The translations under genes were made by a program, and so were the position numbers. A DNA stretch of 64,000 nucleotides from Malacoraja senta (taxonomy: Eukaryota): the NCBI GenBank assembly GCA_038087875.1, contig CM075988.1:7814001-7878000 (forward strand), written 5' to 3'. Of the stretch, positions 1 through 64,000 are shown in pieces (positions within the stretch are counted from its first letter, which is position 1; the number at the start of each line of letters is the position of its first letter). The notes beneath the pieces are model-generated. The model made no database searches. It saw only the letters and a list, made by a program, of their open reading frames with translations, and was not told the origin of the DNA.

Positions 1-300
1 TCAATCATGGCGGATCTATCTCTCCCTCCTAACCCCATTCTCCTGTCTCCTCCCCACAACCCCAGACACCTGTACTAATCAAGAATCTATCTATCTCTGC
101 CTTCAAAATATCTATTGACTTGGCCACCACAGCATTCTGACTAAAGAAATTCCTCCTCATCTCCTTCCTCAAGGAACATCCTTGAATTGTGAGGCTGTGC
201 CCCCTAGTGCTAGACTATCCCACTAGTGGAAACATCCTCTGCACATCAACTCTATCCAAGCATTTCACTATTCGGTAAGTTTCAATGAGGTCCCCCCTCA
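1..300 (-). mobile_element. CR1/HER1-type LINE 3' fragment
   Basis: Reverse complement of the CR1 3' sequence repeated at 31450-31780 and 37598-38270. Confidence 0.75.
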
Positions 301-1190
301 GCCAGCGAGTACAGGCCCAGTGCCGTTAACGCTATTATTTCAGTCACATTAACTGATACCAACCTTTTGCATCCATATTTCAATGCAATAGTGCATCTTT
401 TGTCTTACCTGAGAATAGAGACCACTCTTTCTTCATCACAGAATCTTGGTTATGGTGTCAATCATTTTATATCTACACTTCAACTTGCAATGACAAAAAA
501 ACAACACATTTTCCAGGCCCAGTTTTGGCCCGAGAATCTGAAGAAACAAAACATTACTTCTCCATGTTCTCCAGAGATGCTGCCTGACCCGCAGAGTTAC
601 TCCAGCACTTTGTGCCCTTTTGTGTATTAACCAGCAACTGCAGTTGTTTGTTTCTACTATTTAGAAACATAGAAAACATAGAAACATAGAAAGTAGGCGC
701 AGGAGTAGGCCATTCGGCCCTTCGAGCCAGCACCGCCATTATGATGATGGCTGATCATCCAGAATCAGCACCCTGTTACTGCTTTTTCCCCATATCCCTT
801 GATTTTTGTATGGATAATCCTGATGTAGACCCCCCCTCCCCCCCAACCCATGGTACATTATAACGAGGGTTTGCTGTATTTCTGTGGTATATAGGACACT
901 TTGGGGTATATAGTTTGCAGACTGTACCAGGTTATTAGTACTGACCAGTGAGTACACTGTGGATTTTGTGCTCGTAGTTCCAGATCTTTTACAAGTTCTG
1001 ACTGGGACTGGGGATATTTACGTGCGTGACTGTGTGGATGTTTGGAGCTAATGTGCGGCTAATGGCTGTGATTTTCTGGGGTTACTCTGCCCACAGGCAC
1101 CACATGACAAAGTACCAAGTTCCTCGAGTTTCTCAGCTCCTCTGCAGCCGTTCAGAGCTTTAGCCAGTCCAGTGAGCCCCTTCATCCTCA

Positions 1191-1411
1191 GGGGCCTGTC
1201 CCACTAGGGCGTCATTTGCGCGTCACGCAGATGGCGCGCAAAGATTTTGTACATCCCAAAATCCTGGGGCGCCGCGCGTGACCGCACGTCACTGCCTACG
1301 TCACCACGCACCATGAACACGTAATGTGCACCATGCGCGCGTCGTGCGTCGTGACGTGTAAATGATGTCGCGTAAATGACGTGCAAATGACGCCCAAGTG
1401 GGACAGGCCCT
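1191..1411. mobile_element. PIF/Harbinger-type MITE, CpG-rich subfamily
   Basis: TIRs GGGCCTGTCCCACT…AGTGGGACAGGCCC; closely similar to 31185-31398. Confidence 0.8.
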
Positions 1412-1516
1412 TAAGCGGAGTAAAATGACTGGGAAGAAGGAGGTTATGTCCAATTAACTTTAGATTTTTTTTTGATTTATTAAGTGGGCTAAAGTGTATT
1501 AGATTTTTTTGCAGTC

Positions 1517-1875
1517 CAGGTCCACCACCGATTCCCGTAGTTCCAGAGCCTTTCTGGATTATCCATTTACCGGACCAACAGAGGTCGCAGCCTCTGAGAG
1601 GAGATGAACAGTACCGGAACAAAAGTAATCTTGGCTGTGGGAACGGATTCTCTCCGGCTGGGCTGGAGTTCTAGAGCCCCAGCCACAGGAGACAAATTCG
1701 ACTCAACGACCAGCCACAGAAGTCCCGATGAGGTTGAGATCGGCCGCCTTACCTGGCCCAGGCTCCACATTTTCGGGGGGACTTCTGAGGGAGATTTTAA
1801 ATACACCCTCGTACTTTTGTCCGGATCAAAGGACGTGTAGGACCACCAGTTGCTGGAATATTGGTGGTCAACCTG
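1517..1875. mobile_element. Tc1/mariner (pogo/Tigger-like) MITE
   Basis: Imperfect TIRs CAGGTCCACCACCGATTCC versus rc CAGGTTGACCACCAATATTCC; TA follows the right end, but the left TA is not intact. Confidence 0.5.
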
Positions 1876-2440
1876 TATTTCAAGGTTTTAAATTTTGTAT
1901 CAAAGTTTGGCAGGCTGTGTCATAATTAACTGTCAAAGCTAATCCTGGGCAGGGCTTTTGCTTAAGAGTTACTCTCCTTGTGAAAGTTTGTACCAGGAAT
2001 CCACTCCATGTAAAAGTGGGTACAGTGATAGAGATGTACAGTGTGGAAACAAGTCATGTCCACACCAACCATCAACCAGACATTTTTTATGCTACCATCC
2101 CATGCACAGCTGGTAGAGCTGCAGCCACACAGCAGCAGAGAACCGGGTTTGATCCTGACCTCAGCTGCTGTCTGTGTGGAGTTCGCCCTGTGACTGCTTC
2201 CTCCGGGTGCTCCATTTTCCTCCCACATCCCAAAGACGTGCGGGTTTGTAGGGTAATTGGCCTCTGTGAAAGTAGTGGATGTAAAAGTGTGATAACTGAA
2301 CTAGTGAGAATCAGTGGTCAGCGTGCACAGTGCTGAAGGGGTTGTTTCTACGCTGCATCTCCAAACTAAAACTAAAATCCAAATCTATTATGTATTTCCC
2401 TCATCACATCAAGTCCTCCCAGATTCTACCATTCATCTAG

Positions 2441-2968
2441 ACACTGAAGATAGACACAAAATATTGGAGTAACTCAGCGGGCCAGGCAGCATCTCTGGTG
2501 AAAAGGAATAGGTGACGTTTTGGGTCGAGACCCTTCTTCAGACTGAGAGTCAGGGGAGAGGGAAATTTGAGGTATGAAAAGATACAGAACAAATCAGAGT
2601 CAGCACTGATGGCCAAAGAGCCCACAATTGTCCATTGTTGGCTGTGGAAGAGGTGATTACGAAGGACTATGAACAGTGACACTAGCAGGATGATTAGGTT
2701 GGGGAGGGGTGGAGAGAGAGGGAACGCAAGGGTTACTTGAAATTATAGAAATCAATATTCATACCGCTGGGTTGTAAGCCACCCAAACGAAATATGAGGT
2801 GCTGTTCTTCCAATTTGCGTTCCAGTGGAAGAGGCCCAGGACAGAAAGGTCAGTATGGGAATGGGAAGGGGAGTTGACGTGTGTGGAAACTGGGAGATCG
2901 CGTAGGCACAGGTGGACTGAGCATAGGTGTTCGGTGAAACGATCACCCAGTCTGTGCTTGGTCTCGCC
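2441..2968 (-). mobile_element. Penelope-like element 3' fragment: degenerate GIY-YIG endonuclease C-terminus, 3' UTR and terminal repeat
   Basis: Minus strand reads GETKHRLGDRFTEH… and, after a frameshift, RKLEEQHLIFRLGGLQPSGMNIDFYNFK* (stop 2733-2735), followed by the CTGAAGAAGGGTCTCGACCC repeat. Confidence 0.85.
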
Positions 2969-4194
2969 ACTGGGGAACTGCGACAGCTTACAGCAACAAA
3001 TTAACCTACTGCCCACAACATCCTTCGGATGTGGGAGGAAATTGGTGCACCGGTCCCAGGGTGCATGTGCAAATGAAACACAGACTGCACTGGAGGTCAG
3101 GACTCAACAATTCAGAGCTGAACGGCAGCCTTTCACTTGTTGAGGCTTCAGTAGAACAAGGACTTGCACGCCTGAATGTGGAAATCTGAGACTATCAGGG
3201 TGAAGCGTGGCACTGTGGGCACTGGCTGGGATTCCCAGAATTATATCATGGAATCCAACGTACATAATTACATGGATAGGACTTGTTTGGGGAGATCTGG
3301 ACCAAAAGCGGGCAGGGGGAACTAGTGTATCTGGAACATGTTGACTGGTGTGGGCAAGTTGGGCCGAAGGGCCTGTTTCCATACTGTCTCACTCTATCCG
3401 AACTAGGATCAGGAGCAGGCCACTCGGCTCCTCAAGCCTACTGCATTGATTGTTGGGTGCATTCCATTCTGCCTTTGATAACCATTCAGATCTTGAATTT
3501 GCATTCAGATCTTGCGACAAGCCAGACAGTCTTGGGATATGAGACCAGACTGAGCTCATTGGGATTCCTGGCCTCCTTCTATAATGCAAAGGGGAAATTG
3601 TACTTTTCTATTTTAAAGATTTTAGTTTTAGTTTACAGATGCAGCATGGAGACAGGCCCTTCAGCAAAGTCCACCATGATCATCGATCAATGATTCTTAC
3701 TAGTTGTTTTTTGTAATTGCTGCCAAATGTTTTATCTATTTTAATGTATTCTTTAAAACGACTGTCATTTTCGATATTTCAAGACCATAGTCTTATCTGC
3801 CATTTGATCACGGCTGATCTATTTTTGCTTCTCAACCCCATTCTCTTGCCTTCCCCCCGTAACCTTTGACGCCCTTACTGATAAACCTATCAACCTCCGC
3901 TTTAAAAATACCCAATGTCTTGGCCTCCACAGCCATTTGTGGCAATGAATTCCACAGATGTCACTATTCTTAGGGTGATCTTTAACCTCAGTACTTCTTA
4001 AGAAATTCCTCCTCATCTCCGTTCAAATTTTTCTATTTAGCATCAGTGTCAATATTTTAAAATGTACCTAAATGCTAAAGCTTCTAAAATCCTTGTGACC
4101 TTGACAGCAGACAAAGTCTCACCTCCATCTATGCCTTCAGATAAAAACTTTCTCTACCTGAGATATAGTCACTGCTCTGACCGCATCACAAACT

Positions 4195-4608
4195 CATCAA
4201 GAAGACTGGCTCCGTCCTGGGGGCAGAGTTGGATTCATGGGAGGTGGTCTTGGAGGGGAGGATGCTCCTCAAACTGCGGAGCATCCTGGACAATACAGCT
4301 CACCCCCTCCATGACACACTGGTCAACCTGAGGAGTACCTTCAGCATCAGACTGGTTCCACCAAGATGCAGGACAGAACGCCACAGGAGATCCTTCTTCC
4401 CTGTGGCTATCAAACTTTACAATTCCTTCTCTCCCTTCTGTCGGGGGGTAGACTGAGACTGAGACTGACCCCCCTCCCCAATCTTTGCACAGCCCCCAAG
4501 CCTTTCCACTCGTCACTTTAATTTCATGTTTCATGTATTTTGTGTTTTTATGACTGTTGGCAGATCAATTTCCCTCCTGGGATGAATAAAGTTCTACCGT
4601 ATCGTATC
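4195..4608 (+). mobile_element. Rex1/Babar-type LINE 3' fragment
   Basis: SILDNTAHPLH…RLVPPRCRTERHRRSFFPVAIKLYN C-terminal motif; 3' end with AATAAA and short tandem tail. Confidence 0.75.
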
Positions 4609-5612
4609 TCCCCATTATGTTTGGATTGTCCTCAAATGCTAGAGGCTTGAAGTTCCACAAAATAACATCATCTTGAGAGAAGCAAATGAGCAGCATTTTT
4701 AGATCACGGCAGTAAGTTGCTGGTTCGTTAACATGTCGTCAGGGATTTTCTAGGCCCTTGTGTCTCCTCTTTTGAAAGTTTTTTTTCTAAACCTATGAAA
4801 GTTTTTTCAAAACCTAATTTAGAAATTAATTGTTCTCGGGATAGTGGGCGACATTGTCCGGGAGGTATTTATTCGCCAGCTGTGGTTGACCTCAGGGCAA
4901 AGAATCAATCTTGCAACGTGGAGCTAGAATTTCATGTCGGCACTTGTTTCACCCAAAGGACATTTTCACATAATTCATAACTTGCCAGATTTATTGACTT
5001 GCCACTTTGCGAAGTGCACTTTGAAACCTTGGGTTTGCCAATTCTATAACAAAACCACAAACCAACTTACACCTTTTTTTAAAGAAAGCAAATTTTCAAT
5101 CATCATGCTTCATTTTTCTTTCCCTGGTTCAGTTTATCCTACCCTTTACCCTATTGTTAGATACATCCTAGTCCAATCCGAGCTAAAAGCACTATGGCAC
5201 TGCTTAAGTGAATGGATCATGATTTGCTTTAATTCTAGTATGGGTTATTGGTTAAAAATTATGAATAATCTCGTCCGCAGCCCTCATTTTTCATTACATT
5301 TTAATTTTCTTTATATCTCTAACAACTGATCATACTTGAAATGTGGAGAAATCAGCAATGTTTTACATTACTTATCTATTGTCAGTTGCCAGAATAGTTT
5401 GTAGTATAGAAATGTGTATGCATTAGCAGTGTATCGATGTGTATCAGGTTCAATGGCTTTTAGAAGCAGATGCCTTGAAATTTTAATCTAGTTGTGTTAA
5501 ATCTAGCCTACAGTCTGACAGTTAGCAAGATGTGAACCATTGCCCTGTGACATTGTAGACTCTAGGAACTGCAGATGCTGGTTAATACACAAAAGGGCAC
5601 AAACTGCTGGAG

Positions 5613-6486
5613 CAGTGTTTCCCAAAGTGGGGAACGCGTACCCCCAGTGGTACGCGAAAGGTCTTCAGGGGGTACGTGGCAATTTTCAGCTATTTACTAC
5701 TGAAACATAGATTCATTATTAGAAAAAAATACTGTGGTTACGAATTATTTTATACATGCATATTTGCAAATAAATTATATATTTCGTATGAATTCTCCTA
5801 CTCAAGTTGTGATAGCTGCTTCATTTGGGTAGTTTGCAGACTCCCGCGCGACAACTCGTAAATTTTCGTTCAGCCTCACTTGCCCGAATGGTTTGCACTT
5901 CATGTGCGTCAGTGACTAAAGGGCCTGTCCCACTTTCATGACCTAATTCACGACCTTTTTTACTCGTGGACATTCTTCATCAGGCTAGAAAAACGCCCCG
6001 ACCTACTTAATGCCACGAGTACCTACGACTAGCATCACGGCCTGCTACGACCTACCTACGACCTCCTACGACCTCGTGACGACCATGCTGCGAGTATGAG
6101 TCAAGGGCAAACTCGGCAGAGGTCGTGAATTAGGTCGTTGAAGTGGGACAGGCCCTTAAGAAAGAGTAATAATACGATCGTGGCTAAATGTCTTTCTAGC
6201 CCTTAAATTCCCAATTATGGATCATTGGTTAAAAACTGGGTGTATAAAACGCACAAAAGAGAGCAATAAGGAAGATAGAAGTAGCCACGGTAAACGAGAA
6301 AATGTCGATATATCTGGCCCATATGAATGTAATGAAATTGAGAAGGGTGTGCCACCTGACATCTCTAAAGGACCAACTAAGAAGATGGAGGAGAAACGTA
6401 GTAAGTACGATGTGTAACAAAGGGTACAAGATGCTTACGGAAAATGTTGTTGGGGTACACAGGTATCAACACTTTGGGAATCATTG
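5613..6486. mobile_element. Non-autonomous hAT (Charlie/Buster-like) element containing a nested MITE
   Basis: TIRs CAGTGTTTCCCAAAGTG / CACTTTGGGAATCATTG; 8-bp TSD tgctggag (5605-5612) / tgctagag (6487-6494). Confidence 0.85.
5920..6156. mobile_element. PIF/Harbinger-type MITE
   Basis: AGGGCCTGTCCCACTT…AAGTGGGACAGGCCCT with TAA on both sides. Confidence 0.85.
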
Positions 6487-6865
6487 TGCTAGAGAAACTC
6501 AGAAGGTCAAGCAGCATCTCTGGAAAACATGAAGAGCCTGAGGATAGGTCTCGACCCGAAACATCACCTGTCCATGTTCTCCAGAGCTGGTGCCTGGACT
6601 GCTGAGTTACTCCAGCATGCTGCGGCCTATGACATTGAGAAGACAGAAATAAGTTCAGGGAAGATAGACACAAAATGCTGGAGTAACTCAGCGGAACAGG
6701 CAGCGTCTCTGGAGAGAAGGAACGGGTGACGTTTCGGGTCGAGACCCTTCTTCAGACTCTTCCTAAACAAGTTCAGGGAACTTTATCTCAGATGGTCCAG
6801 CAAACTGCGTTGTGTGTAGAGAGGTGTGCCATTTCCATTGCAGACCAAGACAACTGAGACAATTG

Positions 6866-7410
6866 GGGCGGCACAGTGGCGCAGGGGTAGAGTTGCTGCC
6901 TTACAGTGCCAGAGACCCGGGATCGATCCTGACTACGGGTGCTGTCAGGGTGGTCTTAACAGCATTATAGGCCCCCGGGAAAAGCAGTGCACTGGGGCCC
7001 CTACACTTCCTGTTTCTTGATGCCGAATCAAATATGCCGTCATGCACTTGCGATGTTCTTCTCCGTTTTCATGTTCTACAATAACATTCTACAATACATA
7101 AATTAGCTTGGGGCCCCTATGCTCGTGGGGCCCCGGGCAACTGCCCAGCGTGCCCCTGCGTTAAGATGGCCCTGGGTTCTGGCTGTATAGGTTCTCCCCG
7201 TGATCTGCGTGGGTTTCCTACGGTATCTCTGGTTTTCTCCCATGCTAAAAATGTACAGGTTTGTAGTCTAATTGGCTCGGTAAAATTGTAAATTGTCCCT
7301 AGTGTGTGTAGGATAGTGTTAGGATGCGGGGATCGCTGGTCGGTGCGGACTCGGTGGGCCGAAGGGCCTGTTTCCACTCTATCTCTAAACTATAAACTAA
7401 ACCAAACTAA
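6866..7410 (+). mobile_element. HE1-like tRNA-derived V-SINE interrupted by a hAT MITE
   Basis: Head with A/B-box-like sequence (GGCACAGTGGCGCAG…GGATCGATCC), central domain GGTTTCCTCCCACA-like, tail GGGCCGAAGGGCCTGTTTCC plus (TAAAC)n. Confidence 0.85.
6946..7174. mobile_element. hAT-type MITE
   Basis: TIRs CAGGGTGGTCTTAAC / GTTAAGATGGCCCTG, subterminal GGGGCCCC motifs, degenerate 8-bp TSD ggtgctgt/ggttctgg. Confidence 0.7.
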
Positions 7411-7494
7411 TCTGAACTTCCAACTGAAGAGCCACATTGCCTCAAAGCAGTAGAATAGTTTAAGAGATGTTTTTGTGCAGCAGATGACTACAAC

Positions 7495-7765
7495 TAGTCA
7501 AGTCAAGTCAAGTGAGTTTATTGTCATGTGTCCCTGATAGGACAATGAAATTCTTGCTTTGCTTCAGCACAACAGAACATAGAAGGCATTGACTCCAAAA
7601 CAGATCAGTGTGTCCATATATCATTATATAAATATATACACACATGAATAAATAAACTGATAAAGTGCAAATAACAGATAATGGGCTATTAATGTTCATA
7701 GTTTTGTCCGAGCCAAGTTTAATAGCCTGATGGCTGTGGGGAAGTAGCTATTCCTGAACCTGGTC
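7495..7765 (-). mobile_element. Rex/L2-like LINE 3' end
   Basis: (TCAAG)n tail and TTTATTGTCA end; same family as 19045-19405. Confidence 0.65.
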
Positions 7766-8087
7766 ATTACTGAACTAGCAGGGTTCAATGAGTTAACAAT
7801 CAGACCTAGGTCTCAATTACTGATTGCAAAAGCTGAAAACGAAATGTGTCATAAAATTCTCATTTGCATATAATATTTAGTCTGCTTTACTTGTATTATT
7901 GGATTGATCTTCCTATATTATTTTGTCTATGTTTCCCTTATCGCTTTATTTGCCCTCACTGTGTCGTTTTGCCCCATTTGACTCTGGATTAATAAAACAG
8001 TATAACGTGAATACAGATTAGTTTGTGACAGAGGTTTCTAAAAAAGGGGGGAAAAAATCGTTATATTTGTGGTATATTTCTGTGCAG

Positions 8088-8185
8088 GTGGAACAATTTA
8101 CCAGCCGGTAACTATGGTAACCTCACAGGGTCAAGTGGTGACCCAGGCCATTCCGCAGGGTACTATACAGATCCAGAACACACAG
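8088..8185 (+). CDS. PKNOX2: PKNOX2 internal coding exon ((G)GTIYQPVTMVTSQGQVVTQAIPQGTIQIQNTQ)
   Basis: Acceptor tttctgtgcag|gt at 8087/8088, donor cag|gtgaga at 8185/8186; 98 nt, phase 1 to 0. Peptide matches my recollection of the vertebrate PKNOX2 segment YQPVTMVTSQGQVVTQAIPQG. Upstream exons were not found in the window. Confidence 0.95.
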
Positions 8186-10005
8186 GTGAGAGATTGTCAT
8201 TTTCTTTCAATTCCATGTATTTTCGGCTTTGAGAGGAAAGCATTAAAACCATCACGTCTGAAGCCTGAAGTATTTTGTGATTGAATTATGTCACCATGTG
8301 GTGCCAAGGGCTTCCTTACATCACGTTGAAAATTGGGCAGTGAGAAATCATGGGTTCAGTTGACTGTCTGACTTGGGGACTTACCTCTCACCAAAGGAGA
8401 AGAGGTACAGATCATGAGAGAGTATTGTGAACACCAGACTCGGGACAAGGTGATGGTTACATCCCCAGTGAAAATATCATTAATGCAGTGTTCTGACGTA
8501 ATTCCATTGAGATAATACTACATGTGTGAAAAATGGTTGAAGATGACTGGTGTCAGAATCTGTTGGGGCCCTGTGAAGATATTTATGAACTATATACAAT
8601 ACATGAGATCTGTCAGAAGAAGGGTCCTGTCCCAAAACGTCACCTTTCCAAGTCCTCCAGAGATGCTGCCTGACCCGCTGTGTTACTCCATCACTCTGTG
8701 CTCTAAAACATGAGATCTAATTATCACTTTGCTGTTCGGGAAATCATGATGTACACATTGGCTACCACCCTGTCTTCCAGCCTCAGTAGTTCAGATAATG
8801 AAATCTGCATCTGCAATAGCCACTTAAGGGTCCCGATCCAAAACGTCATGTCATTTCTTCATTATGCTACCTGACGAGTATCCACTATTCTTATGGTTTT
8901 ATTGTGCATGTCAAATTCGTCATAGAGTCATACTGCCCATGCCAACCAAAATGCCCCATCTACACTAGTCTCACCTGCTTGTGTTTGGCCATATCCCTCT
9001 AAACCTTTCCCATCCATGTACGTGTCCAAATGTCTTTTGAATGATATGTGCCATAATCACAAGCCCCTTGATCTCCCCACGCTCCTCCACCCACCCACCC
9101 CCCACCCCCCCACCTCCTCTGCCATGTTCCTTGCCTTCACGGCTGTCTTCACTATTGCTTCCATGAGGAGATCCCTTTAAACACTTCTTCACCTCCAGTT
9201 AATCGGCAAGTCCAGGGCAGTCACGCACTAAATGCAGCTCCATCGGTCCTCTTTAAGAGGAAAACATGCCATTGTGCAGCTTATTTCACTTTTTTGAATC
9301 CTTTTAGGATGTTCAAATGAGCAATAGCTCTCTATACAGCAAACGCTGACACCAAAAGAGGGTGCAATCCAACTTCTAGACACCTAGGTGCATAATCAAG
9401 TTATTTGGTTGGATATTCCATTTGGGATAATATCGCAATTTATTGCAATGTGTGAACAGTGACAGAAAACTGACACGGAATGTAATTATTGCAGTACCAT
9501 CCTGTACACCATTAACTGGATGGATCACACCAATTAAAAGAACGTTAATCACACCAAGGTTATCCTGCATTTATTTTCGGGCCATGAGTTCAGAGGAAGA
9601 ATGTGCTAGCTAGCTGTCAAATCTGAAGCAAAGTGACGATTTCTCATTGACTTTCACCAAATGATCCTGCATAGACACCTCATTATTTTTTTTGAATAAG
9701 TCGAATTCTGACAGAAATCTTTGTAAGTGCAACAATTCATTAGCACTTGCTGTGAGGCGATCACTTCAAGCCTCCGAGACTCTGGAGTAATTTAAGATAC
9801 CAAAAAAAATTACTTTATATAATGATGTAGTGCCTTAAAGTTGTCTTAATGATCATGGTGTCAGCAGAAATGTTCTGCATGATCAACTCTTACTGCATTG
9901 TTTGTGGAAGGAATTGGGGCCAATAGGGTGAAGAGATAAATCATGAGCCGGACATTCGTTGAAGGTCCGTCAAGATAGAAGCCCACACCGTTATCTCCCA
10001 CCTTT

Positions 10006-10448
10006 CAGGGACGGAAATCCTGGGGGGAGGGGGGGACAGGGGGGACACGCCCCCCTCCCCTGCTTTTAGAGGTGGGGGACGATCCCCCACCCCCCCATGT
10101 TTTGTAATCCGGACTTTATCAGATGCTTTCTAAGGGCTGAATCGGCCCGTTCGCGGGGCCTTTCAGTGCCCGGCGCGGCTTAAAATCAAACTGCTGCATC
10201 GAGGGCATCGAGGCTCCCGATGTTGATTTGGGCCGATTCAAGCCCCACGATTCGGGGCGGACGAAGCTGCTGTTGCTGGAGTTCGGAGTCGGTCACCAAC
10301 CAGGTCAGCTCCCGATGTTACCGTCCACAGGGCCCACGGCCGAAGCCTCGCGTGAGTGCGCGCGTGCACTTGTGTGTGTGCGCATGCGCGCGCGCGGCCG
10401 CCAATAATTTGTGTCCCCTGCATTTTTTGATAGCGATTTCCATGCCTG
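10006..10448. mobile_element. hAT-type MITE, GC/CpG-rich
   Basis: Perfect 8-bp TSD ccaccttt (9998-10005, 10449-10456); imperfect TIRs CAGGGACGGAAAT / ATTTCCATGCCTG. Confidence 0.85.
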
Positions 10449-11842
10449 CCACCTTTATCCATACATAAAGCAGGAGCAGGTTATTCAACCCACGAACATG
10501 CTCCCTCACCGCTTCTCCAGAACTAGATCTTGATCGACTTACACTTCAATTCCAGTTCACCCCTCTTTGCTCCAGATTGCTTGACAACCAAGTTAGCTAA
10601 CGTACCTCAGTCACTAAAGTTCCAATCCTTCCTCAGCATCCATCTTTTTTGGCACAGGGAATTTCAGTTTTCCAAACCCCCCCTTCCCATCCTCCAACAC
10701 TGGAGGTGGAGATGAACAGGACATGACACTGGTGTGGAGTGACTTTGAAAAGACCGTCATAATGCTTTAACTCGGCAGGTCAGGTCAAATCTCTGAAGAA
10801 TTTGAATAGACGATATTTTGAGTCATAGAAGAAAGGCTCCGATCCGAAACGTCACCTATCCATGTTCTCCAGAGATGCTACCTGACCCGCAGAGTTACTC
10901 CAGCACTTTGTGTGTTTTTCTTCTGTAAATCAGCATCTACAGTCTCTTTTGTCCTCATAACGTTGTACCCTGGAATCACTTTCCCTTTAATCTCCTCTGT
11001 TCCAAAGAAAACAACCCCAGCCTATTCAGGCTTCCCCATAGCTCAAATGTTTAGTTCCTCTGCAACTATTCCAATCCAATTACTCCTTTCTTGGAATGTG
11101 TATGTTGCTTGCTACTTATTTGGGACTAACATGATCTGGCTCCAACGACCAGGGCTGTCTTTTTTGGCTCTGGTCCACCTTCATGGCTCACCATCTGCTT
11201 CACTAGATGATGGATTCTACCTTAACCTCTTTTTATCCACTGTGTTCCAGACCCCTATTACCCACTGAGTGAAAAATATTTACCTCAGCCCTTCTCTAAT
11301 CCTTTTGCCAATTGCATTGTATCTGCAGCCCCCATTGTTTCCAGCCCTTCTGCTGAAGGAGTGAGTTCTCTTCCGCCCCAGCTGAAATGCTGGCTGTAGT
11401 TTTGCTTTGACTCCTTCTTGTCACACTCCATCATGTTTTGCCTTGCAGTCGAGGACATCCATACTCCTTCCCCTTTGAAACTCAGTTCTTTGCATCCACG
11501 TGTCGACCAAGGTTGAAGTCTGAAGGGGAGTGGTCTTGGTAAAAACGCCTTTGGTGTAGCTGTGCTGGGATAACAGCACAGCTGGTGCGAGAGCACAAAC
11601 CCCCTGGAATATGGCCAAGATGTTGCTCTGTAATATTATAGTGTCTATATACAGTTTATTTGATTATGGAATGGAGTCACTGTCAATACCTGATTGTGTT
11701 AAAGAAGGAACTGCAGATGCCGGAAAATCGAAGGTACACAAAAATTCAGCGGGTGCAGCAGCATCTATGGAGCGAAGGAAATAGGCAACGTTTCGGGTCG
11801 AAACGTTACCTATTTCCTTCGCTCCATAGATGCTGCTGCACC

Positions 11843-12501
11843 CAGGGGCGGAAAACCCGGGGGGGCCAGAGGGGTCCCCCCCCCCCCCATGTTTTGAGAG
11901 GTGGGGGACATCCCCCCAAGTTTTTGTGATCCGAATTAAAAAAAATCTCCGCTTTCCGCGAGGCAGTGGGGGTGGGACTGCTGATCGAGGGCGCGATGAT
12001 TGGAGGAGGGAGGAGTGGGGGGGGGGCGGGGTGGGACTGAGGATAGAGTGCGGTGATTGGAGGAGGGAAACGTGGCACAGACCTGCGCCTCATCCGCAGG
12101 CAGGATCGATCCTGGCCGGCTCTCCGGCGCTGTCCCGAGTGCCCCCCCCCCCCGAGGGTGGCCAGAGAGGTCGGGAGTCAGACACGAGCTGTACCCCCAG
12201 GCCCACAGCCAGCGCAGAGAAACAGCACTAAACCCAGCTCAACTCAGCCTGTCCCGCCAGGTGAACCTTCCTGGACTTGCAGGAAATATGGGCAGCGCAG
12301 AGAAGCAACGCTAGTGTCCCGTCAGTCCAGCCAGGGCTGTAGTTAACCCGGTGAGACAGGCAGAGTTGAGCTGCATTTAGCGCTGGATTGAGCCTCCGAA
12401 GCCTCGCGCGCGCGTGTGTGTGAGTGTGCGCATGCGTGCGCGGCCGCCAACAAATTGTGTCCCCCGTCCCCTCCATGTTTTGATAGCGAGTTCCGCCCTT
12501 G
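11843..12501. mobile_element. hAT-type MITE, same termini family as 10006-10448
   Basis: Perfect 8-bp TSD gctgcacc (11835-11842, 12502-12509); TIRs CAGGGGCGGAA / TTCCGCCCTTG. Confidence 0.9.
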
Positions 12502-15500
12502 GCTGCACCCGCTGAGTTTCTCCAGTATTTTTGTCTACCCGATTGTGTTACACACACGCTTGTCTTCAAAGTAAAGTGATATCCAAATCATGCTAATTTC
12601 CTTCTTTCTAACCAACCCAGAGGCACTGAAGCCAATTATAACATCGATCTGTGGAAAAGTTGGCCCATTTTGTTGGTATTTAGTTTAGTCTTAGTTTAGT
12701 TTAAGGGCGGCATGGTGGCGCAGCGTTAGAGTTGCTGCCTTACAGCGGTTGCAGGGCCGGAGATCCGGGTATGATCCTGACTATGGGTGCAGTCTGTACA
12801 GAGTTTGTACATTCTCCCCGTCCCTCCTTATGTCCAGACCATATCTTTATATATCTCCTCTGCACGTTCTCTGCTGCTAGATACGGGAGATGATTTGATG
12901 CAAGTGTAATCTTGTTTAGTTCAAAGTGCCTAAAGTTGCACCAACCAGCTCCAGTTCAAAAAGGTATGATTATCTACTTGGGAAGGAGGCAGTGAGAAAG
13001 AGATTAGAAAGATTAGAAAACATCTGAAGCTGAATAATGATAAATTCCTTCTATTATACAAAGATGCCAATTTACTCTCAAATATTTTTCTCCCAAACCG
13101 GCAATTAAAGTGAGGGTCTGTATCCAGCTTAGATACCACACCTTCATTGTTTATTCCCAGAAATATTCCTCAGTTCTCAGTAAGATATGAGTTGAGACAA
13201 TAAGCAACGTTATAAACTGGATACTTTCAAGAGAGAGCTAGATAGGGCTCTTGAAGATAGCGGAGTCAGGGGATATGGGGAGAAGGCAGGAACGGGGTAC
13301 TGATTGGGGATGATCAGCCATGATCACATTGAATGGCGGTGGTGGCTTGAAGGGCCGAATGGCCTACTCCTGCACCTATAGTCTATTGTCTATTGTTACT
13401 GACAACTGTGGCATTGTGAGATTCGGCCCAGATGTGCGCTAAAACAGTGGTGACCAAAGACAGCCATTTGAATCACACAGAAGCTATTACAATGTTTGAT
13501 GATCGAGCCTCCATGCTTTCATAAGTGGTAGTTGCCTTGTATTTTGGTCTACCTATCAAAACACATGATCCACCAGATTAAAATGGGGGCAGAGTAACAA
13601 AATCTTCTGCCACTTTTGTGTTCACTTCTCACACTTTGTTTCTGACTACATAGGTGACGACTGAATGCGGAAGTGGCAGGAAACTAACTCTCATTAAGTT
13701 AAATATATTGAATTTTCTTGAGAATCTCCACACGTAAGTTGTGGTGTCTGTCAAAGGAGGAGCTATCTTTGCCCATTGTGCCAATTGAATTGAATGATAC
13801 AGCATGGAAACAGGCCCCATCGGCCCACTAAGTCCTCACCGACTATTGATCACCCATTCACACTAGTTCTATGTCACCCCATTTTCTCATCCGCTTAGAC
13901 AGACAATAGGTGCAGGAGTAGGCCATACGGCCCTTCAAGCCAGCACCGCCATTCAATGTGATCATGGCTGATCATCCACAATCAGTGCCCCGTTCCTGCT
14001 TTCTCCCCATATCCCCTGACTCCGCTATCTTCAAGAGCCCTATCTAGCTTGAAAGTTTCCAGAGAACCGGCCTCCATCGCCCTCTGAGGCAGAGAATTCC
14101 ACAGACTCACAACTCTCTGTGTGAAAAAACTTCTTGCACACTAGGGTCGATTTTACACAGTTCAATCAACCTACAAACCCGCAGATCTTTAGAATGTGGG
14201 AATAAAACAGAGCACCCAGAGAAAATCCACGCAGTCACAGGGAGAACGTGCAAACTCCATACAGGCAGCACCTGAGGTCAGGATCAAGCTCAGGTATCTG
14301 GCAAATTTCTAGGCTGTCTGAGGGGAAAAGAAACAAAGGCATGGTGGTGTTGTCACAGTGAGAAGAGGAAGGGTGTGAGAATTTCATTGTCCTATCAGGG
14401 ACACATGACAATAAACGCTCTTGAACTCTTGAACTCTTGATCCATATTGCAGGGTGAACCTGCAAAAGTCCCCACTCAGACAGCACCCGAAGGTAAGATC
14501 AAATCAGGGTCTCTGGAGTTGAGAGACAGCAGCTCCACCAGCTGCGCCACTGTGCAACACAATAGTTTCCATTCCCCTGCTCCTTCTAATAGCACTGGAC
14601 GCTATGTCTTTTCAGGTATTTCCCTTAGTAAGTTGCTATTGGATCTGCCTCCGCCATGCCTTCAGGCAGCACATTCCACATTATCACTCGCTGCAAAAGT
14701 ATTTTAGCTCATTTCCCCTTGGGTTCACTGTGTTTTTACTATTAAGCCTAAGATGCCAACATTGTTTAGTGGGAATGAAGAAGATCATATCTGAATCAAT
14801 ACCAGGCACACCTAAAAATGAGATGCCAATCTGGAGAACCTGCACCACAGGATGTGCTCAACTGCAGAGGATGTATGAACGAATAATCCCCAAGTTAGTT
14901 TGTTGGACCTTGCCTGCAAGTTGATTGCTGTGCTTGCCTGAAGGAAATCTCCATTGGCTGTGTGTAGAGGGTTAGAAATTCCTGAGGAAATGAAAGCCTC
15001 ACACAAGTGGTTTCCAAGATTTTCCGTTTCCAGACTCTGCAAACTCCCAGTGAGGCTGCAGTCTGTGCGTATGTCAAGGCTTTGGCAGTCTCACTGACAT
15101 CTTCAAGGAGATCCTTGATCTCCAGTCACCATTGCACAGCTGGGGAAATGGATGCAACTGGTTATGGAAATGTTCAGGGTAGATTTCAGAGTTATTCATG
15201 TTTAGAGCAGTGTCTCAGGGAAAATAGACTTCGGTGTCTCACTAAAATGCTGTGTGGCGTTTCAGTCGAACAGTGAGTTACCAAAAGCAAATTGACCTTT
15301 GAATCTTTGCGATGTTTGAGAAGTGCAGAACATCGAATGGTTATAGAACATTAATTTGTTCTATATTTCTCTACTTCACCTTCTATATCTCTTCTTTCCC
15401 TTTCCCCTGACTTTAGTCTGAAGAAGGGTCTCGACCCGAAACGACACCCATTTCTTCTCTCCAGAGATGCTGCCTGTCAGCATTTTGTGTCTATCTTCAG

Positions 15501-15944
15501 TTTAGACCCACATCTGCAGTTACTTCCTACACATCAAATGGTGCATCCACAAGAGGCCAGTGGTTGAAATTATATCCTTCTGGTTTAATATGTTTCTTGT
15601 TTGTTACAAAATTTGTATTAGGTTCACATTTGAAGATGCCAAACCATTAACTTTTTTCTCTGATTTTATTCTATGCACCTCCCCACTAAGTGATGAGATT
15701 CGGCTCATTATTGCCTTTTCTTAAAATTAAGGCCTGGGGCTGATAGAAAATATTATGAAAATAAAATGACTCACACTTGTAACCCCAGCAGTCATCCTGA
15801 TGTTACTTGAACCTTTCACGTTAATTTTTGCCTATCATCTAATCCTTTAATCTTTAACATATTTGTTATGTGTCTGTCTTTTATTCTTCAACTCTCTTTA
15901 TACTCTTTCCCCTCATGTTTCTTAACCACCGTGGCCTCCACCAC

Positions 15945-15946
<2 letters not shown>

Positions 15947-16000
<54 letters not shown>

Positions 16001-16123
16001 CTGTCTCTCGCTCTGTCTCTCGCTCTCTCTCTCGCTCTCTCTCTCGCTCTGTCTCTCGCTCTCTCTCTCACTCTCTCTCTCTCTCTCTCTCTCGCTCTGT
16101 CTCTCTCTCTCTCTCTCGCTCTG

Positions 16124-16155
<32 letters not shown>

Positions 16156-16291
16156 GCTCTCTCTCTCGCTCTGTCTCTCACTCTCTCTCACTCGCTCTCT
16201 CGCTCTGTCTCTCGCTCTCTCTCACTCGCTCTCTCGCTCTGTCTCTCGCTCTGTCTCTCGCTCTGTCTCTGGCTCTGTCTCTGTCTCTCTC
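15947..16291. repeat. (CT)n microsatellite with CTCGCT/CTGTCT variants
   Basis: Directly visible. Confidence 0.95.
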
Positions 16292-17790
16292 TGGGAGGGT
16301 GGAAGTGCAGGGTAATGCGAGAGTACAGACGGGTAAACAATAAAAGTAGCAGCGCTGGTTTATAAGGCCACTGAAAGCAAACCAAACACCACTGTCTACC
16401 TCCCTCAGTGAGATTAAGCACCATTTGTCAAGACTCTGCTTCGCTGCAGTGGCACCAAAAGCAAATCAAACTCTATGTGGCTCATTTTAGAGGAGTAGAA
16501 TTGCAAAGCATTAAAGTGCATTATAATGTTCACAGTTTCAAAAAGCATGAGGAGAAAAGATTGAAAAGGTATGTAGACAGTGTTACGTGAGCAATGCCCT
16601 ACATACTATGAATTAAGTGAATTGCAGAATCATTATGACACAGAAGGAAGCAATTTGCCCATTGAGTTTGTTATACGTTTTTGTAAAATGATCTGGTCAG
16701 TCTAATTCCATTTTAGGCCTAGGTTTCAAGGTTTCAAGGTCAGTTTATTGTCACATGTACCAATGGAAGGTCCAGTGAAATTCAAATTACCTATGTTACT
16801 TTCCCTCACGTGTCTATCCAATTCTCTTTTGGAAACCTGTTTTTTCACTCACTTTCAACTGTCAGATGTTTGCCCTCTTTAAATAATAGATTTTTTTCCC
16901 ATTGTCCCCTGTCTGTTTCCATGCACAGGCTTGCGTTTCTAGGTCCTTTGAACTATCCGCTAATTGTTTATCTGCCTATTCTATTTAAAAACGCCGTTAT
17001 AACTGTGCATTTGTATAGTGTCTTTGCATTGAAGTTTGTCCAACCATTAAATATGTTCATGGCCAAACTTCAGGTCGCCAAACTTTAGTTTAGTTTAGTT
17101 TAGAGATACAGCGTGGAAACAGGCCCTTCGGCCCACTGAGTCCTCCAATGATCCCTTCACATTAACACTACCCTACACACACTAAGGACAATTTACATTT
17201 ATACCAAGCCAATTAACCGACAAACCTGTACATCTTTGGGGTGTGGGAGGAAACCAAAGATCTCGGAGAAAACCCACGCAGGTCACGGGGAGAATGTACG
17301 AGCTCCGTACAGGCAGCACCCGTAGTCTTTCAAATCTTTATGAACATACTCTTTTAATACCACCTGTGGTCTAGCCCCCATAGCCCGTGTCCCCTTGATT
17401 GATGCTCACCCACTGGTGGAAACGTCACAACATGTATCTTATCGTTCTGTCTTAGGATCTCATGTTTCAAACAGATCACCATCATTCTTCTAAACTCCAA
17501 AGAATACAGATCTAACTTTCAGTCATCTGTTGCAGGAAATCCTCTCATCTCGGGGATTAACGCTGTGAATCTCTTCTGGACTGCCTACAATGCACTATCT
17601 TTTCTTAAGTAAGAGGAGGAAAATTGCATGGTTTACCATGTGCTGCCTAGCCGACATGTAATCGATATATCAATCAGTCAAACATCAAGATTTGCCTTCA
17701 ATAACCTTCCCTGGACATCCCTTTTCATTTTGCTCCGATTTACTAAATTTAAATGTTTTCCCATAATCAACGTTTAACAACCAACTTGTA

Positions 17791-18119
17791 CTTCTCTAAC
17801 TTCAAGTAATCCTTGCTTCCCCTCTCCCTCCGTCCCTCCCCCACCCTAGTTCTCCGACTAGTTTCACTGTCCTCCTGATTCATTTTACTGTTTGTAAACC
17901 CCGTTGTCACCTTCCCCTCAGCCGACAATGAACCATTGTCCATTTCCTTGATCAACGTCTGCTTTGATCTGTCGTTTTCACACCTTACCCTTCCATATCT
18001 CCACTTTCCTCTCCCCCCTGACTCTCAGTCTGAAGAAGGAGCTCAACCCGAAACTTCACCCATTCCTTCTCTCCAGAGATTCTGCCTGCCCCGCTGAGTT
18101 ACACCAGCATTTTGTGTCT
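17791..18119 (+). mobile_element. 5'-truncated Penelope-like insertion
   Basis: Starts with the FSNFK* codons, same 3' UTR as 2441-2735, ends in the terminal repeat; flanked by direct repeat aacttgta (17783-17790, 18120-18127). Confidence 0.8.
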
Positions 18120-19044
18120 AACTTGTATCTGGCCCCTGAATTGAACAGTGGTGTCACATTTGCCACATTCCACTACACTGGCACCTCCCCCTGCATTGAA
18201 GATTGCGGCTGGCCCTTCTGCAAACCCCACGTTCACTCTAAAAATAATTGCATTCCATATACCCCAGGAAACGTCACTTTAAACATTATCAGAATTTCTA
18301 GAATCTCCAATTCTGCAGTTTCCTCCCTGTTCATTATCTCTATTGACTTCGCAGTGACTGAGGTTTCAAGAGCATCCTCTTCCTTGCTAACAACTCAGCC
18401 AATGATATGAAATACAATGTATGTTAGCCTTTTGTCTCAATATATAAATAGCCTTCAAGGTGTATTCTTCCTAGATAACTGCAATCATCTTTGGGTTCCC
18501 ATTTATGTTTCCAATCTCATATTATTTTTTTGTTTGCTTTAATTTCCTTGTCACGTTCCCTTTCGGCTTAATAAATCCAGTGTAGTTCTCACTTGTATTA
18601 TTCAGTGGTGAATATTTACTTGAGTGGGTACAGTTATAATAGATCATTATTTATCCGTAATATACAGATAACCCATGCATATCTAATCTGACGTTGTTGA
18701 ATAAAGTGCACAGGAAAAACAGTACAGCAAATACATGCGAAATGTGCAGGTTTTCCAATATTATACACAGACAGCAATCAGTTAATTAAGTCGATTTTAT
18801 TCCGAAGCCCGTTGAGCATAGAATATGGAACAGCACAGCCCAAGGACAGGCCCTTCGGCCCACCAAGTCTGTGTCAAATATGATGCCAAGATCATCACTT
18901 ATCTACCTGCACATAACCTGCATCTGTCCAATCCCTGCATGTCTAGATGCCTTTCCAAACGTGGTTGAAATGCCACTATCTGCTTCATCCATGCACTAAT
19001 AACCCTCTACTTAAAAAAACGACATAGAACAGGTCATTCAACCC

Positions 19045-19405
19045 AAGTCAAGAGTGTTTTATTGTCATATGTCCCGGACGGGACAATGAAATTCATACTT
19101 GCTGCAGCACAACAGAATATGTGAATATGTAAACATAGTTCATAACGGGCGAAGAGAAAAAAAAAAGTTCAATAAATATCAAATATAGTGCAATAATAAT
19201 ATAGTCTTTTGCAGTTCAGAGCTCAGAGCTTATTTGTTGTTGTGTTTAATAGCCTGCTGGCTGTAGGGAAGAAGCTGTTCCTGAACCTGGACGTTACAGT
19301 TCTCAGGCTCCTGTACCTTCTTCCTGATGGCAGTGGTGAAATGAGTGTGTGGCCAGGATGGTGTGGGTCCTTGATGATTTTGGCTGCCATTTTGAGGCAG
19401 CGACC
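19045..19405 (-). mobile_element. Rex/L2-like LINE 3' fragment
   Basis: AAKIIKDPHHPGHTLISPLPSGRRYRSLRTVTSRFRNSFFPTASRLLN, a typical non-LTR ORF2 C-terminus. Confidence 0.75.
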
Positions 19406-20094
19406 ACGTGTCCATTCGGCCAATTTGCCACTATATTAATCCCATTTACCAGCATTTTGTCCTTGGCCTTCTATGCTTTGGCAGGTTGAGTGCTGACTAA
19501 ATCTTTCCCAAATGTTACAGATTACGCCTCCGCCACCCAATTCCAAGTTCTTACTGCAAACCATTGGAATGCTTTTTTATTGTATTGTGTGTGGGTGTGT
19601 GTGTTCATACGTGTGTGAGTGCGTGGAGGCACAGAGGTATGTACATCACAGTCTCTCCACTGAATCATGCTACAATTAGAACGGTGATGGAACACTGGAA
19701 GATCATCCTGGCTTAATTGCTGGAAACTGACTGCATTTAACGTTTGCCCTGACATTTCTGCAGCACTTCACCACATTGATGGCATATTCCATAGTTTATT
19801 GCAGGTAGTGACTTGTTGAAGTCGTGCGCATACAATTAAGTGAATGGAAGACCAGTTAATATATTTTATAGGTAATGGTCAGGGGGGAAATGTTGACCAT
19901 AAAATTGGGCAAATGTTCTTCTCTTCAAACTATGTTGTAGGTTATTTTGGAATTATCTAGAAATGAAGATGGTATATAGGGTCTCAAGTGATATGTCACC
20001 TGTCTGTATGTATGTATTGCACCAGCGATGTTGCAATTATACAACTTCATAGACTGTGTGTGTGTCAGAGGTTTTTAAAATAAGATTACACCTA

Positions 20095-20413
20095 AGGGCC
20101 TGCCCCACTTACGCGATTTTTTTCGGCGACCACCATAGTTGCAGCAGGTCGCCGAAATTTTCAACATGTTGAAAATCCAGGAAAAGGTACGATTCTTTGG
20201 GCGACTACTCACGACCATACAGGCGTCACCCCGCCAAATGTCGCCTGTATGGTCGTGGTTACGCCTGTTTGGTCGTGAGTAGTTGCCCAAAGAGTCGTAC
20301 CTTTTTCTGGTCGCCGCTGGATTTTCAACATGTTGAAAATTTTCGGCGACCTGCTGCGACTATGGCGGGTGCCGGCAAGTCGCTGAAAAAATTGCGTAAG
20401 TGGGACAGGCCCT
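20095..20413. mobile_element. PIF/Harbinger-type MITE, internally palindromic
   Basis: Same TIR family; internal TTTTCAACATGTTGAAAA palindrome occurs twice. Confidence 0.75.
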
Positions 20414-23400
20414 GTAAAATACAAAGCCAAGTTGACTATTATATTATCCCAAAAGTGATATTATTGCACATCTATTCATTGGTCGGAGTAATATGGATTT
20501 TGAGAGGATAACATGTGGCTGAATTTGATTTTTTCTAGGCAAGGCAGTGGTGCTTTGAATAATGGAGATCTTCTGATCCACATTAGCTCAGTTGAAAACT
20601 ATTTTTGCAGTTGAAAATTATTTTTCAACCAAGTATTCATTCAGATGAATTTTACAGCTGTTTTGGTTGTATTCACACTTCTCAGAAGAATTGGCCATTC
20701 TAAACTGGGGTAGCAAAAGGTAACAACAGTCCCAAGTGAATTAGTAATTTGGAAAATGGAAGGAAATAAATGGAAGAAGCGGCAGTGGAATAATAATAAG
20801 AAAGCCTGATTCTGCGGCAAGCACACACTCTGTTCCATATAATGGACACACAGAATGTTTCCTGGTCTCGAGATATTTATCCAATTTAGGTCCCGATTGA
20901 GAAGGGGATTTAATTTGCAAGGCATGGTGGCGCATTGGTTTAGTTGCTGCCTCACAGCGCTAGAGACCCGGGATTGATCCTGACTACGCGTGCTGTCTGT
21001 ATAGAGTTTGTACGTTCTCACCATGACCGCAAAGGTTTTCGCCGGGTGCTCCGGTTTCCTCCCACACTCCAAGGGACATACAGATTTGTAGGTTAATTGG
21101 CTTCGGTAAAAATTATAATTAGTCCCGAATGTTTAGGATAATGCGAGGGATCACTGGTCTCCAAACTAAACTGAACTAAACAATGTTTAATAAATTGTAC
21201 TCTCCTGAAGATGCCTCTTATGTTGAGACATGTTCAACAACTGTTCTGTGTGTGAGGTGGGATGAGTGAGGCTGGAGATATCACATTGAACATTTATGGG
21301 AGCTTTTAATCCGCCCAATCCTCCCAAGAGTTTTGACCTATACCTGCAATCTAGGTCCAACAGCCGCACTCACATTAATAGTCAGTGCTTTTGGATACCT
21401 GTTGGTGAGCTACTTACCAATTTAAGGTTTCCGTTGGCCAAATATGCATCCTCCTCAATATCCATTCAGTATTCTACTCCTGTCTATTGACTGACAGCCA
21501 GCAGCCCTGAAACTGCTTGGTTTCTCCACGGATATGAATTCCAAAAGGTTAAAAAAAATAAACAAATGCCACAATTAAATGAAGCAGAATTTCCAGTAAC
21601 GATAGACACAAATTGCTGGAGTAACTCAGTGGGACAGGCAGCATCTCTGTAGTGAAGGGATGGGTGAAGTTTTGGGTCGAGACCCTACTTCAGTAAGTTT
21701 GCCCTTCTGGGGTCTCTTGTTATGTCATCCCTTTCACCATGTTCCCTTTCTGCCTTGCAGTTATTAGGGTTGGAATTATAGCAGGAAAGATCACCAAGCA
21801 ACTCCCTTTCCACTTGTCCTGCAACACTGTGTGGCATTTAGTTTAGTTTAGTTTAGAGATAGAGCATGGAAATAGACCATTTGGACCACCAACTCCACGC
21901 CAATCTCCAGTTCACACTAGTTCAATGCTATCCCGCTTTTTCATCCACTCCCTACACACTAGGGGCAATTTACAGAGGGCCAATTAACCTACAAACCCAC
22001 AAGTCTGGGATGTGGGTGGAAACTGGAGCACCCAGAGGAAACCCACGCTGTCACAGGGAAAACATGTAAACTCCACACAGACAGCACCCAGAGGTCAGGA
22101 TCAAACCTGTGTCTCTATCAGCTGCGTCACTGTGCTGCCACTTAAATGTAACATCACCACTGGCTCAAGATATTAAACTCAGATCAGGGATGGAAGGCGG
22201 ATCCATGCACTCTATAGTTCCCTATTCATAGTGTTCAAGTTCAAAGCTTCTCATTGTTTCTCAGTACACGTGACAATAAACTAAACTAAACACTTCAGTC
22301 TTCGATAGAGCTGTACTCATTAATTTTTAATTAACATAGATGAATCTAGATTGACAACAAGGTTTTTGTTATCAATTATGATGGCCTTCCAACAGGTTGG
22401 AAATTAAAATGCAGCATATTGCATCACTGTGGTGTGCCTGTCCTGACAAAACTAAATAGCTTTCCAGGAATTTTCCTCTGGCTCCAGATAATGCAGAAAC
22501 CAGGCCTGTGTCTCCTTATCGCCACGGTAACCGTCATGCCTCCACCGCTTCCAACAACCATTTTTTTCAGAACATTAGACTCTTGGTGTCTGAAAAGATT
22601 AAAATTCACTGTATGTACACAATTAGAAATAATGTTTTTAATGTACTCATAGTGCCATCTATGAGAGATCTAATATGTGATATTATTGTTGTGAGTGTGT
22701 GTGAGAAGCCTAGATATGTATGATTGTGTTTCATAGTTGCTGATGTTTAATTCACACAGATTATCGTTAGTTTATCTATTTGTGAAATTCAGACCCACCT
22801 CCCATGGAATATTCGCTAAAGCAAACTGAATCTTTTCCCATTTCCAGTTCCCAATGTCAGTATGAGGCACATTCAGGTCAGGGATAATACAGTTGTCTGT
22901 AGCATAATGTTCACACTCTTTCTCATCATTCCGCCTTATCCATAATCTCAGTGGAACACCAGGCATTGTTCTAAGATAATCCCAACTCATTTCACAAAGG
23001 ATCTGCAGGTAGGGCTGCTAACTCTGTTTGGATGCACTCCTAGAAGTTTCGGGACTCTACCTTCCACCTCCAAGCACCTCACCCTCACCATCAGTCACCT
23101 CTGCATCTGTACACAGTGGACGGCTCCATTGTAATCATGTATTGTCTTTCCGCCGACTGGTTAGCACGCAACTGAAACTTTTCACTGTACCTCGGGACAC
23201 GTGACAATAAACTAAACTAACTAACCTGACAACTCCATCTTAGCAGCGCATATACCAAATGGTAATGACGAAAACACAAAGATGCTGCAAATACCAAAAT
23301 GTCACCCCTATTCCTTTTCGCCAGAGATTTTAAAAACATTTCAAAATAGACTTTATTCAAGTTAAAAAAAAGAAAATGCAATACAGGAGATAGACACAAA

Positions 23401-24635
23401 ATGCTGGAGTAACTCAGTGGGACAGGCAGCATCTCTGGAAAGAAGGAACGGGTGATGTTTCGGGTCAAGACCCTTCTTCAGAAAGGAGAAATGGTTAACT
23501 TCTCTGGTCAAATACCCTCTCATGAGAACTAATTGTCCCCGTGAAGATAGTGATGAGTTGAGGACTTAAACCACTGCGGTCCTGCTGGTGAAGGTGCTCC
23601 AGTGTTATTAGGGAGGGAGTTCCAGCAGTAACGATGAAGGGATAGCTAAATGTTTCCAAATTTAGCTGGCTGTGGCTGCATTGTGTATACAAATCAATGA
23701 ATGTTTAGGATGGTGTATGGGCTATCATTGAGCAGGTAGTGTGAGCAAGGGACTAAAGATGGAAATTAGCTACTGGCTATAATCTTGCATATTTACATGT
23801 AAATATTTATTAATATGCATTGTCCCTGTTTAAAAAATAAATAAATAAACAATCAATGAGCCAAGGACAATGAATTCTACAAATTTAGGTGCTCTCTGAC
23901 TAACCTCCCTTCCCCGGTCTCCCACCCAGCCCTCCCCTCCCTCCCATGTGACCCTCCCCTGGACTCCCACATTTCTTCACTCCAACTGCCCCCCGCCACT
24001 CCCCCGCTATTTTCCTCACTCTGCCTTCACAATCTTCATTTCAAACCATCTCTTATTCCTTAGCCTTTGTTCCAGCCATCTATCTATTTAAAAAAAAACT
24101 CACCAATGTCAATCTATTCCTTGCCATGCTATTCCTATTGCAGCCTCTCTCCCCTTTTTCAGCTTTCTTCCCCTCCCCCACAATTAGTCTGAAGAAGGGT
24201 CTCGACTCGAAACGTCACCCATCCATGTTTTCCAGAGATGCTGCCTGACCCGCTGAGTTACTCCAGCACTTTGTGTCTTCCGGCCTGAGGAAAGATGTTG
24301 AGCTTCCTGAGAGTTGTAGGAGTTACACTCATACAATTAATCTAGACACTAAATTTGTGAATGAAATTGATACATTTGGGTAAAAATGACACAGAGTGCT
24401 GGAGTAACTCAGCAGGTCAGACAGCATCTCTGGAGAACATGGATGGCTGCTGTTTCAGGTTGGGACCATTCTCCTGACCTGAAACATCGCAAATCTATGT
24501 TCTCCAGAGATGCCGCCTGACTAGTTAAGTTACTCCAGCACTTTGTATGTTTTTTTATTGTAAATCAATATCTGCAGTTCCTTGTTTTGAATATGGGAAC
24601 TTTGGGTAGAAGGGTTAAAGTTTACAACTAGATGT

Positions 24636-24915
24636 CGGCACAGTGGTAGAGTTGCTGCCTTACAGCACCATATACACGGGTTCAATCCTGACTAAAGGTG
24701 CTGTCTGTATGGAGTTTGTATGTTCTCCCTGTGATCGTGTGGGTTTTCACCGGATGCTCCGGTTTCCTCCCACACTCTAAAGACGTACGGATTTTTGTAG
24801 GTTAATTGGCTTTGGTAAAAGTGTAAATTGTCCCTGGTGATTAGGATAGTGCCCAACACGCTGGTCGGAGTGGACTCGATGGGCCGAAGGGCCTGTTTCC
24901 GTGTGGTATCTCTGA
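24636..24915 (+). mobile_element. HE1-like SINE just upstream of the homeodomain exon
   Basis: Matches the consensus seen at 31987-32313. Confidence 0.85.
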
Positions 24916-25042
24916 ACACCTGTTGATGCAAAGCAGAAAGTGAATCAAATGCTATGCTGAATGACATCAATTCAGAAGCAAGTGGCATTTGTGACAGAAA
25001 TATTTCCTCATTAGAACCTTTGTGTTCTCTCCGTAAAACCAG

Positions 25043-25165
25043 GTGAATCTGGAGCTGACCTCTCTCCTACAGGATGGGGAAGACAAGAAGTCAAAGAGTA
25101 AACGCGGTGTGCTGCCCAAACACGCCACAAACATCATGCGCTCCTGGCTCTTCCAGCATCTTGTG
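25043..25165 (+). CDS. PKNOX2: PKNOX2 exon, start of TALE homeodomain ([41 protein letters not shown])
   Basis: ccag|gtg acceptor, gtg|gtgagt donor; 123 nt, phase 0-0. [20 protein letters not shown] is the PKNOX/MEIS-class helix 1. Confidence 0.97.
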
Positions 25166-26974
25166 GTGAGTCAGCAAAGTAGCTGCTGAGCAAGGCAGTC
25201 AAAGTCGGATATTACTCGTGAAAACTGATCAATGTCAGTGTGATTCTGAAGAAGAGTCCCGACACGATGCTGCCTGCCCCGCTGAGTTCCCCCAGCGATT
25301 TGTGTTTTGCTCACGGTTCCAGCACCAGCACTTCCTTGTGTCTTAAATCGATTCTATTATATTTGTAATCTCTCTAGTTAGAATCATAAAGTCAATAGAG
25401 TGAATACACCAGAGAAACAGACCGTCTGGCCCACAATGTCCATGCCAACCTTTTTGCCCATTTACACTTATCCGGTTTGTCCACATTAGATCCATTTTCT
25501 TCCACACCTTGCCTACTGGAATGCCCATGTAAATGCCACTTAAGCATTGTAATTGTATCTGAGTCCAGTATTAGCAAGTTCCAAATACTCACCACCTTCA
25601 TACGTTCATAATTCACAGGAGCAGAAGTAGGCCATTCAGCCGATCGAGTCTACTCGATCATGGCTGATCGATCTTTCCCTCTCATCCCCATTCTCCTGCC
25701 TTCTCCACATGACCCTTGACACCCGTACCAATCAAGAAATGTGTCAATCTCCGCCTTAAAAATACCCAATGACTTGGCCTCCACAGCTGTCTGTGGAAAT
25801 TAATTCCACTGGCTCACCACCCAATCAGTGTGTGAAAAAAAAATGTACCTTCAAATTCTTTTCAAAGCTCCTTCTTCACACCTTAAACCTATGTCTTCTT
25901 GTTTATCCACTACCATGGGAAATACATTCTGACTATCTTATCTATGTCTCTAATGATCCTATACACCTATCATGCCTCCCCTCAACCTCCATCACTCCAA
26001 GTAACTGAAGCCCAGTCTTTAAAATCCCCTCCCATAACTAAAGCCCCCAATTCAAGCAATGTCCTGGTGAATCCTCTAAGGGCCAAACACAGAGAGGTGG
26101 GACTAGTGTAGATGGGGCATATTGGTCGGCTTGGACAAGTTGGGCTGAAGGGCCTGTTTCCAGCTGTATGCCACAGGGGAAACAATATTAACTAGATGTT
26201 AATTTGATTTAATTGAGTAGATTTAAAGTATTTGATTATTTCCAGTCCTTTTTAAATCTTTTACTGTTTTAAATGTTTTAATTTTATTTTTTTATTATTT
26301 TATTCTTCCAATCCTGGTATTCACAAACATTCAGTTTGAAATGCTTTGGCAATTATCATAGTCAAGGGCATGGAATGTAAAATGTCACTGGTACTGTTCT
26401 GGACCTCCTGAACAGCTGGGAGTCAGCTTCCCTGTAGCAGACTGTGCTTCAGCCCACTGCAAGTATAAAAAGGGGCTCCAAGGCAGATGTCTACTGAGAG
26501 ATGGTTTGCAGCTCATTCTGCAATAGATTGCCCCACCATTTATAACTACGCAATGAATTATTCAGGAAGTTCTGTAACCCTTTATATATATTGATCATAT
26601 GATACAGCCCATCGGACTGCCAAGCCCACACCGCCCATCAATTATCCGTTCACACTAGTTCCATGTTATCCCACTTGTCACACGCAAAGAGCAATTTATT
26701 GAGGCTAATTAATTTACAGACCTGCACGTCTTTGGGATGTGGGTGGAAACCTGAGCACCCGGAGGAAACTCACATGGTCATGGGGAGAACATGCAAACTC
26801 CACACTGTCAGCACCCGAGATCAGAATCTGGCATTGTGGGTCAGCAACTCAACAGCGGCGTCTCTGTCTGCCCTTAATAAATATGTACAATGATTCAAAT
26901 TTTGCTCACTGATGTCTATCTGCTAACCTGTGAACAGGCAGCATATAATTTAGCCTTTTTGATTTTAGGGATGC

Positions 26975-27272
26975 ACTGTGGAAACAGGCCCTTCGGCCCA
27001 CTGAGACCACTAGCACTAGCTACTGTACACTAGCACTATCTTATTTTTCTAACCACTAGCACTATCCTACGCACTTGGGACAATTTATAATTTTACCCAA
27101 GCCAATTGACCTACAAACCTGCACGACTTTGGAGTGTGGGAGGAAACCAGAGCACCCGAGCGGTCAGAGGGAGAATGTACAATCTCCGTACAGACAGCAC
27201 CCGTAGTCAGGATTGAACCCGGGTCTCTGGCGCTGTAAGGCAGCAACTCTACCACTGTGCCATAGTGTCGCC
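26975..27272 (-). mobile_element. HE1-like SINE. Other minus copies at about 13790-14290, 17085-17328, 21838-22140, 26600-26875, 27746-28050, 30400-30640, 36208-36525, 48808-49580, 50465-50647, 52395-52694, 55694-55995, 61527-61818
   Basis: Reverse complement of the SINE consensus. Confidence 0.85.
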
Positions 27273-30200
27273 CAATATATACTTTTATATAATGCTGGCA
27301 CAAATACAATAACCATGGCTTATTCACCTCATGCCGCGTGGTTTCAACCCACGGGTGCGATGCTACTGTGTAACAGTGTGGGATATCTATGACTCACTTT
27401 GGATTTTTAAGAACAACAAAATAATGAGCAAAATGTAAGAGAAGGTGATTTCTGCACAGAAGATGGTAGGAACGAAAAATATTTTGCAAACCTAGTGAGC
27501 TTTTTGATTACTAAAAATATAAGGAATTAACCAGATGGTAGTGCTGACGTTGGTGAGCACTAAATGGCCCATCTGCAGAATTATGAGGTGAGGTGGCTGT
27601 TTTCAATGATGAATTATTCTATTGATGGAGTTGTCACAGTTTACAGTTCCAAGTGTACCCATTTGACTCATACGTGAGCTAATTATTTACTAATGCAGCT
27701 CAAAACATCCCACATTCTATCCATCGAGCTAAAACTCTGTTGCCTTAGTTTAGTTTAGGAGATACAACGTGGAAACAGGCCCTTCGGCCCACTGAGTCCA
27801 CGCCGACCAACGATCACCCGCACACTAGTTCTATGTTCTCCCAGTGGTGCATCCCATGAACTAAGGGCAATTTACAGAGGTAAATTAACCTACAAACCCG
27901 CACATTTTCGGGATGTGGGAGGAAACTGGAGCGTCTGGGGAAAACCCACACAGTCAAAGGGAGAGCATACAAACTCTGCACAGACAGCACCCGTAGTCAG
28001 GTCTCTTGTGCTGTAAGGCAGAAACTCCACCTCTGTGCCACTGTGCCACCCCACGTCTTCTTGGAAGATGTAAGCAGTTGGATTTTAATACGACTTGGGG
28101 GAAAAACAGCAGGCAGCTTTATGCAAATTGTTTGCCATTTCACCTAATCGAACGACTATTTGGCCATCGGTACCTTTGTTTAGAGGATAGCTGATCTGTC
28201 TATCACTTGTAGTCTGCATGTTCTCCCTGTGACCACGTGGGTTTCCTCCCACATCCCAAAGACCTGCGGATTTGTAGGTTACTAGGCCTCTGTAAATTGC
28301 CCCTAGTGTGTAGGGAGTGGATTTGAAAGGTGGGATTACATAGAACTTGTGTGAGTTGGTGATCGATGGCCGGCGTGCACTCTGTGGGCCGAAGGGCGCG
28401 TTTCCATCCTGTATCTTTCAATTTCTCAATTGGTCTGAGGCTTTCAAAATGATTATTGTCTTCATTATGTATTGTTTTGTTTGGAAGAGACAGTGTTGTA
28501 AGTGCATCATGACTAGCTATTTTTCTTCTCTGCTTCTAAAATGTTATGCGCCACAAGTGAATATTTCCCCACATTATGAGCTCAAAAGCAGTGCTTTCAT
28601 TCCGAAATGGAGGAAAACATAGTTGCTACAAATTTTATCTCCAGTTGGTTCCATTAAGTAGCAGCAAAGGTGTAGTTATCTGCCTGCAAGATTCATTCCA
28701 TCAGCTTCAATGGAACTGAACGGTGGAGGTAGATCACATTGCACAGTTACTGCAGTATAACATTTACGGTGCTACCAACCAAGGAAACAGTCTGTAAATT
28801 AGCCTCTGTGGAAAGTTGATTACCTTTCAGTGCAAAATTGAGAATCAGCCTTTCAACTCCTTTGGCCTTTTCAATCTCAAGGCTCCTCTGGGTTTACTTC
28901 CAGGACATAAAACTACTTAGTTAGAAACTAATATACCACAGAAAAAGCCCACTCAGCCTATTGTGCCCACGCGGGCTTTACTGTACATCAGCATTGTTGT
29001 GACTTTGAATGATTCACACAGAGACCAGAGCTGCAGAAGTAACAGGGAGTGAGATGTTTAGACGTCTATCTCCCACAAGAATCCATCAGTAGAATCTGTC
29101 TGAACACAATGTACATGAGAATTCGACACAGACAACAGGGAGATTGGGCTCTAGGTTTTGAATCATAGGTCTACTGTCTTGAAGATTATCACACTTACTC
29201 AGACGCCTCTAGACATCCCTGATGGAACTCCCAATTTCCAAATCAGTTATTGAAAGCTGTAGATTTGTGTTTGAAGCTATTTTCAGATAGGTTTTGGAAT
29301 TAATGTCTGCTCTGGATTTTTGAGGCTGATACGTCTTTGGTGCCTGTACTGGTGGTGTCTCTGGGCCTGATAGTTTGCGATGAGATGGAGTCAACAGCAG
29401 AAGCTCCACAGACAGACTCATTGAGTCATACAGCATGGAAACAGGCCCTTCAGCCCAGTTTACCCACAGCTGGCCAACATGCCCCATCTACACTAGTCCC
29501 ACCTGTCTCAGCTTAATTCTTCAACTTGCTGATTCCAGGGCCACTAATTGTGTCTCTTTCCTTGAAGGGTTTTCTGTTCTTAGCTCTGAGTGAGTTGGAC
29601 CTTTGCATTGTGCCAAAGAATCCAACATGTCATAATTAACGTCTGGTTGCTGAATCTTCTGCTCCTTCCACCCATCTTTCGATGATGAGTTTCGCGTTAA
29701 CTCTTGGTCTTCAGGTGTCTGCAGAGGTGCTATGTTTCTGCTCTTCAGGAATCCAACAATGACTTGTGTTTGTGATTAATTAGTCCATGCATTTCCTGCT
29801 CGTTCTCATTGGAACCATCCCTGGTGTGTCTGGGAGAATCTTTTTCATGGATGCTAATCATGGTGGGAGTCACTATGGACACTTTGCCTGGGAGCTGTCA
29901 CTTTTCCATGAGGCACAGTCTGAGGCTTGATGGGCGGAGTGGCCTCCTACTGATTGTATTTCCCAACATTCTTATGTAACAGTTCAGTTTAGTGGGCTTG
30001 GTGACAACAAGGGAAACATTGCAATGATTTGTGTGTCAAGAACATCATATGCCATGTTGTAATATATGCATCATCATGGAACATTCCCTTATAACAAGGA
30101 TTCAAGTTTGCAAGGAAGGTGCCTTATCTGTCAGGTTTATGGTATTCATGTAGGGCCTGTTTTCCCTGCTGCCTTTAAACTCACCAGGACTTTGTTTCTG

Positions 30201-31184
30201 TTTAGACTCACTGGATTTTGTCACCACACTAAACTCACTTAGTTTATGGAAAATTATTTTATGCAACTGCGTAACAACTTAAAAAGGAAAGTGAATTTAA
30301 TGTGTGTTGGTATAGTAATAGCCAGAAATATTCAGTACAGACACTCCCTGACACAGTAGGCGACTTATGTAAATTCACACGTACGTAAACAATTCTTTCG
30401 AATTTAGAGAAACAGCACAGAAATAGGCCCTTTGGCTCACCGAGTCCACGACAGACAACGATCACCCTGTACACTAACGCTATCTAACACACTAAGGATA
30501 ATGTACAATTTTAATCTCAGCCAATTAACCTACAGACCTGCACATCTTTGGAGTGTGGAAGGAAACCGGAGCACCCGGAGAAAACCCGCGTGGTCACAGG
30601 GAGAACGTACAAACTCCATACGGACAGCACTGTGCCGCCCCTTAGAAATTACTGCACTCGGTACATGGTGCAATCAAGGCACTTTATAATTTCCACAATA
30701 CTGTATGATAATTCAAGTTTACATTGGAAACAAGCTGACTATGGCAGCGTTGCTTACGCAGAAGGCCACATGCCGCAGAATGTGCCCTAATGTCTCAAGC
30801 CTCCCACAGTGGCGATATTCGTGCATTTGCAGTGCCCAGTGCTTCCATCAACATCTGTCCCCACAGGCACAGGGAAAATGACTATTTTGATTTTGCAAGT
30901 GTTCCAGCACTAACATGTCATGGTTCTAGCAAAAGCACTGCAAAGCACTTGTCTTTGTTAACTGAGAGGGTCGTGGGGTCTACGATTCATTAACCAAGAC
31001 GTTGTGGAGGCGGAGCGGAGGGGAAGGACATCTTCTGTGCCAAGTGGCCACCCAGGACAAACATCACAATGTGGGGGCGGCTGGACTCTGCGTACATTGA
31101 TTCATCTCAGCCTTGGGAGTAGAACTAAAAGTAGGTTCCTTGACTGGGTGAGAAGTGTCCAGATGGATTTACTTGGAAAGCTAA

Positions 31185-31398
31185 AGGGCCTGTCCCACTT
31201 GGGCGTCATTTGCGTGTCACGCAGATGGCGCGCGAAGATTTTGTACATCGCAAAATCCTGGGACACCGCACGTGACCACGCGTCACTGCCTACGTCACCA
31301 TGCACCATGCGCGTGTAATGCACACTATGCGCGCATCGTGACGCGTAAATGATGTCGCGTAAATTACGCGCAAATGACGCCCAAGTGGGACAGGCCCT
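31185..31398. mobile_element. PIF/Harbinger-type MITE
   Basis: Perfect TIR AGGGCCTGTCCCACTTGGGCGTCATTTGCG with TAA TSD. Confidence 0.88.
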
Positions 31399-31986
31399 TA
31401 AGAGTTTACATTTGTGACTGCAGGATCTCATTGACGGAAGAGGGAAAAGAGGTAGAGTGGATGTGGAGAGGATGTTTCCACTAGTGGGAGAGTCTAGGAC
31501 TAGAGGTTATAGCCTCAGAATTAGTGGATATTCCTTTAGGAAGGAGGAATTTCTTTAGTCAGAGGGTGGTGAATCTATGGAATTCTTTGCCACAGAAGGC
31601 TGTGGAGGCTAAGTCAATAGATATTTTTAAGGCAGAGATAGATAGACTCTTGATTTGTATGGTTGTCAGGGGTTATGGGGAGCAGTCAGGAGAATGGGGT
31701 TAGGACGGAGAGATAGGTCAGCCATGATTGAATGGTGAAATAGACGATGGGCCGAATGGCCTAATTCTGCTTCTATCACCTCAAGAGTGATCTGATGGAC
31801 AGCTCTCCCCACCCCAACTCCCTACTCTGCCTTGCTCATGAAGTCCATTCCATTGAGGGTGAGGAGACTGCATGATTGTACATGCTGGTAATTGAACCAA
31901 GTGAGTTTAATGTATCCTCACTGCGACCGTGAGCTCTGGATTAGAAGGGTGTGTATCACCTGACCCTAGAGGAATGCTGTCAGATG

Positions 31987-32313
31987 TGGCACGGTGGCAC
32001 AACGGTAGAGTTGCTGCCTTACAGCGCTTGCAGCGCCGGAGACCCGGGTTCGATCCCGACCACGGGTGCTGTCTATACGGTGTTTGTACGTTCTCCCCGT
32101 GACCTGTGTGGGTTTTCTCCGGTATCTTCGGTTTCCTCCCACACTCCAAAGACGTACAGGTATGTAGGTTAATTGGCTTGGTAAATGTAAAAATTGTCCC
32201 TAGTGTGTTTAGGATGATGTTAATAATAGTGTTAAATGCAGGGATCGCTGGTTGGAGTGGACCCAGTGGGCCAAAGGGCCTGTTTCCACGCTGTATCTCT
32301 AAACTAAACTAAA
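31987..32313 (+). mobile_element. HE1-like V-SINE, near full length. Other plus copies at about 2100-2375, 12706-12820, 20921-21180, 28205-28420, 32465-32770, 45755-46040, 46545-46830
   Basis: tRNA-like head with B-box GGTTCGATCCC, central domain, CR1-like tail and (TAAAC)n. Confidence 0.88.
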
Positions 32314-35300
32314 CGTGAAGTAATGTGTTGGCTTTGAGAGGGAGAGCTCGCTTATTAATTCTGCCCAGAGAAATTGGATGAGTGCTATGATTGGAAAGCA
32401 CACATGTCAAAACCGATGTAAATGCATCCCAAAATGCTCGGTGTTTTGGCTAGCCTGACAGAAGTGGCACAGTGGCACAACAGTAGAGTAGCTGCCTTAC
32501 AGCTCCAGGGACCTGGGTTCGATCCTGATTACGGGTGCTGCCTGCACAGTGTTTCTACGTTGTCTCTGTGTCTGTACGGGTTTTCTCCAGGTGCTCCAGT
32601 TTCCTCCCACACTCCAAAGACATGTGAATTTGTAGGTTAATTAGCTTTGGTAAAATTGTAAATTGTCCCCAGGGTGTAGGATAGTGCTAGTGTACGTGGT
32701 TATTGCTGGTCGGTGTGAACTTGGTGGGCCGAAGGGCTTGTTTCCGCACCGTTTCTCTAAAGTCTAAAGCTTAAGAGATATCAAGCAACATGGAGGAGTT
32801 AATGAGTTGTGTTAAAGAAGGAACTGCAGATGCCCAGAGAGAGGAGGAGAACTTCTTCAAAGTAGGCAAAGTCTGAAGAAGGGTTTCGGCCCGAAACATT
32901 GCCTATTTCCTTCGCTCCATAGATGCTGCTGCACCCGCTGAGTTTCTCCAGCATTTTTGTGTACCATGGAGGAGTTCATATTGGGTACGGCAACATAGTT
33001 ACTGCATTAATATTGAGAAACCTGGACTAATGGATGCAGTGACCTGTGTTTGAGACCATGGATAGACTGAGACATTTTAATTCTGTTAATTAAATAAAGC
33101 TAGTGTCAGTGATGGATTTGTTATAAATACCATAGGTTTCACTTGAGGGGATGAGATTTGCTGTCCTTTCTCAGAATGTGTGACTTCAGATCCACCAAAG
33201 CACTTGACCGAACGGGAATTTGACATGGGGATTTGGGAATTTGGGTATCCAGTGATGCCCACAACACAATCTCAATCCTTGTAGGCATTTTGCAGAGCTA
33301 GGGATGTATTAATTCCACCTGTGCCAACTAGCAGTGGCATCTTAAAGTAATTGCAACCAACATCTTGCCACAGAGGCATAGACCATCTACTGTCTCCATG
33401 TCTCACTGGAACCCCAGCCTTGTCTGGGGTTAGATTGCTGCTCTGCAAGAACTAAGACGTTTCCACAGGAACAGGTTGTCGTTCTTTGAGAACCGAGAGC
33501 TGATAGCTCGGGGCATATCAGCAGCAGGCTGCCAGCATGTGGGACCTGGTTATCTGAATTGACCTGAGTCTGGTCTCTCTGACGGCCATCGTGTGACCTG
33601 GGCTTTGCCGATAAGCCATCCTTTGCCTACACAGGGAGTGCTGACCTTGGCCGGGATGTTGGCGTATCTTTCCCTGCTGTGGATATCAGGCAACGCGCTC
33701 ACCTGGCCTTGTGTCAGCCAGACTACAACTCCTCATCGTGAGACACTGCAGTCACTGGGGTATTGTTTCCAGTGCCTTCAAAGTCGGCTGCAGGAGGTGC
33801 TCCCCAGTTCATGTAAAGCGGTCGGCAGTGGAGAGGGACATCAGGCGTTGTGGTGGTGCAAAAGAATCTCACTGTGCTGTGCATTCATGACAATAAAAAA
33901 CCGTTGTACCATGGGCTCCTTTCCGGCAAGGTGCTGTCAGGATCACCCGCCAAGAATGTCCTCCTGTTACTGAACGAGGGGATATGTGGTGGAGTAACTC
34001 AGCGGGTCAGGCAGCATCTCTGGAGAAAAAGGGTGGGTGACCTTTCAGCTCGTGACCCTTCTTCAGTCCTGAGCCGAAACGTCACCCATCGTTTTTCTCC
34101 AGAGATGCTGCCTGATCTGCTCAGCTACTCCAGCACTATGTGTCTGTCTTTGCTGTAAACCGGCATCTGCAGTTCCTTGTTTCTACAAAGGGACAGGTCT
34201 CCCAGCTGCCGAGCCACAGCAGATGCGGGAGTGGTGAAGAGCGATGGTTGGAGGACAAAATATTGTTCAGCACTGTTAGGAGGCAATTGTGATTGGAAAA
34301 TATCAAACTATTAATATCTACCGATGCAGAATAAATTTCTTGACTGTTCACAACAAACAATTAAAACATTTTGAGACATTAAAGAATTAAAACATCTGAA
34401 GAAGGGTCTCGACCCGGAACATCTCCTATTCCTTCGCTCCATAGATGCTGCCTCACCACTGAGTTTCTCCAGCAGTTTTGTCTACCTTCGATTTTTCCAG
34501 CATCTGCAGTTCTTTCTTTAACAAAGCATTTTATTTCACTCATTCACTGTGGTTTGCAGATGGAGGGACCGGGGAACGGAGCAGATTGTGTTGCAGTGGC
34601 CTGACTCACTGGAACGTTGACTGTTCCATCCCTTGTTGAATGTTCTTGAATCCAGACTAAGGCACCTTCCCATTGCTCTCCATCAAGCAGATAAAAGCGC
34701 TACAAGGGGAAGTGTCACTTGACAGATGTGCAGAATGTGAACAGTGTCAGGAGGCTGCACTATGGCCAATTATTCTACTGATCTGATACTCTGTGAGGGA
34801 TCCTCTTGACCACATTCTGACAGGGCCGTTCTTTTAAAGCTCAACACAACTCCCGCGGCCCTGAGATGTTATTGAGGTTTCATTTAAGGGTCAATTGTTG
34901 ACAATCATTACGTAGAACAGTACAGCACAGGAACGGGCCACTTGGTCCACAATGTATGTGCCGAACATGATACAAGATAAACTAATCTCATCTGTTTGCA
35001 CATAGTCATGGGGTCATACAAAGTGGAAACAGGCCCTTTGGCCCAATTTACCCACCGTTGAGCAACATGGCCCATCTACACTTAATCTGCCTGCGTTTGG
35101 CCAATCTCTCTCTAAACCTATCCTATCAATGTACCTGTAATTGGTCCATATCCCTCCATTCCGAGATCCATGTGTTTATGTAAAAGCCTCTTAAATGCCA
35201 CTGTCCTTTCAGCCCCCATCACCAGCCCTGGCAGTGCATTGCAGGCACTCACCAACATCTGCGTAAAAATGCACATCTCCTTTAAACTTTGCCCCTTTCA

Positions 35301-36992
35301 CCTTAAAGCTATGGTCTCTAGTCTTTGACATTTCCATCCAGGAAGAAAGGTTCTGATGGTCTATCCTAGTTATGCCTTTTGTAATTTTATACACTTAACA
35401 ACTCTCCCCTCAACCTCTTTTGCTCTAAAGAAAACAATCCCAGTTTATCAAATGCTCATTGTAGCTTTTGACCTGCTGAGTTACTCCAGGATTTTTTTTG
35501 GTCTAACATTCTGGTAAATCTCTTCTGCACCTTCTCCACATCCTTCCTGTAATGGGACGACCAGAACTGCACACAATATTCCAAATGCAGTCTAACCATA
35601 GTCTTACAGAGCTTCAACATGACTTATTGACCCATATACTCAATGCCTGACCAATGAAGGCAAGTATTCTAATGGGCATGGGTAGACAAAAGTGCTGGAG
35701 AAACTCAGCGGGCGTGGCAGCATCTATGGAGCGAAGAAGGGTTTCGGCCCGAAACGTTGCCTATTTCATTCGCTCCATAGATGCTGCCGCACCCGCTGAG
35801 TTTCTCCAGCACTTTTGTCTACCTTCGATTTTCCAGCATCTGCAGTTCGTTCTTAAATATTCTAATAGGTCTATTCTTTTCTCGCTCAACCAAACTCTTG
35901 GGGTCCTTTGGTGCTTGCTGAGGTTTCATTTGAAGATCAGTTATTGACCATCATTACATGGCCAGCTTACACTGAATATATTGCAAAGGCTGGAGATGTA
36001 TACATAACTCCCACCATGTTCTTAGTTCTATAAAGTTCTGTATTATTATTGAAACTCAGCCCAGTGTTGATGTATTTTCTGTATAGTACTGCGGAATTGT
36101 ACTAATACTGCAAGCGTCTACCTGCATTTATGAAGGTCTCTGTTCAACAAAAGGTTCCTGGTTGCTCAGATGACAGATTCTTCAGGATGTAAAGCTTCCT
36201 GATATAAAGTTTAGTTTAGTTTGGAGATACAGGATGGAAACAGGCCCTTCGGCCTACCGAGTTAGCACCGACCAGCAATCTCTGCATACTAACCCTATCC
36301 TACACACACTAGGGACAATCTTACATTTATACATTTCCACCAAACCAATTAACCTACAAACCTATACGTCTTTGGAGTGTGGGAGGCAACCGGAGCACCC
36401 AGAGAAACCCCTCGCAGGTCACGGGGAAAATGTCCAAACTCCATACAAACACGCACCTGTAGTCAGGATCGAACCTGGGTCTCTGGCACTGTAAGGCAGT
36501 AGCTCCTCCACTACGCCATTGTGCCTCCTCCAATGTGGTCTCATTGCATGTCTGGCCAGCCCACTGTTGATTGTGATGTTGCAAGTAAAACAGTGGCACA
36601 TTACAGCTTTCACGAGCAGGTTATTGCCAGTAAAATTGCTGATATTGATTCCTCAGGTGTTTATACTTCAATCACAGCATTTGTCTGCAAGTGGCCTTAA
36701 TGAATCCACTCAGTTGGAATGAACGAGTCCTGTTTGTTTCCTGAGGGATCAACATAACCACAGCTGTTTATGAGGAAGCAAAATCCACTGCTCACTGTGA
36801 ACCACTGGCATTTATTGCTGCTTTAAGCAATGGACCCTTGGGTGACAATTTAGTTTTAGTTTAGCTCAGCTTAGTTTATTGTCACGTGTACTGAGGTACA
36901 GTGAAAAGCTTTTGTTGCGTGCTAACCGTTTGGCAGAAAGACAATACATGATTACAATCGAGCCGTTTACAATGTATAGAAACATGATAAGG

Positions 36993-37349
36993 GATAGACA
37001 CAAAAAGCTGGAGTAACTCAGCGGGACAGGCAGCATCTCTGGAGAGAAGGAATGGGTGACGTTTCAGGTCGAGACCTTTCTTCAGACTAGTTATGGATAA
37101 GGGAAACGAGAGATATAGCCGATGATGTAGAGAGATTAAGAACAATGAATGAAATATATGTAAAAAAGTAACGATGATAAAGGAATCAGGCCATTCTTAG
37201 CTGTTTGTTGGGTGACTACGAGAAATTGGTGCGACTTGGGTGGGGGAGGGATAGAGAGAGAGGGAATGCCGGGGTTATTTGAAATTAGAGAAATCAAGAG
37301 TCATACCACTGGGCTGTAAGCTGCCCAAGTGAAATGAGATGCTGTTCCT
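36993..37349 (-). mobile_element. Penelope-like 3' fragment
   Basis: Minus strand …LGSLQPSGMTLDFSNFK*, then 3' UTR and terminal repeat with an intact hammerhead-like core at 37058-37085. Confidence 0.8.
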
Positions 37350-40300
37350 ATACATGATAATGGAATAACATTTATTGCAAGGTTGGAATAGATATTGAAG
37401 AGTGTGGAGCGATTATAATATGAGTTTGTGGAACTGCTTCTGTGGTTAACATGCAAATAGCAGCCAGGGTTGGACGCCATCCATTCAGTCCCTGTTCAGC
37501 AAGGCGAGGTCTGCTGCAGTCGCAGCACGATGGCACCTCTGCCGCCCCCCTCTCCCCTTGGCTCCTGTTGGTTGAGTATTGAAGTCCAGCTGTCCAAGTC
37601 ATTTAGAAGAATGAGGGGGGACCTCATTGAAACCAACCAAATAGTGAAAGGCCTGGATAGAGTGGATGTGGAGAGGATGTTTCCACGAGTGGGAGATGCT
37701 AGGTCCAGGGGTCATAGCCTCACAATAAAATGATGTATCTTTAGAAAGGAGATGATTCGGAATTTCTTTAGTCCGAGGGTGGTGGATCTGTGGAATCGGC
37801 TGTGGAGACCATAGATACATAGACAATAGGTGCAGGAGTAGGCCATTCGTCCCTCCGAGCCAGCGCCACCATTCAATGTGATCATGGCTGATCATCCACA
37901 ATCAGTACCCCGTTCCAGCCTTCTCCCTATACCGTTTGATTCTCCTGGCCCTAAGAGCTCTATCTAACTCTTTTGAATGCATCCAGTGAATTGGCCTCCA
38001 CTGCCTTCTGAGGCAGATAATTCCACAAATTCACAACTCTCTGTGTGAAAAAGTTTTTCCTCATCTCAGTTCTAAATGGTCTACCCCTTATCCAAGTCGC
38101 TAGATATTTTTAAGGCAGAGATTGACAGATTCTTGGTTAGTACAGGTGTCAAGGGTTTTGAGGAGAAGGCAGGAGAATGGGGTTGTGAGGGAAAGATAGG
38201 TTAGCCATGATTGAATGGTAGAGTCGACTTGATGGGCCGAAAAGTCTTGCTCTTCTCCTAGAACTTATAAACTGCGAGGATTGACATTGCTGCGGTCCTT
38301 TTTGGCTGGTAAAAATAAGCATAATCTCCTGAAGAATGGATATGAACCCATTTATGGTGCACGTGAGCTTTTCTCTGTCCCTCTGTCAGGACCTCTCACA
38401 GGACTCTTATGAGATGTGGGCGCTTTGTGCCGATTTTAATCGCTCTTTTAAAAACATCTTTAACTGATAAGTATAAGGCTCAACAGAACAATTGCCAGAA
38501 AATAAACAACAGTGGCATCATCTGTCTTTTTTTTCAAAAATTACATTTTTGAAAGGTTGAAGTTTGAGGCTTGAAGCCCTGATGCAGAGTGATATACGAG
38601 GTTAGAGAACTGCTTGATAGATTCTCCTATACATTACTTCAGGCCCCAATTACCACTGATTCATGCAATTAGAAGACTTCATGGGCTTGTGGGCCAGGCT
38701 TGGCTGCACACCCTAATGAGGCCCTGAAGGGGGTTAATGACAATCTTGTCCATGGACTATTGAAATCAAGAGCCTAAGCAATTTGTACTGCTTTAGATTC
38801 CTTTAACACTTTGTATTTCTGCTGGTATTTGGCGCTGACAACAGACAGATCAGGGACTGTGTTTCCCTCAGTGATTGTGAAGGATGCCTGCTATAATGAT
38901 GCCTTGCAACAAATTAATTTTTAATTTGATTAAAAGTTATTAAGATTCCTCAGTCTTGATTGTACAGTGAGATGTGCCCTTAACATTTGACTGAAGGGAA
39001 CACTGTAACCAAATTGAAAACACTCAGAAAGCAAGGCAATTGAATCACACACCTTTTACCATGCTGTTGGGATGATATAGAGGCATACAGCAGGGAAATA
39101 GGCCCTTCGGTCCAACTTGTCTATGCTGGCCAAGATGCCCCATCTACACTAGTCCCATCTGCTGCCCGCATTTGACCCATAACCATTCTAAACCTTTCGT
39201 ATCCATGTATCTGTCCAAGTGTATTTTAAAATTAATTTGTGTGGCGTTATGTTCACAATTGTGATAAATGAAAGTTAGTTTTTTTTTTAATACCAAGGTT
39301 GTTCATATTTTCAACCTCTGTTATCGCATCAGTTAGCACAAGTTAACATATCCCAAGGTTGAGCTCATGTAAGCCAACTGTATGAAGCACTTACAAATAT
39401 TTGCAAGAATAAGTCAGGACAGCACCCAAATATAAGCTATAAGAGAACCAGACACATCTCCATTGATCCCAAAGGGATATGATGGCGGTACAGTGGTTAA
39501 GCAGCTAGACAAGTAGCCCGTTCAAGCAACACAAAGACGTGTGTTCAAATCCTACCATGTCAACTGTGGAATTACAATTCAGTTTAAAATGAAACAACCT
39601 GGAATTAAGAAAGTCTTATTAATGATGATCATGAATTTAAAGATTATCTGAGAGTTAACCATGATGATGATTGCAAATTGGAAGCTTAAAGTCAACTGTA
39701 CATACACTTACTCAAGGTCATCCCATCTGAAGAGGTAGATAGATGCCTCCAACATTGCAACACTCCATCTACACTGCAGTGAAGTGTTGGTCAATATGAT
39801 GAACTCAAGCATCAAGTTTCACCTACAGATTGACTCTGAAGTGAATGAACTAACTGTTGCTCAATTGTTTACTAAGAGATTAGTTGCTTCACATCTTGGT
39901 GTGATCAACATCAGGGGGATCATTGTCAATGGGAGACTGAAGGCTGTAGAGAAATCTCACAACTTAATAGGCCACAGTCTGTAGTTGTAGGGTATTAGTT
40001 ATACTTCCCTTCCGTATTTAGCCCTTTTGCACAGCGGGTTATAGAGTCATAGAGTGATACAGTGTGGAAACAGGCCCTTCGGCCCAACTCGCTCACACCG
40101 GCCAACAATGTCCCAGCTACCCTAGTCCCACTTGCCTGCGCTTGGTCCATAACCCTCCAAACCTGTCCTATCCATGTACCTGTCCAACTGTTTCATAAAC
40201 GATGGAATAGTCCCCGTCTCAACTACCTCCTCTGGCAGCTTGTTCCATGTACCCACCACCCTCTGTGTGAAAAAGTCACCCCTCGGATTTCTATTAAATC

Positions 40301-40688
40301 TTTTCCCTTTCACCTTGAACCTGTCTCCTCTGGTTCTCGATTCCCATACTCTGGGTAAAATACTCTGTCTATCTAACCAATCTATTCCTATCATGATTTT
40401 ATATACCTCTATAAAATCTCCCCTCATTTATGCTCTATGGAATAAAGACCCAGCCTACTTAACCTCTCATTATAGCTCACACCCTCTAGTCCTGGCAACA
40501 TCCTCGTAAATCTTTTCTGAACCCTTTCAAGTTTGACAATATCTTTCCTATAACATGGTGCCCAGATCTAAACACAATATTCTAAATGAGGTCTCACCAA
40601 CGTCTTATACAACTATAACATGACCTTCCAACTTCTATATGCAATGACTAATGAAGGCCAAAGAGCCAAAAGCATTTTTGACCACTTT

Positions 40689-40915
40689 TTGGCGGTCTCA
40701 AGAACGACAACTGAAGTTTCTCGAGGATCTTTATTCACAGGTTTGGTTTTCAGTACACAGATTCTCTAGACACGTCTGGCCATATCGGTGGTCAGCGCTG
40801 AACTAACCGCGCGAATGAAAAAACGCGCGAAAACAAGCAGCCCCTCCCGAGTCACGTGACCGCAGCTTACGAACGCCGGTTTCGATACCTGTGTGCGCCA
40901 GTAGGCGCCGCTACA
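40689..40915 (-). mobile_element. Probable solo LTR inserted in the CR1
   Basis: 5-bp TSD acttt (40684-40688, 40916-40920); minus strand starts TGTAGCGG, contains AATAAA and ends CCGCCAA (imperfect terminal inverted repeat). Confidence 0.65.
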
Positions 40916-42298
40916 ACTTTATCTACCTGCGACTCGACCTTCAAGGAACCATGCACCTGTACTCCTAGATCCCTCTGTTCTACAACACTACCCAGAGGCC
41001 TACCATTTACTGTGTACTGTAGGTCCTGCACTTGTTCGACGTCCCAAAATGCAACACCTCACACTTCTCTGTATTAAATTCCATCAACCATTCCGCCGCC
41101 CACCTGGCTAATCGATCCATATCCTGCTGCAATAGTTCACAACGTTCTTCACCATCTACAAAACCACTCACTTTTGTATCATCAGCAAACATGCTAATCT
41201 TGCCCTGTATGTTCTCATCCAAACCATTGATGTAGTTGACAAACAGTAACAGGCCCAGCACCAAACCCTGTGGCACACCACTAGTCACAGGCCTCCATTC
41301 TGAGAAGCAACCATCCACCATCACCCTCTGCTTCCTTCCATGGAGCCAATTTGCTATCCATTCAGCTGTCTCTCCTTGGGTCCCATAAGATCTAACCTGC
41401 CAAAGCAGCCTACCTTGCGGCACCTTGTCGAACACCTTACTGAAGTCCATGTACACAACATCTACAGCTCTGCCCTCATCAACCTTTTTGTTCACCTCTT
41501 CAAAAAAATCAATCAGATTAGTGAGACATGACCTCCCACGTACAAAACCATGCTGACTGTCAGTACTCAGCCCTTGCCTATCCAAATGCCTATATATCCT
41601 ATCCCTCAGAATACTCTCCAATAACTTACCAACTACAGATGTTAAGCTCACCGGCCTATAGTTCCCAGCATTTTCCCTGCAGCTCTCCTTGGAAAGAGGC
41701 ACAACATTTGCCACCCTCCAATCCTCTGGCACCTCTCCTATGTTTAAGGACGAGTCATAAATTTCAACCAGGGCTCCCGCAATTTCCTCTCTAGTTTCCC
41801 ACAATGTCCTCGGATATATCTGATAAGGCCCCGTTGATTCGTCTACCTTCAAACACGACAGTACCTTCAGTACTTCCTCGACGGTAACCCTGACTGCTCT
41901 CATGACGCTTCCAGTGACTGCTTCAATTTCCTCCGTCCTGCTGTCTTTCTCCTCGGTAAATACAGAGGAGAAATACTCATTGAGGACCTTGCCCATCTCC
42001 TGTGACTCCACACAGGTGATCACTTTTATTCCTGAGAGGTCCCACTCTCTAGTTATCCTTTTCCCCCTTACGTATTTGTAAAATCTTTTGGGATTGTCTT
42101 TTATGCTACCTGTCACAAGCTATCTCATGGCCCCTTTTTGCCCTTTGATCTCCTTTTTAGTTTGCTCCTTAGTTTCGAAACTCCTCTTGGGATGCACTTG
42201 ATCCCAGCTGCCTATACCTGTCCCATGCATCCTTCTTGTTTTTGACTAACGTCGCAATTTCCCTCGACAGCCAAGCTTCCTTACATTTGCCTGCTTTG

Positions 42299-44208
42299 AT
42301 TATTATTGATTGATTGATTGATTATACCTTTAATAATCCTTTGCAGGAAATTACAGTGCCACGACAGCTTCAAGACAGACATAACACCACACATTTCCTC
42401 AAATAGCTGCCATACTTAACAAGTTAAAATGCAAGTTAAAATACAAGTTAAAATACAATTAAAGAATAAAAAAGTGCAGTTTATTTATGCGCATTATATA
42501 ACCTTATAGCAGCTGGTAAACAGGACTTCCTATGTCTCTCAGTTTTTGCACATTGGTGCAATCAGTCTCTGACTGAAGATGCTGCTCTTGATCACCTTCA
42601 GGGCATGGAGTGGGTGAGTGGGGGTTGGTCATTATAGAACCCAGTTTGTTGAGAGTTCTGGCCTCTGCCACCTGCTGGACCGTTCGTTGCTCAGCCCCGA
42701 CCACTGAGCCGGCCTTCCTGATCAGTTTGTCCAGTCTGTGTTTTTGTCCGCTATGCGGGCGCCATCTCCCCAACAGGCCACCGCAAAAAACAGAGCACTG
42801 GCCACCACTGAATGGTAGACACTGCACAGTAGGGGTTGGCAGATGTTAAATGCCCTCAGCCTCCTTAAAAAATACAGTCGGCTTTGTCCCTTCCTGTACA
42901 CCGCCTCCATATGACACTTCCAGTCCAGCTCACTGTCAAGCTGCACACCAAGGTACCTGTGGTTAGCGACCACCTCCACCTCAGTGCCCTTAATGGTGAT
43001 TGGTGTTGCTTGAGTCCTCCTCCTCCCCCTCCTGAAGTCCACAACTATCTCCTTGGTTTTTGTGGTGTTAAGAAGGAGGTAATTGTGTGCACTCCACTCC
43101 ACAAAGTTACTTATTATGTCTCTATACTCCTCCTCATTGCCCCCTTTAATGAGGCCGACAACAGCTGTGTCATCCGAAAATTTCTGCAAAAAGCAGCTGT
43201 TGGTATTATATCGGAGATCCGCTGTGTAGATGGTAAACAGGAATGGAGCCAGCACAGTTCCTTGTGGAGCCCCTGTGCTGCTCAAGATGGTGCTTGAGAC
43301 ATTGTTGTTCTGTAGGCGCACGTACTGTGGTCTGAGGGAAAGGTAATCCAAACACCACAGTACCAGTGATGGATCCACTTTCATCTTCTCCATCTTCTCC
43401 ACTAGCAGTCGGGGCTGAATTGTGTTGAAGGCGCTTGAGAAGTCAAAAAACGTAATCCTTACAGATGCATCAGTAGTGTCCAAATGTGTGTACACCCTCT
43501 GCAGCATGTAAATGAGGGCATCTTCGACACTGATGTTAGGCTGATATGCAAACTGTAAAGGATCCATTTGATTTGACACACTAGTCCTGATGTAGGAAAG
43601 GACAAGTCTCTCAAATGTCTTCATAATATGTGAAGTGAGCGCTACTGGTCTGTAGTCATTGTGGTGAGTGGGATGGGTCTTCTTTGGGACAGGTACCAGG
43701 CAAGATGTTTTCCACAGCCTTGGAACCTTCTGTAGACGCAAGCTCAGGTTGAACAGGTGTGTTAGAATACCACACAGCTCTGAAGAGCAGGTCTTCAGTA
43801 GCCTTGGGCTGGTGTCATCAGGCCCCACTGCTTTCCCTGGCTTCAGTCTGTCCAGCATCATCTTGACCTGAGCAGTATGAAGAGTCATAGGTGGGGCTGC
43901 TGGTGGAGTGGGAGGTGGAAAGAGGGGACTCCGCACAGGTGACATCTCAGGAGTGATGGAGATGATGGAGAGAGGGAGGGGAGGTGGAGAGGAAGCAGCA
44001 ATGGTCAGCAGACCAGGTGGGGGAGGCTGGGGTGGTGTGGGGCAGTCAAATCTGTTGAAAAATCTGTTCAGATGATCAGCCAGACTCTGTTCACCATCAG
44101 GCAGTATACCACCTTTCTGCTTCATGCCCGTGATCTTTCGCATTCCAGCCCATACCTGCTTCACACCATCTTGTTGCAGCTGTCGTTCTAATTTGAGCCT
44201 ATAGGCTT
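42299..44208 (-). mobile_element. 5'-truncated Rex1/Babar LINE with near-intact RT, nested in the CR1
   Basis: ORF 42722-44260: KAVGPD, NDYRPVALTS, DPLQFAYQ, FFDFSSAFNTIQP, GAPQGTVLAP, QKFSDD; (CAAT)n tail near 42305-42323; ctttg duplicated at 42294-42298 and 44209-44213. Confidence 0.9.
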
Positions 44209-44277
44209 CTTTGCCCTTCACTCTAACGGGGACGTACACATCCTGAGCTTTCGTCAGCACACTTTTGAAAACATCCC

Positions 44278-44552
44278 TTTTTGTTTTCTTAGTGCACTTT
44301 TAGGACCGAGATGAGAAAATCATTTTTCACACAGAGAGTGGTGAATCTGTGGAATTCTCTGCCACAGAAGGTAGTTGAGGCCAGTTCATTGGCTATATTT
44401 AAGAGGAAGTTAGATGTGGCCCTTGTGGCTAAAAGGATCAGGGGGTATGGAGAGAAGGCAGGTACGGGATACTGAGTTGGATGATCAGCCATGATCATAT
44501 TGAATGGCGGTGCAGGTACTCCTGCACCTATTTTCTATGTTTCTATGTTTCT
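44278..44552 (+). mobile_element. Short CR1 3' fragment nested in the opposite orientation
   Basis: FFTQRVVNLWNSLP-coding sequence, (TTTCTATG)n tail, atccc duplicated at 44273-44277 and 44553-44557. Confidence 0.8.
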
Positions 44553-47500
44553 ATCCCACTTGGCTGATGTTCCTTTCCCCTCAAATAACCTGCTCCAGTC
44601 AACTTGAGCTAGACCTTCTCTCATACCCTCAAAGTTGGCCTTACCCCAGTTGAGCATTTTAACATGTGGACCCTCTCCGTCCCGATCCATAACTATCTTA
44701 AACCCAATCGACTGTGGTCACTGTTCCCAAAAGGCTCCTCCACATACACACTTCATTAACTTGCCCTTCCCAATTTCCCAATACTAGATCCAGCATTCCC
44801 TTCTCACGTGTGGGGACCTCCACATACTGTTTAAGAAAACTCTCCTGAACACTTTTGAGGAATTGTGCCCCATCTAAACCCTTCACGCTATGATTTTCCC
44901 AGTCTAGATTGAAAAGTTAAAAACCCCAACTACAACAACCTTATTTGACCTGCGGCTGACTGCAATCTCCCGGCATATTTGCTCTTCTAATTCCTGTTGG
45001 GGGTCTGTAGTACACCCCCAACAAGGTGATCATCCCTTTCTTGTTCCTCAGCTCCACCCATATAGCCTCACTAGATGAACTGTCCGTAATGTCACCTCTG
45101 AACACAGCCGTGATATCCTCCTTAACCAACGAAGCAACTCCTCCTTAACCAACAAAGCAACAGAGAGTCATAAATCATAGTCATAAATCATGGAGTCATA
45201 CAGCATAGAAACAGGCCCTTCAGCCCAACTCGTCCAAGGTGCTCCTTCTAAGCTAATTGCATTTGGTCCAGATCCACCTAAACCTTTCCTACCCATCTAC
45301 CTGCCTAAGTGTCTTTCAAATGTTATAGTTGAAGTTGTTAAAAAGTGCAAAGCAGCAAAATTGTAGTCTGTAACTTCAACAAAGAAAACCACCATCCTTG
45401 GATCTCCGTAATTAATCCAATTGAAGGAGGGCAAATAAGCAAGGAAAAGAGTGGAGCATGGATTAAATGTCGGATCAAATAAAGAAACTGGAGACAAATG
45501 GTTTAAAGAAGCAAGAAAAAAAAAATCTTTCAATTTTTAAGATCTCCACACTGAAAAGCAAATAATTAATACTTTCCAACCCTTTTTAACAGGGTAGTAT
45601 TTTATGCATCAAACTGGGTAGTTAGAGGTGAATTGGTAATTTACATTGTAACTCGTCTATCTCACGAATAAACTAATTGAATGTGTTTCAAAGGTGATAT
45701 TTTTTCCAAATTTGTGGTAGAACAAAGCAGCAATGACTAATATTCAGATTCAGAGGGTAGCACAGTAGCGCAGCAGTTGAGTTGCTGCCTTTCAGCACCT
45801 GGGTTCAATGCTGACCATGGATGTTGCACATTCTCCCTGTGACCGCGTGGGTTTTCTCCGGGTGCTCCGGTTTGCTACCACATCCCAAAAACCAACAGGT
45901 TTGTCGGTTAATTGGCTTCTGTAAATTGTCCCTAGTGTGTAGGATAGAAATAGTGTACGGGTGATCATTGACCAGCGTGCACTAGGTGGGCCGAAAAGCC
46001 TATTCCCTTGCTTTATCTCTATACTATACTAACTTAAACTCAACTACTGTCTTTAACCATGCCTGGTTACTACAATGTTTGCATATAATGACAGAGCTGG
46101 GTTTCTCTGACATTTTGATATCAAAAGTTTGATGACTATTTGCAGTGAAAATTTTCTGCTGCATACATGTTGAAGAGATATAATTTTCACATTTTGTACA
46201 GTCCTTATCTCATACCAGGGAGTGGAATCCTGATACTGAATTGCGAACTGGTCTATGTAATTAGTTTTTGTAAAGGAGCATAGCAAACTGTACGTGGAAT
46301 AACATTAACAAAATTAACTTAATTTTTGCAGTCATCTGTTTTGTTGGGGAGCTGTATTTTGCTGAAATGGAACATTGTGTTACATTCAATTAGCTTGACT
46401 TTGACAACCTGAACAAAAAGATTGGTTGCATGAATTATAGTCCATATATAGCACAAGGGACACAATATCCAGTGTTTTGATGAAGTAGGTGAACAAACAG
46501 TTAACTTCTCCAAAAATGATCGAAAAATAAATGGATGAATCGTGTGGCACAGTGCCGCAGCTGTAGAGTTGCTGCGTTAAAGAACCAGAGACCCTGGTTC
46601 GATCCTGACTAAGGGTGCTGTCTGTATGGACATTTGTATGTTCTCCATGTGACAGCATGCTCCGGTTTCCTCCCACATTCCAAAGACACGCAGGTGTGTA
46701 GGTTAATTGGCTTTGGTGAAGTTGTATATTGTCCCTAGTATGTAGGATAGTGCTAGTGTATCGCTGGTCGGCTCAGACTCGACGCATTGAAGGACCTGTT
46801 TCCACGCTGTAATTTCTGAAGTCTGAAGTTTAATGATAGAATGTCTTTGGTGAATTCACAGTAAATTAAGAACAGAAAATGAACTAAAGCGAACAAATAG
46901 ATTTAGAGAAAGAGGAAAATGGAGAGGGACGAAGAAAGAACATTTAATAAATATAATAAAGAGGAACTGCAGAACTGGTTTGTCTGAAGAAGGGTCCCGA
47001 TCCACAATATCAACTATCCATTTTCTCCAGAGATGCTGCCGCTGAGTTACTCCAGCATTTTGTGTCCATATCAAGTAAGAAAATAATTTTTTTGACCCTC
47101 TGGAAAACTACAAATCGTAAACTGAAGGAATGAGACTCAACACATTAATTACTTAATTGCTGGGCTATAGGGGATGATTAGTAGTAACACATTGTTCAAA
47201 CAAGTACTTTTTAACATTAATTATTGTAAAGCAAACAAGCAAGAATTATCCGACAATTACAAAAACTTTATGAAATTCACGAGAAAGTTACAGACTTGAT
47301 GCCCGTTCCACAAAAGTAGTAACAAATTAGTCCAATGGCCAGCTATTTGAAGATAGACACAAAAAGCTGCTGTAACTCAACAGGTCAGGCCGCATCTCTG
47401 GAGAAGAGGAATAGGTGACGTTTCGAGTTGAGACCCTTTACAATTCACAGGTTACCTCTTCCTTACGATGTTGGTGACTTGGTGCACATTGATTTAAAAT

Positions 47501-47859
47501 TCTGTATTGTGTTTTTTTCTGTCTCCCTTCTCTTAATCTCTGCCACTTGCCCCAAAGAATGCTGAATTCAAAAATGCATTTGTCCTCACTGCTCCGTTGA
47601 TCAGAGGAGATCAGATCACAAGCTCTTCTTATCTGATAAGTCTGTTACTTTATTTTAATTACAAAAGTTTAAAGAGTGCTCAATTCCTTCAGGGACTCTG
47701 GAGTGCAGACTGGAGCCAGAGTGAGTAATGCTTCCCCCGCCAGTGCAGGCTGGGGCAGCTGTGCCGTCTCCACAGTGGGTTTTACTGTGAGAACTTGCCA
47801 CTGTCGGGCCCATAAACTGGTGCAGCTGTTCTGACAGAGCTTGTTGTTATTCTCCTCAG

Positions 47860-47936
47860 CATCCGTACCCGACAGAGGACGAGAAGAGACAGATCGCCGG
47901 CCAAACGAATCTCACACTCTTACAGGTCAACAACTG
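47860..47936 (+). CDS. PKNOX2: PKNOX2 exon, homeodomain core ([26 protein letters not shown])
   Basis: tctcctcag|cat acceptor, tg|gtaaga donor; 77 nt, phase 0 to 2; PYP TALE loop. Confidence 0.97.
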
Positions 47937-48980
47937 GTAAGAGCCACTTGAAATGTACGCCTCGTTGATGACAGATCGATAGAGTGCATTGTTTTATTTC
48001 CATACTTTAATGAGCCCATGTCATCCTTGGAGAAGAACACACTGACAGGAGAATAATGAGGTGTGGGAGAGCAGGGGTTACAAATTCTTGCTTCAGGCCT
48101 GCAAATTCAGTAATCTGATGGAAGAAATCCCCACTGACCTGGCTGAGGTCAGCTCATTCTGTACAGACACACTTCAGTTGAGAACCTTCCCTTTATATTT
48201 TTGATTTCAATAATTAAAGAATTTAAACCCGTGTTTTCAAGAGTTCTCATCGACTGACCCTGAATGTAACAAGGGTGTAATGCACAGTCAAGTGAGTAAT
48301 GTGACGTGGAAATCCTGGGATTTCAGTGGGATTTATTATATTGGGCTCTGCTCTCCTTTCTCAGATTGATAAACTCCTTAACTCTTCCAGACCTTTGTCC
48401 ATGTACGACGAATATATCAGGGATACTGTTTAATGTGATTATTAGGGATGTGCCTGGTAGACACAGAGCAGAGGAAATTCCTCATCTGCTGTTAAGAGAA
48501 GTACAGTTCAATATTAATTGAAATTTACAAGCTTGGTTTAATTTTAAAGTGTTTCCCTAGTAACAGCGGGCGAAGTCTTCCTGGGAATTTATGGCTAATC
48601 TTCATCTTCTGTCATCATGACAGAATGCGTGCTAAAGTATCCAGCACACTGGTCGGTGTGTCCATACATAACACTCCTGCTTTCTGACTGTTTGAATTAA
48701 ACTTTAAATCGAATTTGCAGATCACTTCTGGTTGGGGAAAGGTATGGCAGACAGAATCATTGAAATTTATGGCACAGGAAGAGGCCATTTGCCTGGCCAT
48801 GTCTACGTTTTAGTGTTTGGTTTTAGACATACAGCGTGGAAACAGGCTCTTCTCCGCACCGAGTCCGCACTGACCTACAATCACCAGTACACTACACAAT
48901 GGGAACAATTTACAGAAGCCTGCAAACCTGCATGTCTTCGGCATGTGGGAGGAAACCGGAGCACCTGAAGGAAACCCACG

Positions 48981-49512
48981 CATAGATACATAGATACATA
49001 GAAAATAGGTGCAGGAGTAGGCCATTCGGCCCTTCGAGCCTGCACCGCCATTCAATATGATCATGGCTGATCATCCAACTCAGTATCCCGTACCTGCCTT
49101 CTCTCCATACCCCCTGATCCCCTTAGCCACAAGGGCCACATCTAACTCCCTCTTAAATATAGCCAATGAACCGGCCTCAACTACCCTCTGTGGCAGAGAG
49201 TTCCAGAGATTCACCACTCTCTGTGTGAAAAAGTTTTTCCTCATCTCGGTCTTAAAGGATTTCCCCCTTATCCTTAAGCTGTGACCCGTTGTCCTGGACT
49301 TCCCCAACATCGGGAACAATCTTCCTGCATCTAGCCTGTCCAACCCCATAAGAATTTTGTACGTTTCTATAAGATCCCCTCTCAATCTCCTAAATTCTAG
49401 CGAGTATAAGCCAAGTCTATCCAGTCTTTCTTCATATGAAAGTCCTGACATCCCAGGAATCAGTCTGGTGAACCTTCTCTGCACTCCCTCTATGGCAATA
49501 ATGTCCTTCCTC
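48981..49512 (-). mobile_element. Well-preserved CR1 3' fragment inserted in an HE1-like SINE
   Basis: Open frame QRRFTRLIPGMSGLSYEERL…FFTQRVVNLWNSLP; the SINE resumes on both sides. Confidence 0.85.
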
Positions 49513-49857
49513 AGTCACAAGAGAATGTACAAACTCTGCACACACAGCACCCATAGTCAGGATTGAACCTGGGTCTCATTGGCTCTTTGACAGGATTGCC
49601 CAAATGGTCCTGTTTTCTGGTTCTTTACTCCCAATCCTACATAATTTTCCTCTTAGAGTAACATATATGCACATCTCATTTCAATTTGTTACTGTGTGTA
49701 CATCTGCCATCCTTTCTGTCTGTGGACTCAGGCCATGATTTCTTGCTACAATTACAACCGTTTTCATCATTTCCACCCAAGTTCTTTTCCGATTGACTAA
49801 ACTTTGAGTCCTCGAGTTATTGGCCAGTCTCTCACTGGAAAAAAAGTTTCTCATTTA

Positions 49858-50166
49858 AGCCCCTGTCTCACTTTCCCGAGTTACTCACGAATTCTCTCGA
49901 GTTTTCCCCTTGATTCAAACTCGGAGAATTACGGTCATAGCCAGCCGTAGGTACTCGGGGCTATTTTTTTTACTCATGGACATTTTTCAACATGGTGAAA
50001 AAACGTCCCGACTTACCTGATGCCCCGAGTATCTACGGCTGGCATTACGAGCCGCTACGAAATATCTACGAACTCCTACGGACTCGCTACGGACATTCTC
50101 CGAGTTTCAATCAAGGGGAAAACTCGGGAGAATTCGTGAGAAACTCGGGAAAGTGGGACAGGGGCT
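49858..50166. mobile_element. PIF/Harbinger-type MITE
   Basis: TIRs AGCCCCTGTCTCACTTTCCCGAG / CTCGGGAAAGTGGGACAGGGGCT with TTA TSD. Confidence 0.85.
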
Positions 50167-51049
50167 TTACTCTTTGAAAAAATTTAGAATGATGGACCCT
50201 TTCACTTTGTTGTTCAGTGGCCTTCTCTGTCCTGGGGTAAACCATCTCACCTTATCACCTTCCCACATTTCCCTCATCCAGAGGGAAAGATATTTTACAC
50301 TATTTAGAAACAAAATAACAATGTATAAGGTATAGATCCTAATTGTGTGACTGCTTATTTCAGTGCTGCTTCATTGAAAATTAACTTTAGGTGGAGAAAT
50401 TCAACAATGACCATTTCCAGGTCATTTCGAGTCACTCTGGGAATGTTAGCCTGGGCACTTTCAAGCAGTTGTGTGTCACGCTGGATTTCAGAGCATCTCT
50501 GAGGAAACCAGAGTACCTGGAAAACCCTGTTTGCAGTCACGGGGATAATGTGCAAACATCACCCAGGCAGCACCTGAGGTCCGGATCGAAACCGGGTCTC
50601 TGGCGCTGTGAGGTAGTGGCATTAGCAGCTGCGCCACCGTGCTGCCCAGATGAGGAAGAATTATTTTGTACAGAGGGCGTGTATGAACTTTCTGTTTGTT
50701 TCGGCAGGTTGAGTATAGTCCTCTGATATCAATAGATTTTGGAGGCAGTTGGAGGAATTTGCAATTGGGTGGATAAAAGAAAAAAGTGAATAAGGCAATC
50801 ATTTCGTTGGGAAACTTAACAGGCTGAATGAATGACTCCAGCTTCTATTTCCAATGTTCTCCGCAGTGGTCTGATTGAATGACAGAACGAAGCGGAGACT
50901 GGTTCTTTTACCGTGTCTCTGTAGGGTGAAATCACAGATGGTTCCTTCACAATGGACCACACAGTGGTGCGGAGCAGAGCAGACTCGATGGGCTGAATGG
51001 CCTAATTCTGCTCCTGTGTCTTATGGCCTTATGACCTTCTGAACAGTAG

Positions 51050-52120
51050 GGATTAACGGGTCACAAAGAGTAGGGATTAACGGGTCCATTTCAGAATGGC
51101 AGGCAGTGACTAGTGGGGTACCGCAAGGCTCGGTGCTGGGACCGCAGCTATTTACAATATACATTAATCATTTAGATGAAGGGATTAAAAGTAACATTAG
51201 CAAATTTGCAGATGACACAAAGTTGGGTGGCAGTGTGAACTGTGAGGTGGATGCTATGAGGATGCAGGGTGACTTGGACAGGTTGGGTGAGTGGGCAGAT
51301 GCAGTTTAATGTGGATAAATGTGAGGTTAGAAACATGAAAGAACAGGAAGGCAGATTATTATCTGAATGGTGTCAAGTTGGGAAAAGGGGAAGTACAATG
51401 AGATCTGGGGGTCCTTGTTCATCAGTCACTGAAAGTATGCATGCAGGTACAGCAGGCAGTGAAGAAAGCTAATAGCATGTTGGCTTTCATAACAAGAGAA
51501 GTTGAGTATAGGAGCAAAGAGGTCCTTCTGCAGTTGTACAGGGCCCTAGCGAGACCACACCTGGAGCATTGTGTGCAGTTTTGGTCTCCAAATTTGTGGA
51601 AGGACATTCTTGCTATTGAGGGAGTGCAGCGTAGGTTCACGAGATTAATTCCCGGGATGGCGGGACTGTCATATGTTGATAGAATGGAGCGGCTGGGCTT
51701 GTATACTCTGGAATTTAGAAGGATGAGAGGGTATCTTATTGAAACATATAAGATTATAAGATTATTAAGGGTTTGGACACGCTAGAGGCAGGAACCATGT
51801 TCCCGATGTTAGGGGTCCAGAACCAGGGGCCACAGTTTTAGAATCAGGGGTAAGCCATTTAGAACAGAGATGAGGAAAAACCTTTTTGCACAGAGCGCTG
51901 TGAATCTGTGAAATTCTCTGCCTCAGAGGGCGGTGGAGGCCGGTTCTATGAATGCTTTCAAGAGAGAGTTAGATAGAGCTCTTAACGATAGCGGAGTCAG
52001 AGGATATGGGCAGAAGGCAGGAACGGGGTACTGATTGTGGATGATCAGCCATTATCACTGTGAATGGCGGTGCTGGCTCGAAGGGCCGAATAGGCCCACT
52101 CCTGCACCTATTGTCTTGAT
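51050..52120 (+). mobile_element. CR1 LINE fragment from RT to 3' end, frameshifted
   Basis: TSGVPQGSVLGP, SKFADDTKL, LYRALARPHLEHCVQFWSP. Confidence 0.9.
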
Positions 52121-53749
52121 TAGTACAGGGGAGAAGGCAGGAAACTGGGGCTAGGAGGGAGAGATAGATCAGCCATGATTGAATGGCTGAGTAGACTTGA
52201 TGGGCCGAATGGCCTAATTCTACTCCAGTTCCTTATGACCTCTTGTGAACTTGTAGAGTTGTCCACATATTTTTCCTGTTCAATTAAATGGTTTCCTTGT
52301 GCTTTGATCCCAGTCTTGGGATCGCTCTCCGGCCCTCATCGGCAAGGCTCTGAAGGCTCCACCACCAAGATTTGCCCCCCGATTGATTGAAATAAACAGG
52401 CCATTCGGCCCTCCGGGTCCATGCCGACCATCGACCAACCGTTCAGGCTAGTTCTATGTTATTGAACATTTGCATCCACTACCTGCAAATTAGGGGGAAT
52501 TTACAGAGGGCCAATTAACCTCCAAACTGGCACGTCTTTGGGACGTGTGAGGAAATCAGATCACCCAGTGGAAACCCGCGCGGTCACAGGAAGAACGTAC
52601 AAAATTCACACAGATAGCACGCGAGGTCAGGATCGAACCTGGGTCTCTGGCGCTGTGAGGCAGCAGCTCTACCAGCTGCGCCACTGTGCCGCCCCTATTC
52701 CACATTAGTGTTGGCACTCACCATCAGATCATACTCCGTCAGTGGAGACTGGCGCACGATCAGGGCGCACCAGTGTGGCAGGCCCACGCACTCCCCAATA
52801 ACACAAGGAGTTAAAAGCCATCCTTCCTGCAGCAGACTGTGAACAATTTTGACAGAAAGCTTATTGAACGTGCTTCTGCCAACCTGGCTGCGGGCGTCTT
52901 TCCAACACCGCCTGGGGTTAAAAAGAGAGTGACAGACAAAGCAAACCTTGTTCGGGGACCTGCAGCAGTTCAGCTGTTCCCTGTGTGGAAAGTCAGAGAC
53001 ACAGCAGGTCCTATCTCCTTGGAAGAATTCATCCATTATGTGTGCTTTTAGCCAGAGCATTATGGTGAAGTGGAACAGATAGACTTAGGGAGGTGGAAAC
53101 AAAGGGACACTTTACAGGCAGATTAAACTAAGCACTGTGGTGAGCCTCTACCCACACACTGCACTGAAAACGGTTGGCGCAGCAAAGGGCTGAAGCGGAA
53201 ATGCTTTCAGATATCTTTACGGCAACAAAAAAAAAGTTGTTGAGAATGTTTCGGAGACTTAGGTTGCCCAGGCCACCGGCATTCCTGAAACGCACACTCA
53301 GCGGTCCCTGAATGTAGCAACCCCACATGTCAGGATGATCACTGCAGACAGTGAATTAGTGTTTGCGCAGGAATCCCAACCAGAAGCTGATCGCAGGCTG
53401 ACAGTACCCATGGTTTGCGACCTTTCTCTGGTCAGCGTGGGCTCTCCTAATGTTTCGGGGGGTTTTTAGTTTAGAGATACAGAGCGGAAACGTGCCCTTC
53501 GACCCACCGAGTCCGCGCCGACCCTGCACAATAACACTACCCTACGCACACGAGGGCCAATGTCACATTTTTATACCAAGCCAAGTAACCTACAAACCTG
53601 TACGTCTTTGGAGTGTTCTGCTTTTTTTTGGCAGAGGGTATGTAAGGGCAGGGACAGGGAAATAGGTTGCCAATGCCACAGCTGATGAATGTCTAAATCA
53701 GGATTTTGTTTCTGGATTTAGTTTAGAGATACAGCGTGGAAACGGCCCA

Positions 53750-55390
53750 TCCAGTCTACTCCACCATTCAATCATGACTGATCTATCTTTCTCTCTCAAC
53801 CCCATCCTTCATTTCTCCCGCCATTACTCTTGAAATCGTTACTAATCAAGAATCTGTCAATCTGCTCCTGAAAAATAGCCAATGACAGTCTCCACAGCCA
53901 CCTGTGGCAATGAATTCCACAGACTCACCACCCTCTGACTAAAGAAATTCATCCTCATCTCCTTTCTAAAGGTACGTCCTTTTATTCTAAGGCTGTGCCC
54001 TCTGGTCTTAGACTCTCCCACTAGTGGAAACAACCTCTCCACATCCACTTATCCAGGTCTTTCTCCCAGAGTGTGATGGGTGGCTGGAACGCTCTACCAG
54101 GGGTGGCCATAGAGTCATAGAGTGATACAGTGTGGAAACAGGCCCTTCGGCCTAACTTGCCCACACGGGCTGACACGTCCCAGCTACACTGGTCTCACCT
54201 GCCCGCATTTGACCCATATCCCTGCAAAACTGTCCTATCCATGCACCTGTCTAACTGTTTCTTAAACGTTGGAATAGTCCCTGCCTCAGCTACCTCCTCT
54301 GGCAGCTTGTGTGAAAAAGCTAACCCTCATATCCCATTAAATCTTCTCCTCTTCACCTTAAACCTCTTGTCCTCGATTCACCTACTTTGGGCAAGAGTGT
54401 GCATCTACCCGATATATTCCTCTCATGATTTTATACACTTCTATAAGATCACCCTGTGCTCCAAAGAATAGTACCGGCCTACTCAAGAGGTAGTGGTGGA
54501 GGCAGATAATATTGGCGTTTAAGAGGCTTTTAGATAGGCATATGGATACACAGGGAATGGAGGGATATGGCATCATATTTGACACATTGGAGGCTGACGG
54601 GCCTGTTCTTGTGTTCTTCTGTTTGTGTTCTATGTTCACATTTCTTTAGTACCTGTGGCTGAAAACTATCACATCGTCTTGTACTTTGTTTTTTTTTTCA
54701 ATCTCGTCGCTAATTTTCAGTGAAGACCAGTAAAGCTTTGACCATTGGTTCATGTTAGTGATTCTTTCTGCCTTCATTCTGCTTGACATTGAAGTTGTGT
54801 TGTAGTTCGCATGGAATGGGCCCACTTTTCAGAGATCCCCTTGGACTATTGGAGCTATAAAGAGAGGGATGTGAAAAGGGGACACAGAGTTGACCATTCA
54901 ACTCTGAGACTATTCAGATATCCATTTGCATCAGCTAGCTATATTCCCTAACTGCTTACTCTACAGGGAGAGGTTAAGCAGGCTAGGACTCTATCCCTTG
55001 GAGCGCAGGAGGATGAAGAGTGATCTTTATAGGTGTACAAAATCACAAGAGGATTAGATGAGAAGAACGCACAGAGTCTCTTACCAAGCGTAGGGGAATT
55101 GAGAACCAGAGGACATAGGTTTAAGATGAGGGGGGATAGATTTAATGGGAACCTGAAGAGTAACTTTTTTACACAAAGGGTGGTGGGTGTATGGAACGAG
55201 CTGCTCCCGGAGGAGGTCGTTGCAGCAGGTACCTTTGCAAAGTTTAAGAAACATTTAGACAGGTACATGGATATGATAGGTTTAAAAGGATATGGGCCAA
55301 ATGTGGTGGGGCTAGTGTAGATAGGACATATTGATCGATGTGGACAAGTTGGGCTGGAGGGCCTGTTTTCACGATGTATGACTCTATGAC
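53750..55390. mobile_element. Cluster of CR1 3' fragments in both orientations
   Basis: RTRGHRFK/FFTQRVV-type peptides in ORFs 53857-54048 and 55033-55320. Confidence 0.75.
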
Positions 55391-58300
55391 TCCTTACCCC
55401 TTCTGTCTCTCCACCAGTCCTTTGCCCCTTCCCACTCCCTTTTTTCTCCATTAAACAGTCCTATTGTCAAATTGCTCAACTTATTATGTTGCCCAGTGTA
55501 TATGAAACTATCCTTTCTCCAATATCTAGAAAGTGAAACATTGTCCTGGACTACGATTCATTTGGACGACGAAGCCGTATCCATTGGCATTAGAGGTTTT
55601 AGTTGAATCCTGTCTAATTCTGTCACCCAGTTGATTGTGATGAGCAGCCACAGAGTAGAAATGAGATTGAGATTTTATATTTTCTCAGTGAATTTAGTTT
55701 AGTTTAGAGCTACAGTGTGGAAACAGGCTCTTTGGCCCACCGAGTCCGCATCGAGCAGCGATCCCCACACACTAACACTACACTACACACTAGGGACAAT
55801 TGACATTTATACCAACCCAATTAACCTACAAACCTGTACGTCTTTGGGGTGTGGGAGGAAACCGAAGATCTCGGAGAAAACCTACATAGTGAGAACGTAC
55901 AACCTCCGTACAGACAGCACCTGTGGTCGGGATTGAACTCGTGTCTCTGGCGCTGCAAACACTGTAAGGCAGCAACTCTACCGCTGCACCACCTTTAGGT
56001 TGAAAGATGAAATCAACTTTCCTCATTTGTTCTTGTCTTCCTGAACATGCAACACAGCAGGATACAGGGGAAACAACGCTGGGTGTTTGCACAGATTCTG
56101 TGGGGCCTCACTGTAAAATAAAATTATTTGGCTCAGAGTTCTCTGGTATAATGGTATAATGTTCCTGCATATTTACCTCTCACTTTGGAAACGTAATAAT
56201 GGTGGTAATCTGACACTAACTGTAATTACCTCAGTGCCAATGGTTTATACCATTAAACACAATGCCGTGTGATTACACCAATTAAATCAATTTACTTTTA
56301 AAATAGAACAGGTACAGAACTGAAATCATACAACAGAATCAGTCTCTAGACGCCTCAGGATATTACATATGAAAATAATTTTACATATGAAATGCCATAT
56401 TCTGCACTAGCAGTTTTTAATATTTTGCAAGGCCACAGTGTCCATGATATACTAATCCTACAAATATTTCATGATGTAGCCCGGTGGCTGTATTAAAAGT
56501 CTTGGCTTTTGTTTCTGACTTCCCATTTATTATCTGTAAGATTATTGAAACAATCAGTTTGAGATGATGACATTGGATCAGCGAGGGCTTTTCCACTCTT
56601 TTCAAACCGAAAGAGTTTTGCGAACCTTCTCTGGAAAATGTCTGTAACCACCTTGTGCCCGTGGGATGTGTTTAAATCGGCAGCTGATAGTACAGTCAAG
56701 CGCTGCCATCTCTAGGAAGCTCGTGGTAAACCCAGTGTTGGTCTCATTGAATAAACCCGAACCATTTGCGAGATATAGAAACATGGAACTGCAGATGCTG
56801 GTTTATACCGAAGATCACCAACTGCTGGAGAAACTCAGCGGGTCACGCAGCATTTCTGGTGCAAAGAAATGGGTTACCTATTGTATAGGAAGGAACTGCA
56901 GAGGCTGGTTTAAACCAAAGATAGACACAAAAAGCTGGAGAAACTCAGCGGGACAGGCAGCATCTCTAGGGAAAAGCAATAGGTCACCTATCCATTTTCT
57001 CCAGAGATGTTGCCTGATCCGCTGAGTTTTACTTTAGACTTGGACTTGGAGATACAGCATGGAAACAGGCCCACCAAGTACGCACCACCCAGTGGTCACC
57101 CCATACACTAACAGTATCCTACGCGCTAGGGTAAATGTTACAATTTTACTCCTTTACTTTAGGTGACGTTTCGGTTCGGAAGAAGCCAACGAAGGGTTCT
57201 GACCTGAAATGTCCCTGTTGCTTTTCTCCAGAGATGCTGCTTGACCCGCTGAGTTACTCCAGCAGTTTGAGTCTAACCCAAACCAATTGAGAGATATAGT
57301 AACAAGAAACTGCAGAGTGTTTTGGAGTAACTCAGCAGATCAGGCTGCATCTCAGGAGAATATGGGCAGGTGACATTTCATGTCGGGACCCTTCTTCAGA
57401 ATGGAGAAGCCCTTGATCATGACCGATAATTACTCCAGCACTTTGTGTCTTCTTTCCCCAAAACATTTGAGCTACATGGAACTGCGGATGTTAAAATATT
57501 TAGAAAAACACAAAGTGCTGGAATAACTCAGAGGGCCAAATATTATTTGGGTCGGGACACTTCTTCAGACTGATTTGAGCTATTTGTTGGGCTACTGTCT
57601 TCAGCTGTTATATGGATTGAACTGCTCTGGCTTACGTGCCCTTGTGAAAATGCCAATGTTTTGTCACTACTTGTAAGGCCAATCATGTAATAGCTCATTT
57701 TAATTTATTGCTATTGTCAGCAGTGGTGGTGTGAAGCCAAGAGGTTGTCTCCCTCCGGTCTGGCCAGGCAGATCCTTTTCAAACCTGTCAACTCCTCATT
57801 GAGCTTCTCCTTTTCCAACTTTTTTACACAAAGGGTGGTGGGTATATGGAATGACATATGAAATAGGGAGGTAGGAGAGGCAGGCACTATCGCAACATTT
57901 AAGAACCATTTAGACAGGTACAAGGATAGGATAGGTTAAGAGGAAGATAGACACAAAAAGCTGGAGTAACTCAACGGGACAGGCAGCGTCACTGGAGGGA
58001 AGGAATTGGTGATGTTTCGGGTCGAGACCCTTCTTCAGATATGGGCTAAGTGCAGGCAGGTGGGGAATGTAGATGGGGAATGCTAGTCGGCGTGGGCAAG
58101 TTGGGCCGAAGGGCTTGTTTTTACACTATATGAGTATCACTGTATAACTGCTGACATCCTCCGTCGCTAGTAATCTACCAGCATCTGACCTTCAACTCAC
58201 CGACCTGTCACCCATTGAGCCAGCGGCCTTTTAGAAAATCAGGTTTATTGTTTCCAATTCCTTGACTATTCTCCTAAAATTCATGGTCTTAGGGTTTGAC

Positions 58301-58464
58301 AAATCCACCACCACCTTCTCTGATCTTTGGTTGCCCGATTGTCAATGTTCCTGGTACAGTGGCCCTTTGATTGTAGAGTATGGTTTTGAGGGCACGCACA
58401 GTAACAGAGGGAACCATTGGAATTTTGCTCAAAGATGAAAGCACCTGCAGTTTCTTGTGTAACC

Positions 58465-58698
58465 GAAGATAGTCACATTCTGGTTTAAACCGAAGATAGA
58501 CACATAAAGCTGGAGTAACTCAGCGGGACAGGCAGCATCTCTGGAGAGAAAGAATGGGTGAAATTACCATCCTGGCATTCGACCCGAAATGTCACCCATT
58601 CCTTGTCTCCAGAGATGCTGCCTGTCCCACTGAGTTACTCCAGAATTATGTGTCTATCTTCAGTTTAAACCAGCATCTGAAGTTCCTTCCTACACGTC
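58465..58698. repeat. Head-to-head hairpin of the Penelope-derived terminal repeat. Similar doublets at about 6487-6618, 11735-11842, 24385-24545, 33989-34135, 35681-35822, 57325-57445, 59210-59350
   Basis: Arms GAAGATAGACAC…GGAGTAACTCAGCGGGACAGGCAGCATCTCTGGAG and the reverse complement; tcttgtgtaacc repeated at 58453-58464 and 58699-58710. Confidence 0.85.
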
Positions 58699-60517
58699 TC
58701 TTGTGTAACCATTGGATGCTCCCTTGGTTCTCCTTCCTATAAATATACTTTATAAATCTCGACGTGCTTTCTTACAGAACTCAATTCTTTCATACCACAC
58801 TTCTCCATCGTGTATTCTAAATATTTTTTGAAGATAAACTTTGAATTTTTAAGTTGTTTTATTCTTGTTTGATGAACTAGTGCGGCAGCTGGATATAACA
58901 GCAGCAGTTTGTAGATGTAATGATGTTAAAGATGCCAGCCCTGTTTCATGAGGGTTTGTGCCCCAGACCAAGAAGAGGTTGTGAAGGTCATAAATCAGCT
59001 GAAAGACAACTAAGCCTCGAGAGAAACAGTATTTGTGCTGGAGTTCTGCAACTTAGTAGAGAGAAGCATCAGGCAGACAGTCACAGCCTTGATTCTCATG
59101 TATTAGTATTGGTTTATTATTGTCCTGTGCACCAAGCTACACTGATAACCTTCCGTTCACGCGCTATCCAGCTGACTCCAATAATACTCTACATGAGCAC
59201 AAAAGATAGACACAAAATGCTGGAGTAACTCAGCATGTCTGGACGCCACTTCTGGAGAAAGGGAATAGGTGATGTTTTGGGTCGAGACCCTTCTGCAGAT
59301 GAGTCCTTTTCTACAGAGATGCTGCTTGACCTGCTGAACCTACTCCAGCAGTCTGTTTATACCTGATCATTACTGGCAATTATTCAGTTATTACCTCCCC
59401 CTACTTTCGCCAAGATTGTGGATCTGTTGTGTGTGTGCTTGGCTTTCCACTTGAGTAAAATGGAGTTTGAGTAACTTTCTAGACTATTTCAAAAGGCAGT
59501 TATCCATGACAGCACATCCAGGCCAAGGTGGATTAGGAAGCATTGCTGAATCAATTGGGTTAAAATGACAAACCGGTAACCTAGAACGTGGAACAGAACA
59601 GCATCCAACCACCATATCCGTGCTGAACAACGGTACTTTATTGTCACATGTACTGAGGTAGAGTGAAATCATATTTATTGTGTACAGTTCAGGAAAAATA
59701 TGACTGTACATAGGCTCAATAATAGTTAAGTATAGTGTACTGGAATAGTACACTGAGACAGTATACAAGAGTCGCCATTTTTCATGATACAAGTCTAAAG
59801 TTGTCATACATGTAGATTTCTTCACCGTTGCCGCACTCCGGACACATTGACCCGCGAACTATTGTCTTTCGTCTCACCCGGCCCCCACTCAATCTTTGGG
59901 CCCCGGGGGCACATCCCCCAGCCGACCTCGTGGCATCCATGCTACATAACATGCTGCCAAGTTAATCTCCTCTGCCTGCATGTGATCCCTACCCCTCCAT
60001 TCCCTGCGTATCTATGTGCCTATCTAAAAGCTTCATCGATGCTGCCTTCACCACCACCACTGAGTGCCTTCCAGGAACCTAAACTCGCTGTATAAAAATA
60101 AAACATTGCCCTGCAAATCTCCTTAAAACTTTCCCCCTCTGGCCCTCTTAAAGCTAGTCCCTTTAGTCTTTGACATTTCCAGGAGAAAAGGTTCTGACCA
60201 TCGATGCTCCTCTAATTTTATATCTATAATATATATCATTTTTTACACAGCTTCATTGTCACATTTACAGGTGATGGAGTTTCAGCTTTGGATTGAGAAT
60301 GCCAGGATGGTAATTTGGTGATAATGAAAAATATTTACTGTGGAGCACTCCTCAAATGTGGACATGAAACTGTTAACGTTCCCATTTAACATTTGTTGCA
60401 CTTAACAGAGGAAGTCTCATGTTCTGGTCCACAGAGTTAGTGCGGTGGAATTGTTTTCTTGGGGTAAACAGCTGACTGAGGAGTGATACGCTCCCCTCGG
60501 CTAGAGTGTGAGCCGTG

Positions 60518-60524
60518 TACTAAC
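60518..60524 (+). promoter_or_regulatory. Branch point TACTAAC
   Basis: Perfect U2-complementary consensus, branch A about 21 nt before the 60544 acceptor. GACTAAC at 61879-61885 precedes the last exon. Confidence 0.75.
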
Positions 60525-60544
60525 ACCATTCTGTCTCACTGCAG

Positions 60545-60720
60545 GTTCATTAACGCCAGGCGACGTATACTGCAGCCAATGCTCGATGCCAGTAATCCTG
60601 ACCCAGCTCCCAAAGCTAAGAAAATCAAATCCCAGCACCGGCCGACTCAGCGCTTCTGGCCCGACTCGATTGCAGCTGGCGTTCTCCAACAGCAAGGAGG
60701 CAATCCCAGCAACCCGGACA
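60545..60720 (+). CDS. PKNOX2: PKNOX2 exon, helix 3 and post-homeodomain region (FINARRRILQPMLDASNPDPAPKAKKIKSQHRPTQRFWPDSIAAGVLQQQGGNPSNPD)
   Basis: ctgcag|g acceptor completes the TGG codon (WFINARRR), donor a|gtaagc; 176 nt, phase 2 to 1. DASNPDPAPKAKKIKSQHRPTQRFWP fits PKNOX2 rather than PKNOX1. Confidence 0.97.
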
Positions 60721-60859
60721 GTAAGCATGCAGTCAGCACTCACCTGACCTGGCACACACCCAGAATCACACCTCCTGCCCTGCACCAGTCTTCTCTCCAG
60801 CTCATAAACTGCACTAGTCTCTGCTTCCTTTCCTGCTTTTCTCTGAACCTTGAATCTTC

Positions 60860-61210
60860 CTCCCTCTATCTCTCACTCTCTCTCCCACTCTCTCTCCCAC
60901 TCTCTCCTTCTGTCTCTCCTTCTGTCTCTCCTTTCTCTCACTGTCTCTCCCTCTGTCTCTCTGTCTCTCCCCCATCCCGTCAGTTCCCCTCCCTCCACCC
61001 TTCACTCCTTCCCCCTCACTCCTCTCCTCCTCTTCCCCTCTCTTTCCTCTTCCCCCTCTTTCTCTCCCCTCTCTCTCCCCTCTCACTCTCTCTCCCCTCT
61101 CTCTATCTCTCCCCCTCTCTCTCCCCCCCTCTCTCCCACACCCTCTCTCCCCTTTCTCTCTTCCCCATCTCTCTCTCTCCCCTACCCCCCTCTCTACCCT
61201 GTCTTTCCCA
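60860..61210. repeat. CT-rich low-complexity polypyrimidine tract in the last intron
   Basis: Directly visible. Confidence 0.9.
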
Positions 61211-61903
61211 TCTTGTTTTTTTCTTAACTTTTTCTCTTACTTCAGTTTTCCCTTTATTTTTCTGTCTCCTCTCTCTCCTCAAACACTCTTTATCCTTCCT
61301 TTCTCTTTCGCAAACCCTTACACTCTTCTTAACCTCCACACACTTGTCTCAACTTCCCTCTCATTCTGTTTCTGTCCACTTTCTTTCAGACCCCTCATTC
61401 TGACTAGTTCTTGCTCTTTAGTGTCTTCCCTCTTCTCTTCGCCAGCCAAGCCCTCTCCCTTTTCCCCGCCATCTCTTTCCGACTCCTCTCATTCCTTCCA
61501 CTCTATTTTCTTTTAATATTTGCTGACTTTAGAGATACAGCGCGGAAACAGGCCCTTCGGCCCACCGAATCTGTGCTGACCATGATCACCCCATACACTG
61601 GCACCATCCTACACAATAGGGACAATTTACAGAGGCCAAATAACCCACAAACCTGCACATCGTTGGAGTGTGCGACGAAGCCAGAGATCCTGGGGAAAAC
61701 CCACGCACTCACAGGGAGAACGTACAAACTCCGTATAGACAGCACCCGTAGTCACAATCAAACCCGGGTCTGTGGAGCTGTAAGGCAGCACCTCTACCGC
61801 TGCGCCACTCTGCCGCCCATGCTTCTCTTCCCTCCGCCCCTTCCATCCCTTCTCTCTGTCCGGGGTCAGAACCGCAGTGACTAACGGGCTGCTTCGCTTC
61901 CAG

Positions 61904-62136
61904 GCACAATGACCACTGCCATGGACAACCTGCAGACTCTCTCCTCCGACACGGCCACCCTTGCCATGCAGCAGGCCATGATGGCCGGCCACGCGGGCGA
62001 CGACTCACTGGACGGGACGGACGAGGAGGAGATAGAGGAGGATGAGGAAGAGGAGGAGGAAGAGGACGACAATGGGGAAATGCAGACGACCAATGTAAAC
62101 GACCTGGGCCTGGACAATAGTGACTCGCTGGACTAA
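61904..62136 (+). CDS. PKNOX2: PKNOX2 terminal coding exon with acidic tail (…MDNLQTLSSDTATLAMQQAMM…EEEEE…LGLDNSDSLD*)
   Basis: cttccag|gc acceptor, phase 1 matches the previous exon, TAA at 62134-62136; resembles the PKNOX2 C-terminus. Confidence 0.95.
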
Positions 62137-62840
62137 GACCGCTGTGCGCACACCGTGGACGCACCGGAAGTCGAGTGTGACCAGCGTGCGGACTGCTTTT
62201 TTAAAAATTAAGTAAAAGACTTTTCTCCAGAAACAGGTCACAATGATGTGACAGTCATAAGAATGAAGGCCCCTGTGTCTAAAATCTATTTTGTGATTAA
62301 CTCTGTATTAATGAATGTTATTGTGAATGTATCCTTCATTTTTTCTTTTGACATTTGTTCTACACTTGTATTTTTTACTTGGCTGCTGGGGTGACTTCCA
62401 CAGCCCGCCTCCCCCCCTCCCCCCCCCACGCCTCCCCCCCACATTGCCCTGGCTTTACACTTGGACTGAAGCTTTTCTTAACACTAGGGGAGGGAGGGTG
62501 GGGCAAACTGGCAAGAATATTCCTCTCAGGCTCTCTCTCGCCCCCTTCGTTTCCCACTGAAATAAACTACGTTTGAAACAAAAAAATGGGTAGGAATTGG
62601 TTGTTGCACTTTCACTTCTGCCCATCCTCCTCTGCACAGTATGTGCACAGGGGGCCCCTCAGACGTTTGATCTCCGGACGTTAGTTCCTGCCCAGGGATA
62701 CCAACTTGGGTTGGATGCATTCCTGGAGCTTTCATCAAATGACTCGGGTCTCCGACAACTCGCCCCCAGTCAGACAGCCTTTTGACGCCCATCTTGTATA
62801 CTTTTATAAATAGTAAATAAAGGCATTCAAAGAAAAGTTT
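62137..62840 (+). other. PKNOX2: Probable PKNOX2 3' UTR
   Basis: Repeat-free, AU-rich sequence after the stop codon; AATAAA at 62561 and 62816. The true end is not determinable from sequence. Confidence 0.6.
62816..62821 (+). terminator. Candidate polyadenylation signal (alternative at 62561-62566)
   Basis: AATAAA with a TGTA about 20 nt upstream and U/GU-rich sequence downstream. Confidence 0.5.
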
Positions 62841-63159
62841 AAAAAAAACATTAGTCTTTTCAATACCCTTACAACTTTTCTCCTGGCTCTTATTCGTGAC
62901 TGTGTGCCGTAGGTTAATGTTTTGTTCAGTGGAATCTCCGATGTAGACGACTCTCATCCCAAAACATGACCTCATTTCAATTTAATATTTTGCTTGAAGA
63001 AAATGTTGCTGTCGCTCTTCTATATGCCGATAACGCCAAATGTTGAGACACAAGGAACTGCAGATCTGGAGTCTTGCCTAGTGCTGGAGTAACTCAGCAA
63101 ACCAGGCAGCACCTCTGGAGGACAAGGAAAGGCTTTTGAGTTGGAGCCCATCTTCCGAG

Positions 63160-63620
63160 TCAAATGTGGCACAACCAAAGTTTAATAAAGTTGCGAAGTG
63201 ACTTCTTGATTGTTATACCCAATGCCCTGGCCATTATACCATATGCCAGTATACCACAACGCTTCTTCACCACTAATTACTTGTGTTGCTACAAGTTCCC
63301 TCTGTGTATCAATGCTATTCAAGAATCCTGCCGTTAACTATTTATGTTCCCCGTACATTCAACTTTCCAAAGTGCGACACTCACACTTGCCTGGGTTAAA
63401 CACCATCAGCTATTTCTCAGCTCATCCAACTGATCTACATCCGGCTGTATCCTTTTGACAGCATTTTTCGCTGTCTGCAATGCCACCATTTTTTGTAATG
63501 TGCAACTTCACCAATCAACCCATCAAAAGAGCTTGAAAACCCCGAAGAGGAATAGTTACCAATTGAACACTTAGGCAACTTACTAACATTAAAGATGAAT
63601 CCTTGATGATGGTCCTCTCC
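63160..63620 (-). mobile_element. Old CR1 RT fragment
   Basis: Diverged similarity to 40560-41250. Confidence 0.55.
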
Positions 63621-64000
63621 ATTATACCAACACAGTAGGTAGGCATATGCTGCCACAAACCTGCTTTAAGGCTACTGATTGAGAGCACTCCAGGTTGTAA
63701 GTATCAGGACACTATTCCAGTGCTGCTGTTTATCTGCAGGAGTGTGGAGCTTCTGAGCAGCTGGCTGCCTCTGCATTCTCAATTCTACTCCATTTTAGTT
63801 TAGTTTATTATAGTCACATGTACCGAGGTACAGTGAAAAGCTTTTTTTCATTGCACGCTATCCAGTCAGCGAGAAGGCAATACATGATTACAATCAAGCC
63901 GTCCACAGTGTACGGACACCACTTAGGAATTATTTCCATTAGTTACTCTCCCAACCATCATAGATGTCTGCTACATAGGTTTGGTCACAGATTCTACATA

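What the first reader, a model, noticed from the sequence alone, without database searches (positions are those of the whole stretch)
6728..6755. Abundant Penelope-derived short repeat carries a minimal hammerhead-ribozyme-like core (possible retrozyme-like family)
Seen: the minus strand reads CUGAAGA-A-GGGU(CUCG)ACCC-GAAA-CG-UC. This is CUGANGA, a 4-bp stem II with tetraloop, GAAA and an NUH triplet, with helix III reduced to the palindrome ACGU. The motif or decayed versions recur at 2513-2541, 15418, 18030, about 21670, about 23455, 24189-24216, 32873, 34396, about 35733, 37058-37085, 46983, 58011 and others. Established: Penelope-like element terminal repeats carry minimal type I hammerheads thought to act as dimers through a palindromic helix III, and an extra A after A9 is tolerated in a viroid hammerhead. 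Inference: most copies here are 100-150 bp with no coding part, so they may be a non-autonomous ribozyme-bearing family mobilised by the Penelope RT. Caveat: helix I is only about 2 bp (GU/AC).
Basis: partly seen in the sequence, partly recalled or inferred. Interest (0 to 1): 0.8.

Follow-up and report, generated by a model that had tools for sequence, protein, structure and literature searches.

The report
Minimal hammerhead in Penelope-element ends
This short repeat is the last ~100 bases of a Penelope-like jumping gene in a shark or ray genome and carries the already described "minimal hammerhead" motif, which would likely cut RNA only when two copies pair; it fills about a twentieth of the DNA sampled, but it is a known kind of element.

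Summary
Observation confirmed. Window 6728-6755 (-) reads CUGAAGA-A-GGGU(CUCG)ACCC-GAAA-CG-UC. The loose pattern occurs 11 times against 0.24 expected, and all 12 listed sites are copies.

It is the minimal hammerhead (min-HHR) that Cervera & de la Pena (2014) described in pseudo-LTRs of Penelope-like elements (PLEs). All four of their hallmarks are present. In this 1.94-Gb elasmobranch-like genome a young family shows pLTR-ORF-pLTR around a 1250-aa frame with RT and GIY-YIG.

The ~100-135-base copies are solo pLTR pieces flanked by target-site duplications. They have two alternative 3' ends (the PLE "tail") and a sharp 5' end at the CAG|U just before CUGAAGA (21 of 50 young copies). Head-to-head inverted pairs are in excess (23 against 4 tail-to-tail).

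A separate non-autonomous or retrozyme-like family is not shown. Solo and ORF-linked copies share subfamilies. Tandem arrays are rare: one 13 x 384-nt array, at a single locus. RNA reads show no cleavage or unit-length ends.

Ribozyme activity is untested: there is no Rfam hit, no covariation, and helix I is only 2 bp.

The scan holds 415 earlier "hammerhead Penelope" notes from at least 30 other genomes, none on look-alike sequence.

Verdict: a new member of a known kind, with unusual abundance (about 5% of the sample).

The parts
6661..6756 (-). Focal solo copy of the PLE terminal repeat (96 nt, short 3' form), starting at T just 5' of CUGAAGA
   Evidence: sequence; profile hits
6728..6755 (-). 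Minimal hammerhead motif, C3 to C17. CUGAAGA 6749-6755, extra A 6748, helix II 6744-6747/6736-6739 with loop 6740-6743, GAAA 6732-6735, C15.2-G16.2 6730-6731, U16.1 6729, C17 6728. The predicted cut is between 6728 and 6727.
   Evidence: hallmarks compared with PMC4209133
6765..6778 (-). Upstream copy of the 14-nt target-site duplication CCCTGAACTT(G/A)TTT; 6757-6764 is an 8-nt filler (AGGAAGAG)
   Evidence: read
6647..6660 (-). Downstream copy of the target-site duplication (13 of 14 identical)
   Evidence: read
6483..6624 (.). Head-to-head inverted pair (6483-6536 minus, 6532-6624 plus), lying tail-to-tail with the focal copy
2439..3016 (-). Long 5'-truncated PLE copy: GIY-YIG ORF remnant 2739-3016, stop, ~250-nt 3'UTR ending in a polypyrimidine tract and CTGAC..CAG, then the hammerhead unit 2451-2542
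36992..37350 (-). Long copy with ORF end (...LGSLQPSGMTLDFSNFK*), 3'UTR and unit (hammerhead 37058-37085)
17793..18131 (+). Long copy with 3'UTR and unit (hammerhead from 18030); 5' limit approximate
15399..15530 (+). Copy with upstream 3'UTR, an internal deletion and the 'tail' 3' form
21592..21698 (-). Solo copy, abrupt 5' end, short 3' form
23381..23482 (-). Solo copy, abrupt 5' end at TCTGAAGA, short 3' form
24169..24281 (+). Copy with upstream 3'UTR; motif passes the strict descriptor
24382..24584 (.). Head-to-head inverted pair joined in helix II
32868..32968 (+). Solo copy of the GGGTTTCGGCCC/GUU subfamily (same subfamily as the young intact element)
33986..34180 (.). Head-to-head inverted pair; one arm complete from CUGAAGA, the other starting in the 3' half of helix II
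34394..34517 (+). Solo copy, tail form
35680..35855 (.). Head-to-head inverted pair
46979..47075 (+). Solo copy, abrupt 5' end
57934..58041 (-). Copy with exact CTGAAGAAGGGTCTCGACCCGAAA (58015-58038)
58475..58693 (.). Head-to-head inverted pair. Further pairs at 10759-10948, 11703-11843, 56886-57028 and 59199-59367.

Best explanation
The 28-base motif is the minimal type-I hammerhead motif of the pseudo-LTR of a Penelope-like retrotransposon. The ~100-135-base copies are solo copies of that terminal repeat flanked by target-site duplications, likely made by the element's own reverse transcriptase starting at two internal sites and running to an RNA 5' end at the motif's 5' edge.

Shown:
- The repeat is the 3' end of copies that carry a GIY-YIG ORF end.
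- In a young family it stands on both sides of a 1250-aa RT + GIY-YIG frame.
- Copies end about 66-69 nt (short form) or about 100-105 nt (tail form) downstream of the predicted cut.
- 42% of young copies start within 7 nt around CAG|U, with duplications of 7-14 nt and filler bases.
- Inverted head-to-head pairs are in excess.

Inferred:
- The two 3' ends are the two internal initiation sites that Frangieh et al. 2024 mapped in an Anolis PLE.
- The fixed 5' end is an RNA 5' end (a start site at an Inr-like TCAGTCT, or processing at a 3'-splice-site-like polyY-YAG) rather than an RT pause.
- The hammerhead would cut after GUC/GUU only when two copies pair through the ACGU palindrome, probably with protein help. 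Solo copies and inverted pairs would then be inert by themselves.

The short copies are best read as by-products of each PLE subfamily's RNA, not as a separate family.
For: Motif and hallmarks:
- Sequence.
- Extra A between A9 and 10.1 in 89 of 91 copies.
- G10.1-C11.1 as G-C in 60 and G-U in 16 of 92 copies.
- No helix III, with CG at 15.2/16.2.
- These are the four features that PMC4209133 lists (text read).

PLE identity:
- 5 of 5 long genomic copies, plus 3 window copies, run from the ORF end into the unit.
- GIY-YIG scores 30.5 bits against a cut-off of 22.6.
- L045 has a 165-nt direct repeat on both sides of a 1250-aa frame; L043 is a partial tandem; L046 has an inverted truncated copy. 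Copies are 99.0-99.9% alike.
- Full-length 5' ends coincide in 6 of 13 informative loci.

Tail: 39 short and 11 tail 3' ends among 50 young copies. This matches the 30-40-bp 'tail' in PMC8557442 (passages) and the two RT start sites in PMC11167929 (main text).

Solo insertions:
- Duplications and fillers are seen.
- 21 of 50 young copies start at pLTR positions 23-29.
- 29 of 82 old copies have an abrupt 5' end.

No separate lineage.

Inverted pairs: 23 head-to-head against 4 tail-to-tail, p = 3e-4.

Conservation:
- Non-CpG core positions have a mean majority fraction of 0.946, against 0.867 for the rest of the unit (p = 0.003).
- Sites that vary inside the motif are N7, loop 2, the 10.4-11.4 pair (U-A to U-G), H17 (C/U) and 1.1 (A/G).

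Not chance: 14 strict-descriptor motifs in 264 kb, against 0 in each of 20 shuffles.
Against: - No hammerhead model of Rfam matches, at the gathering score or at E up to 10.
- Helix II shows no compensatory changes within the family.
- Helix I is 2 bp.
- Minimum-energy folds of monomer and dimer RNAs do not give the hammerhead fold. GAAGAAGG pairs with downstream CCUUCU stretches, and in the young subfamily GUUUCG/CGAAAC forms a rival hairpin.
- No retrocopy 5' ends pile up at the cleavage site.
- A polyA RNA run shows no place where many molecules begin or end. Reads cover both strands equally, and 98-99% run on into unlike flanks.
- The core is not uniquely conserved: block CTGAGTTACTCCAGC is equally conserved, and a subfamily test free of circularity gives 2/28 against 7/30 variable sites, p = 0.15.
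- Full-length copies start 27 nt upstream of the motif, not at CAG|U. The RNA behind solo copies must therefore differ from the one behind full-length copies, or the 5' end is an RT stop.
- Published work found the hammerhead dispensable for insertion in vitro (PMC11167929).
Confidence: 0.72

Rival explanations
1. The short units are a self-propagating non-autonomous family (SINE-like or retrozyme-like). Each solo copy would be transcribed from its own start at CAG|U and copied by the PLE enzyme from the internal initiation sites, or circular/multimeric hammerhead-processed RNAs would be copied by rolling circle.
For: - The units have discrete 5' and 3' ends, target-site duplications and very high numbers.
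- Internal RT initiation means no defined RNA 3' end is needed (PMC11167929).
- One array of 13.1 units of 384 nt, 99% alike, is flanked by a duplication. Each unit holds one motif, as expected from a multimeric or circular template.
- A 2026 preprint argues that animal retrozymes derive from PLE pLTRs (abstract and Results read).
Against: - Abrupt, ORF-linked and inverted copies share the same subfamily haplotypes.
- Young solo copies are 98-100% identical to the intact element's pLTR.
- Only 7 adjacent same-strand pairs occur among 132 copies, with no multi-unit array in 264 kb.
- The deletion junction of the 384-nt array occurs 12 times, all inside that one array.
- RNA reads show no unit-length ends.
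Confidence: 0.2
2. The motif is hammerhead-like by descent but does not work as a self-cleaving RNA in this family. It would be kept because the same bases serve another role at the 5' edge of the unit: a start site, a splice acceptor next to it, an RT or protein binding site, or a palindrome used in joining cDNAs.
For: - Cleavage has left no trace in retrocopies or RNA reads.
- The predicted folds are unfavourable.
- The 5' ends of solo copies map to the motif's edge, which is a near-palindrome TCAG-T-CTGA preceded by a ~65-nt polypyrimidine tract and YAG.
- One old locus carries the junction AAG|TCTGAAG, exactly as expected if this YAG is used as a splice acceptor.
- Many inverted pairs are joined inside helix II.
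- Papers report low in vitro activity (PMC4209133) and a hammerhead dispensable for insertion (PMC11167929).
Against: - All invariant hammerhead positions are kept in four subfamilies, while N7, loop 2 and H17 vary only within what the ribozyme allows.
- The same architecture recurs in PLEs of distant animals (PMC4209133).
- The Anolis PLE hammerhead cleaves when its protein is added (PMC11167929).
Confidence: 0.25
3. A chance resemblance to the hammerhead core in an unrelated repeat.
For: The core is short (CUGANGA, GAAA, UH) and loose descriptors give many hits in large genomes (PMC4209133).
Against: - 14 strict-descriptor motifs against 0 in 20 shuffles, all in this one family.
- All four non-descriptor hallmarks are present.
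- The position in a PLE pLTR is the expected one.
Confidence: 0.01

Closest known systems
Minimal hammerheads (min-HHR) of metazoan Penelope-like elements (Cervera & de la Pena 2014, PMC4209133)
   Same: Type-I core CUGANGA/GAAA/UH; no helix III or loop 3; palindromic 15.2-16.2; one unpaired base between A9 and G10.1; G10.1-C11.1; short helix I; location in pLTRs; mostly seen as dispersed single motifs from truncated elements.
   Different: - Helix II has 4 bp with a tetraloop, against 7-8 bp in the Schistosoma families.
- Helix I is only 2 bp, as in the D. virilis variant.
- Abundance is far higher: about 14 strict motifs per 264 kb, which extrapolates to ~1e5 motifs and ~8.6e5 units. The paper gives about 4,000 and 9,000 motifs for coelacanth and Xenopus.
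- I found no paper on cartilaginous fish in my searches. The 2026 preprint sampled one chondrichthyan, for tandem retrozymes only.
Canonical EN+ Penelope-like elements (Penelope/Poseidon, Neptune clades; Craig et al. 2021 PMC8557442; Frangieh et al. 2024 PMC11167929)
   Same: Single ORF with RT and C-terminal GIY-YIG; pLTRs from partial tandems; inverted 5'-truncated copy at the 5' end; optional 30-40-bp tail (two internal RT start sites); hammerhead in the pLTR; heavy 5' truncation.
   Different: - Both RT start sites lie upstream of the first Met of the ORF here, whereas in the Anolis element they lie inside the ORF.
- A large class of ~100-nt solo copies has a fixed 5' end at the hammerhead's 5' edge. 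I did not find this stated in the texts I read.
- The clade (Neptune or Poseidon) was not resolved here.
Non-LTR retrozymes of animals (Cervera & de la Pena 2020 PMC7229834; Li, Clavereau & Pollet 2026 preprint)
   Same: Non-coding units with a type-I hammerhead, related to PLE pLTRs. One 13 x 384-nt head-to-tail array with a flanking duplication has the retrozyme layout.
   Different: - The repeats of this finding are dispersed single units or inverted pairs, not tandem arrays.
- No circular or unit-length RNA was seen.
- The motif is the minimal variant, not the canonical type I with loop-loop contacts.
- The one array is an internally deleted PLE confined to one locus.
D. virilis Penelope hammerhead next to an intron end (Cervera & de la Pena 2014; Arkhipova et al. 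2003, as cited there)
   Same: A 2-bp helix I, and a splice-acceptor-like site (polypyrimidine tract, CTGAC-type branch motif, YAG) ending exactly at the 5' end of helix I.
   Different: Use of the acceptor is supported here by a single old retrocopy locus. The matching donor lies after the tail, so the 'intron' would be the whole ORF rather than a 75-nt 5'UTR intron.

Membership tests
min-HHR of metazoan PLEs (Cervera & de la Pena 2014) | Conserved core: C3UGANGA9, G12AAA15.1, U16.1-H17 | tested here: met
   for the focal copy. Majority fractions are 0.90-0.98 at non-CpG core sites in 81-111 copies, and H17 is C in 91 and U in 15 of 109.
min-HHR of metazoan PLEs (Cervera & de la Pena 2014) | No helix III/loop 3; positions 15.2-16.2 palindromic, so that two copies can form helix III | tested here: met
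   GAAA-CG-UC gives ACGU. Departures are CpG decay to TG or CA. Whether dimers actually form was not tested.
min-HHR of metazoan PLEs (Cervera & de la Pena 2014) | One unpaired nucleotide between A9 and 10.1, and a G10.1-C11.1 pair | tested here: met
   The extra base is A in 89 of 91 copies. 10.1-11.1 is G-C in 60 and G-U in 16 of 92.
min-HHR of metazoan PLEs (Cervera & de la Pena 2014) | Lies in the pseudo-LTRs of a PLE | tested here: met
   L045:2339-2503 and 6335-6499 flank a 1250-aa RT/GIY-YIG frame.
min-HHR of metazoan PLEs (Cervera & de la Pena 2014) | Self-cleavage, as a dimer | not testable with these tools
   Indirect looks found no trace: no 5' ends at the cut site in 50 young or 132 sampled copies, and no read pile-ups.
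Rfam type-I hammerhead (canonical, with helix III and loop-loop contacts) | Match to the Rfam covariance model at its gathering score | tested here: not met
   0 matches in the window at gathering score. None of the 6 matches at E up to 10 in 6640-6800 is a hammerhead.
Penelope-like element, EN+ canonical | One ORF with reverse transcriptase followed by a C-terminal GIY-YIG nuclease | tested here: met
   In the L045 frame both Pfam hits are below cut-off: RVT_1 at aa 734-903 (26.4 bits, cut-off 29.6) and GIY-YIG at aa 1154-1187 (19.2 bits, cut-off 22.6). Older copy L018 has GIY-YIG at 30.5 bits. Relative P0022 passes both cut-offs.
Penelope-like element, EN+ canonical | pLTRs, partial tandems, an inverted 5'-truncated copy, and an optional 30-40-bp tail | tested here: met
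   (L043 tandem, L045 pLTRs, L046 inverted copy). 23 head-to-head pairs. 11 tail and 39 short ends, about 37 nt apart.
Non-LTR retrozyme | Head-to-tail tandem repeats (about 150-450 bp), each unit with a type-I hammerhead | tested here: not met
   For the repeats of this finding there are 7 adjacent same-strand pairs among 132 copies and no array in 264 kb. One 13 x 384-nt array exists elsewhere in the genome, but its junction is unique to that locus.
Non-LTR retrozyme | Expressed as unit-length linear and circular RNA | tested here: inconclusive
   One polyA run only. It shows no begin/end pile-ups, and the few 'goes back' joints fit genomic partial duplications. PolyA selection would lose small circles.
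SINE | Head derived from tRNA, 7SL or 5S with an internal Pol III promoter | not tested
   No tRNA or Rfam match was seen in the unit, but no dedicated promoter test was run. A T4-5 run lies inside the unit, upstream of its 3' end.

The most novel reading that the evidence does not exclude
The ~100-nt hammerhead-bearing units come from a distinct short RNA whose 5' end is set exactly at the ribozyme's 5' edge, by a dedicated start site or by an unrecognised processing step at the polyY-YAG site. This RNA would be copied from internal initiation sites. The units would then be a SINE-like parasite built from nothing but a PLE pseudo-LTR, one that has filled about 5% of a vertebrate genome, with the helix II hairpin acting as the joining point for double-primed, head-to-head insertions.
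Probability: 0.15. Interest if true: 0.6.

Novelty: new member of a known kind. Interest (0 to 1): 0.35.

Why it matters
Three things are worth recording.

- Scale: about 0.45 units per kb in 200 kb taken at arbitrary places. That extrapolates to ~8.6e5 units and ~1e5 motifs that still pass a strict descriptor, a much higher density than the published counts I read.
- A clean natural data set on PLE insertion: a young family more than 99% identical with intact frames, two sharp 3' ends, a sharp 5' end for solo copies at the motif's edge, fillers and template jumps at 5' junctions, and inverted pairs joined in helix II. Together these could test the internal-initiation model from the Anolis element in a second lineage.
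- Function: neither retrocopies nor RNA reads bear a trace of cleavage. This adds to the open question of what these ribozyme motifs do.

Tried and rejected
1. Rfam: nothing at gathering score. At E up to 10 there were only weak non-hammerhead matches.

2. Pairs of exact 31-mers 1-4 kb apart on one strand (L001-L004), tried as candidate full-length elements. They were just dense unrelated copies, and the 584-aa RT ORF in L001 lies on the other strand.

3. The Pfam GIY-YIG genome search mostly returned a second PLE family (759-aa frames, tandem arrays). Only L008 belonged to this family.

4. L019's 424-aa frame: its first ~146 aa are not PLE, and it had no Pfam hit.

5. RNA:
- No RNA holder was listed by the index.
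- The one raw-read polyA run (X24, about 6% read) gave depth of 1200-1700 over the unit on both strands, against 20-70 over the ORF end at 90% likeness.
- At 97% likeness the start of the young ORF had almost no cover.
- So the run carries no information on expression of intact copies, on start sites, or on cleavage.

6. Minimum-energy folding of monomers and dimers does not return the hammerhead fold. This is neither support nor refutation for a protein-assisted, dimeric motif.

7. Covariation: no double changes in helix II.

8. Subfamily conservation test: the first version (2/28 against 18/63) was circular, because the clusters were defined on the flank. The corrected version gives p = 0.15.

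9. Splicing as the source of abrupt 5' ends: abrupt copies share no upstream exon. The predicted donor-acceptor junction exists at one locus only.

10. Full-length 5' end as the source of the solo 5' end: rejected, because full-length copies start 27 nt further upstream.

11. HDV-like or other ribozymes that cut at their own 5' edge: no Rfam match.

12. Other min-HHR families in the 264-kb sample: none.

13. Literature on cartilaginous fish: the search returned nothing relevant among the 15 papers listed.
Full report
**1. The observation**

On the minus strand the window reads CTGAAGA (6755-6749), A (6748), GGGT (6747-6744), CTCG (6743-6740), ACCC (6739-6736), GAAA (6735-6732), C-G (6731-6730), T-C (6729-6728), then ACC. 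The stated coordinates therefore span hammerhead positions C3 to C17. The loose pattern CTGANGA-N13-GAAA has 11 matches in the window, against a mean of 0.24 (largest 3) in 100 shuffles. A profile of the surrounding repeat finds 41 copies in the window, or 43 with a longer profile. The exact 31-mer occurs 13,276 times in the 1.94-Gb genome, and the reversed control never.

**2. What the repeat is**

The shared unit is about 95 nt, from T-CTGAAGA to ...TTTTGTGTCTAYCTT. A fraction of copies add about 37 nt, ending ...CCAGCATCTGCAGTTCYTTCYTACA.

Some copies continue upstream through a pyrimidine-rich 110-250-nt stretch into the end of an open frame...EEQHLIFRLGSLxPSGMNIDFSNF*.
- That frame carries a GIY-YIG domain (30.5 bits, cut-off 22.6).
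- Its relatives in the protein collection are 650-950-aa proteins with RVT_1 followed by a C-terminal GIY-YIG. One is from the shark Chiloscyllium punctatum.
- In 5 of 5 long genomic copies and 3 window copies, likeness between copies stops at the end of the unit or of its extension.

A search with the shark protein found frames of up to 1,302 aa. Four loci fetched around such frames are 99.0-99.9% identical to each other.
- L045 has a 165-nt direct repeat (2339-2503 and 6335-6499) on both sides of a 1,250-aa frame. That frame has weak RVT_1 and GIY-YIG hits, both below Pfam's cut-offs.
- L043 is a partial tandem.
- L046 has an inverted 5'-truncated copy at its 5' end.

These are the textbook structures of Penelope-like elements (PLEs), as given in PMC8557442 (passages read). 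The window itself holds no PLE reverse transcriptase. Its RT ORFs at 41007-44299 are of another kind.

**3. The motif against the known class**

Cervera & de la Pena (PMC4209133; parts 1-2 of the text read) defined a minimal hammerhead with no helix III. It would form helix III between two copies, and they found it in the pLTRs of all PLEs they examined. They list four features that were not part of their search descriptor:
- families with covariation;
- a conserved G10.1-C11.1 pair;
- a palindromic 15.2-16.2.

Here the extra base is A in 89 of 91 copies. 10.1-11.1 is G-C or G-U in 76 of 92. 15.2-16.2 is C-G, decaying only as CpGs do. Helix I is 2 bp (U-A, G-C), followed by an A/C mismatch. 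The paper describes a 2-bp helix I for the D. virilis variant.

A strict descriptor (core, extra base allowed, helix II of at least 4 bp, GAAA, palindromic pair, UH) finds 14 motifs in 264 kb, all in this family. It finds 0 in each of 20 shuffles. No Rfam hammerhead model matches, even at E up to 10. That is expected for a motif without helix III, but it means membership in the canonical Rfam families is not met.

**4. Conservation**

In 75-111 sampled copies the non-CpG core positions have a mean majority fraction of 0.946, against 0.867 for the rest of the unit (Mann-Whitney p = 0.003). The sites that vary inside the motif are N7, loop 2, the closing pair of helix II (U-A to U-G), H17 (C or U) and 1.1 (A or G). 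All of these are tolerated by the ribozyme.

There are limits to this support.
- A second block (CTGAGTTACTCCAGC) is equally conserved.
- When subfamilies are defined on a separate part of the unit, the motif has 2 of 28 variable sites against 7 of 30 next to it (p = 0.15). My first version of this test was circular and should be ignored.
- Helix II shows no compensatory double changes.

**5. How the short copies arose**

I took an unbiased sample of 264 kb: the window plus twenty 10-kb pieces at arbitrary places. It holds 132 copies covering 5.0% of the bases. Of these, 89 lie in the 200 kb outside the window.

*3' ends.* The ends fall in two groups.

*Young subfamily.* This subfamily has 5,526 exact 70-mers in the genome, and I examined 50 distinct copies of it.
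- 39 end at pLTR positions ~120-128 and 11 at 155-160. That is about 66-69 and 100-105 nt beyond the predicted cut, and about 37 nt apart.
- This matches the optional 30-40-bp 'tail' of PLEs. It also matches the two adjacent internal RT start sites mapped in vitro for an Anolis PLE (PMC11167929, main text read).
- At the 5' side, 21 of the 50 start at positions 23-29 (11 of them at A26 or G27). This is at the CAG|T directly before CUGAAGA.
- One starts at position 6, none at position 1, and 28 run on upstream.

*Insertion signatures.* Many of these solo copies have target-site duplications of 7-14 nt. Many also have 4-30 extra bases at the 5' junction, some of them re-copied pieces of the unit. 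The focal copy is of this type: duplication CCCTGAACTT(G/A)TTT at 6765-6778 and 6647-6660, with an 8-nt filler.

*Older copies.* Of 82 copies that hold the CUGANGA box, 29 have an abrupt 5' end, 33 continue upstream and 20 abut an inverted copy.

*Full-length copies.* These start 27 nt further upstream, at the same base in 6 of 13 informative loci (7 of the 20 regions fetched gave no match).

*Reading.* The fillers and template jumps suggest that the enzyme reached a real RNA 5' end. This is an inference. The site fits both an initiator-like TCAGTCT and a splice-acceptor-like polyY-CTGAC-YAG, and I could not tell these apart.

*Inverted pairs.* Head-to-head pairs are in clear excess: 23, against 4 tail-to-tail and 7 head-to-tail (binomial p = 3e-4). 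Many are joined inside helix II or at the near-palindrome TCAG-T-CTGA. Priming on both DNA strands, reported for the Anolis enzyme, followed by annealing of the two cDNAs at these self-complementary spots, would explain this. That is also an inference.

**6. Is it a non-autonomous or retrozyme-like family?**

- The same subfamily haplotypes occur in abrupt, ORF-linked and inverted copies, and tail use is independent of the 5' class.
- Five of nine young solo copies are 100% identical to the intact element's pLTR. This fits by-products of each PLE subfamily's RNA better than a lineage of its own.
- Retrozymes are defined by head-to-tail arrays and circular RNA (PMC7229834, passages; 2026 preprint). 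The sample has no such array.
- One array does exist elsewhere: 13.1 units of 384 nt, 99% alike, flanked by a duplication. Each unit is an internally deleted element (pLTR position 291 joined to 3896 at an 8-nt microhomology) holding one motif. Its junction occurs 12 times, all in that array. It shows that multimeric or circular templates can be copied, but not that a family spreads this way.

**7. RNA**

The index listed no RNA holder. One raw-read polyA run was laid twice.
- Reads cover the unit at equal depth on both strands, and 98-99% run on into unlike flanks.
- No place shows many molecules beginning or ending.
- The start of the young ORF is almost uncovered.

The units thus appear mostly as passengers in other transcripts. 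The data say nothing about cleavage in the tissue where the element is active. No retrocopy 5' ends gather at the cleavage site. This agrees with the published finding that unprocessed RNA is the template. Minimum-energy folds favour rival pairings over the hammerhead.

**8. Verdict**

The motif belongs to a class published in 2014, and its carrier is an ordinary PLE, if an extraordinarily prolific one. The proposal of a separate retrozyme-like family is not supported by the tests I could run. The fixed 5' end of solo copies at the motif's edge, and the joining of inverted pairs in helix II, are details I did not find in the texts I read, and they remain mechanistically open.

The scan has 415 earlier notes with the words 'hammerhead Penelope' from at least 30 other genomes. 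None is on look-alike sequence.

Noticed in passing
L043-L046 (G000 C7:18.12 Mb, C1:233.47 Mb, C8:47.64 Mb, C19:1.75 Mb): A young PLE family, with copies 99.0-99.9% identical and uninterrupted frames of 1,222-1,250 aa. The genome search listed open frames up to 1,302 aa at many loci, so the family looks recently active.
   Followed up: partly
L097 (G000 C1:28901300-28908300), array at 918-5930: 13.1 head-to-tail units of 384 nt, 99% alike. Each is an internally deleted PLE (5' 291 nt joined to the last ~100 nt of the 3'UTR) with one minimal hammerhead, and the whole array is flanked by a ~10-nt duplication. The deletion junction is found nowhere else in the genome.
   Followed up: yes
L098 (G000 C4:79900400-79903400): An old inverted pair in which both arms carry ...CTCCTCAAG|TCTGAAGAAGG. 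This is the sequence after the tail (ending at a good donor, AAG|GTATGC) joined exactly to the base after the polyY-CAG in front of the hammerhead, as if a spliced RNA lacking the whole ORF had been copied. It is the only such locus at up to 3 mismatches in 31.
   Followed up: partly
L006, L007, L009-L017 (e.g. G000 C14:18.24-18.41 Mb, C5550, C4423): A second PLE family with 759-aa frames ending ...RAERLWIEALQTKEPNGLNLA. It stands in tandem arrays with periods of about 1.44-1.56 kb and 7.5 kb. Some units carry CTGACGA-A-GCTA(cagtga)TAGC-GAAA just before the frame, a hammerhead-core-like string that does not fit the UH rule after GAAA.
   Followed up: partly
window 41007-44299 (-): Two adjacent open frames (370 and 525 aa) with RVT_1. 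The longer one also matches the short ALKBH8_N model. They do not match the PLE ORF, so they are probably LINE remnants.
   Followed up: partly
pLTR of L045 (2339-2503) and window copies with tails, e.g. 15494-15530, 34484-34517: The start of the tail (TCTTCAG / CCTTCG...) is complementary to the CUGAAGA box, and GAAGAAGG can pair with the pyrimidine leader or with CCUUCU downstream. Predicted folds therefore sequester the hammerhead core.
   Followed up: partly
L001:374-622: Three to four head-to-tail copies of a 66-nt inner piece of the unit, lacking the hammerhead: a small internal tandem duplication.
   Followed up: no
L112 and L071 (young solo copies): The 5' junction fillers are second, partial copies of the hammerhead segment (pLTR positions ~31-58 and 32-39). 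This points to template jumps after the enzyme reached the 5' end.
   Followed up: partly

What the first reader, a model, noticed from the sequence alone, without database searches (positions are those of the whole stretch)
9470..9538. Two homologous homeodomain-site-rich non-coding elements 47 kb apart in different introns
9470-9538 (ctgacac-ggaa-tgtaatta-ttgcagtacca…accattaa…gatcacaccaattaaa) aligns colinearly and in the same orientation with 56210-56286 (ctgacac-taac-tgtaatta-cctcagtgcca…accattaa…gattacaccaattaaa). Motif blocks (TGACA, TAATTA, CATTAA, CAATTA) are kept while spacers diverge, and neither copy belongs to a repeat family I recognise here. TGACA(G) is the MEIS/PKNOX/TGIF site, and a full TGACAG lies at 9460-9465. 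Inference: duplicated (shadow) enhancers, possibly autoregulatory, or an ancient exapted repeat.
Basis: partly seen in the sequence, partly recalled or inferred. Interest (0 to 1): 0.7.

Follow-up and report, generated by a model that had tools for sequence, protein, structure and literature searches.

The report
Twin enhancer-like elements in skate PKNOX2
Two short, similar stretches in different introns of a skate developmental gene look like an old duplicated gene switch, which is a known kind of thing; their function and age are untested.

Summary
The window is the 3' half of a skate-like PKNOX2 gene. The two stretches (9467-9538, 56207-56286; different introns, same strand) align at 56 of 80 columns. 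That is chance-level under blastn scoring (99 of 120 shuffles reach it) but beats 118 of 120 and 120 of 120 shuffles under scorings suited to diverged DNA, so the likeness is probably, not certainly, real. There is no third copy in the window, no flank homology, no Rfam match, no shared fold and no protein tail derived from either copy. Close relatives hint at constraint on both copies, weakly for B (p 0.07). Conservation beyond close relatives could not be tested. The TALE/autoregulation reading is not supported: TGACAG is in A only, and there is no PBX-PREP decamer. The longest shared block fits a published homeodomain-T-box composite matrix (ranks 1 and 3 of 69,266 sites, matrix chosen after the fact), and A sits in the window's densest ACACC cluster. 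Best reading (0.5): an old, locally duplicated T-box/homeodomain enhancer core. Rivals: ancient low-copy repeat (0.22), chance or convergence (0.22). Locally duplicated enhancers are a known, common class.

The parts
9467..9538 (+). Element A core, in the intron after the exon at 8087-8185
56207..56286 (+). Element B core, in the intron that splits the homeodomain (between exons ending 47936 and starting 60545)
9524..9537 (-). Homeodomain-T-box composite-like site in A; rank 1 of 69,266 unmasked sites for the BARHL2_TBX4 matrix (matrix chosen after the fact)
56272..56285 (-). The same composite-like site in B; rank 3 of 69,266
9470..9488 (+). Shared 5' block in A: CTGACAC, four bases, TGTAATTA (TALE or T-box half-site next to a homeodomain core)
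56210..56228 (+). Shared 5' block in B
9341..9690 (+). Wider region around A with six ACACC words, all on +, the densest such cluster in the window. It includes a near-palindrome at 9380-9391 and an exact TAAT[TG]AGGTGT site ending at 9685 on the - strand. Not shared with B.
9460..9465 (+). TGACAG (TALE-type site), in A only
9383..9466 (+). Weak upstream extension of the alignment (to 56106-56206), seen only under looser scoring; the B side is not conserved in relatives (8 differences in 101 bp in run X6)
8087..8185 (+). PKNOX2 coding exon upstream of A
25043..25165 (+). PKNOX2 coding exon with the start of the homeodomain; skipped in some annotated isoforms
47860..47936 (+). PKNOX2 homeodomain exon upstream of B
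60545..60720 (+). PKNOX2 exon with the end of the homeodomain, downstream of B
61904..62136 (+). PKNOX2 last coding exon

Best explanation
A and B descend from one short enhancer core that was copied within the PKNOX2 locus long ago. The flanks have since diverged beyond recognition, and selection has kept the transcription-factor blocks. The core probably works by cooperative binding of a T-box factor and a homeodomain factor at the shared 3' composite site, with further homeodomain sites and a TGACAC half-site upstream, giving PKNOX2 two partly redundant intronic enhancers. A has extra T-box words and is probably the larger, stronger element. Shown: the likeness, the intron positions, the motif content and weak constraint among close relatives. 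Inferred: common descent, enhancer activity, the binding factors, redundancy, and PKNOX2 as the target.
For: The pair beats 118 of 120 and 120 of 120 shuffles under 1/-1 and 5/-4 scoring and is the best non-repeat pair left in the masked window (next best 24 and 155, against 26 and 172). In three related organisms the share of A's 33 sampled words is 0.52, 0.48 and 0.46. Divergence measured on the B stretch predicts 0.29, 0.13 and 0.26 (simulated P 0.08, 0.004, 0.11 with substitutions only). In run X6 the B core shows 1 difference in 80 bp against 28 in 500 bp of flank (p 0.07). Both displayed core differences fall in columns where A and B already differ. No deletion shows in the core bins in the 3 of 4 runs that cover it. 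The composite site ranks 1 and 3 of 69,266. PKNOX2 is rich in conserved non-coding sequence and several of its elements drive reporters in zebrafish (PMC10337857). pknox2 and tbx18 share the mandibular arch mesoderm in skate (PMC8476176). [quoted passage not shown]
Against: Chance-level under blastn scoring (99 of 120 shuffles; E 3.5). Pairwise E 3e-5 to 6e-4 misses the preprint's mouse cut-off of 1e-8 and meets its fly cut-off of 1e-4 only for the tightest pair of stretches. No flank homology within 5 kb. Transitions are 7 of 16, little above the one third expected at random. The conservation data cover close relatives only (4-6% divergence). The runs were selected as the best holders of A, they share ancestry, and only 40 of 90 difference rows were shown. 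X13 does not cover the B core. The matrix was picked after the fact: A and B rank only 41-740 with the other 3 of 4 matrices tried, and the commoner homeodomain-T-box seeds seen are one base longer or in the other order. There are no activity or chromatin data.
Confidence: 0.5

Rival explanations
1. A and B are two relics of an ancient low- or mid-copy repeat family (UCON/Eulor-like, or the end of an old retroelement) inserted independently, and possibly exapted as enhancers.
For: Homology has sharp limits and no flanks. About 36% of the window is repeat by self-BLAST. Seven other weak pairs scoring 34-42 remained after masking, some inside RT-bearing fragments, so faint repeat relics are common here.
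Against: A profile of the two copies finds no third copy in 64 kb (next E 6.8). In four whole runs of 1.5-2.0 billion letters no extra piece was laid on the B core at 80% likeness, although the same call picked up a 41-bp, 80% look-alike nearby; the tool's seed sensitivity is unknown. The two copies share no hairpin.
Confidence: 0.22
2. There is no common descent: the likeness is chance, or convergence of two AT-rich elements that need the same factor sites.
For: Not significant under blastn scoring. A window-level P near 0.01 will occur by chance in a scan of many windows. A motif-less pair scores 155 against 172. A 22-base pattern built from the shared blocks found two unrelated bacterial matches in metagenomes.
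Against: Shuffles that keep local 3-mers and 4-mers reached the score in only 1 of 80 (1/-1) and 0 of 80 (5/-4). Five blocks are in the same order and orientation, four of them with near-identical spacing. Both ends of the pair, not just one, show hints of constraint.
Confidence: 0.22
3. Both are cryptic alternative last exons (branch-point-like CTGAC, a YAG 21 nt later, and an ATTAAA poly(A)-like signal) that make homeodomain-less or homeodomain-truncated PKNOX2.
For: The arrangement is in both copies, and the in-frame reading stops after 6-7 residues. Homeodomain-less isoforms are known in the TALE family (recalled, from no call).
Against: No polypyrimidine tract, unlike the real acceptors. 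0 of 125 proteins carrying the upstream exon have the A tail; 146 of 146 with the homeodomain exon continue normally. Many of those proteins were found with a downstream exon, which biases against truncated forms. No RNA data were examined.
Confidence: 0.03
4. They are autoregulatory TALE (PBX-PKNOX/MEIS) elements.
For: TGACA is shared, and TALE seeds in CAP-SELEX read TGACA followed by any base. Two TGACAG lie within 9330-9700.
Against: TGACAG is absent from B. None of the 9 one-mismatch PBX-MEIS decamers in the window lies in A or B, and there is no exact one. The DLX-MEIS spacing is not met.
Confidence: 0.08

Closest known systems
Shadow enhancers born by local duplication (Ness, Kosztyo, Wunderlich, bioRxiv 10.64898/2026.06.26.734851; abstract and passages read)
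   Same: Two short homologous non-coding stretches at one developmental gene; about a third of mouse enhancer-hit pairs also lack flank homology.
   Different: Much more diverged (70% over 80 columns; their fly hits had a median of 93%), below their mouse cut-off, and no activity shown.
Duplicated CNEs / paralogous CNSs (PMC2781166, PMC3595034; passages read)
   Same: Short, block-wise conserved non-coding homologues at a developmental transcription-factor gene.
   Different: Those lie beside paralogous genes from whole-genome duplication. Here both copies are inside one gene, and fish-mammal conservation is untested.
Homeodomain-T-box composite motifs (Xie et al. 2025, PMC12119339; passages and rows of Supplementary Table S3 read. 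Jain et al. 2018 not held, known only from citations)
   Same: The shared 3' block has the spacing of the BARHL2_TBX4 representative matrix and scores near its maximum (11.9 and 10.7 of 13.7).
   Different: It is one base shorter than the ARX/DLX-TBX seeds seen, and which factors bind is unknown.
Intronic PKNOX2 accelerated conserved elements (Trigila et al. 2023, PMC10337857; abstract, first part of section 6, sections 8 and 9 and passages read; supplement not readable)
   Same: Same gene; intronic elements, some with enhancer activity in zebrafish ear, lateral line, brain and heart.
   Different: No internal duplication, T-box grammar or shark data in the main text. Whether A or B is orthologous to a tested element could not be checked.
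Ancient conserved low-frequency repeats, UCON/Eulor (PMC5753468; passages read)
   Same: Short, old, dispersed similar non-coding pieces.
   Different: Only two copies are seen, and no library comparison was possible.

Membership tests
Duplication-born shadow enhancers | Both elements are enhancers of the same gene with overlapping activity | not testable with these tools
   No reporter, ATAC or ChIP data available
Duplication-born shadow enhancers | Enhancer-body homology by BLAST (E <= 1e-4 fly, <= 1e-8 mouse) | tested here: inconclusive
   E 2.8e-5, 1.1e-4 and 6.1e-4 for three stretch sizes with the preprint's settings: meets the fly cut-off in 1 of 3 and the mouse cut-off in 0 of 3; no cut-off is calibrated for skate
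Duplication-born shadow enhancers | Flank homology (supporting, not required) | tested here: not met
   No hit at E <= 1 in the 5' flanks; only chance-level 13-30 bp hits (E 0.26-0.91) in the 3' flanks
Duplicated CNEs (dCNEs) | Copies lie near paralogous genes from whole-genome duplication | tested here: not met
   Both copies are in introns of one PKNOX2 gene; a third copy at PKNOX1 could not be looked for
Duplicated CNEs (dCNEs) | Conserved between fish and mammals | not testable with these tools
   No vertebrate genomes held; only close relatives seen
Conserved non-coding element | Slower evolution than neighbouring intron sequence | tested here: inconclusive
   A: simulated P 0.004, 0.08, 0.11 in three selected relatives. 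B core: p 0.07 in X6, and p 0.14 over all displayed rows
Ancient repeat (UCON/Eulor-like) | Many dispersed copies | tested here: inconclusive
   No third copy in the window and no extra piece on the B core in 4 runs at 80% likeness; families below 80% would be missed
Ancient repeat (UCON/Eulor-like) | Match to a Dfam/Repbase consensus | not testable with these tools
   No such library on hand
TALE (PBX-PKNOX/MEIS) element | TGACAG or the PBX-MEIS decamer in both copies | tested here: not met
   TGACAG in A only; 0 of 9 one-mismatch decamers lie in A or B
Homeodomain-T-box composite site | High score with a published composite matrix | tested here: met
   Ranks 1 and 3 of 69,266 with BARHL2_TBX4; not high with the other 3 of 4 matrices tried; chosen after the fact
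Homeodomain-T-box composite site | Cooperative binding of the two factors | not testable with these tools
   Needs EMSA or ChIP
Structured non-coding RNA | Rfam match or shared secondary structure | tested here: not met
   0 Rfam matches at gathering score; consensus fold -0.35 kcal/mol with 0 compensatory pairs of 5
Alternative last exon | Protein isoforms ending in the predicted tail | tested here: not met
   0 of 125 and 0 of 146 proteins; RNA reads not examined

The most novel reading that the evidence does not exclude
A and B are an intragenic enhancer duplication older than the shark-bony fish split. Both copies have been kept for over 400 million years, with a homeodomain-T-box composite site as their fixed core, driving PKNOX2 in a shared ancestral domain such as jaw-arch mesoderm or sensory hair cells. 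They would be a within-gene counterpart of duplicated CNEs that genome-wide BLAST screens are too insensitive to see.
Probability: 0.17. Interest if true: 0.58.

Novelty: new member of a known kind. Interest (0 to 1): 0.32.

Why it matters
If real, the pair is a natural experiment on enhancer grammar: two copies under one gene that kept five motif blocks while spacers and flanks decayed, which points to the bases that matter and gives a direct reporter test in skate or zebrafish. It would add a candidate T-box input to PKNOX2, a gene tied to hearing and to jaw-arch mesoderm. It does not open a new class, since local duplication is a documented and common origin of redundant enhancers, and here neither activity nor deep conservation is shown.

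Tried and rejected
The window's own genome is not held, so there is no genome-wide copy count. A candidate third copy at 17592-17788 (-) lacks the motif blocks and scores within the null. A pattern scan of metagenome contigs gave 2 matches, both in bacterial DNA without the other blocks, so it says nothing on vertebrate orthologues. RNA structure: 9383-9560 folds with z -3.2, but 9330-9700 gives z -0.95 and no fold is shared with B; rejected. A duplicated coding exon is unlikely: the 8 gap columns (1+1+6) break the frame, and tblastn of 7 PKNOX2 proteins gave no hit at A or B. Neither copy is in a tandem repeat. Run X13 does not cover the B core; the tool says a hole proves nothing. Earlier scan findings: none by place, sequence or words. 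Literature: ten searches listed no paper describing this pair. The library lacks most subscription papers, Jain et al. 2018 is not held, and the supplement of PMC10337857, which may show whether A or B matches a tested element, could not be read. Only part of the 281 TBX21/TBX4 rows of Xie et al. Table S3 was seen. Passages of PMC11190573, PMC13384253, PMC5909433, PMC12632746 and 10.1101/2021.09.23.461564 were read and added only pointers.

Full report
Context. The window holds the last five coding exons of PKNOX2 on the + strand: 8087-8185, 25043-25165, 47860-47936, 60545-60720 and 61904-62136. The exon at 60546 is 100% identical to shark and ray PKNOX2 proteins. The last exon is 97% identical to Amblyraja radiata and Leucoraja erinacea proteins, against 86-92% for four others, so I infer a skate. 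About 36% of the window is covered by self-BLAST repeats. No whole genome is held. Element A lies 1.3 kb after the exon at 8087-8185. Element B lies in the intron that splits the homeodomain.

Observation. The core alignment 9467-9538 vs 56207-56286 has 56 matches, 16 mismatches and 8 gap columns in 80. Under blastn scoring this is chance-level: E 3.5, and about 1.9 such pairs per shuffle in 60 shuffles. That scoring is tuned for closer sequences, so I ran exact Smith-Waterman over the whole window. For this I masked the self-BLAST repeats and eleven further stretches (RT fragments and residual repeat-like pairs seen), leaving 36,182 bp. In 120 shuffles that keep local 2-, 3- or 4-mers, the best pair reached the observed score in 99 (blastn 2/-3), 2 (1/-1) and 0 (5/-4); fitted P 0.002-0.03 for the last two. 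An earlier run of 6 shuffles per scoring on the less masked sequence agreed. Without B, the best real pair scores 32, 24 and 155, against 33, 26 and 172. I read this as probably real, at about the 1% level per window, not corrected for the choice of scoring or the size of the scan.

Copy number. A profile of the two copies finds no third in the window (next E 6.8), and 5 kb of masked flank on each side shows no homology. A candidate at 17592-17788 lacks the blocks. In four whole public runs laid on 55994-56753 at 80% likeness, no extra piece fell on the B core, while a 41-bp look-alike at 56433-56473 was picked up in 2 of 4 runs. This argues against a high-copy family but not against an old low-copy one.

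Constraint. Twenty of 23 listed runs, from eight coded organisms, hold part of 9330-9700. I laid 4 of them on the B stretch. They are close relatives: 30 other letters in 760 (X1), 49 in 760 (X6) and 31 in 735 (X8); X13 covers only the 3' part. With these rates as a yardstick, A should keep 0.29, 0.13 and 0.26 of its words; it keeps 0.52, 0.48 and 0.46 (simulated P 0.08, 0.004, 0.11; with listed indels 0.025, 0.002, 0.08). These runs were chosen as best holders of A and share ancestry, which inflates the effect. For B, 40 of 90 difference rows were shown. The rows for X6 appear complete up to 56573 (my inference from their order) and give 1 difference in the 80-bp core against 28 in 500 bp outside (p 0.07); all displayed rows give p 0.14. 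The two displayed core differences, 56248 and 56266, fall in columns where A and B already differ. The upstream extension of the alignment is not conserved on the B side (8 in 101 bp in X6). Conservation in sharks, chimaera or bony vertebrates could not be tested; the metagenome scan gave two bacterial chance hits.

Grammar. Both cores are rich in TAAT words (7 and 11 against about 2 expected). The TALE reading is weak: TGACAG at 9460 has no counterpart in B, no PBX-MEIS decamer lies in either element, and the spacer from TGACA to TAATT is 7 nt against 3 nt in the DLX1_MEIS3 seed. TGACA itself is shared and remains a possible monomer site. The longest identical block reads, on the - strand, TAATT directly followed by GGTGT. 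Xie et al. 2025 report frequent T-box-homeodomain interactions. Their BARHL2_TBX4 representative matrix has this spacing and ranks A and B first and third of 69,266 unmasked sites. I chose that matrix after seeing the motif; three others tried rank the elements 41-740, and the ARX/DLX-TBX seeds are one base longer. Around A there are six ACACC words in 9330-9700 against 0.7 expected, the densest cluster in the window. There is also a near-palindrome at 9380-9391 resembling the Brachyury site (resemblance recalled) and one of the window's two exact TAAT[TG]AGGTGT sites. B lacks this wider cluster. In skate, pknox2 and tbx18 both mark the mandibular arch mesoderm (PMC8476176, passages); in zebrafish, pknox2 is expressed in ear and neuromasts (PMC10337857). 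Either could be the domain; this is inference.

Other readings. There is no Rfam match and no shared fold. Both copies contain a branch-point-like word, a YAG and an ATTAAA, which could make a short last exon and a homeodomain-less protein. But there is no pyrimidine tract, and 0 of 125 and 0 of 146 proteins carry such a tail (biased towards full-length forms).

Known kinds. Redundant enhancers with duplication signatures make up 33.9% of mouse and 18.3% of fly shadow sets (10.64898/2026.06.26.734851). With that preprint's BLAST settings the pair gives E 3e-5 to 6e-4: borderline for its fly cut-off and short of its mouse cut-off. Classical duplicated CNEs lie beside paralogous genes (PMC2781166, PMC3595034), which is not the case here. 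So the pair works most like a duplication-born shadow enhancer pair, but membership is unproven because activity is untested. Ten literature searches listed no report of this pair. The unreadable supplement of PMC10337857 may bear on whether A or B is already a tested element.

Verdict. The likeness is probably real. The most likely explanation is an old local duplication of a T-box/homeodomain enhancer core in PKNOX2 (0.5), with an ancient low-copy repeat (0.22) and chance or convergence (0.22) as rivals. The TALE reading (0.08) concerns which factors bind and overlaps with these. It is a new candidate of a known kind; interest 0.32.

Noticed in passing
window 25043-25165: This exon carries the N-terminal arm and first helix of the homeodomain. 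It is skipped in frame in 21 of 125 PKNOX2 proteins retrieved, including annotated isoforms of at least 12 sharks and rays and of some reptiles: a possibly conserved isoform with a broken homeodomain. These are annotation models, not checked against reads.
   Followed up: partly
window 9341-9690: Densest cluster of ACACC (T-box-like) words in the window, all six on one strand, with a near-palindrome at 9380-9391; may be a larger enhancer than the shared core.
   Followed up: partly
window 56433-56473: A 41-bp piece is matched at about 80% by another locus in two related organisms, with similar loose ends in both; an old repeat or chance.
   Followed up: no
window 41007-42119 (-) and 42722-44299 (-): Two open frames with reverse-transcriptase domains (Pfam RVT_1), pieces of non-LTR retroelements; the second also hits the short ALKBH8_N model.
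   Followed up: no
window 48044-48054: The window's other exact TAAT[TG]AGGTGT homeodomain-T-box composite site starts at 48054, about 120 bp after the homeodomain exon, in unique sequence.
   Followed up: no
window 9383-9560: Folds more stably than shuffles (z -3.2), but the effect vanishes with wider limits (z -0.95) and is not shared with B.
   Followed up: yes
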